Assembly (NCBI GenBank): GCA_964453405.1
Contig: CAYVOF010000002.1
Coordinates: forward strand, 10,825 to 74,824
Direction of reading: 5' to 3'
Origin: an uncultured Candidatus Saccharibacteria bacterium
GTDB taxonomy: Bacteria; Patescibacteriota; Doudnabacteria; UBA920
DNA: 64,000 nt
Shown here: positions 1 to 64,000 of the stretch, in pieces
Layout of the letters: every line of letters begins with the position of its first letter
Position numbering within the stretch: position 1 is the stretch's first letter
The notes under the pieces: model-generated
Told to the model about the DNA's origin: nothing
The model's input: the letters and a program-made list of their open reading frames with translations, nothing else
Databases searched by the model: none
Made by a program: the position numbers and the translations under genes

Positions 1-411
1 ACTAGCCACAAAGAATTATTCTTACAAGCTGACCACTCGCTATATAGAATAAATACTGTACCGGAATTATTTAGCAGTCAAGTTGAATCAGTAAATTTTA
101 ACGCCAATCGCCAAGAACTAACTTTTACCACACCAACCGAAATTTATTTTTATAACTTTTCCTCGGGTCAGACCGAATTATTTCACCGCAGTTCCCAAGC
201 CTTAACCCAAGCTTTTGTAGTTCCAGAACTTGGTTATGGTTTTGTGACCACTGACAAAGAAGTCTCTGCCATCGAAATAGATAATCGCAACGGTCAAAAT
301 CAATACACGCTGTATAATATGACCCCCGCTAGTATGATGCAATTATCCGATGACGAAAATCAGCTAGTTATTCTAGCAGATCAAAAATTATATTCTATTA
401 TTGTAAACTAG
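1..411 (+). CDS. Partial CDS (C-terminal 136 codons), hypothetical protein; 5' end lies outside the window
   Basis: Open frame with no stop from position 1 to the TAG at 409-411. Missing from the ORF track only because it has no in-window start codon. Confidence 0.4.
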   Translation, partial: TSHKELFLQADHSLYRINTVPELFSSQVESVNFNANRQELTFTTPTEIYFYNFSSGQTELFHRSSQALTQAFVVPELGYGFVTTDKEVSAIEIDNRNGQNQYTLYNMTPASMMQLSDDENQLVILADQKLYSIIVN

Positions 412-415
412 CGGT

Positions 416-826
416 TTATAAACTAAGGGCTTTATCGATGGCCTGATTAACCATACGATCAGCTTCTTTATTAAACTCACGTAAAATATGCTTAAAGCTA
501 TAGTTATCAAATTCCGCTAATAATCTTTTTACCTTAGCCGCCAACTCCTGTAAATGGGGTTGTTTTATTTTATACTCCCCTAACATTTGCTTAACAATCA
601 ATTCGGAGTCCATAGAAATCTCTAAATCAGTTCCGCCTAAAGTTTTGGAAGATTTAAGAGCTTCGATAAGCGCGGTATATTCGGCTACGTTATTTGTCGT
701 TTCGCCCAAATACTGACCGTGCTCTAAAATAATCGCCCCGTTTTCATCTTTAATTACCCATCCTGCACCCGCAGGTCCTGGGTTACCCCGCGCACCACCA
801 TCTGTACTAAGCAGTAATTTCTTCAT
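416..826 (-). CDS. rnhA: Ribonuclease HI
   Basis: N-terminal TDGGARGNPGPAGAG motif and an RNase H-like catalytic core; 136 aa. Confidence 0.8.
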   Translation of the reverse strand: MKKLLLSTDGGARGNPGPAGAGWVIKDENGAIILEHGQYLGETTNNVAEYTALIEALKSSKTLGGTDLEISMDSELIVKQMLGEYKIKQPHLQELAAKVKRLLAEFDNYSFKHILREFNKEADRMVNQAIDKALSL

Positions 827-2651
827 TTTGATTTAAATTTATTAGTTGTTCTTCTTGTTGTGGTTCTTGCTCAGATTCTACGCCTTCTATAAAAGTTACT
901 GGCTGTGCAACCACGACCTCTTCCTTTATTTTAACATCAATCAGGCGCATCTTTAACTTTTTTGTGCCGTTCCAGCTATCTACCATAAGTTCTCCCGCAA
1001 TAGAAATTTCTTTACCTGCTTCTAAGTTAGAGGCAGCATAAGCCATACTAAAGCCAATGGTTTCTAGCAGCGTTTCACCGCAAAGAACTTGAAGCTGTAA
1101 ATGTTGCTGATTAGCGCCAACCAAGCGATGTGAAATGACCGTGGCATCAGATAAAACAAATTTTGGTTTTGGATTACCCGCACCATACGGCTCTAGGGCT
1201 TCTATTTCTGCATAACGCTCAAAAGATAAGTCGCTTTCTGTAAGTTCGGCATCAAGCTCTAATATTGCTGGTGGGAGTTCTTCTGGCCAGTGATTATCTG
1301 TGTATTTCAGAAGTTCCATATAGAACTCGTCCATGTTTTCATTTAGTACTGTTAAGCCGGCAGCTTCTTTATGACCGCCAAACTTTTTGATTTTGTCACG
1401 GCATGCAATAAGAGCCGAGACAATATCAAACCCGCGCGCAGTACGAGCCGATCCAGTAGATTCAGTTTCACCCTTTTGCATCACTATGACGGGTTTTTTG
1501 TAGTGATCGGCTAACTTACCTGCCACAATACCAACCACGCCTTTTGGCCAGGCTTCGTCCGACAAAACTAAAATTTTTCGGTCACTAATTTGCGAGGCTT
1601 TTTCTTTGGCTTCCGAAACTATTCGCGCAGTAATATCCTGACGGCGACGATTAATTTCTTCAATACGATTTGCCAAGTCTATTCCTTCGGCATAATCTGT
1701 TGTGGTAAGCAACTTTAACGCAACATCGGCGTGCTCTAAACGACCAGCAGCATTGATGCGCGGTGCAATATTAAAACCAATGGTAATTGAATCAGGAGCC
1801 TTCTTTCTAAAATCTAATCCAGCGTTCTCTATTAATAACCGCAGGCCCTGCCAACGAGTTTTTTGCAACACTTTTAAACCAAATTTTACCAAGATGCGAT
1901 TTTCACCGAGCAAAGAATGGACGTCAGCCACTGTTCCAATCGCCACTAAGTCTAAGAGCCACTTATCCCATTCCGAATTATATTCATCTGGCTGAATCTT
2001 TTTTTGGGCAATCACTTTTTCGTGATTACTTAACAACGCCTTTGCAAATTTATACGCCACACCCACACCAGTTACTTGCTTATCAGGATACAACTCAGTG
2101 GGGTTTTTGGGGTTCACTAAAGCAAAGGCATCCGGAATGTCGCCAGTGATTTCATGGTGATCAGTAATAATTAAATCAATACCGTTGGCTTTGCAAAACT
2201 TAGCTTCTTCAACGGAGTTAGTACCACAATCCACAGTTATTACCAACTTCACCCCCATGTCTTTGATTTTTTGAAAAGCCTCAAGGTTTAAGCCATACCC
2301 TTCCGCAAAGCGGTCAGGAATATAACTTTCTACATTATCAAGTCCTAAATATCGAAAAGTTTGTTGTAAAACGGCATTAGCTGTCACAGCGTCAGCATCA
2401 TAGTCGCCGTAAATAAGAATTTTCTCACCAGTCTCGATCGCACGCCAAGTGCGGTCCACAGCTTCGCGCATTTGGCCAAATAAAAACGGATCGTAAAGAT
2501 TGTGGTAATCTGGGTTTAAAAACCAGTCTACTCTGTCAGGATCTGACAACCCCAAATTATAGAGAAGTTGCACTTGGAGACTCGAAATTTCTGGAAATTG
2601 CTCCAAAATTGCTGAAGGGACCGGATTTTTTAACTGCCAGTGTTTTGCCAT
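807..2651 (-). CDS. recJ: Single-stranded-DNA-specific exonuclease RecJ
   Basis: DHH phosphoesterase motifs (ITDHHE) and a DHHA1-like C-terminus. The track start at 2693 is a TTG; the ATG start MAKHWQ is at 2651. Confidence 0.85.
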   Translation of the reverse strand: MAKHWQLKNPVPSAILEQFPEISSLQVQLLYNLGLSDPDRVDWFLNPDYHNLYDPFLFGQMREAVDRTWRAIETGEKILIYGDYDADAVTANAVLQQTFRYLGLDNVESYIPDRFAEGYGLNLEAFQKIKDMGVKLVITVDCGTNSVEEAKFCKANGIDLIITDHHEITGDIPDAFALVNPKNPTELYPDKQVTGVGVAYKFAKALLSNHEKVIAQKKIQPDEYNSEWDKWLLDLVAIGTVADVHSLLGENRILVKFGLKVLQKTRWQGLRLLIENAGLDFRKKAPDSITIGFNIAPRINAAGRLEHADVALKLLTTTDYAEGIDLANRIEEINRRRQDITARIVSEAKEKASQISDRKILVLSDEAWPKGVVGIVAGKLADHYKKPVIVMQKGETESTGSARTARGFDIVSALIACRDKIKKFGGHKEAAGLTVLNENMDEFYMELLKYTDNHWPEELPPAILELDAELTESDLSFERYAEIEALEPYGAGNPKPKFVLSDATVISHRLVGANQQHLQLQVLCGETLLETIGFSMAYAASNLEAGKEISIAGELMVDSWNGTKKLKMRLIDVKIKEEVVVAQPVTFIEGVESEQEPQQEEQLINLNQNEEITA

Positions 2652-2703
2652 ATTTGAATGATAGCACGGTGGTTTATATTGAAACAGCAACAAAGCCCTT
2701 GCC

Positions 2704-2732
2704 TTGACAATATTAAATAAATCTAGTACAAT
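2704..2732 (+). promoter_or_regulatory. Sigma70-type promoter TTGACA-17-TACAAT upstream of the repeat-protein gene
   Basis: Consensus -35 and -10 hexamers with a 17-nt spacer, about 75 nt upstream of the ATG at 2810. Confidence 0.5.
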
Positions 2733-2809
2733 ATGGAGTTCTCAAACAGAAATCTTTTCAAAAAAAACAACATGGCAGGCTGGTAAAACCGCCCGCAAGG
2801 AGGAAAAAC

Positions 2810-3493
2810 ATGTTTAACTTTAACCGTTTTAACGTAGCGCTAGGATTAGTTATGACAGCCATAGTATGGTGGCTAACTGGCCTTTCATTGTCAGCAGGCA
2901 GCGGTGTCTTGTTCTTAATCGGAGTATTCCTTTTATCCACACCATTCCTAAAGATTAAAGGTAACCTATGGTCGCTTTTTGGCGGATTCAACCTAGATGG
3001 TAGCGTTTATTCATTGTTTAGCGTTATTCAAATTGCTAATCAGGATGCTATATCACTATTTGGTTTATCCCTTTTGCAGGGGGCCGGTAGAAAATCTATC
3101 CAAATATTTGGGGTGTCATTTATTCAAGTCGCTGGACGGGAAGCTATCCAAGCGATAGGAATCTCTATAGCTCAGCTTTCAAAGGAAGATGTGATTCAGC
3201 TCGCTGGAATCTCCTTAATTCAATTTGCATTTGAGGGAGAGGCCTTTCAGGTATTGGGATTTTTATTATTCCAAGGAGGTGAAAATGAAGCTGCTCAAAT
3301 CATAGGAGTAACTATGGTGCAAGCTTCAGGCGATACATCTGCCCAATTATTTGGACTAATACTTCTTCAACTAGCGGACGAACGAGCAGAGCAATCATTA
3401 GGTTTGTGCGCTATTAGATCCGCAGAACGAGTAACCGGCAAAACTGCTCACCTGATATATGAGAAACCGAGTAACTTCGCTATTGCCAATTAA
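2810..3493 (+). CDS. Membrane-anchored protein with eight tandem 16-aa repeats (IQxxGxSxxQxxxxxx)
   Basis: Strong SD (AAGGAGG) 6 nt upstream. N-terminal TM helices followed by a 48-nt periodic repeat in the DNA at 3050-3435. Confidence 0.6.
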   Translation: MFNFNRFNVALGLVMTAIVWWLTGLSLSAGSGVLFLIGVFLLSTPFLKIKGNLWSLFGGFNLDGSVYSLFSVIQIANQDAISLFGLSLLQGAGRKSIQIFGVSFIQVAGREAIQAIGISIAQLSKEDVIQLAGISLIQFAFEGEAFQVLGFLLFQGGENEAAQIIGVTMVQASGDTSAQLFGLILLQLADERAEQSLGLCAIRSAERVTGKTAHLIYEKPSNFAIAN

Positions 3494-3506
3494 GATCACT
3501 GACAAC

Positions 3507-3537
3507 AAAAGACTGTCCATACGACAGTCTTTTTTAT
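3507..3537 (+). terminator. Rho-independent terminator
   Basis: Perfect hairpin (agactgtc cat ac gacagtct) followed by a T-run. Confidence 0.7.
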
Positions 3538-3568
3538 TTTATAAATTTTTACGAGGCCGCGCCCCAAA

Positions 3569-5191
3569 CTACTTCAACTGCTCTTCAATCTGATCCTTTA
3601 GACTCACCGAAGTCATTTCTGGCGGCTTCTGAATACCAAAGAAGTCTAATACTGTTGGTGCCACATCCGAAACCACCCCTGAAGGCATAGTGTTAGACAA
3701 CGACAAATAGTTGCGTGTAGTTGCCTCTTTAAAAGCTAAATCTTTGGCAACAGCAATAAATGGCACTGGACTGGTACTGTGTTCGGTGTTAACGTCGCCA
3801 GTTTTGCGATCCAACATTTCTTCGATATTGCCGTGGTCTGCAGTAATAATTAACAAGCCATCAACGCTTAGCACTGCGCGACGGATTTTTTCTAAAAAGC
3901 GATCAACATATTGGACAGCTTTAACCGCAGCATCCATATTCCCTGTATGCCCTACCATATCCGTGTTAGCAAAATTGGCTAAATAAAATTGAAAATCTTC
4001 TTCTAATATTTTTTGCACTAATTTATCTGAAACTTCTATTCCCGACATCTGCGGCCTGTCTACATAATTTTTGTCATTAACTGGGCTTTGTATAATCACC
4101 CGTTCTTCGCCAGTAAATGGTTCACTTTTACCACCATTAAAAAATGAAGTCACGTGAGCAAACTTTTCACTTTCTGCAATATGAAACTGCCGCAAATTAT
4201 TTGTCGCAATAACTTCTGACAAATTATTTTTTAAATCCTGTTGAGCGAAGGCTACATGAACCGGCAGGGTACTAAAGTATTCGGTCATGGTAGCAAAGTA
4301 AAGATTTTCCAAAGGGGCGTGCTTTTTTTCGATATCCATTTCTTCGGGAACAACAAATGCTCGAGTTAACTGCAACGCACGATCCGAACGGAAATTAAAA
4401 AATATCACTGCATCATTAGGACCGACAACAGCAGTTGGCTTAATACTACCATCTTCACTGGATCGATCAACGATTACTGTTGGCGGAATCATTTCATCAA
4501 AGACACCTTGATTGTAATTATTAAGCACCGCGTCTTCTACTGTGTCTGCAGAGGCACCTGCACCTTTAACCATGGCGCGATAAGTAGCTTCGGTTTGATC
4601 CCAGTGCTTACCACGATCCATACCATAAAACCGACCGGCGATTGTGGCAATCTTTCCCACATTCTCCCTAGCCATAACTTCTTTTAACTGCGCAATGCTG
4701 TCGAGCGCAACTTTTGGCCCGGTGTCGCGACCATCAGTAAACATATGAATGAACACGTCAGTAAAATCCTGTTCGCGGCACATACCGAGCAACGCATACA
4801 AATGTTCGCTACTACTGTGAACTCCCCCGTCGCTAACCAATCCAACTAAGTGTAATTTTGATTTATTTTTCTTTGCATGTTCAATGGCTTCCAAAAATAC
4901 TGGATTAGTTAAAAAGGTGCGATTTTGAATAGCCTGGTTAATGCGTGGTAAATCTTGACCCACCACTCGACCTGCACCCATATTTAAATGGCCTACTTCG
5001 GAGTTACCTACTTCACCCCAAGGCAGTCCAACAATAGGCCCAGATGCCAACAAAGTTAACGATGGATAATGCGCAATCATATCATTAATACAATCTGGAT
5101 GCGCCAAAGCAATCGCATTACCATGTGTGTAAGTGGCAACACCAAAACCATCGAGAACAACTAGGACAATTTTTTTATAAGTTCGAGGCAT
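3569..5191 (-). CDS. gpmI: 2,3-bisphosphoglycerate-independent phosphoglycerate mutase
   Basis: 540 aa with an iPGM-like N-terminus (KKIVLVVLDGFG) and a metal-binding core. Confidence 0.9.
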   Translation of the reverse strand: MPRTYKKIVLVVLDGFGVATYTHGNAIALAHPDCINDMIAHYPSLTLLASGPIVGLPWGEVGNSEVGHLNMGAGRVVGQDLPRINQAIQNRTFLTNPVFLEAIEHAKKNKSKLHLVGLVSDGGVHSSSEHLYALLGMCREQDFTDVFIHMFTDGRDTGPKVALDSIAQLKEVMARENVGKIATIAGRFYGMDRGKHWDQTEATYRAMVKGAGASADTVEDAVLNNYNQGVFDEMIPPTVIVDRSSEDGSIKPTAVVGPNDAVIFFNFRSDRALQLTRAFVVPEEMDIEKKHAPLENLYFATMTEYFSTLPVHVAFAQQDLKNNLSEVIATNNLRQFHIAESEKFAHVTSFFNGGKSEPFTGEERVIIQSPVNDKNYVDRPQMSGIEVSDKLVQKILEEDFQFYLANFANTDMVGHTGNMDAAVKAVQYVDRFLEKIRRAVLSVDGLLIITADHGNIEEMLDRKTGDVNTEHSTSPVPFIAVAKDLAFKEATTRNYLSLSNTMPSGVVSDVAPTVLDFFGIQKPPEMTSVSLKDQIEEQLK

Positions 5192-5201
5192 TTATGTTCA
5201 G

Positions 5202-6455
5202 CTATTGATTTAGTTCGACAGCAATTTTTAATAAGCGATTATACTTTGCCATGCGCTCTCCGCGCGCCAAGCTACCTGCTTTTATATAATCAGCTGCAGC
5301 AGCCACGCTAAGGTCTGCAATAAAATCATCTAAAGTTTCGCCGCTGCGGTGAGAAATTATAACTTTGTAATTAAACTTTTTAGCGAGTTTGATAGTAGTC
5401 ATGGTTTCACTTAAAGTTCCAATCTGATTAACTTTTATTAGAATGCTGTTAGCGATTCCAGAAATTATTCCTGTTTGCAAACGTTCGGGATTAGTGACAA
5501 AAAGATCATCACCGACTAGCGATACAGTGCCACCCAGCTCGGCCGTCAATTTTTGCCAACCTTCAAAGTCATCTTCGGCACAACCATCTTCGATCACTTC
5601 TAAACCGAATTGCTTAATCCATTTTGCATACAATTTATAAACACTCGATGGTTTGTAGTGCATGCGATCGGAACTAAAATTATATACACCGCGCTCGCTA
5701 TCGAAAAATTCGCTAGCTGCGGCGTCAATTCCTAAAGCAATATCTTTACCTAATTTTAATTTCGCTTTATGAATAGCCGCGATCATAAATCGCAATGCTT
5801 TTTCATTAGAATGTACCTTTGGAGCAAACCCGCCTTCGTCGCCCAGACCAACCGACAAATTTTTACTAATAATAAGTTGGCGCAACGCCCAAATAACTTC
5901 ACTACCAATCTCTAATTTTTTAGCAAACTTACCGCGTTTTGGAATAAAGAAAAATTCCTGCACATCAGTTCCCGAGTCAGCATGCAAACCACCATTGATA
6001 ACATTCAATAATGGTGTTGGAAGTTTAGAAGGTTTAGATAGGCCATAAGCTTTTGCAAGATAACTGTATAGCGGTTGACCTTTGAGCTCGCTGGCGAGGC
6101 GCGCCACAGCCAAAGAAACTCCAAGTATCGCATTCGCGCCGAGCTTACTCTTGTTTGGTGTACCATCTTTATCGATCATCAATTGATCAATTTTTTGCTG
6201 CTCAAAAACCGAAATATTTTTTAGTAATGGCGCAACAACTTTTTCAACATTTCGACAAGCTTTAGAAACACCTAAACCACGCCAAGCTTTACCACCATCG
6301 CGCAGTTCAACAGCTTCATGACTTCCCGTAGACGCTCCACTAGGCACCGAGGCAATAGCAAAAGCCTTGTCTGCTTGCACACAGACCTCTAAAGTTGGAT
6401 TGCCGCGACTATCAAAAATCTGCCGCGCAGTAATCTTGGTTATTTGTGAAGCCAT
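5202..6455 (-). CDS. eno: Enolase
   Basis: Canonical N-terminus ITKITARQIFDSRGNPTLEV; 417 aa. Confidence 0.95.
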   Translation of the reverse strand: MASQITKITARQIFDSRGNPTLEVCVQADKAFAIASVPSGASTGSHEAVELRDGGKAWRGLGVSKACRNVEKVVAPLLKNISVFEQQKIDQLMIDKDGTPNKSKLGANAILGVSLAVARLASELKGQPLYSYLAKAYGLSKPSKLPTPLLNVINGGLHADSGTDVQEFFFIPKRGKFAKKLEIGSEVIWALRQLIISKNLSVGLGDEGGFAPKVHSNEKALRFMIAAIHKAKLKLGKDIALGIDAAASEFFDSERGVYNFSSDRMHYKPSSVYKLYAKWIKQFGLEVIEDGCAEDDFEGWQKLTAELGGTVSLVGDDLFVTNPERLQTGIISGIANSILIKVNQIGTLSETMTTIKLAKKFNYKVIISHRSGETLDDFIADLSVAAAADYIKAGSLARGERMAKYNRLLKIAVELNQ

Positions 6456-6524
6456 TTATATTTATTTGTAGTTTTTTTGTTTGTGATTTCTTTCCTGTTT
6501 TTTGGTTATTTTCCGCTAAACTGT

Positions 6525-6565
6525 GGATTTATTATACCATTTTTTGATAAAAATAAAAAATCCTC
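6525..6565 (-). promoter_or_regulatory. Putative extended -10 promoter (TGGTATAAT) for eno-gpmI
   Basis: The reverse complement of attatacca at 6531-6539 gives TGgTATAAT upstream of the eno start. Confidence 0.35.
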
Positions 6566-6595
6566 AAGAAATTTATAAAGGACCGATTAAAGATC

Positions 6596-7297
6596 TTAAG
6601 ACTTTGAAAACCATGGAGTATCCGACCAGCCAGGTTTAGCATAAAAATACAGAGTAGGCATATCGGGTAAAACATTTTTTAGTTTTGGGTCAGAGAAAGC
6701 ATGGAAAATTGAATTAGGGAATTCCGACTCTAGTATTGATTTTTCTAAATCTCTCATAACAAAGTATTTCTGAGCTGCTTCTATGTGATTTAAATGTATA
6801 TTTCTGTTTTTTGCATTGCGTTCGATCACTTCATTATTCTCAACCAGAGACCACCAATTCTTATTCTGACCCAATTGTTTTTGTCTAATTAAATCAAAAG
6901 AAATTCCATATTTCTTCCAAAGATCACTTAAAAATATGGATTTAAATCCGTATTTCTTAAAGATTTGATTGACACTTTTTATATACGATTGTATAACAGT
7001 TTTTTTATAACCGTTATGCAAACCGTGCATATCTGCAAATATAAAAGTAAAGTTAAGTCCTGGTGGATATAGATTACGTATTTCTAAATTTAAATCATTT
7101 AAAAATTTACATGCTAACTCATCATTAGAATCGGATTTTGACTTTGGCCCTACTCCCCAAAACCCAACCAATTCTATAGGTTTACTTTTTTTAACCGCAT
7201 TTTTAATCAAAAAATGGATATCTTTTGGGAGATAAGGCTTTCCCCTATTGTATCGCCGACTTCTTAACAAGGAATAGATTTGCTCTTCTATTGGCAT
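6596..7297 (-). CDS. Hypothetical protein with anomalously AT-rich composition, embedded between pgk and eno
   Basis: 233-aa ORF with no recognisable motif. The local GC is visibly lower than in the flanking glycolytic genes. Confidence 0.5.
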   Translation of the reverse strand: MPIEEQIYSLLRSRRYNRGKPYLPKDIHFLIKNAVKKSKPIELVGFWGVGPKSKSDSNDELACKFLNDLNLEIRNLYPPGLNFTFIFADMHGLHNGYKKTVIQSYIKSVNQIFKKYGFKSIFLSDLWKKYGISFDLIRQKQLGQNKNWWSLVENNEVIERNAKNRNIHLNHIEAAQKYFVMRDLEKSILESEFPNSIFHAFSDPKLKNVLPDMPTLYFYAKPGWSDTPWFSKS

Positions 7298-7314
7298 AAG
7301 GGTATTCGCACCAG

Positions 7315-8577
7315 TTATTTTCTCAAAGCCTCAATCCCAGGCAGCTTACTACCAGCCAAGTACTCCAGCATAGCGCCACCACCGGTTGAGACATGGTCAA
7401 AGTGTTCCATCTGACCAGCTTGTCGGATAGATGCCACTGTTTCACCTCCACCAGCCATAGCATAACTTGATCGAGACCCCACACCACCAATAACTTTAGC
7501 CAACGCCATCGTTCCGGCGCGAAAAGGTTTTTTTTCAAAATAACCCATGGGTCCGTTCCAGCAGATCGTTCCAGCACTTTTTAAAATTTTACTAAATGCT
7601 AAAATTGTTTGCGGACCTATATCATAAAGTTTATCTGTGCTAACCACTTCGGTAATTTTCTTTGCTTTAGCTTTATCAGGAGTTTTTATAGTTTCAACAG
7701 CCACATCGGATGGCAATACTAACTTGGCTTTAAAATTTAACAGCATTTCTTTTGCCAAAGCTAAGCTTTGATTGTCTAAACCATTTTTTCCAATATCATA
7801 ACCTTGTCCGCTTAAAAATAAGTTAGCCAAACCGCCCGCTAATAAAATTTTGTCTGCACGTTTTCCTAAATTCCTTAAAGTCTTTTCCTTATCAACAATT
7901 TTTATCCCGCCCATCACTAATATGAATGGTTTTCGAATCGCTGGAGAAAGAATATAATCCATAGCTTTGATTTCTTTTTCTAGTAGCGGTCCGGCGAAAC
8001 TTGGCAAATGTTTAGTTACACCCACAACAGAAGCAGCTGCACGGTGACAAACGCTAAAAGCATCGTTGACATAAAAGTCAGCGAGGCCAGCTAAATGTTT
8101 AGAAAATTCTTCGGTATTACTATCTTCACCTTCGTAAAAACGAATGTTCTCCAACATAACAATATCTTGCGGTGACTGAGCTTCTAAAAGTTTATGAGTT
8201 TCTGGTTCTGTTAAATTCTTTTTGAATAAAACTACATGAGAAATTGGATAAGTTGGCAATTTGGCATCGGTTTCAACAAATTTATACTCCAAAAATTTAG
8301 ACAAGCAATCTGCCACTGGGTGCAAACTAAACTCGTCCATTTCTTTTCCTTTAGGCCACTTTCCATCAGGACGACCCAAATGTGACGCAATAATAATTTT
8401 TACACCAGATTTTTGCAGTAACTTTACAGTCGGTAAAATTGCCTGAATACGAAAGTTATCTAAGAGCTTGCCTTTGTCATTCACCTCTTCGTTTAGATCC
8501 ACACGCAATAAAACTCGCTTATTTTTAAGGAATTTAGGATCTTTTTTTAAATTTTCGGTAAGACTGGAAATTGGCAA
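7315..8577 (-). CDS. pgk: Phosphoglycerate kinase
   Basis: RVDLNEE...GK motif, an R/K-rich hinge and GGGA-containing C-domain motifs; 420 aa. Confidence 0.9.
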   Translation of the reverse strand: MPISSLTENLKKDPKFLKNKRVLLRVDLNEEVNDKGKLLDNFRIQAILPTVKLLQKSGVKIIIASHLGRPDGKWPKGKEMDEFSLHPVADCLSKFLEYKFVETDAKLPTYPISHVVLFKKNLTEPETHKLLEAQSPQDIVMLENIRFYEGEDSNTEEFSKHLAGLADFYVNDAFSVCHRAAASVVGVTKHLPSFAGPLLEKEIKAMDYILSPAIRKPFILVMGGIKIVDKEKTLRNLGKRADKILLAGGLANLFLSGQGYDIGKNGLDNQSLALAKEMLLNFKAKLVLPSDVAVETIKTPDKAKAKKITEVVSTDKLYDIGPQTILAFSKILKSAGTICWNGPMGYFEKKPFRAGTMALAKVIGGVGSRSSYAMAGGGETVASIRQAGQMEHFDHVSTGGGAMLEYLAGSKLPGIEALRK

Positions 8578-8583
8578 TTTCGC

Positions 8584-9615
8584 TTATTTAATTGACTGCC
8601 CGACCAAAATCACTTGCTCAACTAAACGATTAGAATAACCAAACTCATTGTCGTACCAAGCAATAACTTTCACAAAGTTACCATTAGTAACTTTAGTGAG
8701 CGCCAAATCTACAATCGCAGATGCTGGGTTACCAACAATGTCTGAAGATACTAATGGCTCGTCACTTGTCACTAACACTCCTTTATATAAAGGATGCGTA
8801 GTGGCATCAATAAAAGCTTGATTCACTTCTTCGACCGTTACGTCGCGCTTTAATAACATAGTAAAATCGGTTAAGCTACCAACTGGTGTTGGGACGCGAA
8901 TCGCCATACCATCAAATAAACCTTTAAGTTCAGGAATTGTTTCGGTCGCAGAAATAGCAGCACCAGTGGTCGTAGGCACGATGTTCACGGCTGCGGCGCG
9001 GGCGCGACGTAAATCACCAGAGTGTTCCCCAGGAGGCGCACCATCAACTAAATTCTGTTCGGCAGTATAACTATGAATCGTAGTCATCATAGCTTTTTCG
9101 ATTCCAAACTTGGCATGCATTACTGCGGCCACAGGTGCAATACAGTTAGTAGTACACGAAGCGTTGCTAATAATGGCTTCGTCAGTATATTTATCTTCGT
9201 TAACACCAAGAACATAAGTCTTAGTAATCCCCTCATCTTTGGCTGGTGCAGAAATAATTACCCGTTTAGCGCCGGCTTTTAAATGTCCGCTGGCTTTTTC
9301 GCCACTAGTAAATCGACCAGTACTTTCGATCACCACGTCGACTTCTAATTTTGCCCAAGGTAAAGCGGCTGGATCTTTTTCTGCAGTCACTAAATAGCTT
9401 TTACCATTTACAATAATATGGTGTTCATCTGAACTAATGTCATGATCAAATTTGCCATAATTACTATCGTACTTTAAAAGATGTGCTAAAGTTTCTGGAT
9501 TACCTAAATCATTAATTGCTACAATTTCTATTTCTGGCTTATCTAAAGCAATTTTAAAAGCCTGTCGACCGATGCGACCAAAACCGTTGATTGCAATTTT
9601 TACTTTTTTTTCCAT
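8584..9615 (-). CDS. gap: Glyceraldehyde-3-phosphate dehydrogenase
   Basis: INGFGRIGR Rossmann motif and the ASCTTNCIAP active site. Confidence 0.95.
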   Translation of the reverse strand: MEKKVKIAINGFGRIGRQAFKIALDKPEIEIVAINDLGNPETLAHLLKYDSNYGKFDHDISSDEHHIIVNGKSYLVTAEKDPAALPWAKLEVDVVIESTGRFTSGEKASGHLKAGAKRVIISAPAKDEGITKTYVLGVNEDKYTDEAIISNASCTTNCIAPVAAVMHAKFGIEKAMMTTIHSYTAEQNLVDGAPPGEHSGDLRRARAAAVNIVPTTTGAAISATETIPELKGLFDGMAIRVPTPVGSLTDFTMLLKRDVTVEEVNQAFIDATTHPLYKGVLVTSDEPLVSSDIVGNPASAIVDLALTKVTNGNFVKVIAWYDNEFGYSNRLVEQVILVGQSIK

Positions 9616-9658
9616 TTTTTGTTTTTTTAATTATTTCTCTATAAAATATTCTTTTTGA

Positions 9659-9898
9659 TTACTTCACTGCTGGATTTGAGTCAATCGGTTCTACTTGATA
9701 ATTGGATGACCTGAGTAACGATGGATCAGAATCTTGCAATTCCTTTTTTACATCTTGAGAAGATTCTTTTTGAATCTCTGCAAATAACTTTACTCGCCAA
9801 GACATGATTAAACCAAGTGCTAACACACCAACAAAAAAATATATTAATAAACGGAGTCGAGTATTTTTATCTTCGAGCCCAGTACCTTGCATTCCCAT
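9659..9898 (-). CDS. Small membrane protein (79 aa), translationally coupled downstream of fba
   Basis: One TM helix. Its start lies 1 nt after the fba stop. Confidence 0.35.
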   Translation of the reverse strand: MGMQGTGLEDKNTRLRLLIYFFVGVLALGLIMSWRVKLFAEIQKESSQDVKKELQDSDPSLLRSSNYQVEPIDSNPAVK

Positions 9899-9899
9899 A

Positions 9900-10754
9900 T
9901 TATTGTGTCTTAAATGCTAATAATTTTTTCTTCGCCGCTTCTTTTACGCCTTCGATAGCGGGAGTTAAATACTTACGTGGGTCAACTTCATCAGGATGTT
10001 CTAATAATGATTGACGTAAAGTTTTTGTGAAAGCAACCCGTAATTCAGTATCAATGTTTAGAATACTAATACCTGCTTTAATAGCTTTAGCAATCACATC
10101 ATCTGGTACACCGCTAGAACCATGCAGAACTATCGGTACCTTAACTAACTCAGCCACCTTGGCGATTCGATCCACATCTACATGTGCTTCGGCTTTGCCG
10201 CTCATCTTAATAATACCGTGAATTGTACCAAAAGAACAAGCTAGACTATCAACACCAGTCGCTTCCCAAAACTGCTTAGCCTCTTCGGGTTCGGTCAGTA
10301 GACTTTCACTTTCCGTCACTGAAACCCAATCTTCATTTCCACGAATACGACCAATTTCACCTTGTACCCAGGCTCCTTCTTTGTGAGCAAATTCAACCAT
10401 AGCTTTGGTGTCTTTTATATTCTGTTCTAAAGGAAGCGAAGAATGGTCGATCATTACAGAAGAGTAACCTAGTTCAATCCCCCGTTGCAGCTGTTCCATA
10501 TCTTTACCGTGATCCATATGTAAAGCAATTGGCACTTTAGCACGAATAGCCATGCTGGCGATCATTTCAAAAATCGTATCAAGACCAGCGTACTTAATGG
10601 CGCCTTCACTAGTTTCGATGATTATCGGAGTGTTGAGTTCTTCGGCAGCATCAATTATGCCTCGAGTTATTTCGAGATTCATTGTATTAAAAGCTGGGTA
10701 AGCAAACTTTCCGCGAACGTCTTTACTGAATAATTCTTTGATATGTACTAACAT
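9900..10754 (-). CDS. fba: Fructose-bisphosphate aldolase, class II
   Basis: HMDHG metal-binding motif and class II aldolase architecture. Confidence 0.85.
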   Translation of the reverse strand: MLVHIKELFSKDVRGKFAYPAFNTMNLEITRGIIDAAEELNTPIIIETSEGAIKYAGLDTIFEMIASMAIRAKVPIALHMDHGKDMEQLQRGIELGYSSVMIDHSSLPLEQNIKDTKAMVEFAHKEGAWVQGEIGRIRGNEDWVSVTESESLLTEPEEAKQFWEATGVDSLACSFGTIHGIIKMSGKAEAHVDVDRIAKVAELVKVPIVLHGSSGVPDDVIAKAIKAGISILNIDTELRVAFTKTLRQSLLEHPDEVDPRKYLTPAIEGVKEAAKKKLLAFKTQ

Positions 10755-10765
10755 GTTATAAATAA

Positions 10766-11800
10766 TTAGGTTCTTAGCTTTCTCTCCATCCGTCCGACAA
10801 TTGCGGCGACTCTTGATTTAGCCTGTTCAGTGTTTAATTCGATTGGTTTATATGACTTCTGCTTAGATAAATTTTTAAGTAGTTGTGTCTTAGTCAACAA
10901 ACCTTCTTGGGGACCAATGGCACTAACAACACTCGCCGCGTTAACTGGACCCCATTGCAAAGCCTCTTTGTTAGACATTTTATAATGGAGCGCAGCAGTA
11001 TAAGCAGTTGTAAAACCATCACCTGCCCCGGTCGCTTCGAGTAATGGTCCAGGAAACTCTGGAATAAAATAAAAGCCTTCACTGCTATAACTATAGGCGC
11101 CTTTGCGTCCATCTGTTAACACTACAACCTTTGGCCCAAGTTTAGCTAATTTTTTGCAAAGTAATTCAAAATCTTCGCTGTCACCTACCCAGCTCTGTGC
11201 TTCTTCTTTATTAATCGACAAGACATGGGTTCGCTCTAACATTATTTTGTTAAACTTTGGACCTTTTCTTAATTGAAAAGTTCCAGGATTAAAAATTAAT
11301 TTTGCTCCGGTCTTGTCTAAGTATTTTGCGAGGTCTTTATAAATTTTTTCAAAACCGACACCAAGGCTAGTTAAATAAACAAATTCTGCAGGTGCAAATT
11401 TTGGCAGAACATACTTACGATGTTCATGATAGACAAAAATTGTTCGCTGACCTTTGTGACTTAACACTGTGGATGCATTAGTTGGGTGCTTATCATCAAT
11501 CACAATATAATCGGTAGCAACTTTTTCTTTTTGCATCTTATGGATAATCTCACGACCACCAGCATCGTGTGCCAACACAGTATAAAAAGCTGTTTTTAAA
11601 CCCAAGCGGCTCGAACCAACAGCGTTATTTGCCGCATTACCCGCTACTGTTTTATAAAAATGTTGAACCGGCAACTTGTCACCCCAATTTATAAGGGCCT
11701 TTAACTGTCCGTTAATTTTTTTAACTTCGATGTCATCAACCATTAAGAATGTGTCGATAGTAGGATCGCCGATAGCGATTAGATCAAATTTTGTTTTCAT
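10766..11800 (-). CDS. PfkB-family carbohydrate kinase (candidate phosphofructokinase or ribokinase)
   Basis: C-terminal GAGDGF signature of the ribokinase/PfkB family. Confidence 0.75.
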   Translation of the reverse strand: MKTKFDLIAIGDPTIDTFLMVDDIEVKKINGQLKALINWGDKLPVQHFYKTVAGNAANNAVGSSRLGLKTAFYTVLAHDAGGREIIHKMQKEKVATDYIVIDDKHPTNASTVLSHKGQRTIFVYHEHRKYVLPKFAPAEFVYLTSLGVGFEKIYKDLAKYLDKTGAKLIFNPGTFQLRKGPKFNKIMLERTHVLSINKEEAQSWVGDSEDFELLCKKLAKLGPKVVVLTDGRKGAYSYSSEGFYFIPEFPGPLLEATGAGDGFTTAYTAALHYKMSNKEALQWGPVNAASVVSAIGPQEGLLTKTQLLKNLSKQKSYKPIELNTEQAKSRVAAIVGRMERKLRT

Positions 11801-11827
11801 GAATTACGTAAATTATTATTTCTATAT

Positions 11828-12814
11828 TTATGGTTTACGGGCCATCACTTTTTTTACAGCCTTAATAATATCTTGAACCCCCATACCATACTTTTCGAAC
11901 AGCTCTTGCGGTGTACCACTTTGTCCAAAAGTATTGGGCATCCCAATCATTTCGATTGGGACAGGATAATTTTTGCCCAGAACTTCTGCGACGGCACTAC
12001 CTAATCCACCGTCAATTTGATGTTCTTCTACTGTTACAACGGCTTTGGTAAGTTTGGCTGCCCAAGTAATTGTTTCGGCATCGATTGGCTTAATGGTATG
12101 ACTGTTAATCACCAGCACGCTAATATTTTCTTTCCCCAACTCAAGCGCTGCCTTTATACCATTATACAGTATTGGACCGCATCCTATGAGAGTTACATCT
12201 TTACCTTCTTTTAAGATATTGGCTTTACCTAGCTCGAACGGAGAATCTGGTGTAGTAATGATAGGTGTTTTTTCACGAGTTAAACGCAAATAGGCCGGAC
12301 CGTCTATATGACTTATTGCTACGGTGGCTTTGGAAGCCTCGATACTATCAATAGGCTGAATTACGCTTAAATTAGGCAAAACTCGAGTAATAGCAATATC
12401 TTCGAGAGCTTGGTGAGTCGCCCCGTCAGGGCCCACAGAAACGCCTGTATGAGCCCCTATAACCTTCACATTGGCTTGGCTATAACATACAGACACGCGC
12501 AATTGGTCCCAGTTACGACCTGGAGAAAAAGTCGCATAACTGGCCGCGAAAGGGATCTTTCCTGCCAGTGCCAGACCAGCAGCGACACCCATCATGTTTT
12601 GCTCGGCTACGCCGCACTGGATAAAACGATCTGGAAATTTATCCGCAAAAGCTTTAACGCGCGTGCTTTCTTTAAGGTCGCTAGACAAAGCCACAATGCG
12701 TTCATCTTTTTCTCCTAACTCTAACAAAGCCTCGCCAAAACCATCGCGAGTTGGTTTTTGCTCGATATCATCTTGTCCGAGTTTTGGATTTAATTTTTGA
12801 TCAGAGTTTAACAT
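11828..12814 (-). CDS. Transketolase, C-terminal (pyrimidine-binding) subunit
   Basis: Split transketolase arrangement; its start overlaps the N-terminal subunit gene by 1 nt. Confidence 0.85.
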   Translation of the reverse strand: MLNSDQKLNPKLGQDDIEQKPTRDGFGEALLELGEKDERIVALSSDLKESTRVKAFADKFPDRFIQCGVAEQNMMGVAAGLALAGKIPFAASYATFSPGRNWDQLRVSVCYSQANVKVIGAHTGVSVGPDGATHQALEDIAITRVLPNLSVIQPIDSIEASKATVAISHIDGPAYLRLTREKTPIITTPDSPFELGKANILKEGKDVTLIGCGPILYNGIKAALELGKENISVLVINSHTIKPIDAETITWAAKLTKAVVTVEEHQIDGGLGSAVAEVLGKNYPVPIEMIGMPNTFGQSGTPQELFEKYGMGVQDIIKAVKKVMARKP

Positions 12815-13695
12815 TATTCATGTTCACTTTTAATTTTACCTTGAAGGGTGCGGAGCTCATCCAATGCCACTTTTCCCTGCTGCTCCTTTGGCGGGGCGCC
12901 AGCAATGTTAGAAATCCCTGGTGGGGCGCCATGCCATTCATACCGACCTTCCATAAAATCTACGCCCTTACCTGGAATTGTATGCGCGATAATCACAGTT
13001 GGTTTTTCGTAAACTGCTTCGGCTTCACGATATGCATCGATAACGGCTTGAATGTTATGACCATCAACTTCTATCACATGCCAATTAAAGGACTCGTACT
13101 TGGCTTTTAAATTATCCAACGGCATCACGTCTTCGGTATAACCATCAATCTGAATATTATTACGATCGATTACAGCAGTGAGGTTGTGAAGCTTTTCTTT
13201 GCCAGCCAGCATAATAGCTTCCCAAATCTGACCTTCGTCTTGCTCCCCATCAGACATTACTAAATAAACACGATTCTTTTTACCACTCATACGCATTGCT
13301 AACGCCACACCCACGGCCTGCGAAGCACCTTGCGCTAATGGACCACTGGTGGTTTCTATTCCTGGCAACGACAAGTTATGAGGGTGACCTTGTAAACGTG
13401 AGCCGTACTTACGCAAAGTTTTTAATTCGGATACTGGAAAATAGCCACGTTCGGCCATGGTTGCGTACAACACTGGACAAATGTGGCCACACGACAAAAT
13501 CAACCAGTCGCGTTCATCCCAAGTGGGTTTGTGTGGGTCGATATTCATCACTTCAAAATACAACGCCGTAAACACATCTGCCATACCCAGCGGACCAGCA
13601 CTGTGACCAGAGCCGGCTTCGACCAACATTTCGATAATATTCTGCCTGATCGTGTTAGCAGTGAGTTGTAATTCTATTGAAGAAAATTTTGACAT
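12814..13695 (-). CDS. Transketolase, N-terminal (TPP-binding) subunit
   Basis: TPP-binding motif region (GHxxxxLG...DG). Confidence 0.85.
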   Translation of the reverse strand: MSKFSSIELQLTANTIRQNIIEMLVEAGSGHSAGPLGMADVFTALYFEVMNIDPHKPTWDERDWLILSCGHICPVLYATMAERGYFPVSELKTLRKYGSRLQGHPHNLSLPGIETTSGPLAQGASQAVGVALAMRMSGKKNRVYLVMSDGEQDEGQIWEAIMLAGKEKLHNLTAVIDRNNIQIDGYTEDVMPLDNLKAKYESFNWHVIEVDGHNIQAVIDAYREAEAVYEKPTVIIAHTIPGKGVDFMEGRYEWHGAPPGISNIAGAPPKEQQGKVALDELRTLQGKIKSEHE

Positions 13696-14333
13696 TATTT
13701 TAGTGCCTCCAATAGTTCCTGATAATTTTCTTTAATATCACCTTTTAATAAGCTTGAACCAACCACGCAATCAGTTGCACCAGCGTCAATTACTGCGGCA
13801 ATATTTTTACTATTTACCCCGCCGTCAACCTCGATATTTGCGCTTGGCGCCATGTCTCGTAGTTCTAACAAACGATCAATTGTGTTTGGTAGCATTTTTT
13901 GGCCTTGCTTGCCGGGGGTTACTCCGAGCAAAGTAAAGTCATTGATCGTGTCTGTATGATATTTGAACACCGAAATTTCGGTAGTTGGTGAAATCGCAAT
14001 AGCTGGAGTCATTTTTGATTTTTTAATTGCTTCCACAGCAGCTTCTAAATCTAGTTCGCTGGCAAACGCTTCGTAATGAATAATTACTTTTTTAAACCCC
14101 GCTTTTTGATAAGCAGAAAAATCCTTTGGTGTATCCATCATTAAATGCGCTTCAAACTGTATTTTTGTTTTCGCTGGAAGTTGAACCTCTTCGATTGGCA
14201 AAGTTTTAGTCGCCACAAAATCACCATCAGCAAAGTCAATTTGAATGGTTTTGATATTCTTTAAACCCATTATAGTTTTTAGGGTTTCGGTAAATTTTTT
14301 AGGGTTATTTTCTAATATTGCTGGGATTATCAT
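13695..14333 (-). CDS. rpe: Ribulose-phosphate 3-epimerase-like TIM-barrel protein
   Basis: 212 aa with a GVTPGKQGQK ... VDGG pattern, resembling the RPE family. Confidence 0.65.
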   Translation of the reverse strand: MIIPAILENNPKKFTETLKTIMGLKNIKTIQIDFADGDFVATKTLPIEEVQLPAKTKIQFEAHLMMDTPKDFSAYQKAGFKKVIIHYEAFASELDLEAAVEAIKKSKMTPAIAISPTTEISVFKYHTDTINDFTLLGVTPGKQGQKMLPNTIDRLLELRDMAPSANIEVDGGVNSKNIAAVIDAGATDCVVGSSLLKGDIKENYQELLEALK

Positions 14334-14347
14334 GAAAAACTTCTTAG

Positions 14348-14791
14348 CTAATTTTCTAAAGCTGTTATCTTCTTAACCCGTCTCATATGCCTACTCTCCG
14401 TCGAATACGCAGTCTCGAGCCACACTTTAACAATCTTCTCTGCTAGCTTCGTATCGATGTAATCACTGGGCAAACATAGCACGTTAGACATATCATCTTT
14501 CCTGCACATCTCAGCTTCTTTTTCATTCCAGACCAGTGCCGCCCGCACTCCTTTAAACTTATTAGCGACAATACACACTCCTTGGCCACTGCGGCAAACT
14601 AAAATTCCCTCGTTGAGCATAGGATTTTTTGAAATCTGCTTTGCGACCTTGGCTGCGTACTCCGGATAATCATCCCCATCTTTAAGCTTGTGAGCACCGA
14701 CGTCAATAAATTCCCGCTTCGTTTTAACCAAAAACTTTTTGAGCTGTTCTTTTAATTTGTAACCGCCGTGATCAGCGCCAATGTAAATCAT
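14348..14791 (-). CDS. rpiB: Ribose-5-phosphate isomerase B
   Basis: N-terminus MIYIGADHGGYKLKE; RpiB/LacAB family. Confidence 0.8.
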   Translation of the reverse strand: MIYIGADHGGYKLKEQLKKFLVKTKREFIDVGAHKLKDGDDYPEYAAKVAKQISKNPMLNEGILVCRSGQGVCIVANKFKGVRAALVWNEKEAEMCRKDDMSNVLCLPSDYIDTKLAEKIVKVWLETAYSTESRHMRRVKKITALEN

Positions 14792-15504
14792 TAAGACTGA
14801 ATTATTTTATTAAAATCATCTGCAAGAAGTGAAGCGCCGCCAACCAATAAGCCGCCAATATTATGTTGGCTTAAAAAGCTAGCGCTGTTAGTACTATTCA
14901 CGCTACCGCCGTACAACACAGATTTAACATTAAACTTAGTATTAATATACAAAGCAATTTTTTCAGCATGATCAGGAATTTCTACATGCTTAGTTGCATA
15001 AGGATTACCTTTTGAGATTGCCCACACTGGTTCATACGCTACGATAACTTTTTTTGGATCAACATCTTCCAAACCTTGTCTTAATTGAGACGCAAGTACA
15101 TCGATCACCTCTAAGTCATCTTCTTCAAAAGTAGTCCCATAACCAACACACAGCACCGGCGTAATTTTATAATCCAATAGTGCCTGAATTTTTTGATTAA
15201 TTTGAGAATCATTTTCTCCCAACGCACGGCGTTCACTATGCCCTACTATACAATAACTCACTCCCAAGCTCGCCAAGTTAGCGGCAGAAATTTGCCCAGT
15301 GTAAGGGCCTTTAATCTGTTGACTCACATCCTGCGCGCCTTTGTGCAAATATTCCACTACAGCCAAAAACGGGGTCGGAGGACACAACACGACTTCGTAT
15401 TTAGAGACAACATCAATTTTTCGGGCTAAGTCTGTAGCCTCGCGCGCTGTTAATGGATTTAGCTTCCAGTTAGCAATAATAATTTTAGACATCGAGTTAT
15501 GCAT
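14791..15504 (-). CDS. tpiA: Triosephosphate isomerase
   Basis: ANWKLN start, AYEPVWAI motif and GGS C-terminal loop. Confidence 0.85.
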   Translation of the reverse strand: MHNSMSKIIIANWKLNPLTAREATDLARKIDVVSKYEVVLCPPTPFLAVVEYLHKGAQDVSQQIKGPYTGQISAANLASLGVSYCIVGHSERRALGENDSQINQKIQALLDYKITPVLCVGYGTTFEEDDLEVIDVLASQLRQGLEDVDPKKVIVAYEPVWAISKGNPYATKHVEIPDHAEKIALYINTKFNVKSVLYGGSVNSTNSASFLSQHNIGGLLVGGASLLADDFNKIIQS

Positions 15505-16507
15505 CTAGACCTCCTCGTAAAAACTTAGCCGTTTCTTCTGGTGGCATTGGATTAACCGGAATACCAGTGCCGTATTCAAATCCAGCCCAAATAGTTAAGC
15601 GTGGGAATACGGTTAAATGCCAATGATAACTTTTTTCTTCGTGCACTAAATGTTTATCGCTAACTTTTGGCATGGTGTGAATATAATAGTTTAGCGGCGG
15701 GTCGGACAATTTTACATATAAGGTCCCAAGAACTTTTTTAAGTACGTGAGCTAAGTGGAGTAACTCTACATCCGAAGTTGCTTCAAACTTAGAATGATGG
15801 CGCTTAGGTAAAATCCATGTTTCAAAGGGGCTGCGCGATGCATAAGCAGACATTACCACAAAGTAGTCATCTTCATAGACAATACGATCTTTGTGCTTAA
15901 TTTCTTCGGTGATAATTTCACAATAAATACACTTGCCTGTTTGCTGGTAATGATGGTAACAACCACGAAGCTCTTCGTGCACATGAGGTGGCACCATTGG
16001 TGTGGCTAAAATTTGGTAATGAGGATGGACTAAAGATGCGCCGGAGTCGCGTCCGTGGTTATGAAAAATCTGCACGTAATTTATTTCCGGATCTTTTTGG
16101 ATTTCTTTTATACGATCCTGAAACAATTTGAGCGACTGTTGAACAAGTACCGCAGACTGTAGCGCTGGTGGTTCGTTATGTTTGCGACTAATGATTACTT
16201 CGTGATCGCCATAACCAGCACGAGATTCATAAAAATCACGATTGCTATAAATCTTGGTTTCGTCGAGCGACTTAAATTTATTCGGTATTACACGCAGCTG
16301 CCAATCTTTATTGTTTGGGATGCGGCAGACTTCGTTGCACAAATCTGGATTTTTACCTTCATTACCTGGACAAAAGACGCAAGTTGGGTCTAATTCTGGT
16401 AAACCATAGCTCACGCTATACGTCTTAAAATCTTCTGGACGCTTGCCGCGACCAGGAGCTATTAACACCCACTGCTTATTGATTGGATTGCGTCTAAATT
16501 GAGACAT
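15497..16507 (-). CDS. galT: Galactose-1-phosphate uridylyltransferase-like HIT-superfamily nucleotidyltransferase
   Basis: CxxC zinc motif, HNHG...HPHYQI resembling the GalT HPHGQ catalytic motif. Confidence 0.7.
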   Translation of the reverse strand: MSQFRRNPINKQWVLIAPGRGKRPEDFKTYSVSYGLPELDPTCVFCPGNEGKNPDLCNEVCRIPNNKDWQLRVIPNKFKSLDETKIYSNRDFYESRAGYGDHEVIISRKHNEPPALQSAVLVQQSLKLFQDRIKEIQKDPEINYVQIFHNHGRDSGASLVHPHYQILATPMVPPHVHEELRGCYHHYQQTGKCIYCEIITEEIKHKDRIVYEDDYFVVMSAYASRSPFETWILPKRHHSKFEATSDVELLHLAHVLKKVLGTLYVKLSDPPLNYYIHTMPKVSDKHLVHEEKSYHWHLTVFPRLTIWAGFEYGTGIPVNPMPPEETAKFLRGGLDA

Positions 16508-16524
16508 TTATATTTATTTTAGGG

Positions 16525-16929
16525 TTATTGCTTATTTTGATTTAAGTAATTTTGTAAGAAGATTTGCGCTGCTAGGCTATCGATATTTTCATGTGCACCA
16601 CTACCTTGGCCAGAAATTTGTTCGGCCATAACGCTCGATAAGCGTTCATCCACCAGCTCAATCGGGATGTTTAAGCGTTGCTGCAATTGATCATTAAACT
16701 TTTGAACTTCCTCTGATTTTTGCGTAGTCTCGCCAGACATATTAACCGGCATCCCTAGGACTACTCTTTCTATTCCTTCGTCTTGGATTAACGGCTCAAG
16801 TTTCTGCCAGAATTCAGCGTTGTCATTGTCGGCGGACCAAATCCCATACTCACGGGCTAAGGTTTGCGTTTCGTCCGAAATCGCGATGCCGATTCGTTTA
16901 GTTCCATAATCAATTGCTAGTATCTTCAT
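16525..16929 (-). CDS. ruvX: Holliday-junction resolvase-like protein RuvX/YqgF
   Basis: MKILAIDYGTKRIGIAISD N-terminus. Confidence 0.8.
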   Translation of the reverse strand: MKILAIDYGTKRIGIAISDETQTLAREYGIWSADNDNAEFWQKLEPLIQDEGIERVVLGMPVNMSGETTQKSEEVQKFNDQLQQRLNIPIELVDERLSSVMAEQISGQGSGAHENIDSLAAQIFLQNYLNQNKQ

Positions 16930-16948
16930 TCGTAATTTATTTAGTCTA

Positions 16949-18163
16949 TTAGTTTGTTTGGCCCAAAGTTACTGTTACAGTTTTTTCTTGACCATTGCTG
17001 AATATTTTCATATCTACTTTGTCATTCGGTCGGTATTGCTTTAACGCTCGTGACAATGAATAATCTTCGCTTAATTTTTTGCCAGCAACTTCTAGAATAA
17101 TGTCATTTTCTTTTAAGCCTGCTTTTTCGGCTGGGCTTCCTGGTACGATCGCACTATCGGCTCGACTTCTACCACTTAAAATTAAAGCTCCGTAATCTTT
17201 AGGTAATTTTTCGGATTTTGCGATAGCTTCGGTAAGCATCAAATAGCGAACCCCAATAAATGGTCTAGTAATCTTACCGTCTTTATTGAAGCTATCCAAA
17301 GCAATTTTTACATCGCTTGACGGCAAAGCAAATCCAATTGATTGGCCCTGCTGATCAACAGCTGTATTAATACCAATTACTTTACCCGTCAGATCCAATA
17401 ATGGGCCACCAGAATTACCTGAGTTAATCGCTGCATCAGTTTGAATAACTCCATCAAGCTGTTCCAACTCACCTGCGCCACCAGCGGTAATACTACGACC
17501 GATACCAGAAATTATTCCGCTAGTCACTGTATTTTGGTACTGTCCAAGCGAATTCCCAATTGCGATAACATGTTGACCTAATTGCAACTGAGTTGAATCA
17601 GCCAAGTCTAAATGTGGCGCATCATTAATATCAATCTTTATAATGGCAATATCATTAGTTGGATCAATTGCTAAAACTTTGGCATCATAAGACTTACCAT
17701 CATTAGTAACTACCGAATACTGGGCAGACTGATCCGCCACCACATGCTTATTAGTGACAATCATTCCGTCACTGCTAACCAAAAATCCACTACCCGCTCC
17801 AACTTGTTGAACATTAGGCGTTACCGGTTGGGCTGGTTTTTGATTTTGGCCGAAAAACCCAAAGATATCAAATGGCGATTGCTGCTGACTAATATCCTTA
17901 GATATAACTACCGACACTACAGCTGGCCCAGCTTTTTTAACCACATCTGTAGTAGCAGAGGTTTCATTTACTGACACACTCTGACTATAAGAGCCATTAC
18001 TGTTAGTATGATTAAATAATTTTTGAAAGAACGGCCGCTGAGCTAAATCTAGAGAGCCGTATAAGCCTCCTACAATTCCAAACACCAAAGCTAAAACAAC
18101 AACTCCAAGTTTTTGACTTGTAATTGGATGTGAGTCATTTTGTTTATTTTCTAAATCTTGCAT
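16949..18163 (-). CDS. htrA: HtrA/DegP-family serine protease with PDZ domain
   Basis: N-terminal TM, trypsin-like core with GNSGGPL, and a C-terminal PDZ-like segment. Confidence 0.8.
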   Translation of the reverse strand: MQDLENKQNDSHPITSQKLGVVVLALVFGIVGGLYGSLDLAQRPFFQKLFNHTNSNGSYSQSVSVNETSATTDVVKKAGPAVVSVVISKDISQQQSPFDIFGFFGQNQKPAQPVTPNVQQVGAGSGFLVSSDGMIVTNKHVVADQSAQYSVVTNDGKSYDAKVLAIDPTNDIAIIKIDINDAPHLDLADSTQLQLGQHVIAIGNSLGQYQNTVTSGIISGIGRSITAGGAGELEQLDGVIQTDAAINSGNSGGPLLDLTGKVIGINTAVDQQGQSIGFALPSSDVKIALDSFNKDGKITRPFIGVRYLMLTEAIAKSEKLPKDYGALILSGRSRADSAIVPGSPAEKAGLKENDIILEVAGKKLSEDYSLSRALKQYRPNDKVDMKIFSNGQEKTVTVTLGQTN

Positions 18164-18183
18164 AAGTTTAAGTTTAATTCCTA

Positions 18184-19836
18184 CTAATTGCGCGGCGCAA
18201 ATGGAGGTGTGGTTACCGGAGCAGTGCTAGAGATTCCAGTTGGATCCTCATACTCGGATGAAGGCAAAGGAATTAATGGTTTGATTTGGGGAGTTTGTAA
18301 ACAAACGTTTTGTTCTTGTAACACACCAATACCACCGCTACTCGATGCTCCGCCGCTGATAGGTGTAAACACAAATTTATTAACCAAATTCTCTACAACA
18401 CCCGAAACCAATTTACTAATCGGACTACCTGTATTATTAGTACCCAAGTTCATGGCTCCAGAAATAGCTGCTTCTTGAACATTGAATATAGCTGAAACGG
18501 TTTTATTAACCTGATTAGTAATAATATCGCGACCAGTTTTTACACCTGGACTTAAAACTTCTTTTGCTGCTGCACTGTCGGCCTCAGCCTTAGTTTGTGC
18601 TGCTAGTCCTGAGTAATAGCTTTCCCACCACTGCGGGTAATTTTTTTCATCACTACCTAGACGAGCTAATTTTTGAGCCCAGTCAGGATCATTAGGATTA
18701 ATGGTAATATCATTGCCAACGTTTGTCGCCGCTTTAGCCGTGAATATTTTGTTTAAATCTTTTTTAGTTGGATTGATACAAAAATATTCGGGTAAGAATT
18801 TTTGAATAATTCCTTGATCCAGTGGGTCAGATACGAACTTCTTCATATACTCTACAGAATAAAATCTTCCCAACTCGTTAGAGTAATACAGTTGACTAGC
18901 AATAGCAAAACTTTTCTCGATATGAGCCACTAATTTGTCTAACATTTTGATAGAAAAATTGGCAAACGATTTAGCCAAACCCTCCGCCACCGCCTGCAAT
19001 ACATCGCGTTTTAAATCCGTAATCACTGTTACTGGTCCACCGAATTGTGCTTGAGCAGTCTTAATGAATGGTGGTCCTGTGGCTCTTTCTATTTCTTCTA
19101 AGACTGCAAAATTGTTAGCTGTTTTACTTAACTCAGTGTTAACCACCGCCATTCGGTTATCAATGACCGCATAACTCTGATAAAAATCTGGCCAAGGGTC
19201 ACTGTTTCGATCTTCGCTGTAAGAATTAGCATCATCAAAAATCTGGCCATACTTATCAAAAGCAACTAAATTAGCCTTATGAAATTCCATCATACTTTCT
19301 GGCACTGTTAAACTACGCAGATTGGCTAAAAACTTTTCTGTATCAGCTTTGGCTTTAGACAAATCTGCGCTACTGGCATTATCAGCAAACAAACTTACTG
19401 AGGCAGGACTAACGGCCTGTTTATAATTGGCCACCATAGAACTAACGGTACTGAGGTAATTAATTACAAAATCTGTATCTTTGCGGGTGCTGGTTTTAAC
19501 TTCGTTACTAGCAACTTGAGGAACTACTATCTTTTGCTTAGTTTGCAAAGTTTGTTCAACCTGTTGACGCACCACATCTTCACTGGCAATTTTTTGCAAC
19601 AACTGTTGACTGGCACCATAATTAGGCTCAAGCTCAGCTAAAAAAGCTTTGTATTGGGCTAGCTCAGCCGCAGCCTGCTTATCAGCAGCAGTGTAGTCGG
19701 TCTTGTCTCTAAAAGCCCATTCTCCGGGCTGCCAAACAGTGATAATAGCCAAGGCCACTATAGCCATCGTGATTACAGCATAGGTAACTTTTTTATTAAT
19801 GTCTGGAGACAAACTAGGGATAATTTTTTTTGGCAT
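18184..19836 (-). CDS. Hypothetical membrane-anchored extracytoplasmic protein (550 aa)
   Basis: N-terminal TM anchor; no recognisable motif. Confidence 0.5.
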   Translation of the reverse strand: MPKKIIPSLSPDINKKVTYAVITMAIVALAIITVWQPGEWAFRDKTDYTAADKQAAAELAQYKAFLAELEPNYGASQQLLQKIASEDVVRQQVEQTLQTKQKIVVPQVASNEVKTSTRKDTDFVINYLSTVSSMVANYKQAVSPASVSLFADNASSADLSKAKADTEKFLANLRSLTVPESMMEFHKANLVAFDKYGQIFDDANSYSEDRNSDPWPDFYQSYAVIDNRMAVVNTELSKTANNFAVLEEIERATGPPFIKTAQAQFGGPVTVITDLKRDVLQAVAEGLAKSFANFSIKMLDKLVAHIEKSFAIASQLYYSNELGRFYSVEYMKKFVSDPLDQGIIQKFLPEYFCINPTKKDLNKIFTAKAATNVGNDITINPNDPDWAQKLARLGSDEKNYPQWWESYYSGLAAQTKAEADSAAAKEVLSPGVKTGRDIITNQVNKTVSAIFNVQEAAISGAMNLGTNNTGSPISKLVSGVVENLVNKFVFTPISGGASSSGGIGVLQEQNVCLQTPQIKPLIPLPSSEYEDPTGISSTAPVTTPPFAPRN

Positions 19837-19881
19837 ATATTTAAATTTTTATTTTATAAAACTTTTTATGATTTTTAAATT

Positions 19882-21441
19882 TTATTCTACTAATTCTCCA
19901 CCAAATATTTTTAGGGCGTCGGTAACGGCCGTAGCTGTATCAACAATCTGCTCGCCTACTGAATCTTTGTTAATCACTACTCTAAACTCAACATTGCCAC
20001 CAGCTTTTTGACCCAAAAAATTACTAATCAATACACGTAACTTGGCATTTTCTAGATGTTCTTTATGAAATAAATATTTAACCATGACTGTAACCTTATT
20101 ACCAAAAACTTCCTGTAATGGTGAGTTCTTGAGCAATGTTGCTATTGGACTATTTACAGTCTTGACCTCTGCGATCAATTCTGGCCACCACTGCAAAACC
20201 TGTTCTTTGGTCAGCTGTAAATCACTAGCGTTTTCAGTTTCAATTTCTTGATGAACAAAAACCGCTTGTTTTTGAGGAATAGATTGAGGAATGGTTTCTA
20301 CTTCTAATTTAGCCACTGACTGCTCTAAACTACTAGCCCTACCACCAGATTTAAGCGCACTACCATTATCCACTGAAGCTGAATCATTTGGCTTAATATA
20401 CAAAGCCGCTTCGATGCTGGCCATTAACAATGGTAACTCCGCAGTCAAAGCTTTGTCGATTTCTTTATATGCTCGCATGAATAACCTAATCACATACAAA
20501 AGTTGCGCTAAAGTGAAGGATTGGATTAAGTCAGACGCTGAATTTTTATTTCCATTACTCAACGAGGCTTCGAGATGTTCCTGTAAAATTACCAAAGTCT
20601 TACGCGCAAATGAGACTGCGTCAAAGTTGGCCTGAGTCTGAATATCAAAAAATTTACTAAGTTCATGTGTTTGACCATTAGCAATTAAATTTAACAATTC
20701 GATTACCGAGGCACGTGAGGTAGTGCCTAATAATAAGTGAATATCCCCTGCTGTTGCAGAGCTATCCAAGTGTGCAGCCAGAGACAGCTGTGATAACGCA
20801 TCACGTAAACCACCTTCACTATTTTCGACAATGACATCGATAGCTTCTTTAGGTAATTTTAATTTTTCGGTTTTTATAATTTGTTGTAAGGCGGATTTGA
20901 TATGCTCGCCAGTAATTTTACGAAAATCAAATCGTTGCGTACGAGAAATGATTGTGTCAGGAACTTTTTCAATATCAGTAGTTGCTAAAATAAATAACAC
21001 ATGAGAAGGTGGTTCTTCTAAAGTTTTAAGCAAGGCATTAAATGCTGCCTTAGACAACATATGCACTTCGTCAATCACAAAAACTTTAGTGCGACCTTGG
21101 CTTGGCTGAAAACGAATATGTTCGATTAGTTCGCGAATATTTTCTACACCTGTGTGAGATGCGGCATCAATTTCTATTACATCCAAAAATGAGCCATTGG
21201 CAATATTTACACACACGTCGCAAGTACCACATGGATTACCATCTTTAAGATTATTACAATTAGCGGCCTTAGCTAAAATTCTAGCTAAAGTAGTTTTACC
21301 AATGCCTCTACTACCAGTAAATAAATAAGCATGGCCAATTTTCCCACTCGAAACAGCCTGCCTGAGGGTTTTTACAATGGCGTCTTGTCCTAGGACTTCG
21401 CTGAAGTTTTGGGGTCGATAAGTTTGATAAAATACAGCCAT
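19882..21441 (-). CDS. dnaX: DNA polymerase III subunit gamma/tau
   Basis: YRPQNFSEVLGQ start, Walker A GSRGIGKTT, and clamp-loader zinc module CGTCDVC. Confidence 0.9.
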   Translation of the reverse strand: MAVFYQTYRPQNFSEVLGQDAIVKTLRQAVSSGKIGHAYLFTGSRGIGKTTLARILAKAANCNNLKDGNPCGTCDVCVNIANGSFLDVIEIDAASHTGVENIRELIEHIRFQPSQGRTKVFVIDEVHMLSKAAFNALLKTLEEPPSHVLFILATTDIEKVPDTIISRTQRFDFRKITGEHIKSALQQIIKTEKLKLPKEAIDVIVENSEGGLRDALSQLSLAAHLDSSATAGDIHLLLGTTSRASVIELLNLIANGQTHELSKFFDIQTQANFDAVSFARKTLVILQEHLEASLSNGNKNSASDLIQSFTLAQLLYVIRLFMRAYKEIDKALTAELPLLMASIEAALYIKPNDSASVDNGSALKSGGRASSLEQSVAKLEVETIPQSIPQKQAVFVHQEIETENASDLQLTKEQVLQWWPELIAEVKTVNSPIATLLKNSPLQEVFGNKVTVMVKYLFHKEHLENAKLRVLISNFLGQKAGGNVEFRVVINKDSVGEQIVDTATAVTDALKIFGGELVE

Positions 21442-21542
21442 TTTGGTTTGTTTTTAAAGCTCTTTACTCCTTACATTATACCATAAAAAAACTGCCCTTA
21501 ATTAGGTCAGATTTTTAGAGTTTAAGGCCAAATTTTAGCGGG

Positions 21543-22223
21543 TTATTTTTTGAACACAAATAGCTTATAACCCACAAAATTCCATATTAATGATACTAAA
21601 GTGGCCATCATCTTAGCTACATTTTTAATAGTATCAGCGTTAATCATGCTGGTTAAGGATGGGGCTAGCGCTGTAGAGGCACCGACCACAATAGCGCTGT
21701 TAATTAACAATCCAACTAAACTGATTAATATAAAAATTCCAAATTGGTGTCCCACACCCACATTTGTCCCCTCTCCTACAGATAAACCAAAACCAAACCA
21801 AATAATTATTTCAAAAACAATAAAGGCTATTAAGATAAATAAGTAATAAGTATCGGCTACGCTGTACAAACCACCAACAAATACCAAAACAAAGCTACCA
21901 AAGCCCAATCCACCCACCACGATTAATCTCCACAAATTGGCTAATGGAGCGGCGTTGGTTGATGCAAATGTCCAAGCACGATTCCAAAGGTAACTCTGAA
22001 CCATCGCCATCCCAAAACTTATTACATTTAGCAAACCTAACTCTATACCAGAGGTAACTCCAAACGACTTAGTCACATAATTCAAAATGATAAAATCTAG
22101 CGCAGTGTTTAGAGAGCCAATTGCAGCAAATTTAAGCAATTGTAAAATAATTGGCTTAGCTGCTAAAAGCTGAGTTAACTTTTGGTTGAGTGTTTGGGGT
22201 TGTGCTTGTGAAGATGTGTCCAT
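21543..22223 (-). CDS. GtrA-family polytopic membrane protein
   Basis: GtrA-like N-terminal helix pair followed by multiple TM segments. Confidence 0.5.
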   Translation of the reverse strand: MDTSSQAQPQTLNQKLTQLLAAKPIILQLLKFAAIGSLNTALDFIILNYVTKSFGVTSGIELGLLNVISFGMAMVQSYLWNRAWTFASTNAAPLANLWRLIVVGGLGFGSFVLVFVGGLYSVADTYYLFILIAFIVFEIIIWFGFGLSVGEGTNVGVGHQFGIFILISLVGLLINSAIVVGASTALAPSLTSMINADTIKNVAKMMATLVSLIWNFVGYKLFVFKK

Positions 22224-22241
22224 AAATATAGACTTATAAAA

Positions 22242-22883
22242 TTAAAATTGTTCGGGTTCCGAGATATCAGCTTCCATATCTTCGTCTTTAGATTCAGAGT
22301 TGGTCATGCCACCATTAAATTCCCCGTCCTGACCGCCTTCACTGCCACCTAAGTGCTTGATAACATTTTCTACCGCAGCCCATTGAGTATCACCTTCACT
22401 TGGAACGACAATAGTAACTTCATCACCACCTTGAGCTTTAAAGTAAGTCAAAGAAGCTAATAGCACGCGGTAAGTTTTACCATCGGCAATAACCTTGTAG
22501 TCGCCGTTTTCATCTTGCATCAAAATACCGATAATCTTGCGACGCTCTACTGGACCAATTTGTTTGTATATAAAGGAGCCATCGTCCGCAATAGTAAGTT
22601 TGAGTACATCGCCTTCAACAAGTTTAGATTTAGAAGCATAGTTAGCCGGAACTGGATATTGCTTACTGTCGGGGCCAATCATGTTTTGACCATCAAAAAC
22701 ACCTTCAATTATCTTACCGCCTTGACTAACATCAAGACCGCTAGCTTTTTCGGCAAAGTTAGTTGAAGATTTTGGGATAGTTCCGCCGGCCATTTCGCGC
22801 AATAAATGCTTGGCGGATTGAATATTTTTTTCGGCTGCTTCGATCATTTGCACGATCAAAGCAAAATTACCAGAGTTGTCCAT
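22242..22883 (-). CDS. Hypothetical protein (213 aa) with an acidic C-terminus
   Basis: ORF with good spacing and no recognisable motif. Confidence 0.45.
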   Translation of the reverse strand: MDNSGNFALIVQMIEAAEKNIQSAKHLLREMAGGTIPKSSTNFAEKASGLDVSQGGKIIEGVFDGQNMIGPDSKQYPVPANYASKSKLVEGDVLKLTIADDGSFIYKQIGPVERRKIIGILMQDENGDYKVIADGKTYRVLLASLTYFKAQGGDEVTIVVPSEGDTQWAAVENVIKHLGGSEGGQDGEFNGGMTNSESKDEDMEADISEPEQF

Positions 22884-22983
22884 TTGTGTTTATTTTTCTT
22901 TTGGATTTTTGAGTTTTATTTCAAATTCAGAAACAGAATTTCTAACAAAACTATAACACCTCAAAACAAATAAAGCAAATTAT

Positions 22984-23304
22984 TTAGTCTTTACGGTCGA
23001 TAATTTCTTTTGAGGCTTTAATATGAATGATTTCGTTGTTGATAGCTTCTTCAATTTGAACATTAATAGCCGGGATCTTAGCGACCAACATCGAGATTCC
23101 TTCGTCCATTTTTTCGGGATCATCTAAATCAACCAGCTCTTGAAACTCTTTTAGCTGTTCATCATTAAGATTATTAATAACCACGCCAATAACGAGCTTG
23201 TTAAAATGGTCAGTAAGCTGAGCCATAACGGCATAACGATCATCCTCTGGGAGATCATTTACGCCAATCTCAGTTAGAACTTTTTGAATTATATCTTGGA
23301 TCAT
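22984..23304 (-). CDS. Small acidic protein (106 aa), start overlapping the stop of the giant upstream gene (ATGA)
   Basis: 4-nt overlap implying translational coupling. Acidic composition as seen in chaperone or immunity proteins. Confidence 0.45.
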   Translation of the reverse strand: MIQDIIQKVLTEIGVNDLPEDDRYAVMAQLTDHFNKLVIGVVINNLNDEQLKEFQELVDLDDPEKMDEGISMLVAKIPAINVQIEEAINNEIIHIKASKEIIDRKD

Positions 23305-26300
23305 TTTTTAACTCTCCTTTTTTCTCTTCGATAAGCACCTGCATCCTTTTCAAACTGTGCATACTTATTGCGAAGTTCATTGGCAATATTGATATTTACC
23401 TCGCCACCTTTGTTAAGTGCGTCAGCGATCTCCTCTAGAGTGTCTGATTTAACATATTTTATGAATTCTTCATCATCGGTTTCTGGTATGGTTTTTTGTA
23501 ACCCTGAATCTAAAATTGACTTAGCCTGATCTACAATCCAATCGTTTTTGTGCGCTTCAAAATACTTCTTAAATTTCTTTGACTCCGAATCCGAAACCTT
23601 GGCAGGTGTCTTTTGCTTAGCTTTCTCTAACCACTCCTCTAACTCGGGTGATTCTGCATACGGGAAGATCTCTGATACAACTTTATTTGCAAATCGTTCT
23701 GCAGTTGCATCTACAGCTCTCTGCTGTTCAGATTGCTGCTGAGGATATCTTCGATCATAACGATCAATAACCTTCTGGTCAGTATCTAACCAACGATTTG
23801 GGTTTGTTTGTCGAATCCCTGCTCGAAGCTGACCATTAATGTATTTCTCATCTAGCCTGCTAAGGTCTATTGTCATTTTACCCGGCTGAGTTTTAAAACG
23901 ATCAGAAAATTCTATTTTAATATTAGTTGGGAATCCCTTGTTAAAATTATTCTCAATAAGATCCCGGACTATTCTATTAGCTTCTAAACGATGCTGTAAC
24001 GGGAACTTTGAAAATGCCTCACTATGAGAAATGTTGTTGTTCACTTCCCATAAATCTTTGGTCTCTGGGTCTACTTGTGGAATTTCTACAGGCTTTGCAC
24101 CACGAGCTTTATCCCACGGCTTAAACTTTTCCCCTAAATTTTCCATTAATTGTTTAAAATCAGCATTAGACCAACCTTTAAATGCTGTAGCTCTGTGAGT
24201 ATCATCGCCACCGTTAGCGTAATTATTATATTTTTGAATTAACCCTTTATAAAACTTAGGGTTATCGGCTTTAATATCTTCCAATTCATCAAACTTGTTG
24301 TTAAATGTTCTTTGAGAAATATCCAATTTTAGAGCAGGTACTGATTCTCCTTCTAACTTATCAAGTAATAACTTAAAATCTGAATCTGTCCAATTTTCAA
24401 ATCCGTCCCGAAATCCATCAGATCCCCCATTAGCAAAAGATTTTAGTCTGGTAACTTGATCTTCATACCACCCTGGGTTTTCCAATTTATCCACTCTTAA
24501 CCCACGAAGTTTTCTATCAAAATATTTCGGGGTTTTAACTGTTTCTTTGTTAACTTCAAGAGGAGTTTCTTCATCGAGTTTAAGTGGATCAACTTCTAAT
24601 TTTGGGGCTTCGGTAGAACCAGATTTACGATTTTCATACTCAGACAATAATTTTTTGTATGCTCGATACTGATTAGTTGGGCTTAATTTGTTAAATCGCT
24701 TTTGTTCACCCTTTTTAAACTTAAATTTATGTTCTGTTTTTAACAAATCATAAGCTTCTTTAACTTTTGATTCTAGCATCCAATCACCAATTGCATAAAA
24801 GTTTTCCCTACTGTATGGCTTATTATTTAGCGGGATACCAACATAAAACTTCTTTTTTGAATAATTCAAATCAACTTTACTACCTCGTGGGTAAAAATCT
24901 AAAGTAACTTCGTTATTGATGTCAGATTCTTTTAACGCTGTTAAAGATTGCATGAAAAGATCGGCCAATTGGTCAATTTTTGCTTTTTGTTCTTTAGTAA
25001 TTTTATTTTGTGGCCAACGAACAACTTTTACATTTTTAAAACCAGCTTTTTTAAACCGTTCATCTATAGAATTTGGTGTAATCTCATTTTTATTACCCTC
25101 CTTAGCCTCAGTCTGGGATTCAACTTCTAGTTCTGGTGGTAGTTCTGCTTCTTTTGATGGTTCTTCCATATCAGATATCGTAGCTTCACCTAATTCTTGT
25201 AATAACCTGCTAAAATCATTATCAGTCCAGTCTTTAAACGACATCTCGCGATAATTACTAGATTTACCATTAGAAAAATCACCTAATAAACGAATTAACT
25301 CTTGGTATCTTTTATTGTCGTATTCTCTGTAGTTTTTAAATGCTTTAAGTTTACTATCAAATTCTTCTTTGGATATAGGTGTTTCAGCCTTTTCGGCTAC
25401 TTTTGGATTCTCTAGTTTTTCTAGTAATCGTTTAAAATCGCTGTCAGTCCAGTTTTTAAATTTATTTTTTCTGAAAGTATTTTCTTTACCCAAAGCAAAC
25501 TTTTTTAAATAAATACCTGCGGTTTTTTTGTAACGCTCTGGCTGATCCTCCTTCATCTTACTTAACTCTTCATACTTATCATTAAACTCCTGCTCAGAAA
25601 TTCCGGATTCCTGCTTGGCTTCTTTTGCATCCTGATTGTCAAAAGGAGAACCTTCTGGTTTAGGAATCGGGGTTTCTTCTACCTTATTATTATGCGGACT
25701 CGGCGGTGCTCCAATCGGGAATTTTTCATTATTATTACGCTTTGTAGCTTTTGAAGGCCAGCCTGGGAATTTAGCATAATCTGAACCAGCCTGCTCATCA
25801 GGAACCACTTGTGCATTCTGTTTAATATACTCAAGGTGTGTGCGAGCTTCTTGACGTTTTTGTAATGCTAAGGACTCTAACAATGAGGTTGCTAATAATA
25901 CCGAATTCATAGTAGCAAAATCAGTCGCAGTCATAATCAATGGACCTGGTTGGCTGATAATTTCTTTAACGACTGCACCTGCTTGATCTGGAGTAAAGTT
26001 CATCATTGCCTGACGAGTTGCTTCGGACAAAAAGTGTGGTTTATGACCAATGAGATGATGAATATTTTCTAACCCACCCTGAGTAAGAGGACCGTTTCCC
26101 ACGCCAATTACATTTGCTTTCTCCAACGCGGTTGCTAACTGATCAGTGCTCCAAGTGATCTCATGAACATTGGCACTAATTCCATGATGGAGTGCTTCTT
26201 TTGCTAGAGTGTCTTCAGCAAAAACTAACTGCTCTACAGTTACACCACCGGCAAAATTGGGATCAATACCTCGTTGTTCAGTTATAAAGTTATGTAGAGC

Positions 26301-27623
26301 ATCACGTGCACCACCAGTTATACCACGATGGTCTAGGTGTTGCGTAAATACGTCATGAACATTAGGTTTAACTTCTGCAGCTGTCGTAACCGTAGCCGCT
26401 CCATGTCCAATAAATTCCGAGGCAATAGCACCAACTCCGGCCGCCAAACCTGAACCCAATAATCCAAACAAAGCACCTTTACCAGCAGCTCTAGCAACAG
26501 TTCCCCACTTGCCTTTAATACCTCTTAGTCTGTGTTTTGAATAATTCTTATCTAAACTCTTTTCTATATTCTTAATCATCTCCTTGGCTTCTTTGCTACG
26601 GTTAGTACCTTCGAGTCCGTTTCGTTCGCCTTGAGATAATTTTAAAATGTATTCGATTTTGTCACGTTCACCCATATTGGCAAACTTGCCATCTTTTTTA
26701 TCAAGCTCGGTCTGCATTTCGGCTCGAGCCTGATACAGACTTACTAAAATTTGTTGATATTCCTCAGGTGAGGCATCAAATTTTTGTTTAGCCCAAAGGT
26801 CTTCGAGCTTGCCAAGCATGGCAGCTTTTTCAAGATAGCTAGAATTATGAAAACGATCCATGATTTCTCGTGGATTATAAATTTTAGATTCGCGCCAAGC
26901 AGCCTTAAAACCTTCGATACCTGCACCCGCTGCAGCACCTGCACCTAATAGAACAGGAATACTAGCACCAAACGCAGCGATTGCTCCAAGTTTTACAGCA
27001 ACTCTAGCACCTGTTCCTACTACTACACCACCAAGAAATGAACCCCACTTAACATTTTTTATTGTATCTTTAGCCTGAACAAGTACGGCTGTCCTTGCTT
27101 CTTCGGAGGTATTAAGTGTGTTAAAAGTATTCCGAACATTATTTAAAAAGCTTTTTTTACCCTGGGGAGAAGTTAAAGCATTCAATACCTGGTCACCTTG
27201 TTCTTTAGATATGGTCTGATTGTCAACTAAGAACTTTATCTGTTTTTCGGGATTTTCTGTAAGTTCTTTTGCCGCGTCCTCTACGCCTTTTTCTACCTCA
27301 GCTTTGGCTTTTTCAAGTTCTTTTTGGCGCTCCGGATCTGGATTCTGCTCTTGTCTTACAACTCCCTTAATAAGCTCCTCAGTAGTTATAGGATCCGGCT
27401 CATTTTTGTCTTTACCACCTTCTTTGCTTGACTTTCGAGCCTTTTCTTTTCTTTTTCCTTCCCTAAACTGATCTCTTACTTCACGATCAGCTTCATTACG
27501 AAGATCCGCCTGTTCATTTTCGTATTCCATATCACGATTAACAGGGCCTTTATACTTGCCGGTAGTTTCCGGATTATTTTTTAATGCTGCAGCTAGGTCA
27601 AAATTTGACTCGCCTTTTCCCAT
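23301..27623 (-). CDS. Giant protein (1440 aa) with two glycine-zipper TM segments and four C-terminal ~62-aa repeats
   Basis: Charged N-terminus; Gly-rich hydrophobic segments at aa 196-236 and 382-410 (nt 26916-27038 and 26394-26480); repeats at aa 676-1165 (nt 24129-25598) containing the recurring motif FKNWTDSDFKRLLEKL. Confidence 0.6.
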   Translation of the reverse strand: MGKGESNFDLAAALKNNPETTGKYKGPVNRDMEYENEQADLRNEADREVRDQFREGKRKEKARKSSKEGGKDKNEPDPITTEELIKGVVRQEQNPDPERQKELEKAKAEVEKGVEDAAKELTENPEKQIKFLVDNQTISKEQGDQVLNALTSPQGKKSFLNNVRNTFNTLNTSEEARTAVLVQAKDTIKNVKWGSFLGGVVVGTGARVAVKLGAIAAFGASIPVLLGAGAAAGAGIEGFKAAWRESKIYNPREIMDRFHNSSYLEKAAMLGKLEDLWAKQKFDASPEEYQQILVSLYQARAEMQTELDKKDGKFANMGERDKIEYILKLSQGERNGLEGTNRSKEAKEMIKNIEKSLDKNYSKHRLRGIKGKWGTVARAAGKGALFGLLGSGLAAGVGAIASEFIGHGAATVTTAAEVKPNVHDVFTQHLDHRGITGGARDALHNFITEQRGIDPNFAGGVTVEQLVFAEDTLAKEALHHGISANVHEITWSTDQLATALEKANVIGVGNGPLTQGGLENIHHLIGHKPHFLSEATRQAMMNFTPDQAGAVVKEIISQPGPLIMTATDFATMNSVLLATSLLESLALQKRQEARTHLEYIKQNAQVVPDEQAGSDYAKFPGWPSKATKRNNNEKFPIGAPPSPHNNKVEETPIPKPEGSPFDNQDAKEAKQESGISEQEFNDKYEELSKMKEDQPERYKKTAGIYLKKFALGKENTFRKNKFKNWTDSDFKRLLEKLENPKVAEKAETPISKEEFDSKLKAFKNYREYDNKRYQELIRLLGDFSNGKSSNYREMSFKDWTDNDFSRLLQELGEATISDMEEPSKEAELPPELEVESQTEAKEGNKNEITPNSIDERFKKAGFKNVKVVRWPQNKITKEQKAKIDQLADLFMQSLTALKESDINNEVTLDFYPRGSKVDLNYSKKKFYVGIPLNNKPYSRENFYAIGDWMLESKVKEAYDLLKTEHKFKFKKGEQKRFNKLSPTNQYRAYKKLLSEYENRKSGSTEAPKLEVDPLKLDEETPLEVNKETVKTPKYFDRKLRGLRVDKLENPGWYEDQVTRLKSFANGGSDGFRDGFENWTDSDFKLLLDKLEGESVPALKLDISQRTFNNKFDELEDIKADNPKFYKGLIQKYNNYANGGDDTHRATAFKGWSNADFKQLMENLGEKFKPWDKARGAKPVEIPQVDPETKDLWEVNNNISHSEAFSKFPLQHRLEANRIVRDLIENNFNKGFPTNIKIEFSDRFKTQPGKMTIDLSRLDEKYINGQLRAGIRQTNPNRWLDTDQKVIDRYDRRYPQQQSEQQRAVDATAERFANKVVSEIFPYAESPELEEWLEKAKQKTPAKVSDSESKKFKKYFEAHKNDWIVDQAKSILDSGLQKTIPETDDEEFIKYVKSDTLEEIADALNKGGEVNINIANELRNKYAQFEKDAGAYRREKRRVKK

Positions 27624-27757
27624 GTTTTTGTTTCAAAAGTTGATAAAATTCTTATAAACATTATACCACAATTATAAAGGAAATAAAAAAAACAGGACTA
27701 AGATATACTTAGCCCCGTTGCGAAAAGAAACTCGCCAGGTTGATCCGTTAGGATCGG

Positions 27758-28561
27758 TTACTGTCGTTGATCGTTTCGAGTTCCAAGGTCTCTATCCCAA
27801 ACTGAGAGATTAATCTCTTGATGATAGTTTGTACGACCTTCTCCTACGGCTGGCAACTGCGTCTGTCCACCGTAATTACTACCTCTGACCGGCATCAGTA
27901 GAGCAACGACGTTATTATTGTTTCCGCCATTACCCAGTGGTTGGTAACCATTGCGGTTGCCGTAACCGAGGTTGTTCTGGTAAAAATCTCCTTCAAACCT
28001 TCGGTAGTCCCGACTCAGAATGTTGAGATTACGATGACCAATATATCCCCCAAGCCACAATAGAAACAAAGATGCGACAAGGAAAAATAAAAACGTGTAC
28101 ATCGGCCAGCCCGTTAAAAATTCAAGATTACCAAGCCTTCTTTTGACATCTGTGATATCAGCGGTGTGACCATTGATGATCTCGGCGTGTTGGGTAATTA
28201 ACTCACCCTGCGCATTCTGAGTATTTTCGATGGTAACGATCTTGCCATCCTGAATCCCATTGGCCAATCTCGCTTCCTTGTCGACACCATTCATATAGTA
28301 GCGTTTGTTAACCACTCGATTGACGACAACGTTACGTGACGAACCGCCGCGATTGTAAGAACCCTGCGGGATCGGTAGAACCGGAACTCGTCCTGCCGGA
28401 GCCGAAGCTGTTGGCGGCGGAGTTGCCGTGCTCGAAGCGTTGTTCGAAGTGTTAAACGGTTGAACGCGCTGCGGTCTCTGATCGAGTTGAGCGGAAGCCG
28501 ACATTGCGAAAGCGAAAAAAGAAAGAACGAAAATAGAAACAAGCGATGTTATTCTTTTCAT
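27758..28561 (-). CDS. Secreted or single-pass membrane protein (267 aa)
   Basis: N-terminal signal peptide, a Pro/Thr-rich linker, an internal TM (WPMYTFLFFLVASLFLLWLGG) and an Asn/Gly-rich C-terminus. Confidence 0.5.
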   Translation of the reverse strand: MKRITSLVSIFVLSFFAFAMSASAQLDQRPQRVQPFNTSNNASSTATPPPTASAPAGRVPVLPIPQGSYNRGGSSRNVVVNRVVNKRYYMNGVDKEARLANGIQDGKIVTIENTQNAQGELITQHAEIINGHTADITDVKRRLGNLEFLTGWPMYTFLFFLVASLFLLWLGGYIGHRNLNILSRDYRRFEGDFYQNNLGYGNRNGYQPLGNGGNNNNVVALLMPVRGSNYGGQTQLPAVGEGRTNYHQEINLSVWDRDLGTRNDQRQ

Positions 28562-28829
28562 AGTATTTTATATGGCCCTCCTTAGGCCTTGTGAAAACAA
28601 ATTTAGGTCTTGCGGACCGTTTTTTACAACGGTCACACGTGTGCATGACCTGTAGAAAACCACATTTTTATAGTATTTATGGACTTCTAGAGGAAATTCA
28701 CAATATTCAGTTTGACCCTGTAGTATACACTATTTTTTGCTTTTTGTCAATACCTATGACAAAACCAATAAAAAAAGAGTAAAAATGAAGAATTTCTTCA
28801 CCTTTACTCTTAAAATCAATACACAATTG

Positions 28830-29279
28830 TTAAATTACTAATTTAGCCTCAGAAACGGTGGAACCTTTGGCTTTCTGTGCCTCCCAGTAGTCAATAGTAG
28901 CCTCATCATAGGCTTGTTCAAGCCATGGAGCCACAACCCAGCCTACTAGAGCTAAAGCTTGAATTAAACCTGTCCACTGCTCTAAACCAAATGGAAAGCC
29001 GAATTTACCAACAAGACAAAGCATGTTGACTATAGTTAAAATGATACCTGTCATCATCAGTGTCAACCAAAGATACCGTGTCCATTTAATAAATTCTGCC
29101 AGAGTCGGATATTTGTATGCCAACATAACCGAAATAGCCGATCCAACTGTGAGAGTGAGCAACATAAAATTCATTGGCTTTGATGTAGGCATTCGCACCA
29201 CATACATCAACCCAACAACCATCAACGCCGATACAATAAAAAACAAAATTGTATTTTCAGTATTTGTTCTTCTGTTCAT
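28830..29279 (-). CDS. Small polytopic membrane protein (about 4 TM)
   Basis: SD (AGGAGG) 6 nt upstream of the ATG; the track start is a TTG 3 nt earlier. Confidence 0.5.
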   Translation of the reverse strand: MNRRTNTENTILFFIVSALMVVGLMYVVRMPTSKPMNFMLLTLTVGSAISVMLAYKYPTLAEFIKWTRYLWLTLMMTGIILTIVNMLCLVGKFGFPFGLEQWTGLIQALALVGWVVAPWLEQAYDEATIDYWEAQKAKGSTVSEAKLVI

Positions 29280-29376
29280 CAATTTCCTCCTAAATTATTT
29301 GAACCTAAAAAAATTTCAATTAAACGTTAAAAACTTCTTGGAAAAGAATATCACAGAAAACTGGTTTTGGCAAGAC

Positions 29377-31935
29377 CTAAACTGTCTTCTCTACTGCGCC
29401 TGGTCCAGCAGCCATCATATCAGCAACTTGGCTAGCTTCTAGGATTTCTGACTCAACTTCACTGCGTGGACGGCCAAATTTTAACCGCGACAGTTGACGA
29501 ATAGCCTCGGCAGTTTTCTTTTGCTCTTCATTAGCTTTTGGTAGCGGATAAGTTGCCATATTAAACGGTTTACTAGCCGTTCCCTTAATCATCAATTTTA
29601 CAAACGCGTTAAAGCGATCAACGTTTAATAAATCGAACTCGTTAAATGTTGGGGCAAATTCTTTAGCCATAACTTCACTGTCTTCTACACCGATACGGAA
29701 CGTGACCATACTACCAGCATTTCCAAACACCGCATCGCGAAGATCGTTACTTGCCGCACCTTGTGCACCCGCAGCTTGACCAAGCTGCGCCAAGAACTGG
29801 TGACCAATAATTAAGTTTAATCGATACTTACGGGCTTCACTTAAAATAGATGAGAAAGCATCAGTAATAAAGTTCTGGAACTCATCTACATATAGATAAA
29901 AATCTTGACGTTGATCTTCGGGAATATCAGCGCGCGACAACGCTGCCATCTGAATCTTACTAACCAAAATCAAACCAATCAGTTTGGCGTTCATTTCCCC
30001 TACTTTTCCTTTGGCCAAGTTCACTAAGAGGATTTTTTTATTATCCATGATGTCTCTAAAATTGAAGGCGCTCTTTGGCTGACCAACAATATTACGCATC
30101 ATGGAGTTTTCTACGAAGCGACCAACTTTGGAAACCAAATAACCCAACATTTCGGACTTATGAAAGTCGCTAGTTTTAGCCATTTCTTTTTCCCAAAAAG
30201 CACGAACCACTGGATCATTTAATTTAGAAACTTTGTACTTTTGGAATTCGGTGTCAGTAAAAATGCGCGGTACCTCGACAATTGTGCCTGGGTTTTGTTC
30301 ATCCGCCATCAACGTAAGCATGGCGTTGCGCATATTATGTTCGAACATTGGTCCAAGCATGGCAGGGTCGGTAACCAATTTATAAAAGATCGAGATCATT
30401 TCTTGTACAGCAAAATCTTTTTGACCTTCACTAGTCACTTCGAGCATGTTCAAACCCATTGGCCGGTCTGTATCGAATGGATCAAACAAAATTACATCTT
30501 CGGCACGCTCTTTTGGAATATGAGGTAAAACGTCTTCAATAAAATCACCGTGTGGGTCAATAATACAAATTCCGTCACCATTCTTAATATCCTGCACAGA
30601 CATGTACTTCATGATTTCGGTTTTACCCACACCAGTACGCCCTAGAATATACATATGACGACGACGATCATCGCGCGACATATGAATCTTAGTTTCTTGG
30701 CCACGATAAATATTACGACCTAATAAGATTCCTTCTTCTGGCAAATTAATTGGAGGTGGAGCTTTTTTAGATAGCAACCATTTGATGTTTGGTGTTTCTA
30801 AAAATGGTGTTGGGAGATGCCAAATGCTAGTTAATTCTTCGGTGTTTAAAATGGCTTTACGGCCATAACGACGATAGATGCGAAAAATATAATCTTTAAT
30901 AATACGTTTTTTGGCACGGCGCTTTACGCGAAAACCATTAAACGGCGCCATGTTGTACTGCAAAAATGAAGCTACTAAGTTATGCATATTAACTTTGGCT
31001 TCTCCAGGAGTTGGAGACGCAGTAATTAACCGAATGTTAGTAAAAAATCCTGGACGACTGGCTTTTTCTTCAAAGCGCTTTACCATTTCTTGCTGCATTG
31101 GGGTTAAGTTAATCGCCGAATATCGTCCCGATAAATCAGTGCGTTGCTGCATTTGATCTTTACTTAACTCACCACTTCCTAATGCACTGGTTTTTGCAGT
31201 ACTGGCAACTTCACGCGCAAAACGACCAAACGCACTCTTGGCAACAATGTTTGGATTTTTCCCTTGCTGAATTTCCAACGCCATATGACGTGGTCGGTGC
31301 TGCCAATGCTCGCCTGCGGGATATAAAATCATTTGAATCACGGCGCCGTCTTCATCGCCAAGTTTTGACATTGCATTAGTAAGGGAGTTAAGTGGATCAG
31401 TTTCCATGCTCTTATAAGTTCGGAAAGGATACATATAAGGTTTCGTAAGACGAAGCTCAGTTGCCTCAATCTGACCTTTGGCCGGAAAAGGATTATAGCC
31501 TTTAATCTCTTCGATAAAGGCATGAGGATACTGCGCCTGAACCTGCTTTTCAATTAACTCTTGTAGCTTGCGCGGGCAATTAATATAAAACGAAATCTTT
31601 TTATCAATACAGGCAATTTCGAAACTAATATATTCTTTAGGTTGAAAAAACCAGTTGTCATGACTTATACCCGAGAGCGTAGTAAATAACTGTTCCGCAA
31701 TACCAATTAGTAGTTTTTTCTCTTCATCTCGTTGATACTTTTCTTTATCTTCGCTATTATCTTTTGGCATTTGAATTTCTAAGAACACCCAATCTTTAGT
31801 GCGCGGCAAAATTACGCGGCCATAATACCAATGCCGGTGCAAATAATAAACCAGGAAAACCAAAAACACTATTACTAAAATTCCTAGCAATAGTGATGCA
31901 ATAATAATTGTATTAAGTTCTAATCCGAACGGCAT
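29377..31935 (-). CDS. Membrane-anchored FtsK/HerA-superfamily ATPase of type IV secretion type (VirB4/VirD4/TraD-like) with an atypical ~400-aa N-terminal domain
   Basis: N-terminal TM; Walker A GRTGVGKT (aa 432-439) followed by IIDPHGD; Walker B LYVDEFQNF (aa 680-688); 852 aa. Confidence 0.6.
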   Translation of the reverse strand: MPFGLELNTIIIASLLLGILVIVFLVFLVYYLHRHWYYGRVILPRTKDWVFLEIQMPKDNSEDKEKYQRDEEKKLLIGIAEQLFTTLSGISHDNWFFQPKEYISFEIACIDKKISFYINCPRKLQELIEKQVQAQYPHAFIEEIKGYNPFPAKGQIEATELRLTKPYMYPFRTYKSMETDPLNSLTNAMSKLGDEDGAVIQMILYPAGEHWQHRPRHMALEIQQGKNPNIVAKSAFGRFAREVASTAKTSALGSGELSKDQMQQRTDLSGRYSAINLTPMQQEMVKRFEEKASRPGFFTNIRLITASPTPGEAKVNMHNLVASFLQYNMAPFNGFRVKRRAKKRIIKDYIFRIYRRYGRKAILNTEELTSIWHLPTPFLETPNIKWLLSKKAPPPINLPEEGILLGRNIYRGQETKIHMSRDDRRRHMYILGRTGVGKTEIMKYMSVQDIKNGDGICIIDPHGDFIEDVLPHIPKERAEDVILFDPFDTDRPMGLNMLEVTSEGQKDFAVQEMISIFYKLVTDPAMLGPMFEHNMRNAMLTLMADEQNPGTIVEVPRIFTDTEFQKYKVSKLNDPVVRAFWEKEMAKTSDFHKSEMLGYLVSKVGRFVENSMMRNIVGQPKSAFNFRDIMDNKKILLVNLAKGKVGEMNAKLIGLILVSKIQMAALSRADIPEDQRQDFYLYVDEFQNFITDAFSSILSEARKYRLNLIIGHQFLAQLGQAAGAQGAASNDLRDAVFGNAGSMVTFRIGVEDSEVMAKEFAPTFNEFDLLNVDRFNAFVKLMIKGTASKPFNMATYPLPKANEEQKKTAEAIRQLSRLKFGRPRSEVESEILEASQVADMMAAGPGAVEKTV

Positions 31936-31979
31936 TTATTTTTTATTTTGGTTTCTACTTAACGAACTATTTATAATGG

Positions 31980-32333
31980 TTAATTTTGCAGATCGCCCAT
32001 TATTTTATTTACTAATTCCCTAGCCGAGCTACTATCATCAGTTTTAATATCATTTTCATCGTAGAGCTCCGTTTTAATATCTTCCACACGTTTTTCACCC
32101 GAAGCTATCGCTTCTATAATAGGAGGTTCTAAAGCTGATTCTATAGATAATTTAGAAGCATCCACTTGAGCAGGCGCCTCGGACTGCTCTATAGGGACTT
32201 CTTGTTCAACTGACTTAACTTGAGCTGGAATAGTTTCGGAAATTGAAGACTCAGCAACTTCTTGCATGCCAAGATTTTCTGTTGCTTTTTCCGGTTCAAA
32301 ACCTTCTGGAGTTTTTCGTATTGGGTCTGCCAT
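31980..32333 (-). CDS. Small acidic low-complexity protein (117 aa)
   Basis: ORF preceded by a TGGTATAAT -10 element ending 9 nt before the ATG, so likely a leaderless mRNA. Confidence 0.4.
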   Translation of the reverse strand: MADPIRKTPEGFEPEKATENLGMQEVAESSISETIPAQVKSVEQEVPIEQSEAPAQVDASKLSIESALEPPIIEAIASGEKRVEDIKTELYDENDIKTDDSSSARELVNKIMGDLQN

Positions 32334-32375
32334 AATGTATAAATTATACCATAAAACGACTTAAAAATACAAATA

Positions 32376-32410
32376 AAAAAGCGCTATTTTTTAATACAAT
32401 AGCGCTTTAA
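32376..32410 (-). terminator. Rho-independent terminator downstream of the SDR gene
   Basis: Hairpin aaagcgctatt ... aatagcgcttt followed by a T-run on the minus strand. Confidence 0.65.
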
Positions 32411-32417
32411 AACTGTT

Positions 32418-33128
32418 CTAAAACTGATAATCTCTTGGGATAGACATTTCTTTAAAATATTCCGTTTGACTAACCACAGAGTCTACAATAACCCGAGCAA
32501 CCTTAGATGGATCTAAAAACCCATCAAAATTATCTTGCGGATTATTATCCCAAAATGGAGTTTGCATACCACCTGGCATAAATAAGCTGACTTTGATGTT
32601 GGATTTAAGTCGTTCGGATTCTAAGCCTAAACTCCGAGTGAACCCAACCTGAGCATGCTTAGTTGCAACATAAATCGCCTCATCGTCTCTGGCTTTCATT
32701 CCTGAAGAAGATGAAATCACAACAAACTGACAATCTCTATTAGACTTGAGCATCTCTCTCCAAACTGCATGAGCAATCAAAACAGAGTTACGAAAATTTA
32801 TATCCACCAAATGACGAATGGAAAAAAAATCTTGATCTGCAAAATCTCCCTTTAATAATGAGCCGGCAACCCAAAAAAATCTATCGATTGTCGGTATTGT
32901 TGGAAATTCCAGAATATTCTGACCCAAACGATCACAAATAACATGGATAGAGTGATCATTGCTTAGATCGCACGGTAAAAGCAATTTATCGTCATTAAAA
33001 AATTCAGTCTTGATTGAACTACCTCCTACTACAATATAATCACCGTTAGCTTGGCATTGGTTAACAATACTTGCCCCGAGACCCTTAGTCCCACCCAAAA
33101 CAAACGAAACCAGTCTATTATTCTTCAT
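32418..33128 (-). CDS. Short-chain dehydrogenase/reductase (SDR) family oxidoreductase
   Basis: GGTKGLG Rossmann motif and YVATK (YxxxK) catalytic motif. Confidence 0.7.
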   Translation of the reverse strand: MKNNRLVSFVLGGTKGLGASIVNQCQANGDYIVVGGSSIKTEFFNDDKLLLPCDLSNDHSIHVICDRLGQNILEFPTIPTIDRFFWVAGSLLKGDFADQDFFSIRHLVDINFRNSVLIAHAVWREMLKSNRDCQFVVISSSSGMKARDDEAIYVATKHAQVGFTRSLGLESERLKSNIKVSLFMPGGMQTPFWDNNPQDNFDGFLDPSKVARVIVDSVVSQTEYFKEMSIPRDYQF

Positions 33129-33187
33129 ATTAACTCCTTTTTGCTTTATTTTCTGATAATAAATTCTATCTCATTTGCAGATATTAG

Positions 33188-33300
33188 TAAAGTCCAGAGA
33201 TTTTGTTATAAAGCGAAATCATCAGCGCACAGCCGTAGCTCGCAAAGCGAGCGTAACGGCGTAGCGGTGCAGATTGAGCGATAACAAATCTCTGGACTTA
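33188..33300. repeat. GC-rich palindromic intergenic element, copy A
   Basis: About 20-bp AT-rich inverted arms (taaagtccagagattttgttat / ataacaaatctctggactta) flanking a GC-rich core containing gctcgcaaagcgagcg. Confidence 0.6.
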
Positions 33301-33330
33301 ATAAAAAATCCTACAAAAGTAGGATTTAAT

Positions 33331-34608
33331 TTATTTCTGATAATCATGCATGGTCAGCTGCGCTTCGACCTGCTTAATGCTTTCGATTACTACTGCAACC
33401 ACAATCAGCAAGCCGGTTCCGCCAAAGGTTAAAGCTTTAGTACCAGTCCAAGTTTGCAAGATAAATGGCAAGATGGCAATCAAACCTAAGAATAAAGATC
33501 CAGGCAAGGTAATGCGGTTCAAAACTTTGTACAAGTAATCCGCAGTCTGTTTTCCTGGACGAATCCCAGGCACAAATCCCCCACTACGTTGCATGTTCTC
33601 AGCAACTTCATCAGGATTTACAACAATATTTGTGTAGAAATATGTAAACACCACTACCAGTACAAAGTAAGCGATGCCATACCACATACCTTGGTTGTTG
33701 GTGAAATCAATAGCGCTTTGCGCAAAGTGAGCAATCGCTGCAGTTTTAGCGTGTAAAAAGAACTGCGCAATAATCGCTGGGAATAACAGCAAAGAAATTG
33801 CAAAAATGATTGGAATTACACCAGCTTGGTTAAGGCGTAAAGGTAAGAATGAATTCACTCCCCCAACCTGACGATCACCACTCATACGTTTAGCATACGT
33901 AACAGGCACGTTACGCTGGGCCTCTGTCACTAGTACCACACTAGCAATAACAATTAAGCCGACGATAACGAATCCAATAATAGTTGGTAACTGGCTTGGG
34001 TCGTATAATTGAATCAACGAACCAATGCTGTTTGGTAACTGGGAAACGATTCCTGCAAAAATAACTAATGACACACCATTACCAATGCCGTATTCAGAAA
34101 TAATTTCACCGATCCACATCACCAACATTGTGCCAGCAGTTACAGTTAACAAAGTTAAGAACCATTGAAAAGGAGAAAATGTTCCAAGTAGTTCGGCACC
34201 ACCTTGGCTTTGTAATAAGCGGATGGTTCCAAAACCAGATAATACTGCTAAAGGAATAGTTAAGAAACGAGTGTACTGGTTAATTTTGACGCGGCCAGCT
34301 TCTCCGCTTTCTTTTTGTAATTCAGTAAGAGAAGGCACCACCATTGTTAATAACTGCATAATAATCGACGCAGTAATATAAGGACCTACTCCAAGCATGG
34401 CAATAGAAAAGTTCTTTAAGCCGCCACCGGAGAAAACATTTAATAAGTTTAAAAATTGATTGCTTTCAAAAAAGGCTTTTAACCCAGAAACACTAATTCC
34501 TGGAATTGGGATATGTGCCAAAACGCGAGTTAACAATAGTAAAATCACCACCATCATAATTTTCCAGCGGAGATCTTTAGTTTTCCAAATTAAACTAATT
34601 TTATTCAT
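33331..34608 (-). CDS. secY: Preprotein translocase subunit SecY
   Basis: 425 aa with 10 TM; typical SecY N-terminus and conserved loops. Confidence 0.95.
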   Translation of the reverse strand: MNKISLIWKTKDLRWKIMMVVILLLLTRVLAHIPIPGISVSGLKAFFESNQFLNLLNVFSGGGLKNFSIAMLGVGPYITASIIMQLLTMVVPSLTELQKESGEAGRVKINQYTRFLTIPLAVLSGFGTIRLLQSQGGAELLGTFSPFQWFLTLLTVTAGTMLVMWIGEIISEYGIGNGVSLVIFAGIVSQLPNSIGSLIQLYDPSQLPTIIGFVIVGLIVIASVVLVTEAQRNVPVTYAKRMSGDRQVGGVNSFLPLRLNQAGVIPIIFAISLLLFPAIIAQFFLHAKTAAIAHFAQSAIDFTNNQGMWYGIAYFVLVVVFTYFYTNIVVNPDEVAENMQRSGGFVPGIRPGKQTADYLYKVLNRITLPGSLFLGLIAILPFILQTWTGTKALTFGGTGLLIVVAVVIESIKQVEAQLTMHDYQK

Positions 34609-34644
34609 ATTTGTATTATACCCGAATCGGGTTTATTTAGCACT

Positions 34645-35079
34645 TTACTTTACACTACCACCTGCGGCTTCGATAGAAGCTTTGGCTGTAGCGGACACAG
34701 GCACAGCAACTACAAGCTTACGTTTGAGTTCACCCTTAAGGATTTTTACCTTCTTTACACCATCATCAATGATGCCGTTAGCTATTAAGCAGTTTAAGGT
34801 TACTTCGGTGCCGTCAGCAAGCACATTTAACAAGTCCAATTTAACAGCAAACGCGTTTGGAGCCAAGCTCTTAAACCCACGCAATTTACCGATCTGGCGA
34901 ATCAATGGTTGACGTCCACCTTCAAATCGCGCTGGAGACTTAGAGTGACCAGTACGAGCTTTTTGTCCTTTAGCACCACGAGTAGAATATGTACCGTGAC
35001 CACTACCAATACCGCGACCAACAACTTTGCGGCGCTTTGTAGCTTTAGGGTGACGTTTTAATTGATGTAATTTAATCAT
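34645..35079 (-). CDS. rplO: 50S ribosomal protein L15
   Basis: RRKVVGRGIGSGHGTYSTRGAKGQKAR motif. Confidence 0.9.
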   Translation of the reverse strand: MIKLHQLKRHPKATKRRKVVGRGIGSGHGTYSTRGAKGQKARTGHSKSPARFEGGRQPLIRQIGKLRGFKSLAPNAFAVKLDLLNVLADGTEVTLNCLIANGIIDDGVKKVKILKGELKRKLVVAVPVSATAKASIEAAGGSVK

Positions 35080-35098
35080 ATATTTAATGGTTGAGAAT

Positions 35099-35173
35099 AA
35101 ATTTATTTGCTAAGAGAACAGTTTGCGAGCGCACGAGCGAAGCGAGGAGCGCTGTTCTCGTGCAAATAAATTT
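35099..35173. repeat. GC-rich palindromic intergenic element, copy B, occupying the usual L30 (rpmD) slot
   Basis: About 23-bp arms (aaatttatttgctaagagaacag / ctgttctcgtgcaaataaattt) around the core tttgcgagcgcacgagcgaagcgaggagcg; it overlaps the rpsE stop codon. Confidence 0.6.
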
Positions 35174-35672
35174 AGGCTCGACTTTTTAATATTTCTTCTT
35201 TGCTGCGCATCATTTTAAAAGCTTCGAAGGCAGCACGAACATTATTGGTCTTGTTATTAGAACCAATCATTTTACTAATTACGTTCTTAACACCAGCCAT
35301 ATCTAATACACTACGAACTGCACCACCAGCGATTACACCAGTACCAGGACGAGCAGGAATCATTAACAATTTACTAGACTTGTATTTAATATTAACCTGA
35401 TGAGGAATTGTATCGTTTACAATTGGTACCACAATCATGCTCTTTTTAGCCGCATTAACTGCTTTGTTAATAGCTTCGGTAACATCCATACCTTTTCTTA
35501 AACCAATACCAATTTTACCTTTGTGATCACCAATAACGATAAGTGCGCGAAAACGCATACGCTTTCCACCACCAGTTACACGGGTGACACGTTTAACCTC
35601 AACCAACTTTTGGTCGAATTCACGGGCCTCTTGGCCTTCTCTTGGATTGTTTCTACGTTGTCGTTTTTCCAT
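35172..35672 (-). CDS. rpsE: 30S ribosomal protein S5
   Basis: Conserved S5 dsRBD and C-terminal domain. Confidence 0.9.
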   Translation of the reverse strand: MEKRQRRNNPREGQEAREFDQKLVEVKRVTRVTGGGKRMRFRALIVIGDHKGKIGIGLRKGMDVTEAINKAVNAAKKSMIVVPIVNDTIPHQVNIKYKSSKLLMIPARPGTGVIAGGAVRSVLDMAGVKNVISKMIGSNNKTNNVRAAFEAFKMMRSKEEILKSRA

Positions 35673-35686
35673 AAAATTAAATTAGT

Positions 35687-36040
35687 TTAGAATTGTAACC
35701 CAGCTTCGCGAGCTGCTTCTGCTAATGCTTTAATACGACCATGATACTTATAACCACTACGGTCAAATACTACTGCTTTAACACCTTTTGCTACTGCTTT
35801 GTCAGCGATATCCTTACCTACTAAGCCAGCTTGTTCAACTTTATTGCCTTTAGCTTTTAGATTTACACTTGAAGTAGCAGCAATTGTCTTACCAGTAACA
35901 TCATCAATAACTTGTGCATAGATTTGAGAGTTGGATCGAAACACGCTTAACCGAGGACGTTGTTCTGTACCGCTAATTCGGCTGCGAACGCGACCCTTGC
36001 GAAGTTTGTGCTTTAAAATTTTGTGCTTCTGTTGATTCAT
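35687..36040 (-). CDS. rplR: 50S ribosomal protein L18
   Basis: Sequence similarity and position in the spc operon. Confidence 0.9.
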
Positions 36041-36060
36041 ATATTTAAATTATCTGGAGA

Positions 36061-36642
36061 TTATTTACCGACGGCTTTAACAACTTTACCTGCTTTACGC
36101 AAAATAGTTTCATCACTGTAACGAATCCCTTTACCTTTATAAGGTTCTGGCTTTTTTAATTCGCGAATATTAGCAGCAACTTGGCCAACTAAATGCTTAT
36201 CAATTCCAGAAAGAGTTACTGTAGTTTGGTACTGAGCAATAGTTACTTTAGCTGGGTCTTTTTCTACCTTAACCTGAATACCTTCTGGAATTGGAAAATC
36301 AATAGCATGAGAAAAACCAAGATTCAAAACCAAAGTTTGACCACGCATCTCAGCTTTAAAACCAACGCCAACAATATCCAACTGCTTAGAAAAACCAGTA
36401 GTTAGTCCATCAACCATATTCTGTACCAAAGCTCGGGACAATCCCCAAAGAGCTTTTTCTCGCTTGTCTTCTTTTTTAGCAACATCAACAGTAAGTTCGT
36501 TGTCTTTAAGCGCAACAAGAACCTTTGGATGGATATCCAACTCTAAAGTACCTTTACTACCTTTGATAGTGAGATGCTTGTCTTTAAGCTCGGCGGTAAT
36601 GCCTTGCGGTAAGATGACTGGTTTTTTTCCTATTCTGCTCAT
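36061..36642 (-). CDS. rplF: 50S ribosomal protein L6
   Basis: Sequence similarity and operon position. Confidence 0.9.
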   Translation of the reverse strand: MSRIGKKPVILPQGITAELKDKHLTIKGSKGTLELDIHPKVLVALKDNELTVDVAKKEDKREKALWGLSRALVQNMVDGLTTGFSKQLDIVGVGFKAEMRGQTLVLNLGFSHAIDFPIPEGIQVKVEKDPAKVTIAQYQTTVTLSGIDKHLVGQVAANIRELKKPEPYKGKGIRYSDETILRKAGKVVKAVGK

Positions 36643-36660
36643 ATATGTATTATTTAAAAA

Positions 36661-37053
36661 TTACCAGACTTGGCAAATTACTTCGCCACCAATGCGATCT
36701 TTACGAGCGCGCTTATCTGTAACTAGACCTTTAGAAGTAGAAACAACTGTAATTCCAAAACCACCGTTAGTACGAGGAATCTTAGTCACTGGCATGTAAA
36801 TGCGCTGACCTGGAGTGCTCACGCGCTTAACACCAGAGATTACAGGATTACCAGATTGATCATACTTTAAGTTGATTTGGAGCATTTTAATGCGGCCTGG
36901 AAGTTCATTTACACCAGAGATAAAACCTTCTTCTAAAAGAACTTGAGCTAAGCTGTGTTTAAACTTAGAGTAAGGCATAACTAAATCAGCCTTGTTGCTA
37001 GCTAAGGCATTGCGGATTCTGGTTAACATGTCGGAAATTGGATCTGTGTACAT
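36661..37053 (-). CDS. rpsH: 30S ribosomal protein S8
   Basis: MYTDPISDMLTRIRNA N-terminus. Confidence 0.9.
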   Translation of the reverse strand: MYTDPISDMLTRIRNALASNKADLVMPYSKFKHSLAQVLLEEGFISGVNELPGRIKMLQINLKYDQSGNPVISGVKRVSTPGQRIYMPVTKIPRTNGGFGITVVSTSKGLVTDKRARKDRIGGEVICQVW

Positions 37054-37070
37054 AGTAGTTTAGTTATTTC

Positions 37071-37265
37071 TTACCAAGAGGCTTTTGATACACCTGGAAG
37101 TTCTCCACGGCTGGCTAATTCTCTAAAACAAATACGGCAAAGGGAGAAGTCTCTCATAAAAGCAGCTTTTCGACCACACTTAAAACAACGACGAATCACC
37201 CGAGTGGAAAATTTCGGCTTTGTCAGACTTCTGGTTGCTTTTGCGATTAGAGATTTTTTTGCCAT
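37071..37265 (-). CDS. rpsZ: 30S ribosomal protein S14, type Z (zinc-binding)
   Basis: 64 aa with CxxC...CxxC. Confidence 0.9.
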
Positions 37266-37274
37266 TGTTGTTAA

Positions 37275-37814
37275 TTAATCTTTGAAGGGAAACTTCATTT
37301 GCTTTAATAATTCGTAAGCTGGTTCATCTTTACCAGCAGAGGTTACAATCGTTACTTGAAGACCGAAAATATGTTCGAGAGCTTCTTGAGAAATTTCTGG
37401 GAATACTAAATGTTCTTTAAGTCCAAGGTTGTAATTACCACGTCCGTCAAAACCTTTTTTAGATACACCACGGAAATCTTTAATTCTTGGCATAGCCACG
37501 CTGATCAGTTTATCTAGAAAGTCGTACATGCGAGGACCGCGGATAGTAACAGTTAGACCAACTTGCTGACCTTCACGAACTTTGAATCCAGCGACCGACA
37601 GACGAGCCATAGTTTCGACAGGAGCTTGCCCAGCCAACTTTGTGAAGTCTTTTTTAATTGACTCCATAAATTTGTTGTCTTTGAGGAAACGTCCGACACC
37701 GATATTAAGGTTAACCTGTTTGATTTTAGGTACGGCCATAATATTAGTGTAACCAAATTGCTTTTGCAAAGCAGGAGCTATCTCTTTATTATATTGTGTT
37801 TGTAATCGGTTCAT
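37275..37814 (-). CDS. rplE: 50S ribosomal protein L5
   Basis: The MNRLQTQYNKEIAP start lies at 37814; the longer track ORF overlaps rplX. Confidence 0.85.
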   Translation of the reverse strand: MNRLQTQYNKEIAPALQKQFGYTNIMAVPKIKQVNLNIGVGRFLKDNKFMESIKKDFTKLAGQAPVETMARLSVAGFKVREGQQVGLTVTIRGPRMYDFLDKLISVAMPRIKDFRGVSKKGFDGRGNYNLGLKEHLVFPEISQEALEHIFGLQVTIVTSAGKDEPAYELLKQMKFPFKD

Positions 37815-37818
37815 ATAA

Positions 37819-38142
37819 TTAGATGGCCTTTCCTGACTGCTTAGCAATTCGCTGCTTAGTGCCATTTTCTAAGATTGAATAACCCACGCGCGTTGGCTTG
37901 CCAGAGTGCGGGTCGATCAACTGTACCTTAGAAGAAGCCATTGCTCCAGCAAAGACAATCTTTTGACCAGGCTGACCTGCTCGGCGGCTGCGTTCAAACT
38001 TGGTGTGCATGTTGACGTTTTCGACTACTACTTTAGAAATAGTAGGAATAACACGCAACACTTTACCAGTTTTGCCTTTATCTTTGCCAGACAATATCTT
38101 AACGGTATCGCCTTTCTTAATTTTTAACTTGTTATTGGACAT
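37819..38142 (-). CDS. rplX: 50S ribosomal protein L24
   Basis: KOW motif KIKKGDTVKILSGKDKGK. Confidence 0.9.
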   Translation of the reverse strand: MSNNKLKIKKGDTVKILSGKDKGKTGKVLRVIPTISKVVVENVNMHTKFERSRRAGQPGQKIVFAGAMASSKVQLIDPHSGKPTRVGYSILENGTKQRIAKQSGKAI

Positions 38143-38162
38143 AAATATATTAAATTACTCTA

Positions 38163-38534
38163 CTAGATTACCTCTGGTGCTAATGATGCGATCTTAGCAA
38201 ATCCAGCGTCGCGGACTTCTCTTGGAATTGGTCCAAAGATACGAGTACCACGTGGTTCGCCTTTTTCTTTATCTACTAATACACCAGCGTTCTCATCGAA
38301 GCGAATGTAAGAACCGTCTTTGCGACGAATTTCTTTTTTAGTGCGAACAATTACTGCGTAGATCTTATCACCTTTTTTAACCTGACCATTTGGTGCGGCT
38401 TGGCGAACAGACCCAGCGACAATATCCCCAACTCGTGCAAAGCGACGTTTGTTTTTTCCGTTCACTGCGAACAAGTTGACGACTTTAGCGCCAGTGTTAT
38501 CTGCGATTTTAATGTAAGATCTAATTTGTAACAT
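38163..38534 (-). CDS. rplN: 50S ribosomal protein L14
   Basis: [18 protein letters not shown]-terminus. Confidence 0.9.
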
Positions 38535-38589
38535 AAATTTATTAAGGGTTTATTGAATAGTTTAGTGCGGCTCACTGCCCGCGCCCGCC

Positions 38590-38886
38590 TTATTCTGTAG
38601 GCTTTACTTCTGGCTGACGACCTCCAACTGCGCCATCCTTGATAACAGTAAACTTTTTATCACGGCTCATCGGACGAATAGCCTCGATAGTGACCTTATC
38701 ACCGATCTCGCAGCTATTGTCTTCATCATGAGCTTTGTAGCGATAAGACTTAGTATAACTCTTATGGTACTTAGGGTGACGCTTTAAAATGTCAACCTTA
38801 ACCACGACAGTTTTATCCATCTTATTTGACACTACGGTGCCGGTCATCTGTTGTTTAGTAATTTGCTCTGTCATTTTCTTAGACAT
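38590..38886 (-). CDS. rpsQ: 30S ribosomal protein S17
   Basis: Sequence similarity and operon position. Confidence 0.85.
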   Translation of the reverse strand: MSKKMTEQITKQQMTGTVVSNKMDKTVVVKVDILKRHPKYHKSYTKSYRYKAHDEDNSCEIGDKVTIEAIRPMSRDKKFTVIKDGAVGGRQPEVKPTE

Positions 38887-38909
38887 ATAAATATAATTAG
38901 TTGCGCGGC

Positions 38910-39107
38910 TTAGCGACTAGCTCCCGAATTAGCTCTTAGAAAGGTCATGATGCGGGCGATATCCTTTTTAACCATTGAGAGTTGATTAGTGTTTTTAACC
39001 TGACCAAGCTTGATCTTCATCTTGAGGTTTTCGCGCTTTTCTTGCAAAGTTGTTAACTCCTTGCGCAAAGCTTCGACTGATTGTGACTTAACTTCTGAAT
39101 ATTTCAT
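38910..39107 (-). CDS. rpmC: 50S ribosomal protein L29
   Basis: 65 aa in the expected operon position. Confidence 0.85.
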   Translation of the reverse strand: MKYSEVKSQSVEALRKELTTLQEKRENLKMKIKLGQVKNTNQLSMVKKDIARIMTFLRANSGASR

Positions 39108-39108
39108 C

Positions 39109-39516
39109 TTATTGCTTGATTAGGAATTTAGTCTTTACGGGTAATTTGTGAGCAGCTAAACGCATGGCTTCGCGAGCAGCAACTTCTGGAACACCGTCCA
39201 TTTCGAACAAAATACGACCAGATTTAACAACTGCTACGAAGTGAGATACAGAACCCTTACCACTACCCATTACAGATTCGTTACCGTGATCAGTCATTGG
39301 CTTATCTGGGAAAATACGAATCCAAATTTTGCCACCACGTTGAACACTACGAGTCATAGCTCGACGAGCAGCTTCGATTTGGCGAGCAGTTACAAAACTG
39401 CCTTCCATAGCTTTAAGGGCATAGCTTCCAAAAGCAATAAAATTGCCAGAAGTTGCTTTACCTTTGTTATGACCGCGATGATGTTTGCGGTGTTTGACCT
39501 TTTTTGGAATTAACAT
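39109..39516 (-). CDS. rplP: 50S ribosomal protein L16
   Basis: [16 protein letters not shown]-terminus. Confidence 0.9.
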
Positions 39517-39548
39517 ATTCTTGTTCTAAATAAACGTTATCTAATTAT

Positions 39549-40208
39549 TTAAGTGATTATTGGCGCCTTACCGGTGGCAAAAATGTCTCCGCGATAAATC
39601 CAGACTTTAATACCAATTGTTCCGTAAGTAGTATGAGCAGTTGCTTTAGCGTAATCAATATCAGCGCGCATAGTATGCAAAGGAATCTTACCACTAGACA
39701 AATGTTCAGTACGAGCAATTTCTGCTCCGTTCAAACGTCCACCGATAGAAACTTTTACACCTTTAGCACCAGCTTGCATGATCTGTTCTAGTGATTGCTT
39801 CATTAAGCGACGAAAAGCTACGCGGCGTTCGATCTGTTCGGCAATACCATTTGCAATTACTTGCGCATGCATATTAACGTCACGGATTTCTTCGATATTT
39901 ACTTTAAGTTCACTCTTGATCTTAAGCTGCTTTTTAACACGCTTCTTAAGTTCTTCGATTCCCGCGCCACCTTTACCGATAATTAAACCAGGTTTAGTAG
40001 TGCGAATACCGATAGTGATAGTGCCGTCGTTAAGACGTTCGATATCGATACGCGCTAGACCAGCTTTGCGAAGGTGCTTTTCGAGATATTCTCGGATCGC
40101 TACGTCTTCTTTAAGCTGCTGGACGTAATTGCCTTTAGAGTACCACTTGGACTTCCAAGTGTCGGTAATCTTAAGTCTAAATGAAGTTGGATTAATCTTA
40201 TTTCCCAT
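39549..40208 (-). CDS. rpsC: 30S ribosomal protein S3
   Basis: MGNKINPTSFRL start and KH domain. Confidence 0.9.
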   Translation of the reverse strand: MGNKINPTSFRLKITDTWKSKWYSKGNYVQQLKEDVAIREYLEKHLRKAGLARIDIERLNDGTITIGIRTTKPGLIIGKGGAGIEELKKRVKKQLKIKSELKVNIEEIRDVNMHAQVIANGIAEQIERRVAFRRLMKQSLEQIMQAGAKGVKVSIGGRLNGAEIARTEHLSSGKIPLHTMRADIDYAKATAHTTYGTIGIKVWIYRGDIFATGKAPIIT

Positions 40209-40213
40209 ATTAT

Positions 40214-40867
40214 TTATTTAGTAGTGTTATCGCTATCTGTTTTTGCTGGAATTGAATCTGCTTCGTTTTCGTGATGAACTTCCTTAGCTTTTGGAGCTTC
40301 TTCAATTTTTTCTTCCTTGCCCATTTCTGGTAAACCAAGTGAACCTTCTACAGTTTGAACTGGCTTGGATTCTTTCTTAGTTTTTGGAACTTTTGCAGCT
40401 GCTTTTTTAGCTTTGATAGCCTTTTCTTCTAGAACCACATTTACGTGACTCATCTTGTGACGGATTACAAAAGCACTACCACGGGCACGCGGAAAGGCAC
40501 GTTGGAGAACTGGCCCCATGTCGCAGGTAATGCTCTTAATAACTAAACCATCACGATTTAAAGAAAAATTATGTTCAGCGTTTGCTACAGCAGATTGTAA
40601 AAGTTTCGCAATCATTGGTGCACCTTTTTTATTGGTGAACTGTAATTGAACCAAGGCATCGCCAACGCGCATGTTTTTAACCATGTTGGTAACCAAGCGA
40701 AGCTTACGTGGAGAAATTCTAAGATTACGAGCGTGAGCACGTACCATTTGCTTTGGCTTTTCTACCACAGCTGTCGCAGTCTTTGAGGCAACCTTAACAG
40801 GAGCCTTGCTAGCTGGGGCTTTTGTAGTAGTCTTAGTATTCTTTTTTGCAACAGTTTTATCTGCCAT
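40214..40867 (-). CDS. rplV: 50S ribosomal protein L22 with long Lys/Ala-rich N- and C-terminal extensions
   Basis: L22 core (AHARNLRISPRK...) inside a 217-aa protein. Confidence 0.85.
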   Translation of the reverse strand: MADKTVAKKNTKTTTKAPASKAPVKVASKTATAVVEKPKQMVRAHARNLRISPRKLRLVTNMVKNMRVGDALVQLQFTNKKGAPMIAKLLQSAVANAEHNFSLNRDGLVIKSITCDMGPVLQRAFPRARGSAFVIRHKMSHVNVVLEEKAIKAKKAAAKVPKTKKESKPVQTVEGSLGLPEMGKEEKIEEAPKAKEVHHENEADSIPAKTDSDNTTK

Positions 40868-40903
40868 ATAATTGATTAGAAATTGAGGAAATTATTTGAG
40901 AAA

Positions 40904-41191
40904 TTATTTAGAAGCGGCTTCTGCTTTTTGCTCTTTAGCAAGCTTACCGCCATGACTAATGAACTTACGAGTTGGAGAGAATTCACCTAACTTATGTCCG
41001 ACCATGTTTTCGGTTACAAAAACTTCGAGATGGGTTTTACCATTGTGCACCATAAAAGTATATCCAACCATTTCTGGAGAGATTGCACAATCGCGAGCCC
41101 AAGTTTTGATTTTGTCGCCTGGCTTACCAGCTACAACTTTCTTCATCACTCGAGGATCTATAAATGGACCTTTTTTTAAACTTCTAGACAT
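40904..41191 (-). CDS. rpsS: 30S ribosomal protein S19
   Basis: [13 protein letters not shown]-terminus. Confidence 0.9.
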
Positions 41192-41231
41192 AAATTAAAT
41201 TAATTAACGTTTCTTAGATTGCGCTTAGCGC

Positions 41232-42077
41232 TTATCTCTTCTTAGTTCTTCGCTTAACAATAAACTTAGACGAACCTTTCTTCTTATCACGAGTCTTAAC
41301 ACCGAGCGCATGCTTACCCCAAGGAGTCTTAGGATATTTCATACCAATCGAGTTACGACCTTCACCACCACCATGAGGGTGATCAACTGGGTTCATTACT
41401 TTACCGCGAACTTGTGGTCTCCAGCCCATGTGGCGCTTACGACCTGCGGTTCCGATGCGAACATTCATCCAGTCACTGTTTGAAATTTGACCGATACTCG
41501 CTGCGCAAGTTTCGCGAACTTTACGAATTTCACCGGATGGTAGCTTTAGAAAAGCATAACCAGCTTCGATGTTCTGTAACAATACGCTATTACCAGCACT
41601 ACGAGCAAGCTTCCCACCACGACCTGGAATTAATTCTACGTCATGGATTAAGCTTCCCACAGGAATACTTGCAATTGATAAACGATTACCAGGATGAATT
41701 TCGGCTGTTTCACTATAAATAACTTTATCGCCGACTTTTAGACCCATAGGAGCAAGAATCAATCGCTTTACACCGTCATTATAATCGATTAACGAAATAA
41801 ACGCTGTGCGAGTTGGATCATACTCAATGGTCTTAACTGTTCCGGGAATATCTTTTCGATCGGCACGAACAAAGTCCACAATGCGAACTTTCTTTAGTGC
41901 GCCGCCGCCACGATGGCGGACAGTGATCTTCCCAGAATTATTACGACCAGCACTATTAGCTTTGCTCATTATTAAAAACTTTGGAGTTTTCTCTTTTTTG
42001 TTAAGCACTGCTGCATAATCGGTTACGCTAGATAAACGACGGCCTGGTGTAGTTGGTTTGTATAATTTAACTGCCAT
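41232..42077 (-). CDS. rplB: 50S ribosomal protein L2
   Basis: 281 aa with a conserved C-terminal GGGEGR region. Confidence 0.9.
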   Translation of the reverse strand: MAVKLYKPTTPGRRLSSVTDYAAVLNKKEKTPKFLIMSKANSAGRNNSGKITVRHRGGGALKKVRIVDFVRADRKDIPGTVKTIEYDPTRTAFISLIDYNDGVKRLILAPMGLKVGDKVIYSETAEIHPGNRLSIASIPVGSLIHDVELIPGRGGKLARSAGNSVLLQNIEAGYAFLKLPSGEIRKVRETCAASIGQISNSDWMNVRIGTAGRKRHMGWRPQVRGKVMNPVDHPHGGGEGRNSIGMKYPKTPWGKHALGVKTRDKKKGSSKFIVKRRTKKR

Positions 42078-42082
42078 ATATA

Positions 42083-42502
42083 TTAACTTGGTTCTACAAT
42101 ATCAATTTTCTTGCTTTCAGGTGTTAATGTGATCATTGCCTTTTTAAAACCGCTGCGCATTCCTTTGCTGCGACCAAACTGACGGCTTTTTCCACGAACT
42201 TGAATCATATTGATGTTAGCGATCTTTACACCATACATTTTTTCTACTGCTTGCTTAACTTCAATCTTGTTGAGTTTGCCATGAATAGTAAAAATGTATT
42301 GGTTAAAGCGACCTACGAATCCAGCTTTTTCGGAAACACGAGGAACAATTAAACCCTTGCTACCAAGACCACTATGAACAACATCCACCATTGCTTTTGG
42401 GGTTTGGTCATCCGAAGTCGCAGTTGGTGCAGCAGCTTTGTCAGCTACAGGAGCATCAACTACAGTTTCGCCAGTATTCTCTTTTTTAGAAAAAATTGCC
42501 AT
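42083..42502 (-). CDS. rplW: 50S ribosomal protein L23 with N-terminal extension
   Basis: L23 core (YQYIFTIHGKLNKIEVKQAVEKMYGVKI) in a 139-aa protein. Confidence 0.85.
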   Translation of the reverse strand: MAIFSKKENTGETVVDAPVADKAAAPTATSDDQTPKAMVDVVHSGLGSKGLIVPRVSEKAGFVGRFNQYIFTIHGKLNKIEVKQAVEKMYGVKIANINMIQVRGKSRQFGRSKGMRSGFKKAMITLTPESKKIDIVEPS

Positions 42503-42528
42503 TTAATTAGTTTAGTATAGAGGGATAA

Positions 42529-43287
42529 TTATTCTTGATCTTCTTTTTTAGTTGCAGGTTTAGCTTCTGCCTTAGCTGGAGCTTTTTCTGCCTTTGCTTC
42601 TACTTCTTTCTTTGCAGATGGCTTAGCCTTTGCTACTTTTGCAGTTTCTTTTAAGTAAGTCTTTTCGATTACTTGTAAGCTATCTTTAGTTACCAACATT
42701 GCGTCAGCCTTTAATATATCGGTGATGTTCAAGCTTGTTGCAAATGCAGTGTTAATTTCTTGTAAGTTGCGAGAAGCGCGAATTAAGTTGTCATCTTTTT
42801 TAGGAAGAACCATCATTTGCTTGTTACCCAAAGTTGGTAATTTAGCATGAAAGGCCTGCATAACTTTGATGAATTCTTTTGTCTTAGGAGCTTGTAGATT
42901 GATTCCATCAATAATGATGAATTTTCCGTCGCGAGCTTTGTCAGACAAAGACATGAATAATGCTTTAGTCTTAGCTTTCTTGTTGATCTTTACACTCCAG
43001 TTACGATCAGAAGTTGGACCAAAGGTGACTCCACCGTGGCGCCAGATAGGGCTACGAGTAGAACCAACGCGAGCGCGTCCAGTTCCCTTTTGCTTCCAAG
43101 GCTTTTTACCGCCACCACTAACTTCGCCGCGAGTTTTGGTGTTAGCCAAACCCTTACGAGCATTGTTAGCTTGCGCACGGACGCTTTCGGCCATTAGATG
43201 CAAAGATGGCTTAACGTCAAAGATTTGATCGCTAACTTCCATTTCGCCAACGGCTTCGGCATTTTGATTGTAAACTTGAATTTTCAT
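42529..43287 (-). CDS. rplD: 50S ribosomal protein L4 with Lys/Ala-rich C-terminal extension
   Basis: L4 core plus a roughly 50-aa KA-rich tail. Confidence 0.85.
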   Translation of the reverse strand: MKIQVYNQNAEAVGEMEVSDQIFDVKPSLHLMAESVRAQANNARKGLANTKTRGEVSGGGKKPWKQKGTGRARVGSTRSPIWRHGGVTFGPTSDRNWSVKINKKAKTKALFMSLSDKARDGKFIIIDGINLQAPKTKEFIKVMQAFHAKLPTLGNKQMMVLPKKDDNLIRASRNLQEINTAFATSLNITDILKADAMLVTKDSLQVIEKTYLKETAKVAKAKPSAKKEVEAKAEKAPAKAEAKPATKKEDQE

Positions 43288-43290
43288 AGA

Positions 43291-43962
43291 CTATTTCTTC
43301 TTTTTAGGATCTTCGACAACAGCGACGAATAATGGTTTAGTCACACCAGTAGTAGAAATGCGAATCATTCCATTACGAGTTCCTGGGACTGCACCTTTAA
43401 TCAAAATTAAATTCTTTTCAGCGTCAACATCAACAACTTGTAAATTTTTAACAGTTACGTTTTGAGTTCCCATATGACCGGACATGCGATGACCCTTGTT
43501 AACATGTTGAGGATATCGTTGACCGATAGAACCAACACTACGAGGTCGGTTATGACCATGACTCATTGGAAAACCGTGAAAACCATGACGCTTCATAGCA
43601 CCAGCAAAACCACGGCCTTTCATTACACCAATTACATCTACCATTTCGCCAATTTCGAATTGAGCAACTTCCACCTTTTGGCCAACTGTAAAGTCTTGTG
43701 GATTTTCTACACGAAATTCTACAAACTTTCCAAAGTTACCTAAATCTTTTTGGTGGCCTGCTTTTGCTTTGTTTGCGTTCTTGCTTCCAGCAATACGAGA
43801 GTTAACACCAACTTGAACAGCATTGTAGCCGTCTTTAGAATCAGCGGTCTTAACTTGAGTTACGATCATTTCTGGAGCTTGAACAACAGTAGCAGGAATA
43901 ACCTCGCCATTTTCTGCGAAGTAGGTTGTCATATTTAACTTTTTACCAACAATGAATTTCAT
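43291..43962 (-). CDS. rplC: 50S ribosomal protein L3
   Basis: Sequence similarity and position after rpsJ. Confidence 0.9.
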   Translation of the reverse strand: MKFIVGKKLNMTTYFAENGEVIPATVVQAPEMIVTQVKTADSKDGYNAVQVGVNSRIAGSKNANKAKAGHQKDLGNFGKFVEFRVENPQDFTVGQKVEVAQFEIGEMVDVIGVMKGRGFAGAMKRHGFHGFPMSHGHNRPRSVGSIGQRYPQHVNKGHRMSGHMGTQNVTVKNLQVVDVDAEKNLILIKGAVPGTRNGMIRISTTGVTKPLFVAVVEDPKKKK

Positions 43963-43975
43963 ACGGTTTTGATTG

Positions 43976-44080
43976 GTCTTGTCAGGTATGAGTATTTGTT
44001 ACTGAAACAGTCTGCGAGCGCCAGCTTGCGAAGCAAGCGAGAGCGCTGTTGAAGAAACAAATACTCATACCTCCAAGACT
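43976..44080. repeat. GC-rich palindromic intergenic element, copy C, between rpsJ and rplC
   Basis: Arms ggtatgagtatttgtt...aacaaatactcatacc (extended by gtcttg / caagac) around the core cagtctgcgagcgccagcttgcgaagcaagcgagagcgctg, which is related to the copy B core. Confidence 0.6.
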
Positions 44081-44246
44081 TCAAGTCTTATTAAATAAAA
44101 AAATGTGGCTAATCACCACATAAAAACAATTCATCTATTTATTGTCGCAGGCGACAAAACGATGCTTTGCTTGTATTTGGCGAATAGTTATCTAAGCTTA
44201 GTAGCTGTTTGGGCTGAAAAAAGTTTAGAACAAATTCACACTATCT

Positions 44247-44570
44247 TTAACTCATTTTAATCTCTACGTCTACTCCAGCTGGTAAAGCGAGGTTAGTAAG
44301 AGAATCGATGGTTTTTGGGGTCGGATCGAGAATGTCGATCATGCGCTTATGAGTGCGCATTTCAAACTGTTCTCGGCTATCTTTATGTACAAAAGTCGAA
44401 CGAAGCACTGTGTACTTTCGCTTTGCGGTCGGCAAAGGCACTGGTCCAGAAACACTGGCTCCAGTTCTCTTGGCGGTATCAACGATTTGCTTAGCACTCT
44501 GATCGATTAACTTATGATCATATGCGCGAATCTTGATGCGAATTTTTGGCTTGTGTTCGGCCTTTTCCAT
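44247..44570 (-). CDS. rpsJ: 30S ribosomal protein S10
   Basis: [17 protein letters not shown] motif. The track start at 44585 is a TTG; the ATG start MEKAEH is at 44570. Confidence 0.9.
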
Positions 44571-44674
44571 AAAATAGATTGACAATATGCTGTTTTTGGC
44601 TTATTTATAAAAGATTTTAGCCACTATTCAGCAATTAAAAGCACTAGCTTTATTGCTAGTAGAACTTAATCAAA

Positions 44675-44704
44675 ATTTTATCCCATATTTAGCAGAGTGT
44701 CAAG
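44675..44704 (-). promoter_or_regulatory. Putative promoter (TTGACA-18-TAAAAT) with a ~100-nt leader for the S10 operon
   Basis: Hexamers read on the minus strand; a long leader is expected for an S10 operon under autoregulation. Confidence 0.4.
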
Positions 44705-44739
44705 TTTTTATTGGGGAAAATATGAGATATTGATGGATA

Positions 44740-44768
44740 TTGACAAAATCTTAGATTTATGGTAAAAT
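44740..44768 (+). promoter_or_regulatory. Sigma70-type promoter TTGACA-17-TAAAAT (with TGG extension) for the methyltransferase gene
   Basis: Consensus hexamers 35 nt upstream of the ATG at 44803; SD GGAGG. Confidence 0.5.
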
Positions 44769-44802
44769 AAGTTGGTTTTTATGTCTAAGTTATGGAGGAA
44801 TT

Positions 44803-45666
44803 ATGAAACCAACTATTTACCAGGTAGGCGCTCCAACCAGTGAAGTTAGGCGTCTTGAGAATTTGGAGTGGCCAAATGAAGTTAGCAAAAGTATCCTCGA
44901 AGCACTTCATGCTGGAATCCCAATCACTTCCCTACTCGATGCAGGAGCCGGCCCAGGAACACAAATGGCGGAACTGTGTTATAAACTCGATATTGAGTAC
45001 AGAGCATTTGACAATGGCAAAATGTCGACCCCAGTCGGCGACGTTTATATGGCTGACATTCTTAAAAGGAATCTGTGGGATAAAGGCCTTCTAGGCTCTT
45101 CGGTTGTTGCCGACGTATTGACCGTTGGACTAGACTCATTTGGTGACCGTAATTACGATCTGCGCGATAACAGTCTTCCTGATATTGTCCACATGCGGTT
45201 CGTACTTATGCACTTGCCAGCTTGTGAATGGGCTATGGCAATTATGAATATGCTCATGCTAGCACAGAAACGATTAATTTTGATGGAATACGATTGGCGA
45301 ACTGTTAAAAGTTCATCGCACCCCACATTAATCGAAGAAAGTGTAAAAACTTTTGAACGATTTGCCAAGTTGGTAAATCTCAACCTCTACGCCGGCCGGA
45401 ATCTAACAAACGAGGCAAATGGATTTGGTTACCCTGTAACTGAATGCGTATATTCCAGAGCTGAAGGTCATTATGCGCAAGAGCTGGCCTCTAAACTCCC
45501 GACAGGAATCGAGACGGCGAGGAAAATTGGCGAGATCGATCTGGCAAATGAGCTGCAAAATATAATGGATACTATCCTAGGATATGGAAATGGGTTAACA
45601 CTCGTTCCAGCAGAAATTCACGCCGTTGTGATCGATACATCAAAGGAACGCATTCGACGCGTTTAA
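44803..45666 (+). CDS. Class I SAM-dependent methyltransferase
   Basis: Motif I LDAGAGPGTQ. GC content is somewhat higher than in neighbouring genes. Confidence 0.65.
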   Translation: MKPTIYQVGAPTSEVRRLENLEWPNEVSKSILEALHAGIPITSLLDAGAGPGTQMAELCYKLDIEYRAFDNGKMSTPVGDVYMADILKRNLWDKGLLGSSVVADVLTVGLDSFGDRNYDLRDNSLPDIVHMRFVLMHLPACEWAMAIMNMLMLAQKRLILMEYDWRTVKSSSHPTLIEESVKTFERFAKLVNLNLYAGRNLTNEANGFGYPVTECVYSRAEGHYAQELASKLPTGIETARKIGEIDLANELQNIMDTILGYGNGLTLVPAEIHAVVIDTSKERIRRV

Positions 45667-45686
45667 ATTATGGTGAATATTCACCA

Positions 45687-45717
45687 CTCCGGAACTAAAC
45701 GTTCCGGAGTTTTTTAT
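45687..45717 (+). terminator. Rho-independent terminator
   Basis: ctccggaac taaac gttccggag followed by T6. It is preceded by a perfect 14-bp palindrome GGTGAATATTCACC at 45672-45685. Confidence 0.7.
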
Positions 45718-45721
45718 TTTC

Positions 45722-45750
45722 CAAAAAAAAGAAGCAATTACTTGCTTCTT
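45722..45750 (-). terminator. Rho-independent terminator for the minus-strand 156-aa gene
   Basis: gaagcaa ttac ttgcttc followed by a T-run on the minus strand. Confidence 0.6.
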
Positions 45751-45755
45751 AGATG

Positions 45756-46226
45756 CTAGCTATGATTAACCATAGCTTTTAGAACTTCGACTGAATTAAC
45801 TTGTGTAGGAATAGCAATCTCTACACGCTTATCACTATCTCCCCCACCATCCAAAACTGGATCAATCGGTGGTTCACTTATAACTAAACAATACTGCAAG
45901 TCGTGTGGATTTCCATTAATCTCTTCAGCATCGAGATGAATTTCAAAGCCCAGCGCCTCTTCTAAAGATTCAAGATATGTTTGCAAGACTTTAAAATCTG
46001 CTGCGGATAACTTTTCTAAAATAATTTCCAGATTGCGATTAGTGATGGTTATGCGGTCAACACCAAAACGAAACAATCGTAGCAAATTATTATCGGACAG
46101 TTCTTCTAGCTGTTGTAATATTTGAATGACGATTAACGTAATCGGAATGGAGCTACGTAGCATCCGCTGTATTGTATCGACACTCTTCCACTGAACTCTT
46201 CTCATATAATGTTCAATTTCCTCCAT
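45756..46226 (-). CDS. Hypothetical protein (156 aa)
   Basis: ORF bounded by terminators; no recognisable motif. Confidence 0.45.
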   Translation of the reverse strand: MEEIEHYMRRVQWKSVDTIQRMLRSSIPITLIVIQILQQLEELSDNNLLRLFRFGVDRITITNRNLEIILEKLSAADFKVLQTYLESLEEALGFEIHLDAEEINGNPHDLQYCLVISEPPIDPVLDGGGDSDKRVEIAIPTQVNSVEVLKAMVNHS

Positions 46227-46312
46227 TTTAAACTTAGACCCATTTTATCTAATCAAGTATTCTTCGTCAAAGAAAAAAGCGCTACCTCGATAGCACTTTT
46301 TTTAAAATAATT

Positions 46313-46672
46313 TTATAAACTACACTCTTGGTATAAAGTTCGAGTGTCCGGATTCGTCATAGTTTGACCTGTGACCTTTGCGTTATAAACGGAACATGTA
46401 TCTGTTGCAGGGATCCAGAACGTAGTTACTATGACATCTGAAGACACTGCTGATGCAGAACCAGAAGTAGTTGGCTTAATTGACCAGCTTCCACCAGTTT
46501 GAGATTTAATTGCCCAACTCCTACCAATATTAAAGTTTGCTGATGAAGGTGTGCCTTGAATATCTGCAAACGGACCGACATGGTAATAACGTGATGTCCA
46601 AAAAAAACCGACCAATGCACCAATGACTAGCATCAGTACTATTAGCATCATATTTTGTTGATTTTTTATCAT
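46313..46672 (-). CDS. Small signal-anchored, Cys-containing protein, paralog 2 (119 aa)
   Basis: Shares N-terminal TM plus the R.Y..GP.A..QGTPSSAN module with the adjacent gene; its own terminator lies downstream. Confidence 0.55.
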   Translation of the reverse strand: MIKNQQNMMLIVLMLVIGALVGFFWTSRYYHVGPFADIQGTPSSANFNIGRSWAIKSQTGGSWSIKPTTSGSASAVSSDVIVTTFWIPATDTCSVYNAKVTGQTMTNPDTRTLYQECSL

Positions 46673-46744
46673 TATAATTTAACAGTTAATTAATACCTTA
46701 AGTATGAGGCTTTTAAAAAAATCTGCCAAACGAGTTATCCCCAA

Positions 46745-46790
46745 ACAAAAAACTCCCCCCATATAAGAAGGGAGTTTTTTTATATTTTTA
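46745..46790 (-). terminator. Rho-independent terminator after paralog 1
   Basis: aaactccc ... gggagttttttt hairpin with T-runs on both strands. Confidence 0.6.
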
Positions 46791-47087
46791 ATTACCAGTT
46801 CCACCTGGGGTACTTGACCAATTCTCAGTCCAGTAATCACGACCATTGACCCGGCGGTGACATCTCATGTCTTCGCCCAGAGTCCCTGCGGCGCCACTAC
46901 TATCAAAATAACATAGATCTCCTGGTCGATGACCAGCCGACCCTTGTAAATTAGCAGAAGACGGTGTCCCCTGCAAACCAGCTAATGGTCCTGCTCCATA
47001 ATTACGAGCAGTAAAAGCCCAACCAATGAAGATGCCGATTGCGATCATTCCAACACCAATCAGGAGATCTTTTTGTTTCTTTTCCAT
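46788..47087 (-). CDS. Small signal-anchored, Cys-containing protein, paralog 1 (99 aa)
   Basis: N-terminal 47 aa paralogous to the 46313-46672 gene; two cysteines in a divergent C-terminal part. Confidence 0.55.
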   Translation of the reverse strand: MEKKQKDLLIGVGMIAIGIFIGWAFTARNYGAGPLAGLQGTPSSANLQGSAGHRPGDLCYFDSSGAAGTLGEDMRCHRRVNGRDYWTENWSSTPGGTGN

Positions 47088-47159
47088 TTTATTTTAAACA
47101 ATTAATTATTACTTTAAGTATGAGTTTATTTATAAAATAGTGCAAACAAGTTATCCACA

Positions 47160-47196
47160 AACAAAAACTCCCCCACCTCGGAGGAGTTTTTAAATT
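47160..47196 (-). terminator. Rho-independent terminator downstream of tuf
   Basis: aaaaactcctccgaggtgggggagttttt hairpin followed by a T-run on the minus strand. Confidence 0.6.
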
Positions 47197-48384
47197 TTAC
47201 TTAGTAATCTTTACAACAACACCAGCACCAACGGTTCGGCCACCTTCACGGATCGCGAACTTACCTTTTTCTTCCAAAGCAATTGGAGTAATAAGCTTAA
47301 TGTTGATGTTTACAGTATCACCAGGCATAACCATTTCTTGGCCTTCTGGCAAGATAACTTCACCGGTTACGTCAGTTGTACGTACGTAGAACTGTGGCTT
47401 ATAACCCTTGAAGAAAGGAGTGTGGCGTCCGCCTTCTTCTTTGTTCAAGATATAAACTTCAGCTTCGAACTCAGTGTGAGGAGTAATAGAACCAGTCTTA
47501 GCCAAAACTTGGCCGCGTTCTACTTCTTCCTTCTTAACACCGCGAAGTAATAGACCAGCGTTGTCACCAGCCATACCCTTGTCCAACTGCTTGTTGAACA
47601 TTTCGATACCAGTTACAACAGTCTTAGAAGTTGGTTTGATACCAACGATTTCGACTTCTTCGTTGATGTTGATCATACCGCGTTCGATACGACCAGTAAC
47701 TACAGTACCACGACCTTCGATTGTGAAGATGTCTTCGATAGGCATCAAGAAAGGTTGGTCAGTAGCACGAGATGGATCAGGGATGAAAGTATCCAAAGCT
47801 TCTACAAGCTTTAAGATAGATGGTTCACCCATATCAGATGTGTCGCCTTCCAAAGCTTTTAATGCACTACCACGGATGATAGGTGTGTCTTTGCCTGGGA
47901 ATTCGTACTTGTTAAGCAAGTCGCGGATTTCTTCTTCTACTAAATCCAAAAGTTCTGGATCAGAAACCATGTCGCACTTGTTCATGTAAACTACGATGTG
48001 AGGTACACCTACCTGACGAGCGAGCAAGATGTGTTCGCGAGTCTGAGGCATAGGACCATCAGTAGCAGATACTACAAGAATAGCACCGTCCATTTGAGCA
48101 GCACCGGTAATCATGTTCTTGATGTAGTCGGCGTGACCAGGACAGTCTACGTGAGCGTAGTGACGAGTTGCAGATTCATATTCTGCGTGAGAGGTATTAA
48201 TTGTAATACCACGAGCTTTTTCTTCTGGAGCGTTGTCGATGCTAGCGTAATCGCGAGCTTTAGCGCCACCAGTTTTAGCTAACACAGTTGTGATAGCTGC
48301 AGTCAAAGTGGTCTTACCATGGTCTACGTGACCGATAGTACCAACGTTGACGTGAGTCTTAGAACGATCAAATTGCTCTGCCAT
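47197..48384 (-). CDS. tuf: Elongation factor Tu
   Basis: [14 protein letters not shown] and NKCD G-motifs; 395 aa. Confidence 0.97.
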
Positions 48385-48647
48385 TTGATACCTTTCTGTT
48401 CTATAAATTCGGTTCTAGCCCCGAGATACCCTCTCTACTTCCCCTTATCATCCTGATCGGGACTGGCTAGCTAAAGCGGGCTAAAGCTGGCGATTCGGGA
48501 AAGAAGGGAGGGTTTCTCTTTTTTTCGCAAGGAATCCAGGTGACGAGAAAAGAGATTTATAGTTTTTTAATGATTTTAAAATTGGCGACGGAGACGCGCG
48601 CCAATCACAATGTATTGTAAGTGGTTTTGGGTGAGTTTGTCAAGGGT

Positions 48648-48676
48648 TTGACAGCAATAGAAAAGTTGCTTACAAT
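48648..48676 (+). promoter_or_regulatory. Sigma70-type promoter TTGACA-17-TACAAT for the lipoprotein gene
   Basis: Consensus hexamers; an adjacent TTGTCA ... TTGACA inverted repeat overlaps the -35. Confidence 0.5.
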
Positions 48677-48699
48677 ATTGAGTCAATACAGGAGGACAT

Positions 48700-49149
48700 A
48701 TGAATATAACATTTAGACCAGTTTACAAAATTATTGTGCTGATGATCTTGATGCTTTTTGTCGGTTCGGCCACTGGTTGCAAATCGGATGCCAAAATTGC
48801 TGAAGCTAAGGTGGAAAAGGAAATAGAAAGGGAACAAAAGTTAACCCAGCTTAAAACGTACTCAGACGAAACTTGGACAGTAAAGCAAATTAATTTGCAA
48901 AACGATTCTTCTATAACAAATGATAATACATACGCTGTGATTATCGAAAACCCGAAGGGCGAGCGTAGGTATCTCAAGGCTGTAGAATCAAACCGTAGAG
49001 ACTATGGCAAATTACAAAGTTGGATGCTGGCCCACGATGACCAATTAAAATTTGCCATTAATGAATCAGTTTCTGTATTTAATTCTGAAGGTGACTTGCC
49101 CTATCTAATACTCGTGGAGAGAAATGGTAAAGTTATGACTCCTCATTAA
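48700..49149 (+). CDS. Putative lipoprotein (149 aa)
   Basis: Signal peptide with lipobox ATGC; SD AGGAGG. Confidence 0.55.
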   Translation: MNITFRPVYKIIVLMILMLFVGSATGCKSDAKIAEAKVEKEIEREQKLTQLKTYSDETWTVKQINLQNDSSITNDNTYAVIIENPKGERRYLKAVESNRRDYGKLQSWMLAHDDQLKFAINESVSVFNSEGDLPYLILVERNGKVMTPH

Positions 49150-49166
49150 CGAGGAGTTTTTTATTG
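49137..49166 (+). terminator. Rho-independent terminator
   Basis: actcctc attaac gaggagt followed by T6. Confidence 0.6.
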
Positions 49167-49239
49167 ACTAACTTCTTTAAAATCTATACAATTCAAAACC
49201 TAAGATAAACTCTTAGATAAAAATATAAGGAGGTGTAAT

Positions 49240-49479
49240 ATGAATTACCCAATATTCAAACAGCGATGGGTTAAAACCTTGCCTGATGGCAAAGTTGCAG
49301 AAGTGTACTCTATACACCTCACCCCAGAATCAGCAATTGAATTTATCGAACAGCAAAGACTCCAGCCAACATACCCAGAATATATAGCTACTGGTCATCC
49401 CGTGCCAGATATGGTCAACGAAGAAATTTTTAATTACTTAACTACGGCCAAAAATTGGTGGACAGAAGAAGAACATTAA
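49240..49479 (+). CDS. Hypothetical small protein (79 aa)
   Basis: SD AAGGAGG 7 nt upstream; bidirectional terminator hairpin at 49496-49525. Confidence 0.5.
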   Translation: MNYPIFKQRWVKTLPDGKVAEVYSIHLTPESAIEFIEQQRLQPTYPEYIATGHPVPDMVNEEIFNYLTTAKNWWTEEEH

Positions 49480-49525
49480 GTAAATCAGAATTAACAAAAC
49501 GCACCCGTTTGGATGCGTTTTTATT

Positions 49526-50010
49526 TTATATGTCGTCAAAGTTGGGTTTGATTTCTTCGTCCGCTTCTGTTTCGACTAAAGGTTGAGCTAATGGCATACC
49601 AAAACTTGGATCCATTACTTCTTCTCGCAAGTCATATTGAGGTGGCTCTTGTCGGCCGTAGGGTTGGTTGATAAACAAATCTTTGGCGCGTTTAGAAAGA
49701 ATATTTTTTATCGGCGTCGGCATGATTACCGAATGAGGTGCTGTGTTAGGTACATCATCTGCAATAGTTTCTAGATTAATGTTTGTAGTGTCCACGATAT
49801 CGGTGAGCTGGGCTTCTAATATTTCACGGTTAATTTTTTCTGGGTCTGGACCAGTAGGAGTTGAACTTGCTACGCCAGTCAAAACCGTACCACCAGCCAT
49901 GCGCTGATATTCAGCAAAGGACAAAAATACACCCTTCACTTTCCCATCTTCGCCAACAATCATTACTTTTCCATCTTGCCCTGCAAATTGTATTAAATCT
50001 TTAAGGTTCA
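49526..50010 (-). CDS. Hypothetical protein with a Phd/YefM-antitoxin-like N-terminal ~50 aa and an acidic Pro-rich tail
   Basis: An N-terminal pattern (KVMIVGEDGKVKGVFLSFAEYQRM) resembles Phd/YefM. The ATG at 50010 lies 7 nt after a TTGCCA-17-TATAGT promoter, so the mRNA is likely leaderless; the track TTG start is at 50047. Confidence 0.4.
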
Positions 50011-50137
50011 TATTTAATACTATAGTCGGCTCAGTCAATATTGGCAAATAAATATGGGTTAAGCTTGGGATACTTACAAATCGCTTTACAAATCCAAATA
50101 GATTATCTACAAAGTAAAGTCTAAATAAGGAGGAAAA

Positions 50138-50347
50138 ATGGCAAAATATTTTGTTAGTGGTTTAATCACAACTGTTCGTTCTCAAGTTGGTGATGACAAT
50201 AAAAAACATTTTGATCGATTTATAGATTACCCGCTTATCGTTTCGGAAGCTGATTATGCTGACTTTAGAAACGAGCTTGCGGAAAAACTAAACGCACACC
50301 CAACAGATCTTGAAGTCACTAATCTGAATGTTCTTTTCAAAACCTGA
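50138..50347 (+). CDS. Hypothetical small protein (69 aa)
   Basis: SD AAGGAGG; followed by a bidirectional terminator at 50357-50392 shared with fusA. Confidence 0.5.
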   Translation: MAKYFVSGLITTVRSQVGDDNKKHFDRFIDYPLIVSEADYADFRNELAEKLNAHPTDLEVTNLNVLFKT

Positions 50348-50399
50348 CATTACAAAAACCGTCCCCATGTTAGAGACGGTTTTTTTATTTCTATTAAAT

Positions 50400-52529
50400 T
50401 TACTGCATACCCTTACGAACGTTCATGCCCGCACGGGATTCAATAATATTTGCGGCAACATTCTTTGGAACTTCTTCATAGTGATCAAATTCCATGATGC
50501 TGGATGCCTGACCTTGAGTCATAGAACGCAACTGTGTTGCATAACCAAACATTTCGGCTAGCGGTACAAATGCAGTTACAACCTTGCGACCAGTAATATC
50601 TTCCATATCCTGAATCTTAGCGCGCTTAGAGTTTAAGTCACCGATTACATCACCCATGTTAAGTTCTGGCGTAGTAACAACAACTTTCATGACTGGTTCT
50701 AAGATAATAGGATCACCTTTCTTAACAGCTTCTTGTAAACATTTTGAAGCAGCAATTTTGAAGGCCATTTCGGAAGAGTCAACTTCGTGATAGCTACCGT
50801 CGTAAACAGCAGCACTAAAGTCTACTAATGGATAACCGGCAATAACACCGTTTGCGGCAGATTCCTGAATACCTTTATCAATTGGCTTGATGTATTCTTT
50901 TGGAATTACACCACCAACAATTTCGTCTTTAAATTCATAACCCTTACCTGCTTCGAGCGGTTCGACACGCAAGTAAACGTGACCATATTGACCGCGTCCA
51001 CCAGACTGACGAATATACTTAACTTCGGCAGTAGCCATTTTCTTAAAGCTTTCTTTGTAAGCAACTTCTGGTTTACCGACGTTAGCCTCGACTTTGAATT
51101 CGCGCTTCATACGGTCTACCAAAATTTCTAAGTGCAATTCACCCATACCAGCAATAATTGTTTGCTGAGTTTCGTCGTTAGTAGAAACTTTAAAGGTTGG
51201 ATCTTCTTCTGCAAGTTTTTGCATCGCAATACCCATTTTTTCTTGATCAGCTTTGGTCTTAGGTTCGATCGCCATGCTGATAACTGGTTCTGCGAATTTA
51301 ATCTTTTCTAATTCGATTGGAGAAGATTCAGCACAAAGAGTATCAGCAGTGATAGTGTCTTTTGGACCTACCAACGCGCAGATGTCTCCAGCAAATACTT
51401 CTTTAACTTCGTCACGTTGATCAGCGCGCATACGTACGATACGACCAACGCGTTCTTTGTTACCGCTACGAGCGTTAAGTACGTAAGAACCGGCTTCCAA
51501 TTTACCAGAGTAAACCCGGAAGAAAGCTAAACGTCCAACGAAAGGATCAGTTGCAATTTTAAATGCCAAAGCAGTAAATGGTTCGTCATCAGTTGGATGA
51601 CGAAGTAGTTCTTCACCAGTTTTTGGGTTATGACCTTTAACTGGTTCTTTGTCGGTTGGAGATGGCAAGAAGTTAGCAACACCGTCTAATAATGTACGCA
51701 CAATGATCCCGCGACCGTCACCACCGAATACTGGGAAGAATTCACCAGAGCGAGTAGCTTTGCGAATCGCTAGCAATAATTCTTCTTCGGTAAGTTCTTT
51801 ACCTTCTAAATATTTTTCCATTAACTGATCGTCGAATTCAACAACTTTTTCAATCAATTCGTGGCGGTACTTTTCACACTTTTCTTTTAAGTCCGCTGGT
51901 ACTTCACCGATGGTAAATTCTTTGTCAGTAAAATCTTTGTAGGTATAGGACTTCATTTGAACAAGGTCAACAACACCAACAATGTCTTTTTCAAATCCAA
52001 TTGGAATTTGAACAGGAAAAGCATTCTTAGTTAAACGGTTGTGAATTGATTCAAGCGATTTAAAGAAGTCACCACCGGTTTGGTTGATTTTGTTAATGAA
52101 GCACATGCGTGGTACGCCGTACTTGTCGGCTTGGCGCCACACAGTTTCGGACTGAGGTTCTACACCCATTTTTCCGTCGAACACGGTAACTGCGCCGTCG
52201 AGTACGCGCAAAGAGCGCTCTACTTCTACGGTAAAGTCTACGTGACCTGGAGTGTCGATAATGTTAATTTTGTATTCTGGAAGTTCGTCCGCTAACTTAA
52301 CGTACTGAGGCTTCCAATAACAAGTTACAGCCGCGGATGTAATTGTAATACCGCGTTCGCGTTCTTGTTCCATCCAGTCGGTCACAGTTTCACCTTCGTG
52401 AACCGCACCGATCTTGTGGATCATACCGGTGTTGTACAAGATACCTTCGGTAGTTGTAGTTTTACCAGCGTCGATGTGAGCGATAATCCCGATATTACGG
52501 GTCGCTTCTATTTGATAATCTCTGGGCAT
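50400..52529 (-). CDS. fusA: Elongation factor G
   Basis: AHIDAGKTT and DTPGHVDF G-motifs; 709 aa. Confidence 0.97.
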
Positions 52530-52574
52530 AATTTAATGGTTAATTTATAGTGTTTTTGGGTTTTTGTTCAATAC

Positions 52575-52603
52575 TTGACAATTTTATAATTATATGATAT
52601 AAT
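52575..52603 (+). promoter_or_regulatory. Perfect consensus sigma70 promoter TTGACA-17-TATAAT
   Basis: Seen directly in the sequence; it drives the small + strand gene lying antisense to the str operon. Confidence 0.6.
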
Positions 52604-52630
52604 GTAGTCAAACTGAGTTGGAGGAACTTT

Positions 52631-52828
52631 ATGAAAGCTAAAAATGTTGTTGGAATAATTCTGATCATTCTTGGAATAATTACCATTCTGTTCGGCCTTA
52701 TCGAAACAAACTGGTTGAGTATGTGGGAACTAGTTACACAAAGATTCGTTACCGGGTGGAAATTAATCCTTAGCATCATTATTGGTTGTATTCTTATACT
52801 GTCAGGTCGATATCTTCGACAGAGGTAA
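52631..52828 (+). CDS. Small hydrophobic two-TM protein (65 aa) encoded antisense between rpsG and fusA
   Basis: Consensus promoter, SD GGAGG 6 nt from the ATG, and terminator hairpin gatccgcc...ggcggat plus T-run at 52856-52890. Confidence 0.55.
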   Translation: MKAKNVVGIILIILGIITILFGLIETNWLSMWELVTQRFVTGWKLILSIIIGCILILSGRYLRQR

Positions 52829-52890
52829 AAGAATTACAACAGTTTGGGATCCGCCTAGTTTTACTGGCGGATTTTTTATTTCCCTGTTCC

Positions 52891-53403
52891 CTACTTACGC
52901 TTCGCACCGAATCTTGCAAAGTGAGCGAAAGCTTTGTTGGCTTCGGCCATACGGTGAGTGTCTTCACGCTTCTTTACTGCAGCACCGGTCTTGTTAAATG
53001 CATCAACAACTTCCTGTGCTAACTTAGTAGCCATAGGCGCACCTTTGCGGGCGCGTGCGGCTGCGATCATCCATTTCATTCCAAGTGCAGTGCGGCGAGG
53101 TTCTTGAACTTCCATTGGTACCTGATAGTTAGAACCACCAATACGGCGACCTTTAATTTCCATAATTGGGCAAACATTTTTTAAAGCGATGTCAAAAATT
53201 TGACGAGCGTCGGTAACTTCGGCATCTTTGTTTGCCTTCATCTTTTCTTCAACAATATCTAATGCAGAATAAAAGATTTTTTGCGAAACAGTTTTCTTAC
53301 CGCGTTCCATCAAATAGTTAATGAACTTAGCGTACTTTACACTGCTAAATTTTGGATCTGGTTCTGGAGTGTGTTTTTCGTAACTACGTGCTCTTCGTGG
53401 CAT
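52891..53403 (-). CDS. rpsG: 30S ribosomal protein S7
   Basis: MPRRARSYEK start and conserved S7 core. Confidence 0.92.
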   Translation of the reverse strand: MPRRARSYEKHTPEPDPKFSSVKYAKFINYLMERGKKTVSQKIFYSALDIVEEKMKANKDAEVTDARQIFDIALKNVCPIMEIKGRRIGGSNYQVPMEVQEPRRTALGMKWMIAAARARKGAPMATKLAQEVVDAFNKTGAAVKKREDTHRMAEANKAFAHFARFGAKRK

Positions 53404-53451
53404 GTGAGTTTTTCCTTTCTATAATTTCTATGGCGCGAGCCATAAATAAAT

Positions 53452-53877
53452 TTAAGCAGCGGCAGATGGACGCTTGGTTCCATACTTACTGCGAGAGCGT
53501 TTTCGACCGTCAACGCCTAAAGTGTCGAGCTTACCTCGAACAATGTGATAACGAACACCAGGTAAATCTTTTACACGACCACCACGGATCATGACTACAC
53601 TGTGTTCCTGCAAGTTATGACCAACTCCTGGAATGTAAGCAAGAACTTCCATACCGTTAGTTAATTTAACTTTTGCAATCTTACGTAAAGCCGAGTTTGG
53701 CTTTTTTGGTGTAGAAGTATACACCTTGAGACATACACCACGCATAAATGGCGCGCCAGTTTTGATGAACAAAGTTTTGTTCTTGATCAAGTTTTGGCGA
53801 CGCTGTAATGCCGGTGATGCACTTTTCGTGGTAAGAGGCTTACGCGCCTTACGCACCAATTGGTTAATTGTTGGCAT
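53452..53877 (-). CDS. rpsL: 30S ribosomal protein S12
   Basis: [12 protein letters not shown] start and [10 protein letters not shown] motif. Confidence 0.95.
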
Positions 53878-53892
53878 CTATTGATGACCTTT

Positions 53893-53947
53893 CTTTAATT
53901 GCTGGGGGCACTCGCGCTGCGCATGTTACGCCGCGCGCCCAATTAAT
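53893..53947. repeat. Possible additional GC-rich palindromic element (copy D) in the rpsL leader
   Basis: 7-bp AT-rich arms (ttaattg / caattaa) around the GC-rich hairpin gggcactcgcgc...gcgcgccc. Confidence 0.35.
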
Positions 53948-54175
53948 TTACAAAATAAAAACAGGCATAGAGCCAGTCTCTATAGTTCGCTATTTTGGTA
54001 CTCTGACGAAGCCTGTGCCAGTTGTTTCCCAATTTAGCGGCAAATGTGCCAGTAATTCCTTAAGTTAGGGGCTTCTAATGAATTGTGTTCAGATTATATC
54101 AATAATTGTATATTTGGTCAAATATTGACAGGGCACGATAAAAAATGACAGAATCTAATTTCAAAGGAGGAAAAT

Positions 54176-54913
54176 ATGTCACAACTACTAAGTCTGGACG
54201 ATCCAGAAGTAATTAAGGTAAAAAGAATTTTTGAAGCAAATAAAATTAGCTACAACAGAGGTGATCATAAAGGAGTTTTGACCTTTGATGAATTATTCAC
54301 TTTATTCTCAGATCCCGCTAACACTTTTGCCAAAATTGGTAAACTCGATAAAACATGTAAACAAAATATGAGTGTTAAGTACGCTACGTATTTTGCTCCC
54401 TTGTTCCCGATAGATTTAGAAACGGGAATGGGACGGAGAAAAGCTGCCAGACAACTAAGATGGCAAAATAATTTCCACCCCGAAAGCCCTGCAGGATTAT
54501 TAGCTAACTTGATTAAGGAAAAGCAGATACAGCTTAATGTAAATGGGATATCCCAAGCTTCTGGACCCGCTAAACCAATGTGGCACTATGTCAAGATTAA
54601 TGACAATCTCATCTTTGTCGCCATATGTAAACAGTCTACCCCTCAACCGCACACCATTAGAAAGTATTTTAGATTCTCTCTAAGTAATAAGACTTTAGCA
54701 AAGGTTGAATTCGTTTGCTTTATCACCATGTGTTCGTCAGGTCCAGACGTATATATTCTTTCGAAAAAAGATTTCAGTCATCACAACAGTCGTAGCAATG
54801 TTTACTACATTCCTGACCCAGAAAGTCCGAAAATCGGTTATGGGGCCAACCCTATAATTAATTGGGGGTTCCATAAAAATAACTGGGCACTATTAGACCA
54901 AAACGCGAAATAA
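54176..54913 (+). CDS. Hypothetical protein (245 aa)
   Basis: SD AGGAGG 7 nt upstream; terminator cgcgaaataacttcgcg plus T-run at 54905-54932. Confidence 0.5.
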   Translation: MSQLLSLDDPEVIKVKRIFEANKISYNRGDHKGVLTFDELFTLFSDPANTFAKIGKLDKTCKQNMSVKYATYFAPLFPIDLETGMGRRKAARQLRWQNNFHPESPAGLLANLIKEKQIQLNVNGISQASGPAKPMWHYVKINDNLIFVAICKQSTPQPHTIRKYFRFSLSNKTLAKVEFVCFITMCSSGPDVYILSKKDFSHHNSRSNVYYIPDPESPKIGYGANPIINWGFHKNNWALLDQNAK

Positions 54914-54977
54914 CTTCGCGTTTTTTATTTTGATATTTTAACAGCTTTTCACCTATTTTCAGCCTTTTTATAGCCTA

Positions 54978-55006
54978 TTGACAAAAACTGTATTATATGC
55001 TATAAT
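54978..55006 (+). promoter_or_regulatory. Perfect consensus sigma70 promoter TTGACA-17-TATAAT
   Basis: It lies about 245 nt upstream of the GTG start of the GC-rich gene and just outside the left inverted repeat. Confidence 0.55.
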
Positions 55007-55065
55007 TAGCAATTAAATCTTATAGCGGCTGTTTAGTTATCTAGCCAGTCGCTTAGATCTAACGC

Positions 55066-55087
55066 TTGTACATTTACAAAAAGCAGA
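55066..55087. repeat. Left 18-20 bp inverted repeat flanking the GC-rich cargo gene
   Basis: tacatttacaaaaagcag is nearly identical to the reverse complement of 56079-56100 (catatttacaaaaaagcag). Confidence 0.55.
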
Positions 55088-55252
55088 GATTGTCTCGCTA
55101 ATTAAGTCCCCCAGCAAAAACCGTAACATATTTATTTAGTACGAACTTTTACTGAGGGCTTAAACTAGCGAGGCAACTCGTGAAATTTTTTGGCACCGGC
55201 CCCAGGCCACTGTCAATTCGTTACTCACTTCAGAATATAGGAGATAAAAAAG

Positions 55253-56073
55253 TGAAAATACCTTTCGAAATTTGTATTAAAGCGAGCGAATTCTTTAACC
55301 ACATGGCAATCGGTCTCAAGGGCAAGTTTTGCCCATTCGACGATGGTCAACATTGGCCCGAGCTCACGATCAGCCACACAAAAGACGGCAAGATCGAAAT
55401 TTCAAACGATCGAAACGGCCTAATAACGATGAACCAGGATGATACACTCAACGTGAATCAGAAAGGACACATCGGCTTAATCTTCGGACCAGCCCGCTTC
55501 GGTAAAAATCGCGTTAAGGCAGCAATCGCAGCAACCTCACTACTCAGCCGGGATGTTGAATTCAATAATACCGATGTGTTCATCCCTATGAATGGACACT
55601 ATGTAATCGTGTTTGACGCTAACAAGCCTGACGGTCAGCATGAGCAAAGAATCAACGAAGTCGGCACAGTCGTCCAAGGACACGACGCTGTAATTCTCTT
55701 CGACCGAAACGACAACCCGGTTAAGGCTTGGCTTCGGAACGACGCGCAAACCACACTCGCCTTTTTGGCCAGCTGTGCAAAACGCAAACCGTCAGGAGCG
55801 ATGCAAATCTTCTTTGACCGCGGCCTCGAAGCATTCAATGCTACCGTAGCGGCGAATGCGCTCAAGAGCCAGCGTAATACAGAGCTGGAAGCGCTGACCA
55901 AGAAGCTCGAAGTCAACAAACCAGTCAAGGTCATGGTCGGCAACAAAAAATTCGTCGTCAGTTGGCGCAAAGTCAACCGCGGCGAAATGGTCAGCGCAAA
56001 ACGAGCTGATCTCAGAACCCTGTACGATACGGGTGTTCTCCACGAGATCGTCGCCCAGGTTTCGACTCATTAA
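55253..56073 (+). CDS. Hypothetical protein encoded in a roughly 50% GC segment, likely horizontally acquired
   Basis: GTG start with SD AGGAG 9 nt upstream. The track ATG at 55180 lacks an SD. No recognisable motif. Confidence 0.5.
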
Positions 56074-56076
56074 TTT

Positions 56077-56100
56077 CACACTGCTTTTTTGTAAATATGC
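56077..56100. repeat. Right inverted repeat flanking the GC-rich cargo gene
   Basis: Reverse complement of the 55066-55087 repeat with one mismatch and one indel; it sits between the stop codon and the terminator. Confidence 0.55.
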
Positions 56101-56135
56101 CCCGACGTTTGTAATGAACGTCGGGCTTTTTTTAT
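56099..56135 (+). terminator. Rho-independent terminator
   Basis: gccccgacgtt ... aacgtcgggc followed by T7. Confidence 0.7.
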
Positions 56136-56145
56136 TTCAAAATTT

Positions 56146-56751
56146 TTAAAAACTGATTCCGAATAGTCTAAAAAATAAGGTAACGACTGGAGATAAAATT
56201 TTATCCAATATCCCTAAAAATAAGAAAATTACCACAATCATGAATCCATAGCGCTCCATTTCGAGCAGTTTGTACATAATATTATACGGCAGCATCGAAG
56301 CCAAAAGTTTACTGCCATCCAACGGCGGGATAGGTAGAATATTAAATACAGCTAACACTAAATTTATTTTCACAGCGTACAACCAAATATCCGCCACCAC
56401 ACCAGAAACCAATCCAAATTTAACTGGTAATATAAAAAGAACGGCCAATACCAAATTACTTAGTGGTCCAGCCAAGGATACCAAGGCCATCCCCCATCGT
56501 TTAGGATGAAGATTATTAAAATTAACAGGTACAGGCTTAGCTGCTCCAAATACAATCGGACTACCAACCGCTAGTAATAATCCGGGTAACAAAATAGAAC
56601 CAAACGGATCAATATGCGGAATTGGATTGAGGGTTATTCGGCCTTCGTCACGGGCAGTGCTATCCCCTAACTTTTCGGCCATTAATCCATGACTAACTTC
56701 GTGCACAATTGCAGAGAACAATAATATAACTAATGTAATTAAGATTTCCAT
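56146..56751 (-). CDS. Site-2 protease family (peptidase M50) intramembrane metalloprotease
   Basis: HEVSHG (HExxH) inside a TM helix; polytopic. Confidence 0.7.
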   Translation of the reverse strand: MEILITLVILLFSAIVHEVSHGLMAEKLGDSTARDEGRITLNPIPHIDPFGSILLPGLLLAVGSPIVFGAAKPVPVNFNNLHPKRWGMALVSLAGPLSNLVLAVLFILPVKFGLVSGVVADIWLYAVKINLVLAVFNILPIPPLDGSKLLASMLPYNIMYKLLEMERYGFMIVVIFLFLGILDKILSPVVTLFFRLFGISF

Positions 56752-56788
56752 ACTGATATTTTAGCATAAATAAAAAAGCCTTGAATGT

Positions 56789-57364
56789 TCAAGGCTTATC
56801 ATCAAAGTCCAAACCAAGATCACCTTGGTTAACTTCTTTGGAAATAAATACCATAATTTGTTCGTATGTTCCAAGCTTTGCATCTAGCTTAGTAATAACT
56901 TCACGAGAGTCATTTTCAATTAGAGCTTGATCTTTCTTGGAAAAACTTAGAGTCAGTGGTTTTAAATAAACATTGCCCGAAAAAATTACACCTGGACAGA
57001 ACTTAACTTTACCAGATAAAACAACTGTTTCGATTACATTGTTTGGTTCTGTTAATTTGGTGTATTCAATCTTGACGTCGCCAGCTTGCAAAGTAGTAAT
57101 AGTTGTATCGCCGTCTACAAACCAATGGTCAAGAACTTTCAAATTTTTACTTACATCACTGAATATAAGATCAGGTGTAACCTGACCAGCCAATTTGATT
57201 CTTTGGGTTTGTAAAGAAAAAAAATCAATGACTGTGTAAAATAACAGACCCAATAATAAAGTTATCGCCAAGAGCAATGCGTAATCGTAGACATCAAACG
57301 AAGCAAAATTCATAATACCTCCTGTACTTTGGAGTATTATAGATAAAAACCTTCGTTTAGTCAA
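56789..57364 (-). CDS. Hypothetical membrane-anchored protein (191 aa)
   Basis: N-terminal TM; no recognisable motif. Confidence 0.45.
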   Translation of the reverse strand: MTKRRFLSIILQSTGGIMNFASFDVYDYALLLAITLLLGLLFYTVIDFFSLQTQRIKLAGQVTPDLIFSDVSKNLKVLDHWFVDGDTTITTLQAGDVKIEYTKLTEPNNVIETVVLSGKVKFCPGVIFSGNVYLKPLTLSFSKKDQALIENDSREVITKLDAKLGTYEQIMVFISKEVNQGDLGLDFDDKP

Positions 57365-57380
57365 GAATAAGACCGGACTC

Positions 57381-57409
57381 TTGCCAAATTTCTAATAAAA
57401 GTGTATACT
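57381..57409 (+). promoter_or_regulatory. Promoter TTGCCA-17-TATACT for rpmB
   Basis: Hexamers with a 17-nt spacer about 30 nt upstream of the ATG. Confidence 0.4.
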
Positions 57410-57439
57410 AGCTAAGTATCTAATTTAACTATCAAATTT

Positions 57440-57631
57440 ATGCCAAGAATGTGCACCATTTGCGGCAAGACTTACTCCAAAACTGTTAAGCGTTCCCACA
57501 GTATGCGTGGCTCAATCGTTCGATTGAAGTCCAATCTACAATGGACTCGCAACGAAGACAATAACCGAGTTAAGGCTTGTACCCGCTGTATCAAAGCAAA
57601 GACTAAAAAACTAACTAAAGTCGCTGCTTAA
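57440..57631 (+). CDS. rpmB: 50S ribosomal protein L28
   Basis: MxRxCxICGK...SHS...PNLQ pattern; 63 aa; terminator at 57632-57668. Confidence 0.8.
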   Translation: MPRMCTICGKTYSKTVKRSHSMRGSIVRLKSNLQWTRNEDNNRVKACTRCIKAKTKKLTKVAA

Positions 57632-57670
57632 AAAAACCGCTCTATAACAGAGGCGGTTTTTTGTTTTACT

Positions 57671-58138
57671 TTATTTATTGAGTTGTTGAATTTCCTTGGT
57701 CAATTTAGTAGCGATATACACCCAGATTATATATGGCACCAAAAGTAGCGCAGCAAAGTGAGAAGTTATAAACATGATGATAGCCGCAACAATTGTAGTG
57801 GCGTTTAAATACTGCATCCACTTGATGGATTTTTTAAAATTATGTTCCACAAAAAAAGCTTTGTTCCAGTAGGCGTTAAGATAAGCATTAACTAACATTA
57901 TCGCACCCACAACATACTGCCAAACCCCAAAGGCTGGGACATTCCAAAACCACAACATTGCAAAGCCTGTTAATAGATATAATATAGTCCAAATCTGCCC
58001 AATCATCTGACCCGTTGGTGTCCACTTTGGTTTGTGCAAATGTGAATACCAACCGTGCAGACCGCGCTTTGTAAAGCGGCTGCCTTTGTAAGCAGTAAAA
58101 GCAATGATCGCAGGAATAATAAGAAAATTAAATTTCAT
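57671..58138 (-). CDS. TspO/MBR (tryptophan-rich sensory protein) family membrane protein
   Basis: WY..L.KPKWTP...W..LY pattern and 5 TM helices. Confidence 0.6.
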   Translation of the reverse strand: MKFNFLIIPAIIAFTAYKGSRFTKRGLHGWYSHLHKPKWTPTGQMIGQIWTILYLLTGFAMLWFWNVPAFGVWQYVVGAIMLVNAYLNAYWNKAFFVEHNFKKSIKWMQYLNATTIVAAIIMFITSHFAALLLVPYIIWVYIATKLTKEIQQLNK

Positions 58139-58763
58139 ATGTTTTGTTTAATTCTGGGTCAATAAATTTTAAACCTAATTTTTCGCACCACATTTTAGAG
58201 AATCGGTAGAACGCTCCCCCACCATCGGTGATGAAACCATCGTGAATTGGAAAATTAATTTGTGCTTTAATGCCTGCTAAGTAATCTAAAGTTTCGCTGA
58301 CCTTGCTCCACGGCGCGGCGATCGGAATTAAAAGAACTTCCACAGTTTTTGGCGGGGTAAATAACATATCACCTGGATGAAAAATTTTATCGTTTATTAA
58401 ATAGCCGGTGTTTTGAAACTTTGGTAAATCTGGGTGCATAATGGCGTGTTCGTTGCCATAGGCTTCGAGGGTAAAGGTGCCGATTGTGGTTGTAGCGCCC
58501 GCCTCGACAACTTCGCAAGCAATATTATTCTTGTCTAATTCAGCCTTAACTTCGGTGTTAGTAATAATGCGTGGATTATTCTTTAACAATGGTTGCAATT
58601 TTTCCATATCAACATGGTCTTGATGAACGTGGGTAATGATAATTGCGTCCACTGTCAAATCAGGAATATTACTATAGACCCCTGGATCAAATAAAATTTT
58701 TGTTTGGCCATCGTAGAGCAATATGCACGAATGGCCATATTTAGTTATTTGCATGATTGACAA
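58128..58763 (-). CDS. MBL-fold metallo-hydrolase
   Basis: THVHQDHVD (HxHxDH) motif. Confidence 0.7.
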   Translation of the reverse strand: MSIMQITKYGHSCILLYDGQTKILFDPGVYSNIPDLTVDAIIITHVHQDHVDMEKLQPLLKNNPRIITNTEVKAELDKNNIACEVVEAGATTTIGTFTLEAYGNEHAIMHPDLPKFQNTGYLINDKIFHPGDMLFTPPKTVEVLLIPIAAPWSKVSETLDYLAGIKAQINFPIHDGFITDGGGAFYRFSKMWCEKLGLKFIDPELNKTYEI

Positions 58764-58810
58764 TTTTTAAAAAATATCGTAAGATTTTATATTACTTGAA
58801 GGAGGAAAAT

Positions 58811-59044
58811 ATGAGCAAAGTTCTTAGAGCTGGGAAATGTTACTGTGACTGTCATCGCCCTGGATCACGCACAATGCATATGGTCGCCTGCTGTCATACA
58901 TGTGAGTTCTGCGGCGAAGATGAAATTACTACGATACATTCGCATAAAATTGTCTGTGAGCGTAACCCAAAAAACGGTGGCACACCAATAACCGTCGAGG
59001 AAAAATATCGAAACATAGCCCTGAGAAAAAAATACTTAGGCTAA
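58811..59044 (+). CDS. Small cysteine-rich protein (77 aa; possible metal-binding)
   Basis: SD AAGGAGG 6 nt upstream of the ATG at 58811; nine Cys residues (CYCDCH, CCHTCEFC); terminator at 59043-59070. Confidence 0.5.
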   Translation: MSKVLRAGKCYCDCHRPGSRTMHMVACCHTCEFCGEDEITTIHSHKIVCERNPKNGGTPITVEEKYRNIALRKKYLG

Positions 59045-59078
59045 ACCGCTAATACAGCGGTTTTTTATTTATCCAGAT

Positions 59079-60911
59079 CTACCAACTTCCTCCACCTCCG
59101 CCGCCTCCACCTCCGCCAACGCCGCCCCCACCAAAACCACTTCCTCCGCTAGCTGCGGTGTTCATAGAAGTCACAGCAGATTGCATAGAGCTAGAAAAGT
59201 CGCCGATTGAGCTGGATAGTAAAGCCACATTAAACGCAGCGCCAGTAGAATCATTATACCAAGTTGGCTGTTGATTATAAATTCCTTCAAATTGCTTTGC
59301 CCATTCTTTTTCTACCCCTAACGCTACGGCGTAAGGCAACAAAGCCTCAAACTGTTCTGGTTTTTTGTCCGGTGCATTGGCAAACGCCAAGCGATCTTTT
59401 TCCGCAACTCCAAGATATAATTTTAAACCTAAAATGTATTCGCGCATCTCGGCTCCTTTTTGAGTACGAGCTGGCATTATCAAACCAAAGATAGCAATTA
59501 TCACACCAGAAGCAATAGCGCTAACAACACCTAAAACATCAAACCATTGATACAAAAAAACGGAAAGACCAAACCCTACCAACATAGCTGCCGCAGCATT
59601 TAAATTTCTAATTGTAAAAGGATTATACTTATAATAACCCTCGCGTTTTAAAGCCTTGAATACATCATTAGGCATCTCACGCAAAATATCACCAAAGCCA
59701 AGATTAGTTTTCAAATGTGATAAGTTAACCTCAATTAAATTTTTTCCTGTACTGTCAAATTTTAATTCAGATTTGGATGGTGCAAATATATTCTTAGTCA
59801 ACAAATCACTTAATTCTTCAAAAACAAACAAACCTGTTAGTAATTGTTTGGTTTGCACTGGCAACTTATCATCTGGCTCTTTAAGTTTAATCAATTTATA
59901 ATCCGAACCTTTAAAAAATAATAATTTTTTGGTTTCTATTTTTTCGATTTTAATATAACCCTGAACGGCCAAGTAAATTAATTCCGCCGAAAAATCACGG
60001 TTATCTAATTTACCATCAACCAACGTTCCTATGTATAAAGGAGTCAAACCGGTTGGTGGTTCAAATTGTGCCACAATTGTGCCGCGACCTTTGCCGTCTT
60101 TGCCAAACTTTCGCCACACAAAAAACATAATAATAAAAACGACGACAGGCAAAGCTACAATGCCGTTATCCTTAATAAAGTCTAAAACTTTTTGTTGAGT
60201 GGTTGGTTTGGTGATTGTGCCTGCAGGCATACCAATCACGATGGTAAACCCTTCATTTTGCTTTAGAACATTATCATAATTAAATTGAGGCTGAGCGGCG
60301 ATAGAAGCTGTCTTAAGACAATTTGTGCTATTACTTCCTTTTGAACCGACGTAACATTCCACTTGTATTGCTGCTGCTGGTAAATTAACTAACACAGAAC
60401 TCTTCAAAATTGGCACTGTCCAATCAGTGCCGATTGCGTTCCAGTATAACTCATCGTGATCGGGGAAAAAATTAATGGCTCGAGAAACTGAGTAATTAAT
60501 GTCGTAAGTGTGCTTGCCGATAATAGTCTGATTAGGGTCGCCAATCTTTATGGAAAACTTTCCGTCATTTCTTGTTTTGGTAAATCCAGCCGGAGTACCA
60601 CTGCTAGCGGTTACAGAAATGTCTGAAATTCGTAAGTTAAATTTCCCATAAGAATTATCATATTGATAAGGGATATCTCGAAAAATTCCGTGATGATCTC
60701 TGTCTGCAAAATCATATTCGATATGCTCCTTAATATAAATTTGACCATTTGCTTGCACGTCGATAACCACTTGGTAATTATCAATGTGTTCTACTTTAGA
60801 AAAGTCTTGCTTAAAGGGTTGCTGAGCCAAAACCGTAGTGGTGGTCGATCCAAAAAATCCTAAACCAGCTAAGACAATTAAACTAAAAATTAAAGATTTA
60901 AATGCTTTCAT
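59079..60911 (-). CDS. DUF2207-like membrane protein with C-terminal poly-glycine tail
   Basis: Signal peptide, an extracellular domain, TM helices and a terminal GGGGVGGGGGGGGGGSW tail. Confidence 0.55.
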   Translation of the reverse strand: MKAFKSLIFSLIVLAGLGFFGSTTTTVLAQQPFKQDFSKVEHIDNYQVVIDVQANGQIYIKEHIEYDFADRDHHGIFRDIPYQYDNSYGKFNLRISDISVTASSGTPAGFTKTRNDGKFSIKIGDPNQTIIGKHTYDINYSVSRAINFFPDHDELYWNAIGTDWTVPILKSSVLVNLPAAAIQVECYVGSKGSNSTNCLKTASIAAQPQFNYDNVLKQNEGFTIVIGMPAGTITKPTTQQKVLDFIKDNGIVALPVVVFIIMFFVWRKFGKDGKGRGTIVAQFEPPTGLTPLYIGTLVDGKLDNRDFSAELIYLAVQGYIKIEKIETKKLLFFKGSDYKLIKLKEPDDKLPVQTKQLLTGLFVFEELSDLLTKNIFAPSKSELKFDSTGKNLIEVNLSHLKTNLGFGDILREMPNDVFKALKREGYYKYNPFTIRNLNAAAAMLVGFGLSVFLYQWFDVLGVVSAIASGVIIAIFGLIMPARTQKGAEMREYILGLKLYLGVAEKDRLAFANAPDKKPEQFEALLPYAVALGVEKEWAKQFEGIYNQQPTWYNDSTGAAFNVALLSSSIGDFSSSMQSAVTSMNTAASGGSGFGGGGVGGGGGGGGGGSW

Positions 60912-60921
60912 AAATTAAAAT

Positions 60922-61425
60922 TTACAAACGACCTGCGAATTGACCAACAGCAATTCCCACCACGATTGCTATACCACCCATAACCAAAGTGAAAATGCCG
61001 TCGCGCCATGCCCGAATATGGAATAGTTTGGCATTAAACACGCCCAATAAGAACAGTGAAACCAAAGTTAATCCAATTGACGCAATAACTGCTGCTCTGG
61101 ACGCAGAATAAAAAAATGGTGCTAAAGGAATAAGTCCTGCCAACAAGTATGAAGCAAACATTACAATCGCAGCTGTAAGTGATTTAGTTACGGAGACTTC
61201 GCGTTGGGCTTCGTACTCTTGAACAGATTGTTCCGATAATAAACTACCAACTGCCATCGAAAATGCTTCGACTGAGATCAATACCATCCCAGTAATAATA
61301 ATTTCTTTTTGATCAAGTCCAGCAATAGCAACACCAGCGAGCAAGCCGACTGTCGAAACCAAACTATCCTCTACTCCAAAAGTAAAGTTACGAACAAACA
61401 CTCCGTATTTTTTATTTGTATTCAT
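60922..61425 (-). CDS. VIT1/CCC1-family (putative Fe/Mn transporter) membrane protein
   Basis: FGVEDSLVSTVGLLAGVA motif and 5 TM helices. Confidence 0.5.
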   Translation of the reverse strand: MNTNKKYGVFVRNFTFGVEDSLVSTVGLLAGVAIAGLDQKEIIITGMVLISVEAFSMAVGSLLSEQSVQEYEAQREVSVTKSLTAAIVMFASYLLAGLIPLAPFFYSASRAAVIASIGLTLVSLFLLGVFNAKLFHIRAWRDGIFTLVMGGIAIVVGIAVGQFAGRL

Positions 61426-61853
61426 TAGTTTCCTGTACTCCCAAACCGACCATCGCCTCGCTCGGTATCATCAAGCGAATCAACAAAAACTGGTTGGGGT
61501 AAAATAATTTTTTCTATAATAAATTGCGCGATGCGGTCGCCGGGTTTTACTTCAAAATCGGCACTACCGTGATTGGCTAAAACAATTAGAAGTTCTCCCC
61601 TGTAATCAGGATCTATAACGCCGGCTAAAGTATCAATGCCGAACTTTGCTGCCAAGCCAGAACGTGGCGCAACGCGACCATAGTATCCTTCTGGAATTGC
61701 GACAGCAATGCCTGTACTGGCTATAGAAAAACCTTGCGCTGGAATAGTCAGGGCGCTAGATGCATACAAATCCAAACCAACGGATTTACTGCTACCCCGC
61801 GTCGGCAAAACAGCCTGATCATTTAGTTTTTTAAAGGGTAGCTGTTCGTCCAT
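61425..61853 (-). CDS. dut: dUTP diphosphatase
   Basis: GVIDPDYRGE and RFGSTG motifs. Confidence 0.9.
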   Translation of the reverse strand: MDEQLPFKKLNDQAVLPTRGSSKSVGLDLYASSALTIPAQGFSIASTGIAVAIPEGYYGRVAPRSGLAAKFGIDTLAGVIDPDYRGELLIVLANHGSADFEVKPGDRIAQFIIEKIILPQPVFVDSLDDTERGDGRFGSTGN

Positions 61854-61930
61854 ATCTAGTCTAATTATAGCACTAAACTAAAACCGCCTGGCTTTTAGGC
61901 CAAACGGTAAATTATTAGAACTTTATTTAA

Positions 61931-62395
61931 TTATCGCTTTTTAAACTTTGGGACAAACATTGGAACCCTCCGTTTATATGCACGATAGTCTTCTACAAAT
62001 TTATCTTCAAGGATTCTTTCCTCCAGATTAGCCCAAAAAGATAAAACTATCATTAACCAAACCACGATAGATAACATTTGATATGAAGGGTTCCAAATAA
62101 AAAGAGATAAACCTAAAATAATGTCTGCCAGATACATTGGATGCCTAACTGCAGCATATCTACCTTCAGTTATTAGTTGATCAATATTCTGAGGGTGACT
62201 AAACACTCTAGGATGAACTTTAATAATACTAATATAGACATACGCCCAATTAAGCAAGGCTAAAATGAAAACTATCACAGCAAATTGATTTTGATCAAAA
62301 AAATAACCAACCGGCACGATCTGCCATAATATGAAGCCACCAACCAACACAGTCAACCACATCACCAATGGATGAAATAATTTATTTTTATTCAT
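61931..62395 (-). CDS. Isoprenylcysteine carboxyl methyltransferase/PEMT-family membrane methyltransferase
   Basis: RHPMY...EE..L...F...Y..Y...VP C-terminal signature and 4 TM helices. Confidence 0.6.
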   Translation of the reverse strand: MNKNKLFHPLVMWLTVLVGGFILWQIVPVGYFFDQNQFAVIVFILALLNWAYVYISIIKVHPRVFSHPQNIDQLITEGRYAAVRHPMYLADIILGLSLFIWNPSYQMLSIVVWLMIVLSFWANLEERILEDKFVEDYRAYKRRVPMFVPKFKKR

Positions 62396-62455
62396 GAAAG
62401 AATTTAATTATTTATATTTTACACTAAATATCACTATTTGAGAATGGAACTTAAT

Positions 62456-63472
62456 TTAAACCACAAAATAATTGTCTTCTACGGGCTTACCATCGGCATC
62501 TTCCACGCGGCGCATAATGTCTTCGAGGTCTTCGTCGGAGAAAAATTCGATGGTGATTTTTCCACCCCGACCTTGGCGCGAAACTTTAACCTGAGTACCA
62601 AACTTGCCCCGCAGTTTTGTTTCGATCGCCATAAGTTTTGGGTCTGGTACAGCAGAATCCACCACTTTGCGCTTGGCAAACTCACGTACCCGAGCCTCTA
62701 CTTGGCGCACGCTCATGCCTTGGTCTAAAATTTGTTTATACATCAACAACTGTTTTTCGATATCAGGAAGAGTAAGAATGGCGCGACCATGACCTTCAAA
62801 AATTTTACCTTCAATAATACCACGCTGAATCTCAGCAGGTAGTTGCAGCAAGCGCATGGTATTGGCAACACCCGAACGCGACTTACCCACCTTAACAGCA
62901 ACTTCAGCTTGGTTAAGCCCGAACTTTTGCATTAAGCGTTGGTAGGCCTGTGCTTCTTCGATTGAGTTTAACTCTTGGCGCTGAATGTTTTCGATCAAAG
63001 CAACTTCGAGCTTGGTTTGATCTTGCAAAGTTTTTTTAACAATTGCTGGAACTCTAGTTAAGCCAGCCAACTGCGACGCTCGAAAACGGCGCTCTCCTAC
63101 TACTAATTCATAACCGGCTTCTGTCTCGGTAACTACCACAGGCTGAATCACGCCATGCTCTTTAATCGAATCCGCTAATTCTTGCAAAGCTTCTGGTTTA
63201 AAAACTTTGCGAGGCTGATACGGATTAGCAACAATTTTGGAAACTTCAATTTCTTGAATAGTACTATCGGTATACGAAACTTTTTCGGAAGGTTCTAAAT
63301 TTATAGTTTCGTTACTTGCTTCGTCAAGATTAATTACATCTGGTGCCAGTGGTTCAGCAATGCTAGGAGTGGGATTATCAGAAACAAAATTATCGCTTGG
63401 AGCTATTGCGCTACCGAGCGATTCATCTTGATTTAAATTATTTGTAATGTTAGTTGGATAGATTGAATCCAT
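62456..63472 (-). CDS. parB: Chromosome partitioning protein ParB/Spo0J
   Basis: ParB box VVGERRFRA and HTH. The start was trimmed to MDSIYP at 63472 because the longer track ORF overlaps the tRNA. Confidence 0.85.
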   Translation of the reverse strand: MDSIYPTNITNNLNQDESLGSAIAPSDNFVSDNPTPSIAEPLAPDVINLDEASNETINLEPSEKVSYTDSTIQEIEVSKIVANPYQPRKVFKPEALQELADSIKEHGVIQPVVVTETEAGYELVVGERRFRASQLAGLTRVPAIVKKTLQDQTKLEVALIENIQRQELNSIEEAQAYQRLMQKFGLNQAEVAVKVGKSRSGVANTMRLLQLPAEIQRGIIEGKIFEGHGRAILTLPDIEKQLLMYKQILDQGMSVRQVEARVREFAKRKVVDSAVPDPKLMAIETKLRGKFGTQVKVSRQGRGGKITIEFFSDEDLEDIMRRVEDADGKPVEDNYFVV

Positions 63473-63480
63473 AAGTTCTG

Positions 63481-63566
63481 TGGTGCCGGTGGTGGGAGTC
63501 GAACCCACACGCCCTTGCGGACAGTGGATTTTGAGTCCACCGCGTATGCCATTCCGCCACACCGGC
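63481..63566 (-). tRNA. tRNA-Leu (anticodon CAA), type II with long variable arm, CCA encoded
   Basis: Manual cloverleaf: acceptor GCCGGTG/CACCGGC, 3-bp D-stem, anticodon loop CTCAAAA, variable arm of 15 nt, T-loop TTCGACT, and a CCA 3' end. Confidence 0.85.
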
Positions 63567-63622
63567 ATATAAATAATAACTTCCTAATTCTATCAAAAAC
63601 TCTCTGCTTCCGCAAAGAGTAT

Positions 63623-64000
63623 CTAGATAAGCTGACTAACAATTATCCCTATAATTAAGCCGGAAATAAGCGAAAAGATTACGTCTTTAGGGTAGTGATA
63701 TCCAAGCACCACCCTTCCCAAACCAGTTAATGCAGCGATCACAAAAAATAATATCGCGAAAATTGGTTGTGAAATTAGCATGGCACCGCTTGCCGCTGCG
63801 ATTGATATTACATGACTGGAAGGAAATGAATTAGTCGATTTTGTTTCAAAAGACAAAAACATAGAAGTCAGCGGCTGAAAATCAAATGCCTGATATGGTC
63901 GCGACGTTGGAAAGAAAAAAGATAAAATTGGTTTTAAAATTAATCGCGCAATTATAAACGCAACAGCGATGCGGGTAATTAATTTGGCATCAGCTGCATA
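63623..64000 (-). CDS. PAP2-family phosphatase (partial; continues beyond the window end)
   Basis: PSSH...RVVLGYHYPKDV PAP2 motifs. The frame stays open upstream of the track M (63862) through position 64000 with a K...RP motif. Confidence 0.6.
   Translation of the reverse strand, partial: YAADAKLITRIAVAFIIARLILKPILSFFFPTSRPYQAFDFQPLTSMFLSFETKSTNSFPSSHVISIAAASGAMLISQPIFAILFFVIAALTGLGRVVLGYHYPKDVIFSLISGLIIGIIVSQLI

Follow-up and report, generated by a model that had tools for sequence, protein, structure and literature searches.

A fast-evolving giant protein with a conserved glycine-zipper core and four copies of a four-helix module in a Doudnabacteria-like bacterium

The stretch of DNA analysed here, hereafter the window (64,000 nucleotides), carries a giant gene on the minus strand at positions 23301..27623. 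Its open reading frame, which had been called in the initial annotation and was borne out, begins at the first ATG past the upstream stop and encodes a protein of 1440 amino acids that contains no cysteine. Ten intact orthologues of 1130-1265 aa were identified, and the frame was intact, rather than split by frameshifts, in every relative found. The host is a Doudnabacteria-like member of the Patescibacteria. The SecY protein of GCA_016699995.1, a genome that is home to the orthologue P0009 and that has been classed under Patescibacteria, Doudnabacteria (PMC13011429), is 89% identical to the SecY protein of the window. Upstream of the giant gene, on the same strand (27660..27719), a terminator-like hairpin (27719-27691) stands after the preceding gene and is followed by a TGgTATAAT box (27668-27660) in front of the ATG. 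The hairpin was detected by a terminator scan, and the extended -10 box was read by eye and was not flagged by the scan. We count both elements as support for the view that the giant gene probably has its own transcription unit.

Immediately downstream, on the same strand, a gene for a protein of 106 aa (22984..23304) overlaps the giant gene, the ATG of the former and the TGA of the latter reading as ATGA in the sequence. Since this protein scored below the Pfam gathering threshold for DUF5663 (18.7 against 23.7 bits, E 0.0027), we refer to it as DUF5663-like. Three of six related partners matched DUF5663 at E-values up to 0.1 (best E 3.4e-4), and this family of unknown function was the only recurrent Pfam signal at the related loci. 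A DUF5663-like gene adjoins the giant gene in all seven loci examined, upstream in two of them and downstream in five. Our literature search on DUF5663 and DUF8128 found no mention of either.

The genes in the neighbourhood, both in the window and in close relatives, include ribosomal, SecY, DnaX and glycolysis genes, and no phage structural genes were seen there. The giant gene is present as a single chromosomal copy without any immunity-like or toxin-like context, and complete genomes of 0.85-0.94 Mb retain it at the conserved position. It is a chromosomal, syntenic and paired gene, and not a toxin cassette. Phage tail tape-measure proteins are large, have glycine-rich hydrophobic segments and are encoded alongside a small chaperone gene, and the size, the glycine-zipper segments and the tightly linked small gene of the present locus resemble such loci. 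Nevertheless, the idea that the giant gene is a remnant of a tape-measure gene can be regarded as effectively refuted. No tape-measure match was obtained among the PHROG or Pfam families, the neighbours are housekeeping genes, the position of the giant gene is conserved, and the loci of distant relatives have no tail genes, although L054 has a Gp49-like gene and L056 one of integrase type.

All features of the giant protein described below are encoded on the minus strand. The protein starts with an arm rich in lysine and glutamate (aa 1-190; 27054..27623) that is weakly conserved in the alignment and has neither a hydrophobic stretch nor a signal peptide. This arm is followed by the first of two Gly/Ala-zipper segments, both of which had been noticed before as glycine-rich hydrophobic stretches and were confirmed here. 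Segment 1 (aa 194-240; 26904..27044) consists of 47% Gly+Ala, has GxxxG motifs at 194, 199 and 229, and contains the invariant residues G199, G203, G213, G219, P223, G229 and G233. With its length of about 46 residues and the invariant proline in its middle, it may form a helical hairpin around P223 rather than a single helix. Segment 2 (aa 376-406; 26406..26498) was recognised by its composition (54% Gly+Ala, GxxxG at 383 and 392, invariant G383, G387 and G390) and by the charges of its flanks. In the family members in which this segment is hydrophobic by score, the net charge is about +3 to +5 before it and 0 to -3 after it, the exception being one scored stretch of the distant relative L055 with -1 before it. 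Both segments contain many small-xxx-small triplets besides GxxxG. The hydrophobic segments are weak to moderate, with Kyte-Doolittle-type KD values of 1.2-2.0 (19-residue maximum of 1.7-2.0 for segments 1 and 2), and have charged residues inside.

Between the two segments lies a conserved helical region (aa 241-375; 26499..26903) with the alignment signature WRESKSY...ERDKIxYIL, helices predicted by AF2 with a pLDDT of 58-73, and a basic cluster before segment 2; this region would be cytoplasmic. Segment 2 is followed by a His-rich conserved alpha/beta domain of about 160 residues (aa 407-568; 25920..26405), which is predicted to be extracytoplasmic. It is characterised by the motifs DHRGxTGGARD..H and EQLVxAED..K, and the residues G434, T436, R440, H444, E464, Q465, L466, V467, A469, E470, D471 and K475 are invariant even when distant relatives are included. 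AF2 predicted a strand-helix-helix-strand arrangement at aa ~425-492 with a pLDDT of 70-86, inside a model of the core that is poor overall (pLDDT 52). The histidine richness pointed out in the initial annotation was also found, with 12 His residues (8.5%) in aa 405-545 as compared to 0-1.6% in the rest of the protein; among the orthologues only H444 and H530 are invariant, and H432 is nearly so. A LysM domain, which was considered for aa 407-568, found no backing at the sequence level, as the corresponding segments of six family members gave no LysM match at E up to 10. A weak third hydrophobic segment (aa 569-590; 25854..25919), usually with a basic cluster after it, comes next. Within the family of the window protein this segment 3 is a borderline case; its counterpart is a clearer transmembrane helix in L054, of Gly-zipper type in L056, and missing in L055.

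The core is kept in the 10 orthologues, in L053 as an additional close relative, and in the three distant relatives L054, L055 and L056 (25-29% identity). The zipper segments and the alpha/beta domain with its invariant EQLV.AED motif are what the family shares. The arms of the three distant relatives are unrelated to those of the window protein. The giant gene is fast-evolving relative to its flanks. Between genomes, the giant protein shows 39-41% identity and the DUF5663-like protein 45-58%, against 86-89% for SecY, 83-89% for the VirD4-like ATPase encoded upstream and 81-83% for p213. Two small membrane proteins encoded upstream also diverge fast (26-31% identity).

The zipper glycines are the best-conserved residues of the whole family, distant relatives included, and GxxxGxxxG zippers are reportedly over-represented in channel-forming helices. 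One could therefore imagine that the zipper helices form a homo-oligomeric channel or pore, for transport or for membrane damage, with the arms in a regulatory role. The likeness to the Pfam Gly-zipper families and to VacA-type helices lies in the GxxxG and small-xxx-small patterns within Gly/Ala-rich hydrophobic segments and in the family-invariant glycines. However, no Pfam glycine-zipper or channel family was matched by the whole protein at E up to 1, or by the core alone when E-values of up to 10 were allowed, and the giant protein is many times larger. Zipper motifs are moreover as common in ordinary helix-helix packing, and the single-copy gene in its conserved position lacks the genetic context of a toxin. 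The earlier hint at pore formation was not sustained, as nothing specific to pore formation was found, and we consider a channel or pore improbable.

Directly C-terminal of the core, a Pro-rich linker (aa 610-665; 25629..25796), which reads FPxGPPPSP...PIPKPEGSPF in the orthologue alignment, leads into the C-terminal arm. Two regions of this arm are conserved among orthologues, namely domain A (aa 853-945; 24789..25067), which is duplicated in P0005 and P0007, and domain B (aa 1195-1290; 23754..24041). A comparison of A with B showed no significant relatedness. At its extreme C-terminus, the window protein has the basic tail RREKRRVKK.

The C-terminal arm contains four repeats of about 62 aa, R1 (aa 678-740; 25404..25592), R2 (aa 753-814; 25182..25367), R3 (aa 1033-1093; 24345..24527) and R4 (aa 1105-1166; 24126..24311). 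They are supported by pairwise BLAST, HMM and the outside profile described below, and R1 and R2 also by AlphaFold. The coordinates given are HMM envelopes and lie within a few residues of the coordinates proposed initially. The pattern W[ST][DN][SNA]DF occurs exactly four times in the giant protein. The core FKxWTDSDFxxLL, formerly described as invariant, is so only in part: F..W...DF..L...L is strictly invariant in the four repeats, and the whole string is not. Pairwise BLAST gave identities of 31-41% with E-values of 1e-8 to 8e-14. AlphaFold predicted four helices for each repeat with a pLDDT of 89, the pTM of 0.53 reflecting two rigid units whose mutual orientation is undefined. A simple duplication of a pair was rejected as the origin of the repeats, since R4 is the nearest match of R1, and the distances among the repeats are approximately the same as those to copies outside the protein. 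The repeats were missing from all 10 orthologues, from the further close relative and from the three distant relatives, and are therefore lineage-specific insertions. Being unique to the window's lineage, they do not define the giant protein.

When a profile of R1-R4 was used for a protein search, 60 other protein clusters carrying the module were found among 1.84 billion. In total, 85 module copies were counted in 63 proteins. We define the new family as a unit of about 62 aa that fits the profile ENFEEKLENLKKLKENDPKEYEETIAELRDMAEGGDPEGIREEYYPGWTDEDFKELLEELGEE, as R1-R4 do. A profile built from 74 non-window copies alone recovered each of R1-R4 with 46-57 bits (183 bits in total, corresponding to E 6e-50 if the database size is set to 1.84e9), whereas the best of 200 shuffled giant proteins scored 9.1 bits. 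The module did not match any described family in Pfam, NCBIfam, PHROGs or the PDB sequences, and when PDB and BFVD were searched by Foldseek with the confidently predicted module structure, nothing was found at E <= 0.001. The initial annotation had not recognised the repeat as a known domain, and no characterised family was found to match it here either. These findings support the conclusion that each repeat is a genuine unit that folds independently and belongs to a family absent from the libraries searched. Three further candidates were rejected. The giant protein P0049, with one module and Gly-zipper segments, has no homology to the core; a comparison of the module with DUF5663 shows no relationship; and the module differs from small WXG100/type VII substrates, which are helix-turn-helix hairpins of ~100 aa with a W-x-G motif in the middle, in having four helices in 62 aa and a G-W motif, and has no Pfam match. 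A degenerate DNA pattern for the module gave 49 matches, of which 10 were true by HMM and the rest, including all those in Chlamydiae, were due to chance. Two matches of this pattern in viral contigs were chance matches as well, and no module was found there.

Outside the giant protein, the module is for the most part a small protein by itself. Many of the carriers are free-standing proteins of 73-112 aa, and about 16 are tandem pairs. The free-standing modules have a mean net charge near -5 and neither a signal peptide nor a transmembrane helix. Some modules are, as judged by reading the sequences, fused to CCHC zinc-knuckle proteins, which are of a type that is usually intracellular. When genes around the free-standing copies were examined for a conserved neighbour, nothing beyond housekeeping genes turned up, namely those for LepA/EF-G/EF-Tu paralogues, for RpoD and for GIY-YIG proteins. 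Binding or recognition, as already suggested before, is a reasonable guess for the function of the repeats. The lack of signal peptides in the free-standing copies, together with the charges flanking the hydrophobic segments of the giant protein, provides indirect evidence that would place the module in the cytoplasm and not on the surface.

Our preferred but tentative reading, to which we would not yet give even chances, is that the giant protein is a polytopic membrane scaffold with cytoplasmic arms that carry docking modules. The anatomy, the domain family, the status of the repeats as insertions, the gene pairing and the contrast in rates are shown by the results above, and the topology and a function in scaffolding or docking are inferred from them, as follows. 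The core (aa ~190-600) would be anchored in the cytoplasmic membrane by its glycine/alanine-zipper helices and display the His-rich alpha/beta domain to the cell exterior. Both long arms, the N-terminal and the C-terminal one, which evolve fast and are wholly different between lineages, would be cytoplasmic. In the window's lineage, the C-terminal arm has acquired four copies of the acidic four-helix domain of about 62 residues, which elsewhere would mostly be a small cytosolic protein on its own, and would thereby form a membrane-tethered platform with four docking units arranged as beads on a string. The giant protein would be made together with the small DUF5663-like protein for which the overlapping gene downstream codes. 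It should be noted that a 'docking scaffold' is a generic role that is compatible with many proteins.

Because segment 3 is only borderline among the window protein's closer kin and missing in L055, the C-terminal arm could instead be located outside the cell. Segment 3 would then not be a membrane helix, the Pro-rich linker would cross the wall, and the arm with its modules would bind the host of this presumably epibiotic bacterium. A surface protein would also fit the linker immediately after the core and the rapid divergence of the giant gene and of the two small membrane proteins upstream, and host dependence is widely assumed for Patescibacteria (PMC12102498). Such a host-contact protein is nevertheless rather unlikely in our judgement. 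The free-standing modules without signal peptides and the fusions to zinc-knuckle proteins speak against it, as does the basic cluster that follows segment 3 in most members. The rate of divergence is not specific, since the K/E-rich low-complexity arms of cytoplasmic scaffolds also evolve fast.

At a distance of about 1.7 kb upstream of the giant gene is the gene for the TrwB/VirD4-like ATPase (852 aa), and this arrangement is kept in close relatives. BID domains of Bartonella and relaxases are type IV secretion signals, and the small helical bundles and basic C-terminal tail near a VirD4-like coupling ATPase are reminiscent of them. By this analogy, the giant protein might be a partner or substrate of the ATPase, with the modules and the tail as recognition signal. 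In Patescibacteria most coupling-protein genes are located at a great distance from virB4 and have been proposed to serve other functions (PMC12102498). However, no homology was detected, and neither the modules nor the basic tail are present in the orthologues. The ATPase was not found in the flanks of the three distant relatives, and its adjacency therefore looks like lineage synteny. Furthermore, the terminator-like hairpin stands between the giant gene and the upstream genes, VirB4, VirB6 and VirB8 were not found among the approximately 50 window ORFs scanned (those at 11.8-16.9 and 38.5-44.6 kb being left out), and the giant protein matched no VirB/Prg/Trs component in Pfam, NCBIfam or PHROGs. 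We regard a functional link to the ATPase as very unlikely.

The scaffold reading finds an analogy in the FimV/HubP polar hubs, which have a membrane anchor, an extracytoplasmic domain of small size and, in the cytoplasm, a long acidic region that evolves fast and recruits other proteins by means of tandem repeats. However, no sequence or fold match to them was obtained, the cytoplasmic location of the giant protein's arm is itself a prediction, and a true LysM domain and one transmembrane helix are found in FimV/HubP, whereas the giant protein has no detectable LysM and is anchored by two or three Gly/Ala-zipper segments. A more far-reaching proposal, which we consider a long shot, is that the giant protein works with its DUF5663-like partner as a new Patescibacteria-specific two-gene membrane machine with a zipper-based, possibly channel-like core and rapidly diversifying arms. 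The four-helix domain would then be a portable docking or targeting unit that connects such machines, or the conserved orphan VirD4-like ATPase encoded nearby, with small free-standing proteins in the interaction between episymbiont and host.

Much of bacterial diversity is accounted for by Patescibacteria, and the proteins with which they organise their envelope and deal with their hosts are largely unknown. Relative to the libraries searched, both the four-helix family of about 62 residues, with at least 60 protein clusters beyond the giant protein, and the conserved membrane core paired with a DUF5663-like gene are newly defined. The fast divergence of this gene pair in otherwise near-identical genomes makes it a candidate for lineage-specific interaction functions, but the giant protein may equally prove to be one more hypothetical scaffold protein. 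As the module is small, confidently predicted and easy to express, structure determination and partner screens are feasible. The Pfam family HTH_62, a recombinase-like helix-turn-helix, offers a faint lead for the module. Most module members did not match it, and Foldseek against the PDB returned nothing. Three module copies, however, align their last ~20-40 residues with this model at E-values of 0.04-0.14 (14-15 bits, far below the threshold of 27 bits), covering model positions ~30-72 and, for R2 of the window, 54-72.

The open reading frame at 23301-27623 (minus strand) encodes a giant protein of 1440 aa with a high content of K, E and A and no cysteine. Two Gly/Ala-rich hydrophobic segments with GxxxG motifs are located at aa 194-240 (segment 1, 47% Gly+Ala) and aa 376-406 (segment 2, 54% Gly+Ala), and a weaker hydrophobic segment 3 at aa 569-590. 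Histidine is concentrated in aa 405-545 (12 residues, 8.5%, versus at most 1.6% elsewhere), and the motif W[ST][DN][SNA]DF occurs exactly four times. A module of about 62 residues is repeated at aa 678-740, 753-814, 1033-1093 and 1105-1166 (R1-R4), with 31-41% identity between repeats and pairwise E-values of 1e-8 to 8e-14. The open reading frame, Gly-rich GxxxG segments, His-rich region and four repeats described in the initial annotation were all recovered, the repeats within a few residues of the coordinates given there.

We tentatively favour the view that this protein is a scaffold. It would be anchored in the membrane with a small domain exposed outside, carry fast-evolving cytoplasmic arms in which the four modules may act as docking units, and be produced together with a DUF5663-like partner. 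The closest functional analogy would be with hub proteins of the FimV/HubP type. Membership in any known family was not supported by the libraries searched. Judged against these libraries, the module and the core (aa ~190-600) are both new as protein families, not as a mechanism.

Only 10 whole-protein homologues were found (1130-1265 aa, 31-36% identical), and their alignment identified both repeat pairs as insertions present in the window protein only. Judged by this comparison, the protein is not defined by its repeats. The module was found neither elsewhere in the window nor at any related locus. The repeats differ from each other almost as much as from copies in other proteins, being only slightly closer among themselves, which suggests that the module was captured long ago and then amplified inside the giant gene. 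A 'domain A' (aa 853-945) conserved among the orthologues is tandemly duplicated in two of them, P0005 and P0007, where the second copies match at E 1e-10 to 1e-14. Gain and loss of modules in the C-terminal arm thus occur in several lineages.

An exhaustive HMMER search of 1.84 billion representative proteins with a four-repeat profile (E≤1e-3) returned 61 proteins including the query. Many of the 60 others are barely longer than a single module (73-112 aa), about 16 consist of two modules in tandem (130-180 aa), and some larger proteins end in a module. Among the latter, one group (P0020, P0028, P0031, P0046 and P0066, 190-290 aa) has a CCHC zinc knuckle at the N-terminus, as read from the sequences (CxxCGxxHxxGxC). 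P0041 shares its C-terminal part with this group, and P0028, P0031 and P0046 have a conserved FYEVDTPxGWTKTTDNxWTEVKD region. P0028, the sole group member scanned, had no Pfam match. The 60 also include a second giant, P0049 (1390 aa, JGI metagenome), which has one module at aa 258-320 and, C-terminally, its own cluster of Gly/Ala-zipper hydrophobic segments; homology to the core of the window protein was ruled out (hhalign probability 0.8%).

The module has no significant family in Pfam, NCBIfam, PHROGs or PDB sequences. The sole recurrent signal was a match, far below threshold, of its last ~20-40 residues to HTH_62. By these sequence comparisons, the repeats are a genuine domain family absent from the libraries searched. 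A genome scan located true copies in Peregrinibacteria, Peribacteria, Parcubacteria, Falkowbacteria and other Patescibacteria MAGs, and also in three Gammaproteobacteria-labelled MAGs. Two of these (L030 and L031), outside Patescibacteria, have 63-65% GC; mis-binning of such contigs seems unlikely because one is 333 kb long.

Scanning metagenome contigs with the core profile added L053 as a further close relative, and L054 (1502 aa), L055 (1811 aa) and L056 (at least 1135 aa) as distant ones. The distant relatives share the core only, i.e. segment 1, a helical region, segment 2 and an alpha/beta domain with the invariant patterns G.T...R...H and EQLV.AED...K. Both their N-terminal and their C-terminal arms are unrelated to those of the window protein. 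The core has no match in Pfam, NCBIfam, PHROG or PDB.

Flanking charges and the positive-inside rule lead us to predict that the N-terminal arm and helical region lie inside, the His-rich alpha/beta domain outside and the module-bearing C-terminal arm inside. Where segment 2 scores as hydrophobic, the net charge is about +3 to +5 before it and 0 to -3 after it, except in one scored L055 window (-1 before). A basic cluster usually follows segment 3, most clearly in L054 and L056. Segment 1 (~46 residues, with an invariant Pro mid-way) is compatible with a hairpin. A cytoplasmic location would agree with the free-standing modules, which are acidic and have no signal peptides. The segments are only weakly hydrophobic, and segment 3 is missing in L055. 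Display of the C-terminal arm on the cell surface for host contact is a less probable alternative, and a glycine-zipper channel or pore, for which the GxxxG motifs might speak, is unlikely.

The giant gene is part of a rapidly diverging stretch flanked by highly conserved genes. Between the window and the close-relative loci L001, L002 and L053, protein identity is 86-89% for SecY, 83-89% for a VirD4-like ATPase, 81-83% for a 213-aa protein and 62-70% for DnaX, versus 39-41% for the giant protein (alignable over its core only) and 45-58% for the DUF5663-like partner. Two small membrane proteins encoded directly upstream of the giant gene, one of 267 aa (27758-28561, minus strand; signal-peptide-like N-terminus, N/G/Q-rich tail) and one of 150 aa with three hydrophobic segments (28830-29282, minus strand), reach only 26-31%, versus more than 80% in flanking genes. 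The strongly conserved 213-aa protein (22242-22883, minus strand), just downstream of the DUF5663-like gene, has no family match and belongs to a nine-member 90%-identity cluster.

The DUF5663-like gene (104-123 aa) directly adjoins the giant gene in all seven loci; it precedes the giant gene in L054 and L056 and follows it in the other five. The two genes overlap in the window, where the sequence ATGA contains both the ATG of the DUF5663-like gene and the TGA of the giant gene. A terminator-like hairpin and a TGgTATAAT box, read by eye, precede the giant gene. These features suggest that the pair forms a separate transcription unit. The VirD4/TrwB-like ATPase gene upstream (29377-31935, minus strand; 852 aa, N-terminal TM helix) is retained in close relatives only. 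At the distant loci, housekeeping-type genes predominate among the neighbours, which also include a Gp49-like gene (L054) and an integrase-type gene (L056). We therefore read this linkage as probable lineage synteny, and it is quite improbable that the giant protein is a substrate or partner of the ATPase. The ATPase, conserved like SecY across Doudnabacteria genomes, matches phrog_5156 (unknown function, E 3.8e-96), and its orthologues have precomputed DUF8128 matches; the window ORFs scanned did not include a VirB4-type partner.

The window is of cellular, chromosomal origin: its genes, nearly all on the minus strand, include a ribosomal-protein operon with SecY, as well as those for EF-Tu/EF-G, glycolysis, DnaX and ParB. 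In two other genomes (0.85 and 0.94 Mb), orthologues of the giant gene are found in this same gene block. One of these, GCA_016699995.1, is listed under Patescibacteria, Doudnabacteria (supplement of PMC13011429); its SecY is 89% identical to that of the window. No module was found in the viral contigs scanned. A tape-measure remnant is a highly improbable identity for the giant protein.

Four plus-strand ORFs of 227-297 aa (2810-3493, 44803-45666, 54176-54913 and 55180-56073) have no Pfam match. The ORF at 18184-19836 (minus strand) encodes 550 aa with a single TM helix at the N-terminus; this protein has no Pfam or NCBIfam match and keeps its synteny in related genomes at 57-71% identity. 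The mechanically called ParB ORF (62456-63568, minus strand) overruns tRNA-Leu(CAA) (63481-63566, minus strand) at its 5' end, so that the real start has to be further downstream; its Pfam domains begin at residue 103.

Follow-up and report, generated by a model that had tools for sequence, protein, structure and literature searches.

The gene and its surroundings

The window analysed here is a stretch of 64,000 nucleotides, with an overall GC content of 39.8%. The gene under study is a complete open reading frame on the minus strand, for which the first-pass annotation had given no strand; it starts with ATG, ends with a stop codon at 29377-29379 and encodes an ATPase of 852 residues (Table 1). 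In total, 1,819 database proteins matched the ATPase at E<=1e-3, and the best 120 of these 1,819 matches were full-length proteins of ~850 aa with 70-93% identity. Because of these matches and the full-length homologues, we regard the reading frame as real and not as a chance ORF. It encodes an intact, membrane-anchored motor ATPase.

The gene lies in the core chromosome, just downstream of a ribosomal-protein/secY block. It is probably co-transcribed with the small acidic ORF upstream. Relatives also have a small ORF at this position, and a family of small proteins is found upstream in 25 other loci, but no HMM match was obtained that would make the 117-aa ORF a member of that family. The hydrophobic ORF on the downstream side was not conserved in the relatives' loci compared, and the hairpin behind it, a pattern match, is the probable end of the ATPase transcription unit. 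A 267-aa gene downstream in the window was considered as a conserved partner and rejected, since it showed no similarity to the downstream 267-aa gene of L003; the true shared neighbour is the gene of the 213-aa protein. Among the window genes scanned around the ATPase, no T4SS, relaxase or integrase domains were found.

Table 1. Features of the ATPase gene and its neighbourhood in the window (aa, residues of the ATPase unless part of a protein length).
Feature	Position	Strand	Evidence or remark
Complete CDS, 852-aa ATPase	29377..31935	minus	ORF list and translation; full-length homologues, 70-93% identical
Single N-terminal TM helix, aa 8-32 (NTIIIASLLLGILVIVFLVFLVYYL)	31840..31914	minus	Kyte-Doolittle, AF2
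DUF8128 (PF26449), cytoplasmic alpha/beta domain, aa 48-372	30820..31794	minus	Precomputed Pfam annotation of homologues, phmmer, AF2, Foldseek
Conserved linker motif ILNTEEL..W/F-HLP..TPNIKWL..APPP, aa 362-396	30748..30852	minus	Invariant or near-invariant columns in alignments A1 and A2
T4CP-type nucleotide-binding domain, aa 403-800	29536..30729	minus	Pfam, PDB sequence search, Foldseek, hhalign
Walker A, GRTGVGKT, aa 432-439	30619..30642	minus	Regex on translation
All-alpha insertion (AAD-like) between Walker A and B, aa 503-631	30043..30429	minus	DSSP on AF2 model
Walker B, FYLYVDEF, aa 679-686	29878..29901	minus	Regex
C-terminal tail, two helices then disordered end, aa 803-852	29380..29529	minus	AF2
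Upstream 117-aa ORF, acidic, low-complexity	31980..32333	minus	44 nt from ATPase start
Downstream 150-aa hydrophobic ORF, putative multi-pass membrane protein	28830..29282	minus	Read from translation
Terminator-like hairpin, 17-bp stem and T-run	28775..28811	minus	Consensus scan, pattern match only
213-aa conserved Patescibacteria protein, no Pfam	22242..22883	minus	In many relatives, homologues immediately follow the ATPase gene
dnaX (clamp-loader gamma/tau), conserved downstream end of cassette	19882..21441	minus	Pfam

The threshold for a TM helix (Kyte-Doolittle values above 1.6 in 19-residue windows) was reached at aa 8-32 alone, and no second hydrophobic segment was detected, in agreement with the single N-terminal TM helix of the first-pass annotation. 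In the AF2 model the helix spans aa 9-47, and the segment directly after the TM helix (aa 33-47) is a basic stretch with the residues HRHWYYGRVILPRTK. These basic residues place the remainder of the ATPase in the cytoplasm. The protein thus has an N-out/C-in topology, in which the single TM helix is a membrane tether.

A coupling-protein-like motor behind a domain of predicted VirB4-like fold

Both Walker motifs were found where the first-pass annotation had put them, at aa 432 and near aa 680 of 852, and G432, G437 and K438 of Walker A as well as D684 and E685 of Walker B are invariant in alignment A1. Residues 416-746 matched P-loop models of the T4CP/HerA type in Pfam and NCBIfam. Two Pfam models scored above their gathering thresholds, TrwB_AAD_bind with 42.4 bits (cut-off 20.5) and T4SS-DNA_transf with 26.9 bits (cut-off 20.1), and among 53 family members the matches numbered 51 for TrwB_AAD_bind, 47 for TraG-D_C and 35 for T4SS-DNA_transf. 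The best PDB sequence matches of the motor were TrwB and DotL. When the predicted model was compared to TrwB (TrwB-deltaN70) with Foldseek, the alignments (412-462 columns, target 411-427 residues) covered essentially the whole soluble part, with a TMt of 0.62-0.66 and an rmsd of ~5 Å. The insertion between the Walker motifs consists of eight predicted helices (DSSP on the AF2 model), and the last residues of the tail, aa 837-852, have a pLDDT below 50.

In addition, we compared the motor with VirB4 proteins. As a tblastn search against plasmids saturated at close F-type TraC relatives, matches of the PrgJ family were used for the VirB4 set. With hhalign the comparison to three T4CPs (PcfC, TrwB and TraD) gave a probability of 97.4 and an E-value of 1.2e-11, against an E-value of 2.5e-7 for three VirB4s at equal alignment depth. 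Neither of the VirB4-type Pfam models (CagE_TrbE_VirB and AAA_10) was matched by the ATPase at E<=1, and AAA_10 was matched by only one of the 53 family members. The sole VirB4 match in NCBIfam, VirB4_plasma, covered 39 residues (E 1.4e-3), and the VirB4 HMM that we built scored family members at E 3e-4 to 0.02. Judged by sequence profiles and the predicted structure, motor and all-alpha insertion are therefore closer to the coupling proteins TrwB, TraD and PcfC than to VirB4. The first-pass annotation had also seen a likeness to coupling proteins, and for the motor this holds in both profiles and structure. Its argument from the DEF-type Walker B does not, because VirB4s likewise carry an hhhhDE Walker B, so that this motif has no diagnostic value.

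The region between anchor and motor had been described as lacking any nameable motif. Indeed, aa 1-400 gave no match at E<=1 in NCBIfam or in the Pfam copy used, which did not contain the PF26449 model; the region is nevertheless already known to Pfam, as the precomputed annotation of all the best 120 homologues assigns it to PF26449 (DUF8128). AF2 (models of high confidence, pLDDT 84-85) folds aa 48-372 into an alpha/beta domain with a pLDDT of ~90, outside an insertion of low confidence at about aa 225-278. Searched alone against the PDB with Foldseek, the DUF8128 model matched only TrwK/VirB4 (E 7.7e-7 to 8e-4, TM 0.43-0.45), and the next matches were unrelated, with E >= 7e-3. For the full-length model the top match was full-length TrwK/VirB4 (E 2e-14, ~940 columns), and the two were collinear, which bears out the VirB4-like spacing noted in the first-pass annotation. 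On the sequence level, the profile of DUF8128 scored 17.7 when compared with that of the VirB4 N-terminal domain (from the PrgJ family, TrwK and TraC), against 16.6-17.3 for reversed-sequence controls. As this is no better than the controls, there is no detectable sequence similarity between the two. Sequence homology of DUF8128 to any solved protein was likewise discarded; its HMM retrieved only spurious designed repeat proteins from the PDB. In its predicted fold, DUF8128 thus looks like the N-terminal half of VirB4, a likeness to one solved protein, TrwK, at a TM of 0.44. The linker before the motor carries the family-invariant residues H373 and P375 (alignments A1 and A2), and the hhalign alignment to VirB4 runs through this segment and reaches ~140 residues upstream of Walker A.

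The ATPase can be compared with several known systems. With the VirD4-type T4CPs (TrwB of R388, TraD of F, PcfC of pCF10 and DotL), its best profile and structural matches over aa ~400-800, it has in common a RecA-like NBD with Walker A and B, an inserted all-alpha domain, an N-terminal membrane anchor and a C-terminal tail. In contrast to these, it has one TM helix where canonical VirD4-type T4CPs have two, and a folded DUF8128 of ~330 residues between anchor and motor; TM and NBD are ~370 residues apart, whereas the TMD of T4CPs directly precedes the NBD. This layout does not occur in any of the five T4CP architecture classes of the literature (PMC7431656). VirB4 proteins (TrwK of R388, TraC of F and PrgJ of pCF10) have two domains, as predicted for the ATPase, with an N-terminal alpha/beta part of about 400 aa preceding the motor, and the predicted N-domain fold of the ATPase matches TrwK specifically. 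However, the all-alpha insertion of the ATPase is larger, and it has a TM helix of its own. A similar overall order is that of the VirB3-VirB4 fusions, which, compared by description, join N-terminal membrane helix(es), a VirB4-type N-terminal domain and a motor in one polypeptide. Such fusions exist in other systems, and a census of Patescibacteria found none (PMC12102498).

A large family with a fixed architecture

A phmmer search with the N-domain returned about 2,200 clusters at 50% identity, spread across Patescibacteria, in which DUF8128 always occurs together with a TM helix and a P-loop motor. Among the best 150 representatives, every one that was long enough has Walker A at aa ~400-470, and nearly all have one N-terminal hydrophobic segment. 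The ATPase is thus a typical member of a very large Patescibacteria (CPR) family with a fixed architecture. This family is already catalogued, as DUF8128 in Pfam, and in the literature it is counted among the "orphan T4CP homologues". The first-pass annotation had called the layout atypical, which applies only against textbook T4SS ATPases, because the family is already in the databases; within Patescibacteria the order TM, DUF8128 and motor is the norm. Its suggestion of a hybrid layout and a distinct subfamily is supported, as the motor is T4CP-like and the N-domain model matches only TrwK/VirB4, in a large family of fixed architecture.

Furthermore, we compared 80 species-level loci of relatives with flanks of up to 10 kb per side. 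A same-strand cassette of a small protein, the ATPase, the 213-aa protein and dnaX was found in ~25 of the 80 loci, with gaps of 0-800 nt, and also in L003, L008, L011 and L014. The holders are mainly closer relatives (Magasanik-, Uhr-, Komeili-, Berkelbacteria and similar). Homologues of the 213-aa protein were present in 25 of the 80 loci, always downstream and on the same strand, and in 23 of these 25 within 800 nt. Downstream dnaX on the same strand was seen in 26 loci, and also in L011 and L014. The 213-aa protein itself had no Pfam match even at E<=10 and no PDB sequence match, and although a motif and two JGI names suggested an AbrB-like protein, we found no support for this reading and do not propose it. 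The more distant half of the family, which includes loci labelled Levy-, Woese-, Curtiss- and Peregrini-/Peribacteria and most of those from Saccharibacteria, lacks the linkage to dnaX and the 213-aa gene; this linkage may therefore reflect no more than inherited gene order.

A separate VirB4 gene was not detected in the 80 loci with the VirB4 HMM, the sensitivity of which may be limited for Patescibacteria VirB4. No T4SS gene was linked to the ATPase among the window genes scanned or in the 80 other loci, which counts against coupling to a T4SS, and the synteny with dnaX points away from secretion. The family differs in this from T4CPs, which are linked to relaxase or T4SS genes, and from VirB4s, which are encoded beside virB3/6/8 homologues. 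Moreover, its gene is chromosomal, core and phylum-wide, whereas T4CP genes are carried on mobile elements. Of 5,713 T4CP homologues reported in 2,918 Patescibacteria genomes, only 148 are near virB4 (PMC12102498), and an unlinked ATPase of the core genome agrees with that census.

Possible roles of the ATPase

With moderate confidence, we place the ATPase in a Patescibacteria-wide, chromosomally fixed and membrane-anchored family of the VirB4/VirD4 branch of the HerA-FtsK superfamily, with a putative function as a membrane translocase or coupling ATPase. We infer a hexameric form of such a machine by analogy with TrwB, VirD4 and VirB4. Like these, the protein would form a ring, probably of six subunits, on the cytoplasmic side of the membrane, and could use ATP hydrolysis to grip a macromolecule (DNA/nucleoprotein or unfolded protein) and drive it toward a channel in the membrane. 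The receptor for this substrate or for an adaptor may be formed by the all-alpha domain and the C-terminal tail. The VirB4 N-terminal domain serves in dimerisation, membrane embedding and contacts to VirB3 and VirB8 (review PMC12857230), and DUF8128 might take a corresponding role in dimerisation and in docking onto small membrane partners. The channel partner would most likely be the Patescibacteria T4SS, whose genes lie elsewhere in the genome. Against this, in the one genetically tractable Saccharibacterium the T4SS genes were reported to be essential and the annotated t4cp homologue, which may not be a DUF8128 protein, to be non-essential (PMC12102498).

Since the gene shares an operon with dnaX in many lineages, a DNA-handling role independent of a T4SS is a serious alternative. 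Here the ATPase would be a membrane-anchored DNA translocase for chromosome replication, segregation or DNA uptake, similar to FtsK/SpoIIIE or CedB, that works with the 213-aa protein. We consider this possible, if unlikely. The cassette and the gene's invariable housekeeping context fit such a role, and Patescibacteria T4CPs may be exapted (PMC12102498). FtsK/SpoIIIE and the archaeal CedB/HerA-like translocases are likewise membrane-anchored ring ATPases of the same superfamily in a chromosomal housekeeping context, and NCBIfam gave weak matches to the archaeal DNA-import ATPases CedB/CedD and to HerA, centred on the P-loop. However, sequence matches to this group cover only some 60 residues around Walker A; DUF87, the HerA central domain (34.6 bits, cut-off 23.2), was limited to aa 424-479, and HerA structures ranked below TrwB in Foldseek. 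Pfam FtsK_SpoIIIE was not matched by the ATPase and by only one of the 53 members (E 7.8e-4), no FtsK gamma domain was found, and Foldseek of the N-domain model against the PDB gave no HAS-barrel-type match. The absence of the linkage from the distant half of the family also speaks against this role, as do the lack of a recognisable DNA-binding domain in the 213-aa protein (Pfam and PDB sequence search) and a separately annotated ftsK in at least one Saccharibacterium (PMC10768705).

It is rather improbable that the ATPase is a highly divergent VirB4 paralogue, similar to VirB3-VirB4 fusions, that assembles or energises a T4SS and is no coupling protein. The collinear match to full-length TrwK, the match of the N-domain to TrwK only, the mid-protein Walker A and the fusions known elsewhere would all suit such a paralogue, but VirB4 models were not matched above noise, the motor profile is nearer T4CPs and the eight-helix insertion is like that of TrwB. 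In addition, no virB3/6/8-like neighbours were seen, and most Patescibacteria genomes already encode a genuine VirB4 in a distinct cluster (PMC12102498). A coupling protein of an integrated conjugative element, or its decaying remnant, is hardly credible. Names given to homologues in databases, for instance 'type IV secretory system conjugative DNA transfer family protein', and the T4SS-DNA_transf and TraG-D_C matches would suggest it, yet the gene is intact and 70-93% identical among many relatives, and Patescibacteria seldom carry relaxases (109 in 3,035 genomes; PMC12102498). A mobile-element origin was rejected because of the conserved synteny between secY and dnaX and the absence of relaxase, integrase and VirB4 genes from the neighbourhood examined.

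A large part of the bacterial diversity that is still uncultured belongs to Patescibacteria, which live as epibionts and must import building blocks, and possibly macromolecules, from their hosts. Their genomes hold about two "orphan" coupling-protein homologues each, unlinked to the essential T4SS and with a role that was left open (PMC12102498). At least one such orphan family has a fixed, distinctive build of TM helix, DUF8128 with a predicted VirB4-like fold and VirD4-like motor and is encoded in the core genome, in many lineages in an operon with dnaX and the gene of the uncharacterised 213-aa protein, which is itself very widespread. Experiments can now start from candidate partner genes, from the domain boundaries and from the catalytic residues. 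The family also bears on the divergence of VirB4 and coupling proteins. Speculatively, and we think this doubtful, the DUF8128 ATPases could be a third deep-branching VirB4/VirD4 lineage with a VirB4-type N-domain on a VirD4-type motor, a living intermediate of the ancient VirB4/T4CP split that became fixed in the core genome for T4SS-independent DNA movement with the 213-aa protein and the replication machinery of the dnaX operon. If so, they could serve to acquire nucleic acids of the hosts or to partition the chromosome of an ultra-small cell.

Architecture and spread of the ATPase family

Between the coordinates proposed by the first-pass annotation (29377-31935), the minus strand carries an ORF of 852 codons that begins with ATG. 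Regular-expression searches of its translation placed the Walker A motif GRTGVGKT at aa 432-439 and the hhhhDE Walker B motif FYLYVDEF at aa 679-686, as had been described, and hydropathy analysis gave aa 8-32 as the sole hydrophobic segment, in agreement with the claimed single N-terminal transmembrane (TM) helix, which is directly followed by the basic residues HRHWYYGRVILPRTK. With a single TM helix, all of the other ~820 residues must be cytoplasmic, as the ATPase is. In total, 1,819 database proteins matched, the best 120 over the full length (~850 aa) with 70-93% identity; judging from these numbers, the ORF is clearly a genuine gene.

Pfam and NCBIfam models of coupling proteins and HerA-type P-loop ATPases matched aa ~416-746. 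No match to aa 1-400 was found even at E≤1, the Pfam blank being explained by the PF26449 model, which is newer than the version searched. Precomputed Pfam annotation assigns PF26449 (named DUF8128) to 120/120 of the best homologues. Thus, a distinct region does precede the motor, but the region called "unknown" already has a name. A literature search returned no mention of DUF8128 or PF26449.

When aa 33-415 alone were searched against 1.84 billion cluster representatives, 2,200 clusters matched with a threshold of E≤1e-3; at E≤1e-10 the number was 1,019. Throughout the best 150 of the 2,200, DUF8128 always begins after ~30-100 N-terminal residues, almost every member has a single hydrophobic segment near its N-terminus, and Walker A lies at aa ~400-470 in every sufficiently long protein; shorter entries look like contig-end fragments. 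These constant features demonstrate that TM helix, DUF8128 and P-loop motor form a fixed architecture and no one-off fusion. None of the five published classes of type IV coupling proteins (T4CPs) has a large folded domain between TM domain and nucleotide-binding domain (PMC7431656), in contrast to this ATPase.

The breadth of the family was also evident from a scan of species-representative genomes, in which the best 80 loci among the matches listed (39-70% identity) carry the titles Magasanik-, Uhr-, Falkow-, Komeili-, Berkel-, Staskawicz-, Curtiss-, Levy-, Davies-, Woese- and Moranbacteria, Paceibacterota, Saccharibacteria, Peregrini-/Peribacteria and Gracilibacteria. Record titles of several loci (L015, L020, L023, L067, L090, L091 and others) name Methylomirabilota, Gammaproteobacteria, Bdellovibrionales, Bathyarchaeia or Nitrospirota, probably because the MAG bins are mislabelled or contaminated and not because the gene truly occurs beyond Patescibacteria. 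In 3/80 loci, a second family member lies in tandem with the first, consistent with roughly two T4CP homologues per genome in a 2025 census, whose Table S3 reports several t4cp1/t4cp2 matches per genome (PMC12102498). The ATPase is a typical member of a catalogued but uncharacterised family.

A coupling-protein-type motor and its N-domain

Among 53 diverse family members, Pfam detected TrwB_AAD_bind in 51, DUF87 in 48, TraG-D_C in 47 and T4SS-DNA_transf in 35, and the VirB4-type AAA_10 and FtsK_SpoIIIE in one each. The first PDB sequence matches of the family HMM were TrwB and DotL, and VirB4 was absent among its matches at E≤1. At equal alignment depth, with three reference sequences each, hhalign scored the family higher against PcfC, TrwB and TraD (probability 97.4, E 1.2e-11, score 101) than against PrgJ, TrwK and TraC (93.4, 2.5e-7, 69). 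The full-length AF2 model (mean pLDDT 84, pTM 0.73) contains eight inserted helices between Walker A and Walker B (aa 503-631), and Foldseek superposed nearly the whole of TrwB-deltaN70 on the motor part (TMt 0.62-0.66, rmsd ~5 Å). All these data show that the motor, including its all-alpha domain, is coupling-protein-like. Its kinship with VirB4 is likewise recognisable, which is expected of sister families.

The N-domain was also modelled by itself (aa 40-400; pLDDT 85, pTM 0.82); this alpha/beta domain has two lobes and an insertion predicted with low confidence. Its top 14 Foldseek matches in the PDB were all chains of TrwK, the VirB4 of R388 (E 7.7e-7 to 8.4e-4, prob 1.00, TMq 0.42-0.45). 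Next in rank, at E≥7e-3, were ferredoxin-like and FAD-oxidase folds, which are unrelated. Full-length TrwK was also the best match of the full-length model, over ~940 columns, which indicates that both halves are collinear. In hhalign, the whole-family alignment with VirB4 extended ~140 residues upstream of Walker A, across the conserved LNTEEL..HLP linker; the profile-profile score of DUF8128 against the VirB4 N-terminal domain was not above that of reversed-sequence controls. From the comparison of predicted models with one solved protein, TrwK, DUF8128 probably has a VirB4-NTD-like fold. The original description of a VirB4/coupling-protein hybrid was real and its interpretation essentially right.

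Genomic setting

The window belongs to the core chromosome of a genome of Patescibacteria type with ~40% GC. It has a glycolysis/pentose-phosphate block, ruvX and htrA-like genes, then dnaX, GtrA and the ATPase locus. On the other side come an SDR gene and secY, then a series of small ORFs, and farther along EF-G and parB. The small ORFs are sized like those of a ribosomal-protein operon, and their equivalents in two relatives carry ribosomal-protein annotations. The adk-map-infA-rpmJ continuation usual after secY in bacteria is absent.

Features of the ATPase locus and of related loci
Feature	Position	Strand	Remark
213-aa ORF	22242..22883	-	
1,440-aa protein gene	23301..27623	-	
550-aa ORF between htrA-like gene and dnaX	18184..19836	-	
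Hairpin after secY, then SDR gene, small acidic ORF, ATPase	33131..33330 and 31980..33128	-	terminator-like pattern
Hairpin after 150-aa ORF	28775..28811	-	terminator-like, 17-bp stem + T-run
Hairpin after next ORF	27691..27719	-	terminator-like, 12-bp stem + T-run
Sigma-70-like promoter match	28750-28722	-	11/12; between the two hairpins, ahead of 267-aa ORF
Upstream small protein, relatives' loci	L009 3570-4031; L011 3-467		23 other loci besides
Second full-length ATPase family member, relatives' loci	L034 15606-18542; L042 13960-17190; L043 3533-6160		few kb downstream of first

Both strong hairpins sit exactly in intergenic gaps. The hairpin positions, as terminator-pattern matches alone, suggest that SDR gene, 117-aa ORF, ATPase and 150-aa ORF may form one transcription unit.

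In close relatives, the gene order is secY, a ~120-aa ORF, the ATPase, further genes, GtrA and dnaX. A homologue of the 213-aa protein was found in 25/80 loci, always on the same strand downstream of the ATPase and within 800 nt of it in 23 of the 25; dnaX has the same orientation downstream in 26/80. Directly upstream, 25/80 loci encode a small protein (~150-190 aa) whose N-terminal half is acidic and of low complexity and which has the conserved C-terminal motif WLKxIPGVNKFFLEQEAKIKT; its gene often overlaps the start of the ATPase gene. This family was undetectable in the window, where the 117-aa upstream ORF is similar in composition only. The synteny of this cassette (small protein, ATPase, 213-aa protein, dnaX) is a feature of the closer, Parcubacteria-type half of the family, and was unseen in those of the 80 loci titled Microgenomates or Peregrinibacteria and in most of those titled Saccharibacteria. 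A VirB4 HMM found no separate gene in the 80 loci.

Between the ATPase and the 213-aa gene, the window has four additional genes with little conservation (150, 267, 1440 and 106 aa). The 1,440-aa protein, without a Pfam match, has hydrophobic stretches rich in glycine and alanine around aa 200-250 and 390-410, and a motif like F(K/E)(N/D/G)W(T/S)(D/N)xDF(K/S)xL(L/M)(E/Q/D)xL recurs at least four times in it. Its 1,130-aa counterpart in L001, an 89%-identical relative, shares only 39% identity with it, which indicates that the protein evolves fast. The 550-aa ORF had no Pfam match at E≤1e-5.

Possible roles of the ATPase

With moderate confidence, we favour a coupling/translocation ATPase at the membrane, most likely working with a distally encoded Patescibacteria T4SS; the T4SS link specifically is more tentative. 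The ATPase would form a hexameric ring in which ATP drives engagement and translocation of DNA or protein, with the all-alpha domain and the tail as a putative receptor. DUF8128 may be a VirB4-NTD-like docking and dimerisation module, since VirB4 N-terminal domains serve dimerisation, membrane embedding and contacts with VirB3 and VirB8 (PMC12857230).

The census counted 5,713 VirD4-like T4CP homologues in 2,918 of 3,035 Patescibacteria genomes, to which the DUF8128 family almost certainly contributes; just 148 lie near virB4, and relaxases are rare (PMC12102498). In Tn-seq of S. epibionticum, the t4cp homologue was non-essential and T4SS genes were essential, and T4CP exaptation "cannot be ruled out" according to the authors (PMC12102498). 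A less likely but serious alternative is a DNA translocase that acts independently of the T4SS and is tied to replication, segregation or uptake. Less probable still is a divergent VirB4 paralogue resembling VirB3/VirB4 fusions. Relaxase, integrase and VirB4 domains were absent from the neighbouring window genes scanned, and a remnant of an integrated conjugative element is highly improbable.

The specific combination of VirB4-like N-domain and VirD4-like motor, the one-helix anchor and the conserved cassette that includes dnaX and the gene of the 213-aa protein each appear undescribed. The 213-aa protein carries the invariant motif VPANYxxKSxLVxGDxLK; no Pfam domain was recognised in it, nor does its sequence have a relative in the PDB. 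With at least 8,000 database matches at E≤1e-3 (8,000/8,000 scored candidates), it is, by sequence matching, very widespread in Patescibacteria and worth targeting in its own right.

Follow-up and report, generated by a model that had tools for sequence, protein, structure and literature searches.

The 64,000-nt stretch of DNA analysed here (the window) belongs to a Saccharibacteria-like (CPR) genome and carries a ribosomal-protein operon on its minus strand. Small, compact genomes are the rule in CPR and Saccharibacteria, and mobile DNA is usually considered scarce in them; the S10–spc cluster is the most conserved bacterial gene block and forms the backbone of phylogenomic trees and genome binning. 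Three spacers hold long hairpins: element A (33190–33299, 110 nt) between secY and an SDR gene, element B (35098–35174, 77 nt) between rpsE and rplO, and element C (43984–44072, 89 nt) between rpsJ and rplC. Their sizes span 77–110 nt, their inverted arms 13–20 bp, and they contain no ORF of their own.

The arms of A are AT-rich and 19–20 nt long (AAGTCCAGAGATTTTGTTAT / ATAACAAATCTCTGGACTT), and they surround an asymmetric, GC-rich core with an invariant GCTACG on the minus strand (CGTAGC on the plus strand). In B, an outer stem of 13 bp (TAAATTTATTTGC / GCAAATAAATTTA) is combined with an inner stem of 8 bp (GAGAACAG / CTGTTCTC), the outermost 3 bp being formed by the rpsE stop codon (35172–35174); this copy is partly decayed, with a shortened central mini-hairpin. 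Element C is intact, with perfect arms of 17 bp (AGGTATGAGTATTTGTT / AACAAATACTCATACCT) and a core that reads ACAGCGCTCTCGCTTGCTTCGCAAGCTGGCGCTCGCAGACTGT on the minus strand.

RNA folding gave perfect stems of 13–21 bp in these elements, or 30–40 bp with interruptions. Relative to dinucleotide shuffles, the fold z values were −8.0 (A), −5.4 (B) and −7.8 (C) on the minus strand and −9.5, −7.3 and −7.2, respectively, on the plus strand; for none of the elements did any of 200 shuffles fold as well. When the whole 64 kb was scanned for stability in sliding windows of 120 nt (step 20), A ranked first, C second, and B within the top five. The hairpins that a sequence-only reading had placed near 33188–33300, 35099–35173, and 43976–44080 are all present, and they are real, far beyond chance, at z of −5.4 to −9.5 over both strands. 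A weaker fourth copy had been suggested in the rpsL leader, where a GC-rich inverted repeat lies at 53893–53947. This repeat folds at shuffle level (z = −0.09, with 95 of 200 shuffles folding at least as well), the core motifs looked for in it are absent, and it gave no match at E ≤ 10 to the covariance model R1 introduced below; it was rejected as a family member.

Element C occupies the loop of a small minus-strand host hairpin (43976–44079), in which GTCTTG (43976–43981) pairs over 6 bp with CAAGAC (44074–44079) and whose end lies 13 nt before the rplC ATG (43960–43962). In relatives without C (related loci carry L numbers) there is just a 5–6-bp hairpin at the same position, directly before CAATCAAAACCGTATG, formed by GTCCAC..GTGGAC in L030/L036, GTCTC..GAGAC in L043, and GTCCC..GGGAC in L003; the host hairpin of L042, GTTTGG..CCAAAC, likewise encloses a C-type element. 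The rpsJ–rplC leader adjoining C (44081–44246) is 74–79% identical in all relatives covering the region, and because it is kept in all of them, the patchiness described below is specific to the elements. Immediately upstream of A, in the sense of transcription, a terminator scan placed the minus-strand intrinsic terminator of secY (33306–33327; AAATCCTAC TTTT GTAGGATTT and then a T-run), and a promoter-like site of the SDR gene (TTTACT-17-TAGAAT, 33191–33163) starts at the other end of A. With the secY terminator on one side and the next gene's promoter on the other, A is probably hardly transcribed with the operon.

The elements had been described as copies of one design sharing GCGAGCG and a second motif in their cores, a description that holds for B and C and in part for A. 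GCGAGCG is found in all three, whereas GAGCGCTG is confined to B and C and occurs nowhere else in the 64 kb. The cores of B and C can indeed be aligned: their Smith–Waterman score was 60 against 17 ± 3.6 for shuffles, in the same orientation only, and they have in common an asymmetric, GC-rich core of ∼43 nt with 79% identity. Between A and C the score was 44 against 19 ± 4 for shuffles, again in one orientation only; A and B gave no significant alignment by the same comparison. The features that A has in common with B and C are limited to an arm of the ATTTGTTA type and the central mini-hairpin region. Judged by sequence, A is best classed as a second, distantly related subfamily (A-type) with its own core, B and C together making up the C-type. 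The covariance model R1 was built from C of the window and two copies of L042, with B held out; it recovered B on the minus strand (49.9 bits, E = 4.5e-10) and, besides B, had no other match in 375 kb. Likeness between copies is 46–70% for the arms and 62–93% for the cores, and compensatory changes were seen at 14–15 of the 29 stem pairs when three copies were compared.

Copies beyond the window, on whose existence the idea of a family had been made to depend, were found in related genomes. Both A-type and C-type recur there, solely in spacers of the S10–spc–secY cluster; that every copy lies in or next to one operon may be sampling bias, because all related loci examined were centred on rplO. 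The A-type was found in seven lineages, with cores at A's own site downstream of secY in L041 and L002/L003 and in the rplO–secY spacer, which is empty in the window, in L030–L039, L043, and L042. The genomes examined have at most one A-type copy each, always flanking secY. C-type elements sit at rpsE–rplO and rpsJ–rplC in the window and in L042 alike, and the B site, filled in L042 by a same-site copy, is empty in L030, L036, L040, L041, L043, and L044. In the sister genome L040 (92.7% identity, L18+S5+L15 tree), the rpsE–rplO, rplO–secY, and secY-downstream spacers are all empty; L030/L036 and L043 are without B and C but have an A-type copy in the rplO–secY spacer. The operon of the nearest relatives without elements is otherwise collinear. 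The core of C is 93% identical (40/43) to that of the L042 rpsE–rplO copy, which lies in a different spacer, and 72–79% identical, hence less, to those of same-site or same-genome copies. In two of the L042 copies the core is inverted with respect to the operon. Related hairpins are thus polymorphic among these genomes in both presence and orientation, and since the copies stem from many independent assemblies, they are not an assembly artefact. Fast turnover of hairpin repeats in S10–spc spacers would be a new marker, simple to score, for recent divergence and recombination among uncultured lineages.

These comparisons bear on the reading in which A, B, and C are unrelated leaders or autoregulatory structures of ribosomal-protein genes and are alike only in being hairpins. 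Autoregulatory leaders are common at sites such as those of the elements, immediately 5′ of rplC and rplO or beside secY, and the rpsJ–rplC spacer does hold a real conserved leader. This reading is highly improbable, however, and is largely refuted by the B/C alignment with its 79% identical 43-nt core, by the recovery of B with a model built without it, by the same core in different spacers of L042, and by the core identities. Known leaders (S10/L4, spc/S8) are likewise structured RNAs in spacers of the same operons, but they are fixed in position and orientation upstream of a gene, whereas the elements are absent in the nearest relatives and inverted in L042; no Rfam leader family matched A, B, or C. 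The suggestion that they are structured regulatory RNAs is not supported, given that the closest relatives lack them and that copies face either way, while the true leader at 44081–44246 is kept. Large “structured” spacers in ribosomal-protein operons, we caution, need not be regulatory leaders.

Database searches did not assign the elements to a known family. At the gathering threshold, an Rfam/Infernal scan returned one tRNA only in the window and nothing in eight related loci; at E ≤ 10, only generic microRNA-hairpin matches far below threshold were added. A Pfam scan of the ORFs of the 64-kb window revealed no transposase, integrase, HUH, or RAYT/Y1 gene, and exact-pattern scans of metagenome and viral collections gave chance matches only.

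We consider it probable, short of confident, that A, B, and C form a lineage-specific, non-coding, non-autonomous family of palindromic repeats that is MITE-like and closest to Correia elements. Because they are gained, lost, and flipped among close relatives, the hairpins have the appearance of very small selfish mobile elements, of a general kind already known, and not of essential regulatory RNAs. A MITE/REP-like selfish element, one of the options raised from sequence alone, is accordingly the favoured one, given the different spacers, the empty sites in the nearest relatives, and the two inverted copies. Like MITEs, the elements are short and non-coding with terminal inverted repeats, and several related copies occupy non-homologous sites (three in the 64 kb, plus those in relatives), orthologous sites being filled in the window and L042 and empty in L040, L041, L030/L036, L043, and L044. 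Conserved terminal repeats shared with an autonomous IS were not seen (arms 46–70% alike; no transposase in the window).

Several observations count against the MITE-like reading. In classical MITEs the terminal repeats are the conserved part, and here the reverse applies, the arms being less conserved than the core. Only three copies lie in the 64 kb, and all known copies are in or next to one operon. The window has no transposase, integrase, or HUH enzyme, and the single A-type copy at most per genome, always at secY, could indicate a host function. As candidates for a target-site duplication, TA...TA flanks can be drawn for three of five copies (B, C, and the L042 rpsE–rplO copy) and not for A or the L042 rpsJ–rplC copy; because the arms are AT-rich, such flanks are uninformative.

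Among known systems, ERIC/IRU and other MITEs (RUP, BOX, Rickettsia palindromic elements) are imperfect palindromes of ∼100–130 bp in transcribed intergenic regions; they are present or absent at orthologous sites, may face either way, and can affect the stability of mRNA. The elements described here resemble them in palindrome size, intergenic site, presence/absence, and use of either orientation, although there is no sequence relationship. Correia elements (CREE/NEMIS) of Neisseria combine an inverted repeat with a directional conserved core, are intergenic and co-transcribed, and differ from strain to strain (PMC2649163). With these the likeness covers length (∼70–160 bp), terminal inverted repeats around a directional conserved core, an intergenic and often co-transcribed position, insertions that vary among closely related strains, an mRNA hairpin that is a possible RNase III substrate (here predicted), and AT-rich ends compatible with a TA target. 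Unlike in Correia elements, the terminal repeats here vary between copies and the centre is conserved, copy number appears low compared with ∼100–250 per Neisseria genome, and the host is a reduced CPR genome. The Correia core-end motifs (CCGGTACGG / TCAGGACAA; PMC2649163) have no sequence resemblance in A, B, or C, so that only the architecture is alike.

Each copy is built of an asymmetric GC-rich core of ∼40–70 nt around a GAA- or AAA-looped mini-hairpin, within AT-rich inverted arms. The way in which such elements move, and what this means for the host, we infer as follows. Spread would occur by copying between intergenic spacers of the S10–spc–secY cluster in one Saccharibacteria lineage, with settlement where insertion harms least (just after a stop codon, downstream of a terminator, or in a hairpin loop that was already there) and loss by deletion. 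The core could flip, most simply if the inverted arms recombine with each other; such recombination would also maintain arm complementarity despite sequence drift. If co-transcribed, B and C would put an interrupted dsRNA hairpin of 30–40 bp into the polycistronic mRNA, where RNase III could cut or bind it, or where it could block exonucleases. RNase III processing or stabilisation is possible because each co-transcribed copy extends the operon mRNA by a long RNA hairpin, whose stems are of sufficient length for the enzyme; the RNase III processing sites proposed earlier are a plausible consequence for B and C. Whatever the effect on the host, it is probably secondary, and the host could probably dispense with it. 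The family offers a tractable case for studying, in a minimal genome, by what means palindromic repeats move and flip and keep their arms paired, and whether long hairpins in polycistronic ribosomal-protein mRNA change its processing.

Host function could instead come first, the elements being RNA modules (RNase III sites, 3′/5′ protective hairpins, or attenuators) that tune the expression of the ribosomal-protein operon's genes relative to one another as processing, stability, or termination signals and are kept by selection on RNA structure. We regard this as unlikely, though not negligibly so. Very stable hairpins do stand in a highly expressed polycistronic unit or at its ends, terminator-like T-runs follow the copies in L041, L042, and L043, the same spacers of more distant relatives hold other hairpins of unrelated sequence, and at most one A-type copy per genome was seen, always beside secY. 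The many compensatory stem changes (14–15 of 29 pairs) also fit, but such covariation would also result if the two arms of a DNA palindrome underwent gene conversion with each other. Against host function, the elements are missing from nearest relatives with an otherwise collinear operon, and they are found facing with as well as against transcription; in 11 of 12 copies, one and the same element strand folds better whichever way the copy faces, and in the window this strand is antisense to the mRNA. In addition, A sits between a terminator and the next promoter, and the centre of B is decayed.

This strand asymmetry speaks for REPIN-like ssDNA elements, of which one strand folds and which would be moved by a single-copy HUH enzyme (RAYT-like, Y1) encoded elsewhere, a reading we hold to be distinctly improbable. 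The top strand (plus in the window) folds 2–15 kcal/mol better in those 11 of 12 copies regardless of orientation, and better with DNA parameters too, but the asymmetry may partly reflect purine-rich loop bonuses of the energy model. A C-GAA-G triloop is present on the top strand in 7 of 11 copies, and tandem G-A mismatches on that of the secY-downstream A-type copies; mini-hairpins of the d(GCGAAGC) type are unusually stable in DNA. REP sequences carry GTAG, of which the invariant CGTAGC of the A-type core (top strand) is reminiscent, but the C-type has no GTAG. REPINs have two conserved ends and a variable spacer and form ssDNA hairpins with compensatory changes (PMC3116915). The elements are like them in being extragenic, non-autonomous hairpins of ∼70–110 nt, predicted in ssDNA or mRNA, with no transposase inside, one better-folding strand, and stems kept by compensatory changes. 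Conservation is reversed, however: two conserved inverted REP units with a less conserved spacer were not found in the A/B/C family, where the centre is kept and the ends vary. Genomes also contain tens to hundreds of REPINs, which flank a RAYT gene, whereas copy number here appears low and no RAYT/Y1 gene was seen in the 64 kb. If real, the strand asymmetry would point to a single-strand (ssDNA or RNA) stage and offer a possible lead to the responsible enzyme. An integron attC site (5′-RYYYAAC ... GTTRRRY-3′) was rejected, as the arms read 5′-..TTTGTTA ... TAACAAA..-3′ on both strands, which is the opposite arrangement, and the window has no integrase.

More tentatively, the MITE-like family may be part of an undescribed Saccharibacteria “spacer mobilome” of several unrelated structured families in the spacers of the most conserved operon, a broader proposal that we would not rate as likely. 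Besides the A-type and C-type, it may include a ∼130-nt GGAAAGGGGAGG...CCCCTCCAA family and a CCTGTCACCGTA...TACGGCTCCAG family. Such families may insert into hairpin loops, each with one preferred folding strand, and, with a conserved core that is sequence-specific, act as ssDNA or as RNA made from their own strand. They may be moved by an unknown enzyme, may pass between lineages through natural transformation in which the conserved genes on either side serve as homology arms, or may have been co-opted as processing or termination modules in a regulator-poor genome.

The minus strand of the window, a compact genome segment of about 40% GC, carries the S10–spc cluster (rpsJ, rplC ... rpsE, rplO, secY) together with rpsL-rpsG-fusA-tuf; the cluster has no L30 between rpsE and rplO and ends with secY. 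Three GC-rich palindromic elements, A, B and C, were found at the positions proposed in the sequence-only reading. Element A (33190-33299; arms AAGTCCAGAGATTTTGTTAT / ATAACAAATCTCTGGACTT) lies downstream of secY, before an SDR gene. Element B (35098-35174) occupies the rpsE-rplO spacer directly after the rpsE stop codon, which makes the outermost three pairs of its 13-bp outer stem (TAAATTTATTTGC / GCAAATAAATTTA); the inner stem is 8 bp (GAGAACAG / CTGTTCTC). Element C (43984-44072), in the rpsJ-rplC spacer, has perfect 17-bp arms, with an extension GTCTTG / CAAGAC at 43976-43981 / 44074-44079. Predicted RNA folding energies were −52 to −58 kcal/mol for A, −32 to −45 for B and −50 to −54 for C. 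Z-scores lay between −5.4 and −9.5, and 200 dinucleotide shuffles produced no fold of equal stability; DNA energy parameters left this picture unchanged. When the 64 kb were scanned in sliding 120-nt windows, A and C were the two most stable segments and B was in the top five.

A possible fourth copy in the rpsL leader (53893-53947) is not a member of the family: it folded no better than its shuffles (z = −0.09), lacked the core motifs and gave no family-model match. This GC-rich inverted repeat, with 7-bp feet TTAATTG/CAATTAA, may be an ordinary leader structure.

Relatedness of the three elements was assessed by local alignment against shuffled sequences. B against C, the pair whose cores were described earlier as alignable, scored 60 (shuffles 17 ± 3.6), and A against C scored 44 (shuffles 19 ± 4); A against B was not significant. 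Good alignments were obtained plus-versus-plus only, so within the window A, B and C all have the same polarity. Common to B and C is TATTTGyTA...ACAGTyTGCGAGCGC...GCGAAGC...GAGCGCTGTT. A resembles C in one arm (GAGATTTTGTTA ~ GAGTATTTGTTA) and, at the centre, in the region of the mini-hairpin (AGCTCGCAAAGCGAGCG ~ AGCTTGCGAAGCAAGCG), its core being otherwise distinct. Of the two motifs attributed to all three cores, GCGAGCG is indeed present in each, but GAGCGCTG is confined to B and C and has no other occurrence in the window. A covariance model built from C and two copies from a relative (L042; handles of this form denote operon loci fetched from related genomes), with B held out, was searched against 375 kb of window and relatives. 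It recovered B at 49.9 bits (E = 4.5e-10) and gave a weak partial match to A (E = 0.12), with no match beyond these. BLASTN-short of the elements against the fetched loci missed the B–C link and was too insensitive a method. We refer to B and C as the C-type subfamily and to A as the A-type, for which the minus-strand consensus is CGCTvAAyC...GCTACG...(mini-hairpin)...CTGkGC....

The nearest L15 proteins in a species-representative genome collection, from uncultured Candidatus Saccharibacteria MAGs, were only 72% identical to that of the window; a large protein collection gave nearer relatives, up to 94%. These matches place the window in a Saccharibacteria-like CPR bacterium. Operons of relatives were retrieved via these L15 proteins, which proved far more informative than pattern scans, and all loci so retrieved are centred on rplO. 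A rough tree built on L18+S5+L15 puts the window together with L040, L041 and L030/L036 (90–93% identity), and next out are L042, L044 and L043 (84–86%).

Further copies, the first thing by which the proposed family was to be checked, were found in these relatives. L042, whose L15 is 83% identical to that of the window, carries two C-type cores, one in the rpsE-rplO spacer with the site and polarity of B, the other in rpsJ-rplC at the site of C and inverted relative to the operon. A-type cores lie downstream of secY, the site of A, in L041 and L002/L003, and within the rplO-secY spacer in the L030-L039 group, L043 and L042, the last again inverted relative to the operon. The window's own rplO-secY spacer is 36 nt and holds no element, and none of the genomes examined has A-type copies flanking secY on both sides. 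Filled and empty sites form a patchy pattern: in the sister genome L040, no element is present at the three sites covered by the contig, where the spacers are 11 nt (rpsE-rplO), 25 nt (rplO-secY) and 99 nt (secY-downstream). L041 has A and no B, and L030/L036 and L043 are without B and C. Operon spacers are not generally unstable, since the 166-nt rpsJ-rplC leader adjoining C (44081-44246) is conserved at 74–79% identity in L042, L030, L036, L043 and L003.

Taken together, the best-supported reading is that A, B and C belong to a palindromic repeat family that is non-autonomous and lineage-specific, comprises two subfamilies, and would be gained, lost and flipped on a time scale of 5–15% ribosomal-protein divergence. 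The core of C and the L042 core from the other spacer, rpsE-rplO, agree at 40 of 43 positions (93%), and two of the differences are compensatory within the mini-hairpin (GCTTGC/GCAAGC versus GCTCGC/GCGAGC); same-site and same-genome pairs of C-type cores reach merely 72–79%. Between-site copying would be the simplest account of this likeness. Among the three C-type copies, 14–15 of 29 predicted pairs have both sides changed with pairing kept, and arms are 46–70% identical between copies yet complementary within each. Such changes are not proof of selection on RNA, because arm-to-arm gene conversion in a DNA palindrome gives the same result.

The settings of the copies were also compared. Immediately before CAATCAAAACCGTATG(rplC), relatives retain a small hairpin, and C stands in place of its loop. 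This hairpin, of 5–6 bp and 13 nt upstream of the rplC start, lies at 43976-43981 / 44074-44079 in the window and at ~1237-1260 in L030. Five lineages keep it with five different complementary stems, a case of covariation: GTCCAC/GTGGAC in L030, GTCTC/GAGAC in L043, GTCCC/GGGAC in L003 and, with the loop filled by a C-type element, GTTTGG/CCAAAC in L042 and GTCTTG/CAAGAC in the window. A is flanked by the secY terminator (33306-33327) on one side and a promoter-like site of the next gene (33191-33163) on the other, and is probably hardly included in the operon transcript. At this secY-downstream site the outer arms are alike in A, L041 and L044 (AGnCC..AGAG...) and the apex of L044 differs, which suggests an older terminator hairpin with the A-type core at its top. 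A tie between A and the SDR gene was rejected, as L045 has an SDR gene after secY without an element and the L041 element is in another gene context.

For 11 of 12 copies, including the two inverted relative to the operon, the strand matching the window plus strand (the "top" strand) is predicted to fold better, by 2–15 kcal/mol. Here 7 of 11 copies have a C-GAA-G apical loop and two have C-AAA-G; a tandem G-A internal loop is present in the A-type copies downstream of secY, and mismatches are G-T, not A-C. In the window the better-folding strand is antisense to mRNA, which speaks against the operon transcript using the hairpin in a strand-specific way. The asymmetry may point to a single-stranded phase of the element itself, or to descent from such a form; part of it may arise because the energy model rewards purine-rich loops. 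On an alternative reading the hairpins serve the host in processing, stability or termination. Its main supports are that every copy was found within this one cluster and that the A-type is single-copy and adjoins secY; the restriction to one cluster may, however, reflect sampling, since all fetched loci are rplO-centred. We regard a host function as unlikely and favor the repeat family.

No Rfam family matched the elements, either at gathering thresholds across the window and eight related loci or at E ≤ 10 around the elements, where only sub-threshold generic hairpin matches appeared. The exact B/C core pattern had no match in viral contigs and two in metagenome contigs, both of them chance matches to coding or GC-rich DNA. 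In viral contigs, relaxed A-type and C-type patterns gave zero matches and one chance match. A Pfam scan of 40 window ORFs found no transposase, integrase, HUH enzyme or retron-type reverse transcriptase, and an RVT_3/RNase_H match at 416-826 belongs to a protein of the RNase HI type. SRP RNA, attC, CIRCE, hammerhead and retron were dropped on account of no model match, a wrong motif arrangement or a one-copy motif. SRP RNA and leader models did not match; the arms run GTT...AAC, whereas attC has AAC...GTT; and CUGAUGA in A, suggestive of a hammerhead, is found in one copy only, with no hammerhead model match.

In architecture the elements come closest to the Correia repeat-enclosed element, an intergenic, strain-variable inverted repeat round a directional conserved core that is an RNase III substrate when transcribed (PMC2649163). 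REPINs likewise form hairpins as ssDNA or mRNA and show compensatory changes; their ends are conserved and their centre variable (PMC3116915), the reverse of the window elements. Judged from sequence, the elements would be a variant within this kind of palindromic repeat and belong to no named family, because searches for conserved terminal repeats, and for a partner enzyme in the window, found neither. Literature searches turned up no account of such elements in Saccharibacteria or Patescibacteria.

In more distant relatives, the same spacers hold structured inserts of other, unrelated kinds; in L048, spacers are enlarged at about a dozen junctions. The window elements thus seem to be one case of a wider, undescribed habit of the clade, in which structured elements accumulate in ribosomal-protein-cluster spacers. 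One ~130-nt family, GGAAAGGGGAGG...CCCCTCCAA, has 3–5 copies per operon in L003 and L048. This multi-hairpin element (..ACCTCCGGAAAGGGGAGGCAG-ACCGCGAAGCGGTC-...-CCCCTCCAA) lies at ~5251, ~6211 and ~9841 in L003, at ~6700 in L001, and at 1776-1956, 4611-4860, 6569-6713, 7588-7780 and 10436-10627 in L048. It usually has a CCGAGTCGTC..GCGACGAGG hairpin in front, contains paired anti-SD-like and SD-like motifs (CCUCC / GGAGG), and matched no Rfam family. A second hairpin family, with core CCTGTCACCGTA-(stem-loop)-TACGGCTCCAG, occurs at L003 346-530, L048 7254-7392 and 8174-8422, L045 2570-2704 and L047 1209-1454. The operon-antisense strand folds more stably than the sense strand, by 14–24 kcal/mol in the four larger copies but by only 4 kcal/mol in the smallest (L048 7254-7392).

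Several other structures were noted. On the minus strand, the rpsJ-rplC leader (44081-44246) has a long-range helix (CTATTCGCC... / ...GGTGATTAG) competing with a terminator hairpin (ATGTGGTGATTAGCCACAT then T7, 44103-44121), and looks like an attenuator between rpsJ and rplC; its sole Rfam signal was a sub-threshold L20_leader match (18.8 bits). The tuf leader (48401-48520) holds a long hairpin (GAGATACCCTCTCTACTTCCC ... GGGAAAGAAGGGAGGGTTTCTC, about −45 kcal/mol); its sequence is unrelated to the three elements, and BLAST matched it nowhere in the fetched loci. Another long hairpin with an AT-rich centre (TTGTCTCGCTAATTAAGTCCCCCAG ... CTGAGGGCTTAAACTAGCGAGGCAA, 55061-55180) lies between two plus-strand ORFs without a Pfam match, and its minus strand folds 8 kcal/mol better. 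In rplO-secY spacers, a hairpin directly precedes a TATAAT box ~10–15 nt upstream of the secY start (ACCCGATTCGGGT at 34620-34632 in the window; (A)AGATGCCATC..GATGGCATCT in L002, L003, L044, L045, L047 and L048), which suggests that secY is transcribed from a promoter of its own, with a very short leader. The rpsE-rplO spacer of L002 (~1890-1960) contains a cloverleaf-like structure of three hairpins (CCCGC-GAAG-GCGGG; ATCTCCTA..TAGGAGAT; CCTGAA..TTCAGG) closed by GTCAT/ATGAC; it looks tRNA-like, though the Rfam scan of L002 gave no tRNA model match to it.

In the "complete" genome of L043 (CP064996.1), many ribosomal-protein genes at 2866-9000 (L23, S19, L22, S3, S8 ...) are called as fragments, most likely because of frameshift errors in long-read assembly. 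In the window, the usual str–S10 arrangement is interrupted by seven ORFs inserted between rpsJ, tuf and fusA (44803-47087 and 48700-50047), of 287, 156, 119, 99, 149, 79 and 173 aa. A Pfam scan of the six longest of these left five without a match and gave one weak methyltransferase match; the ORFs of 119 and 99 aa have an N-terminal motif in common.
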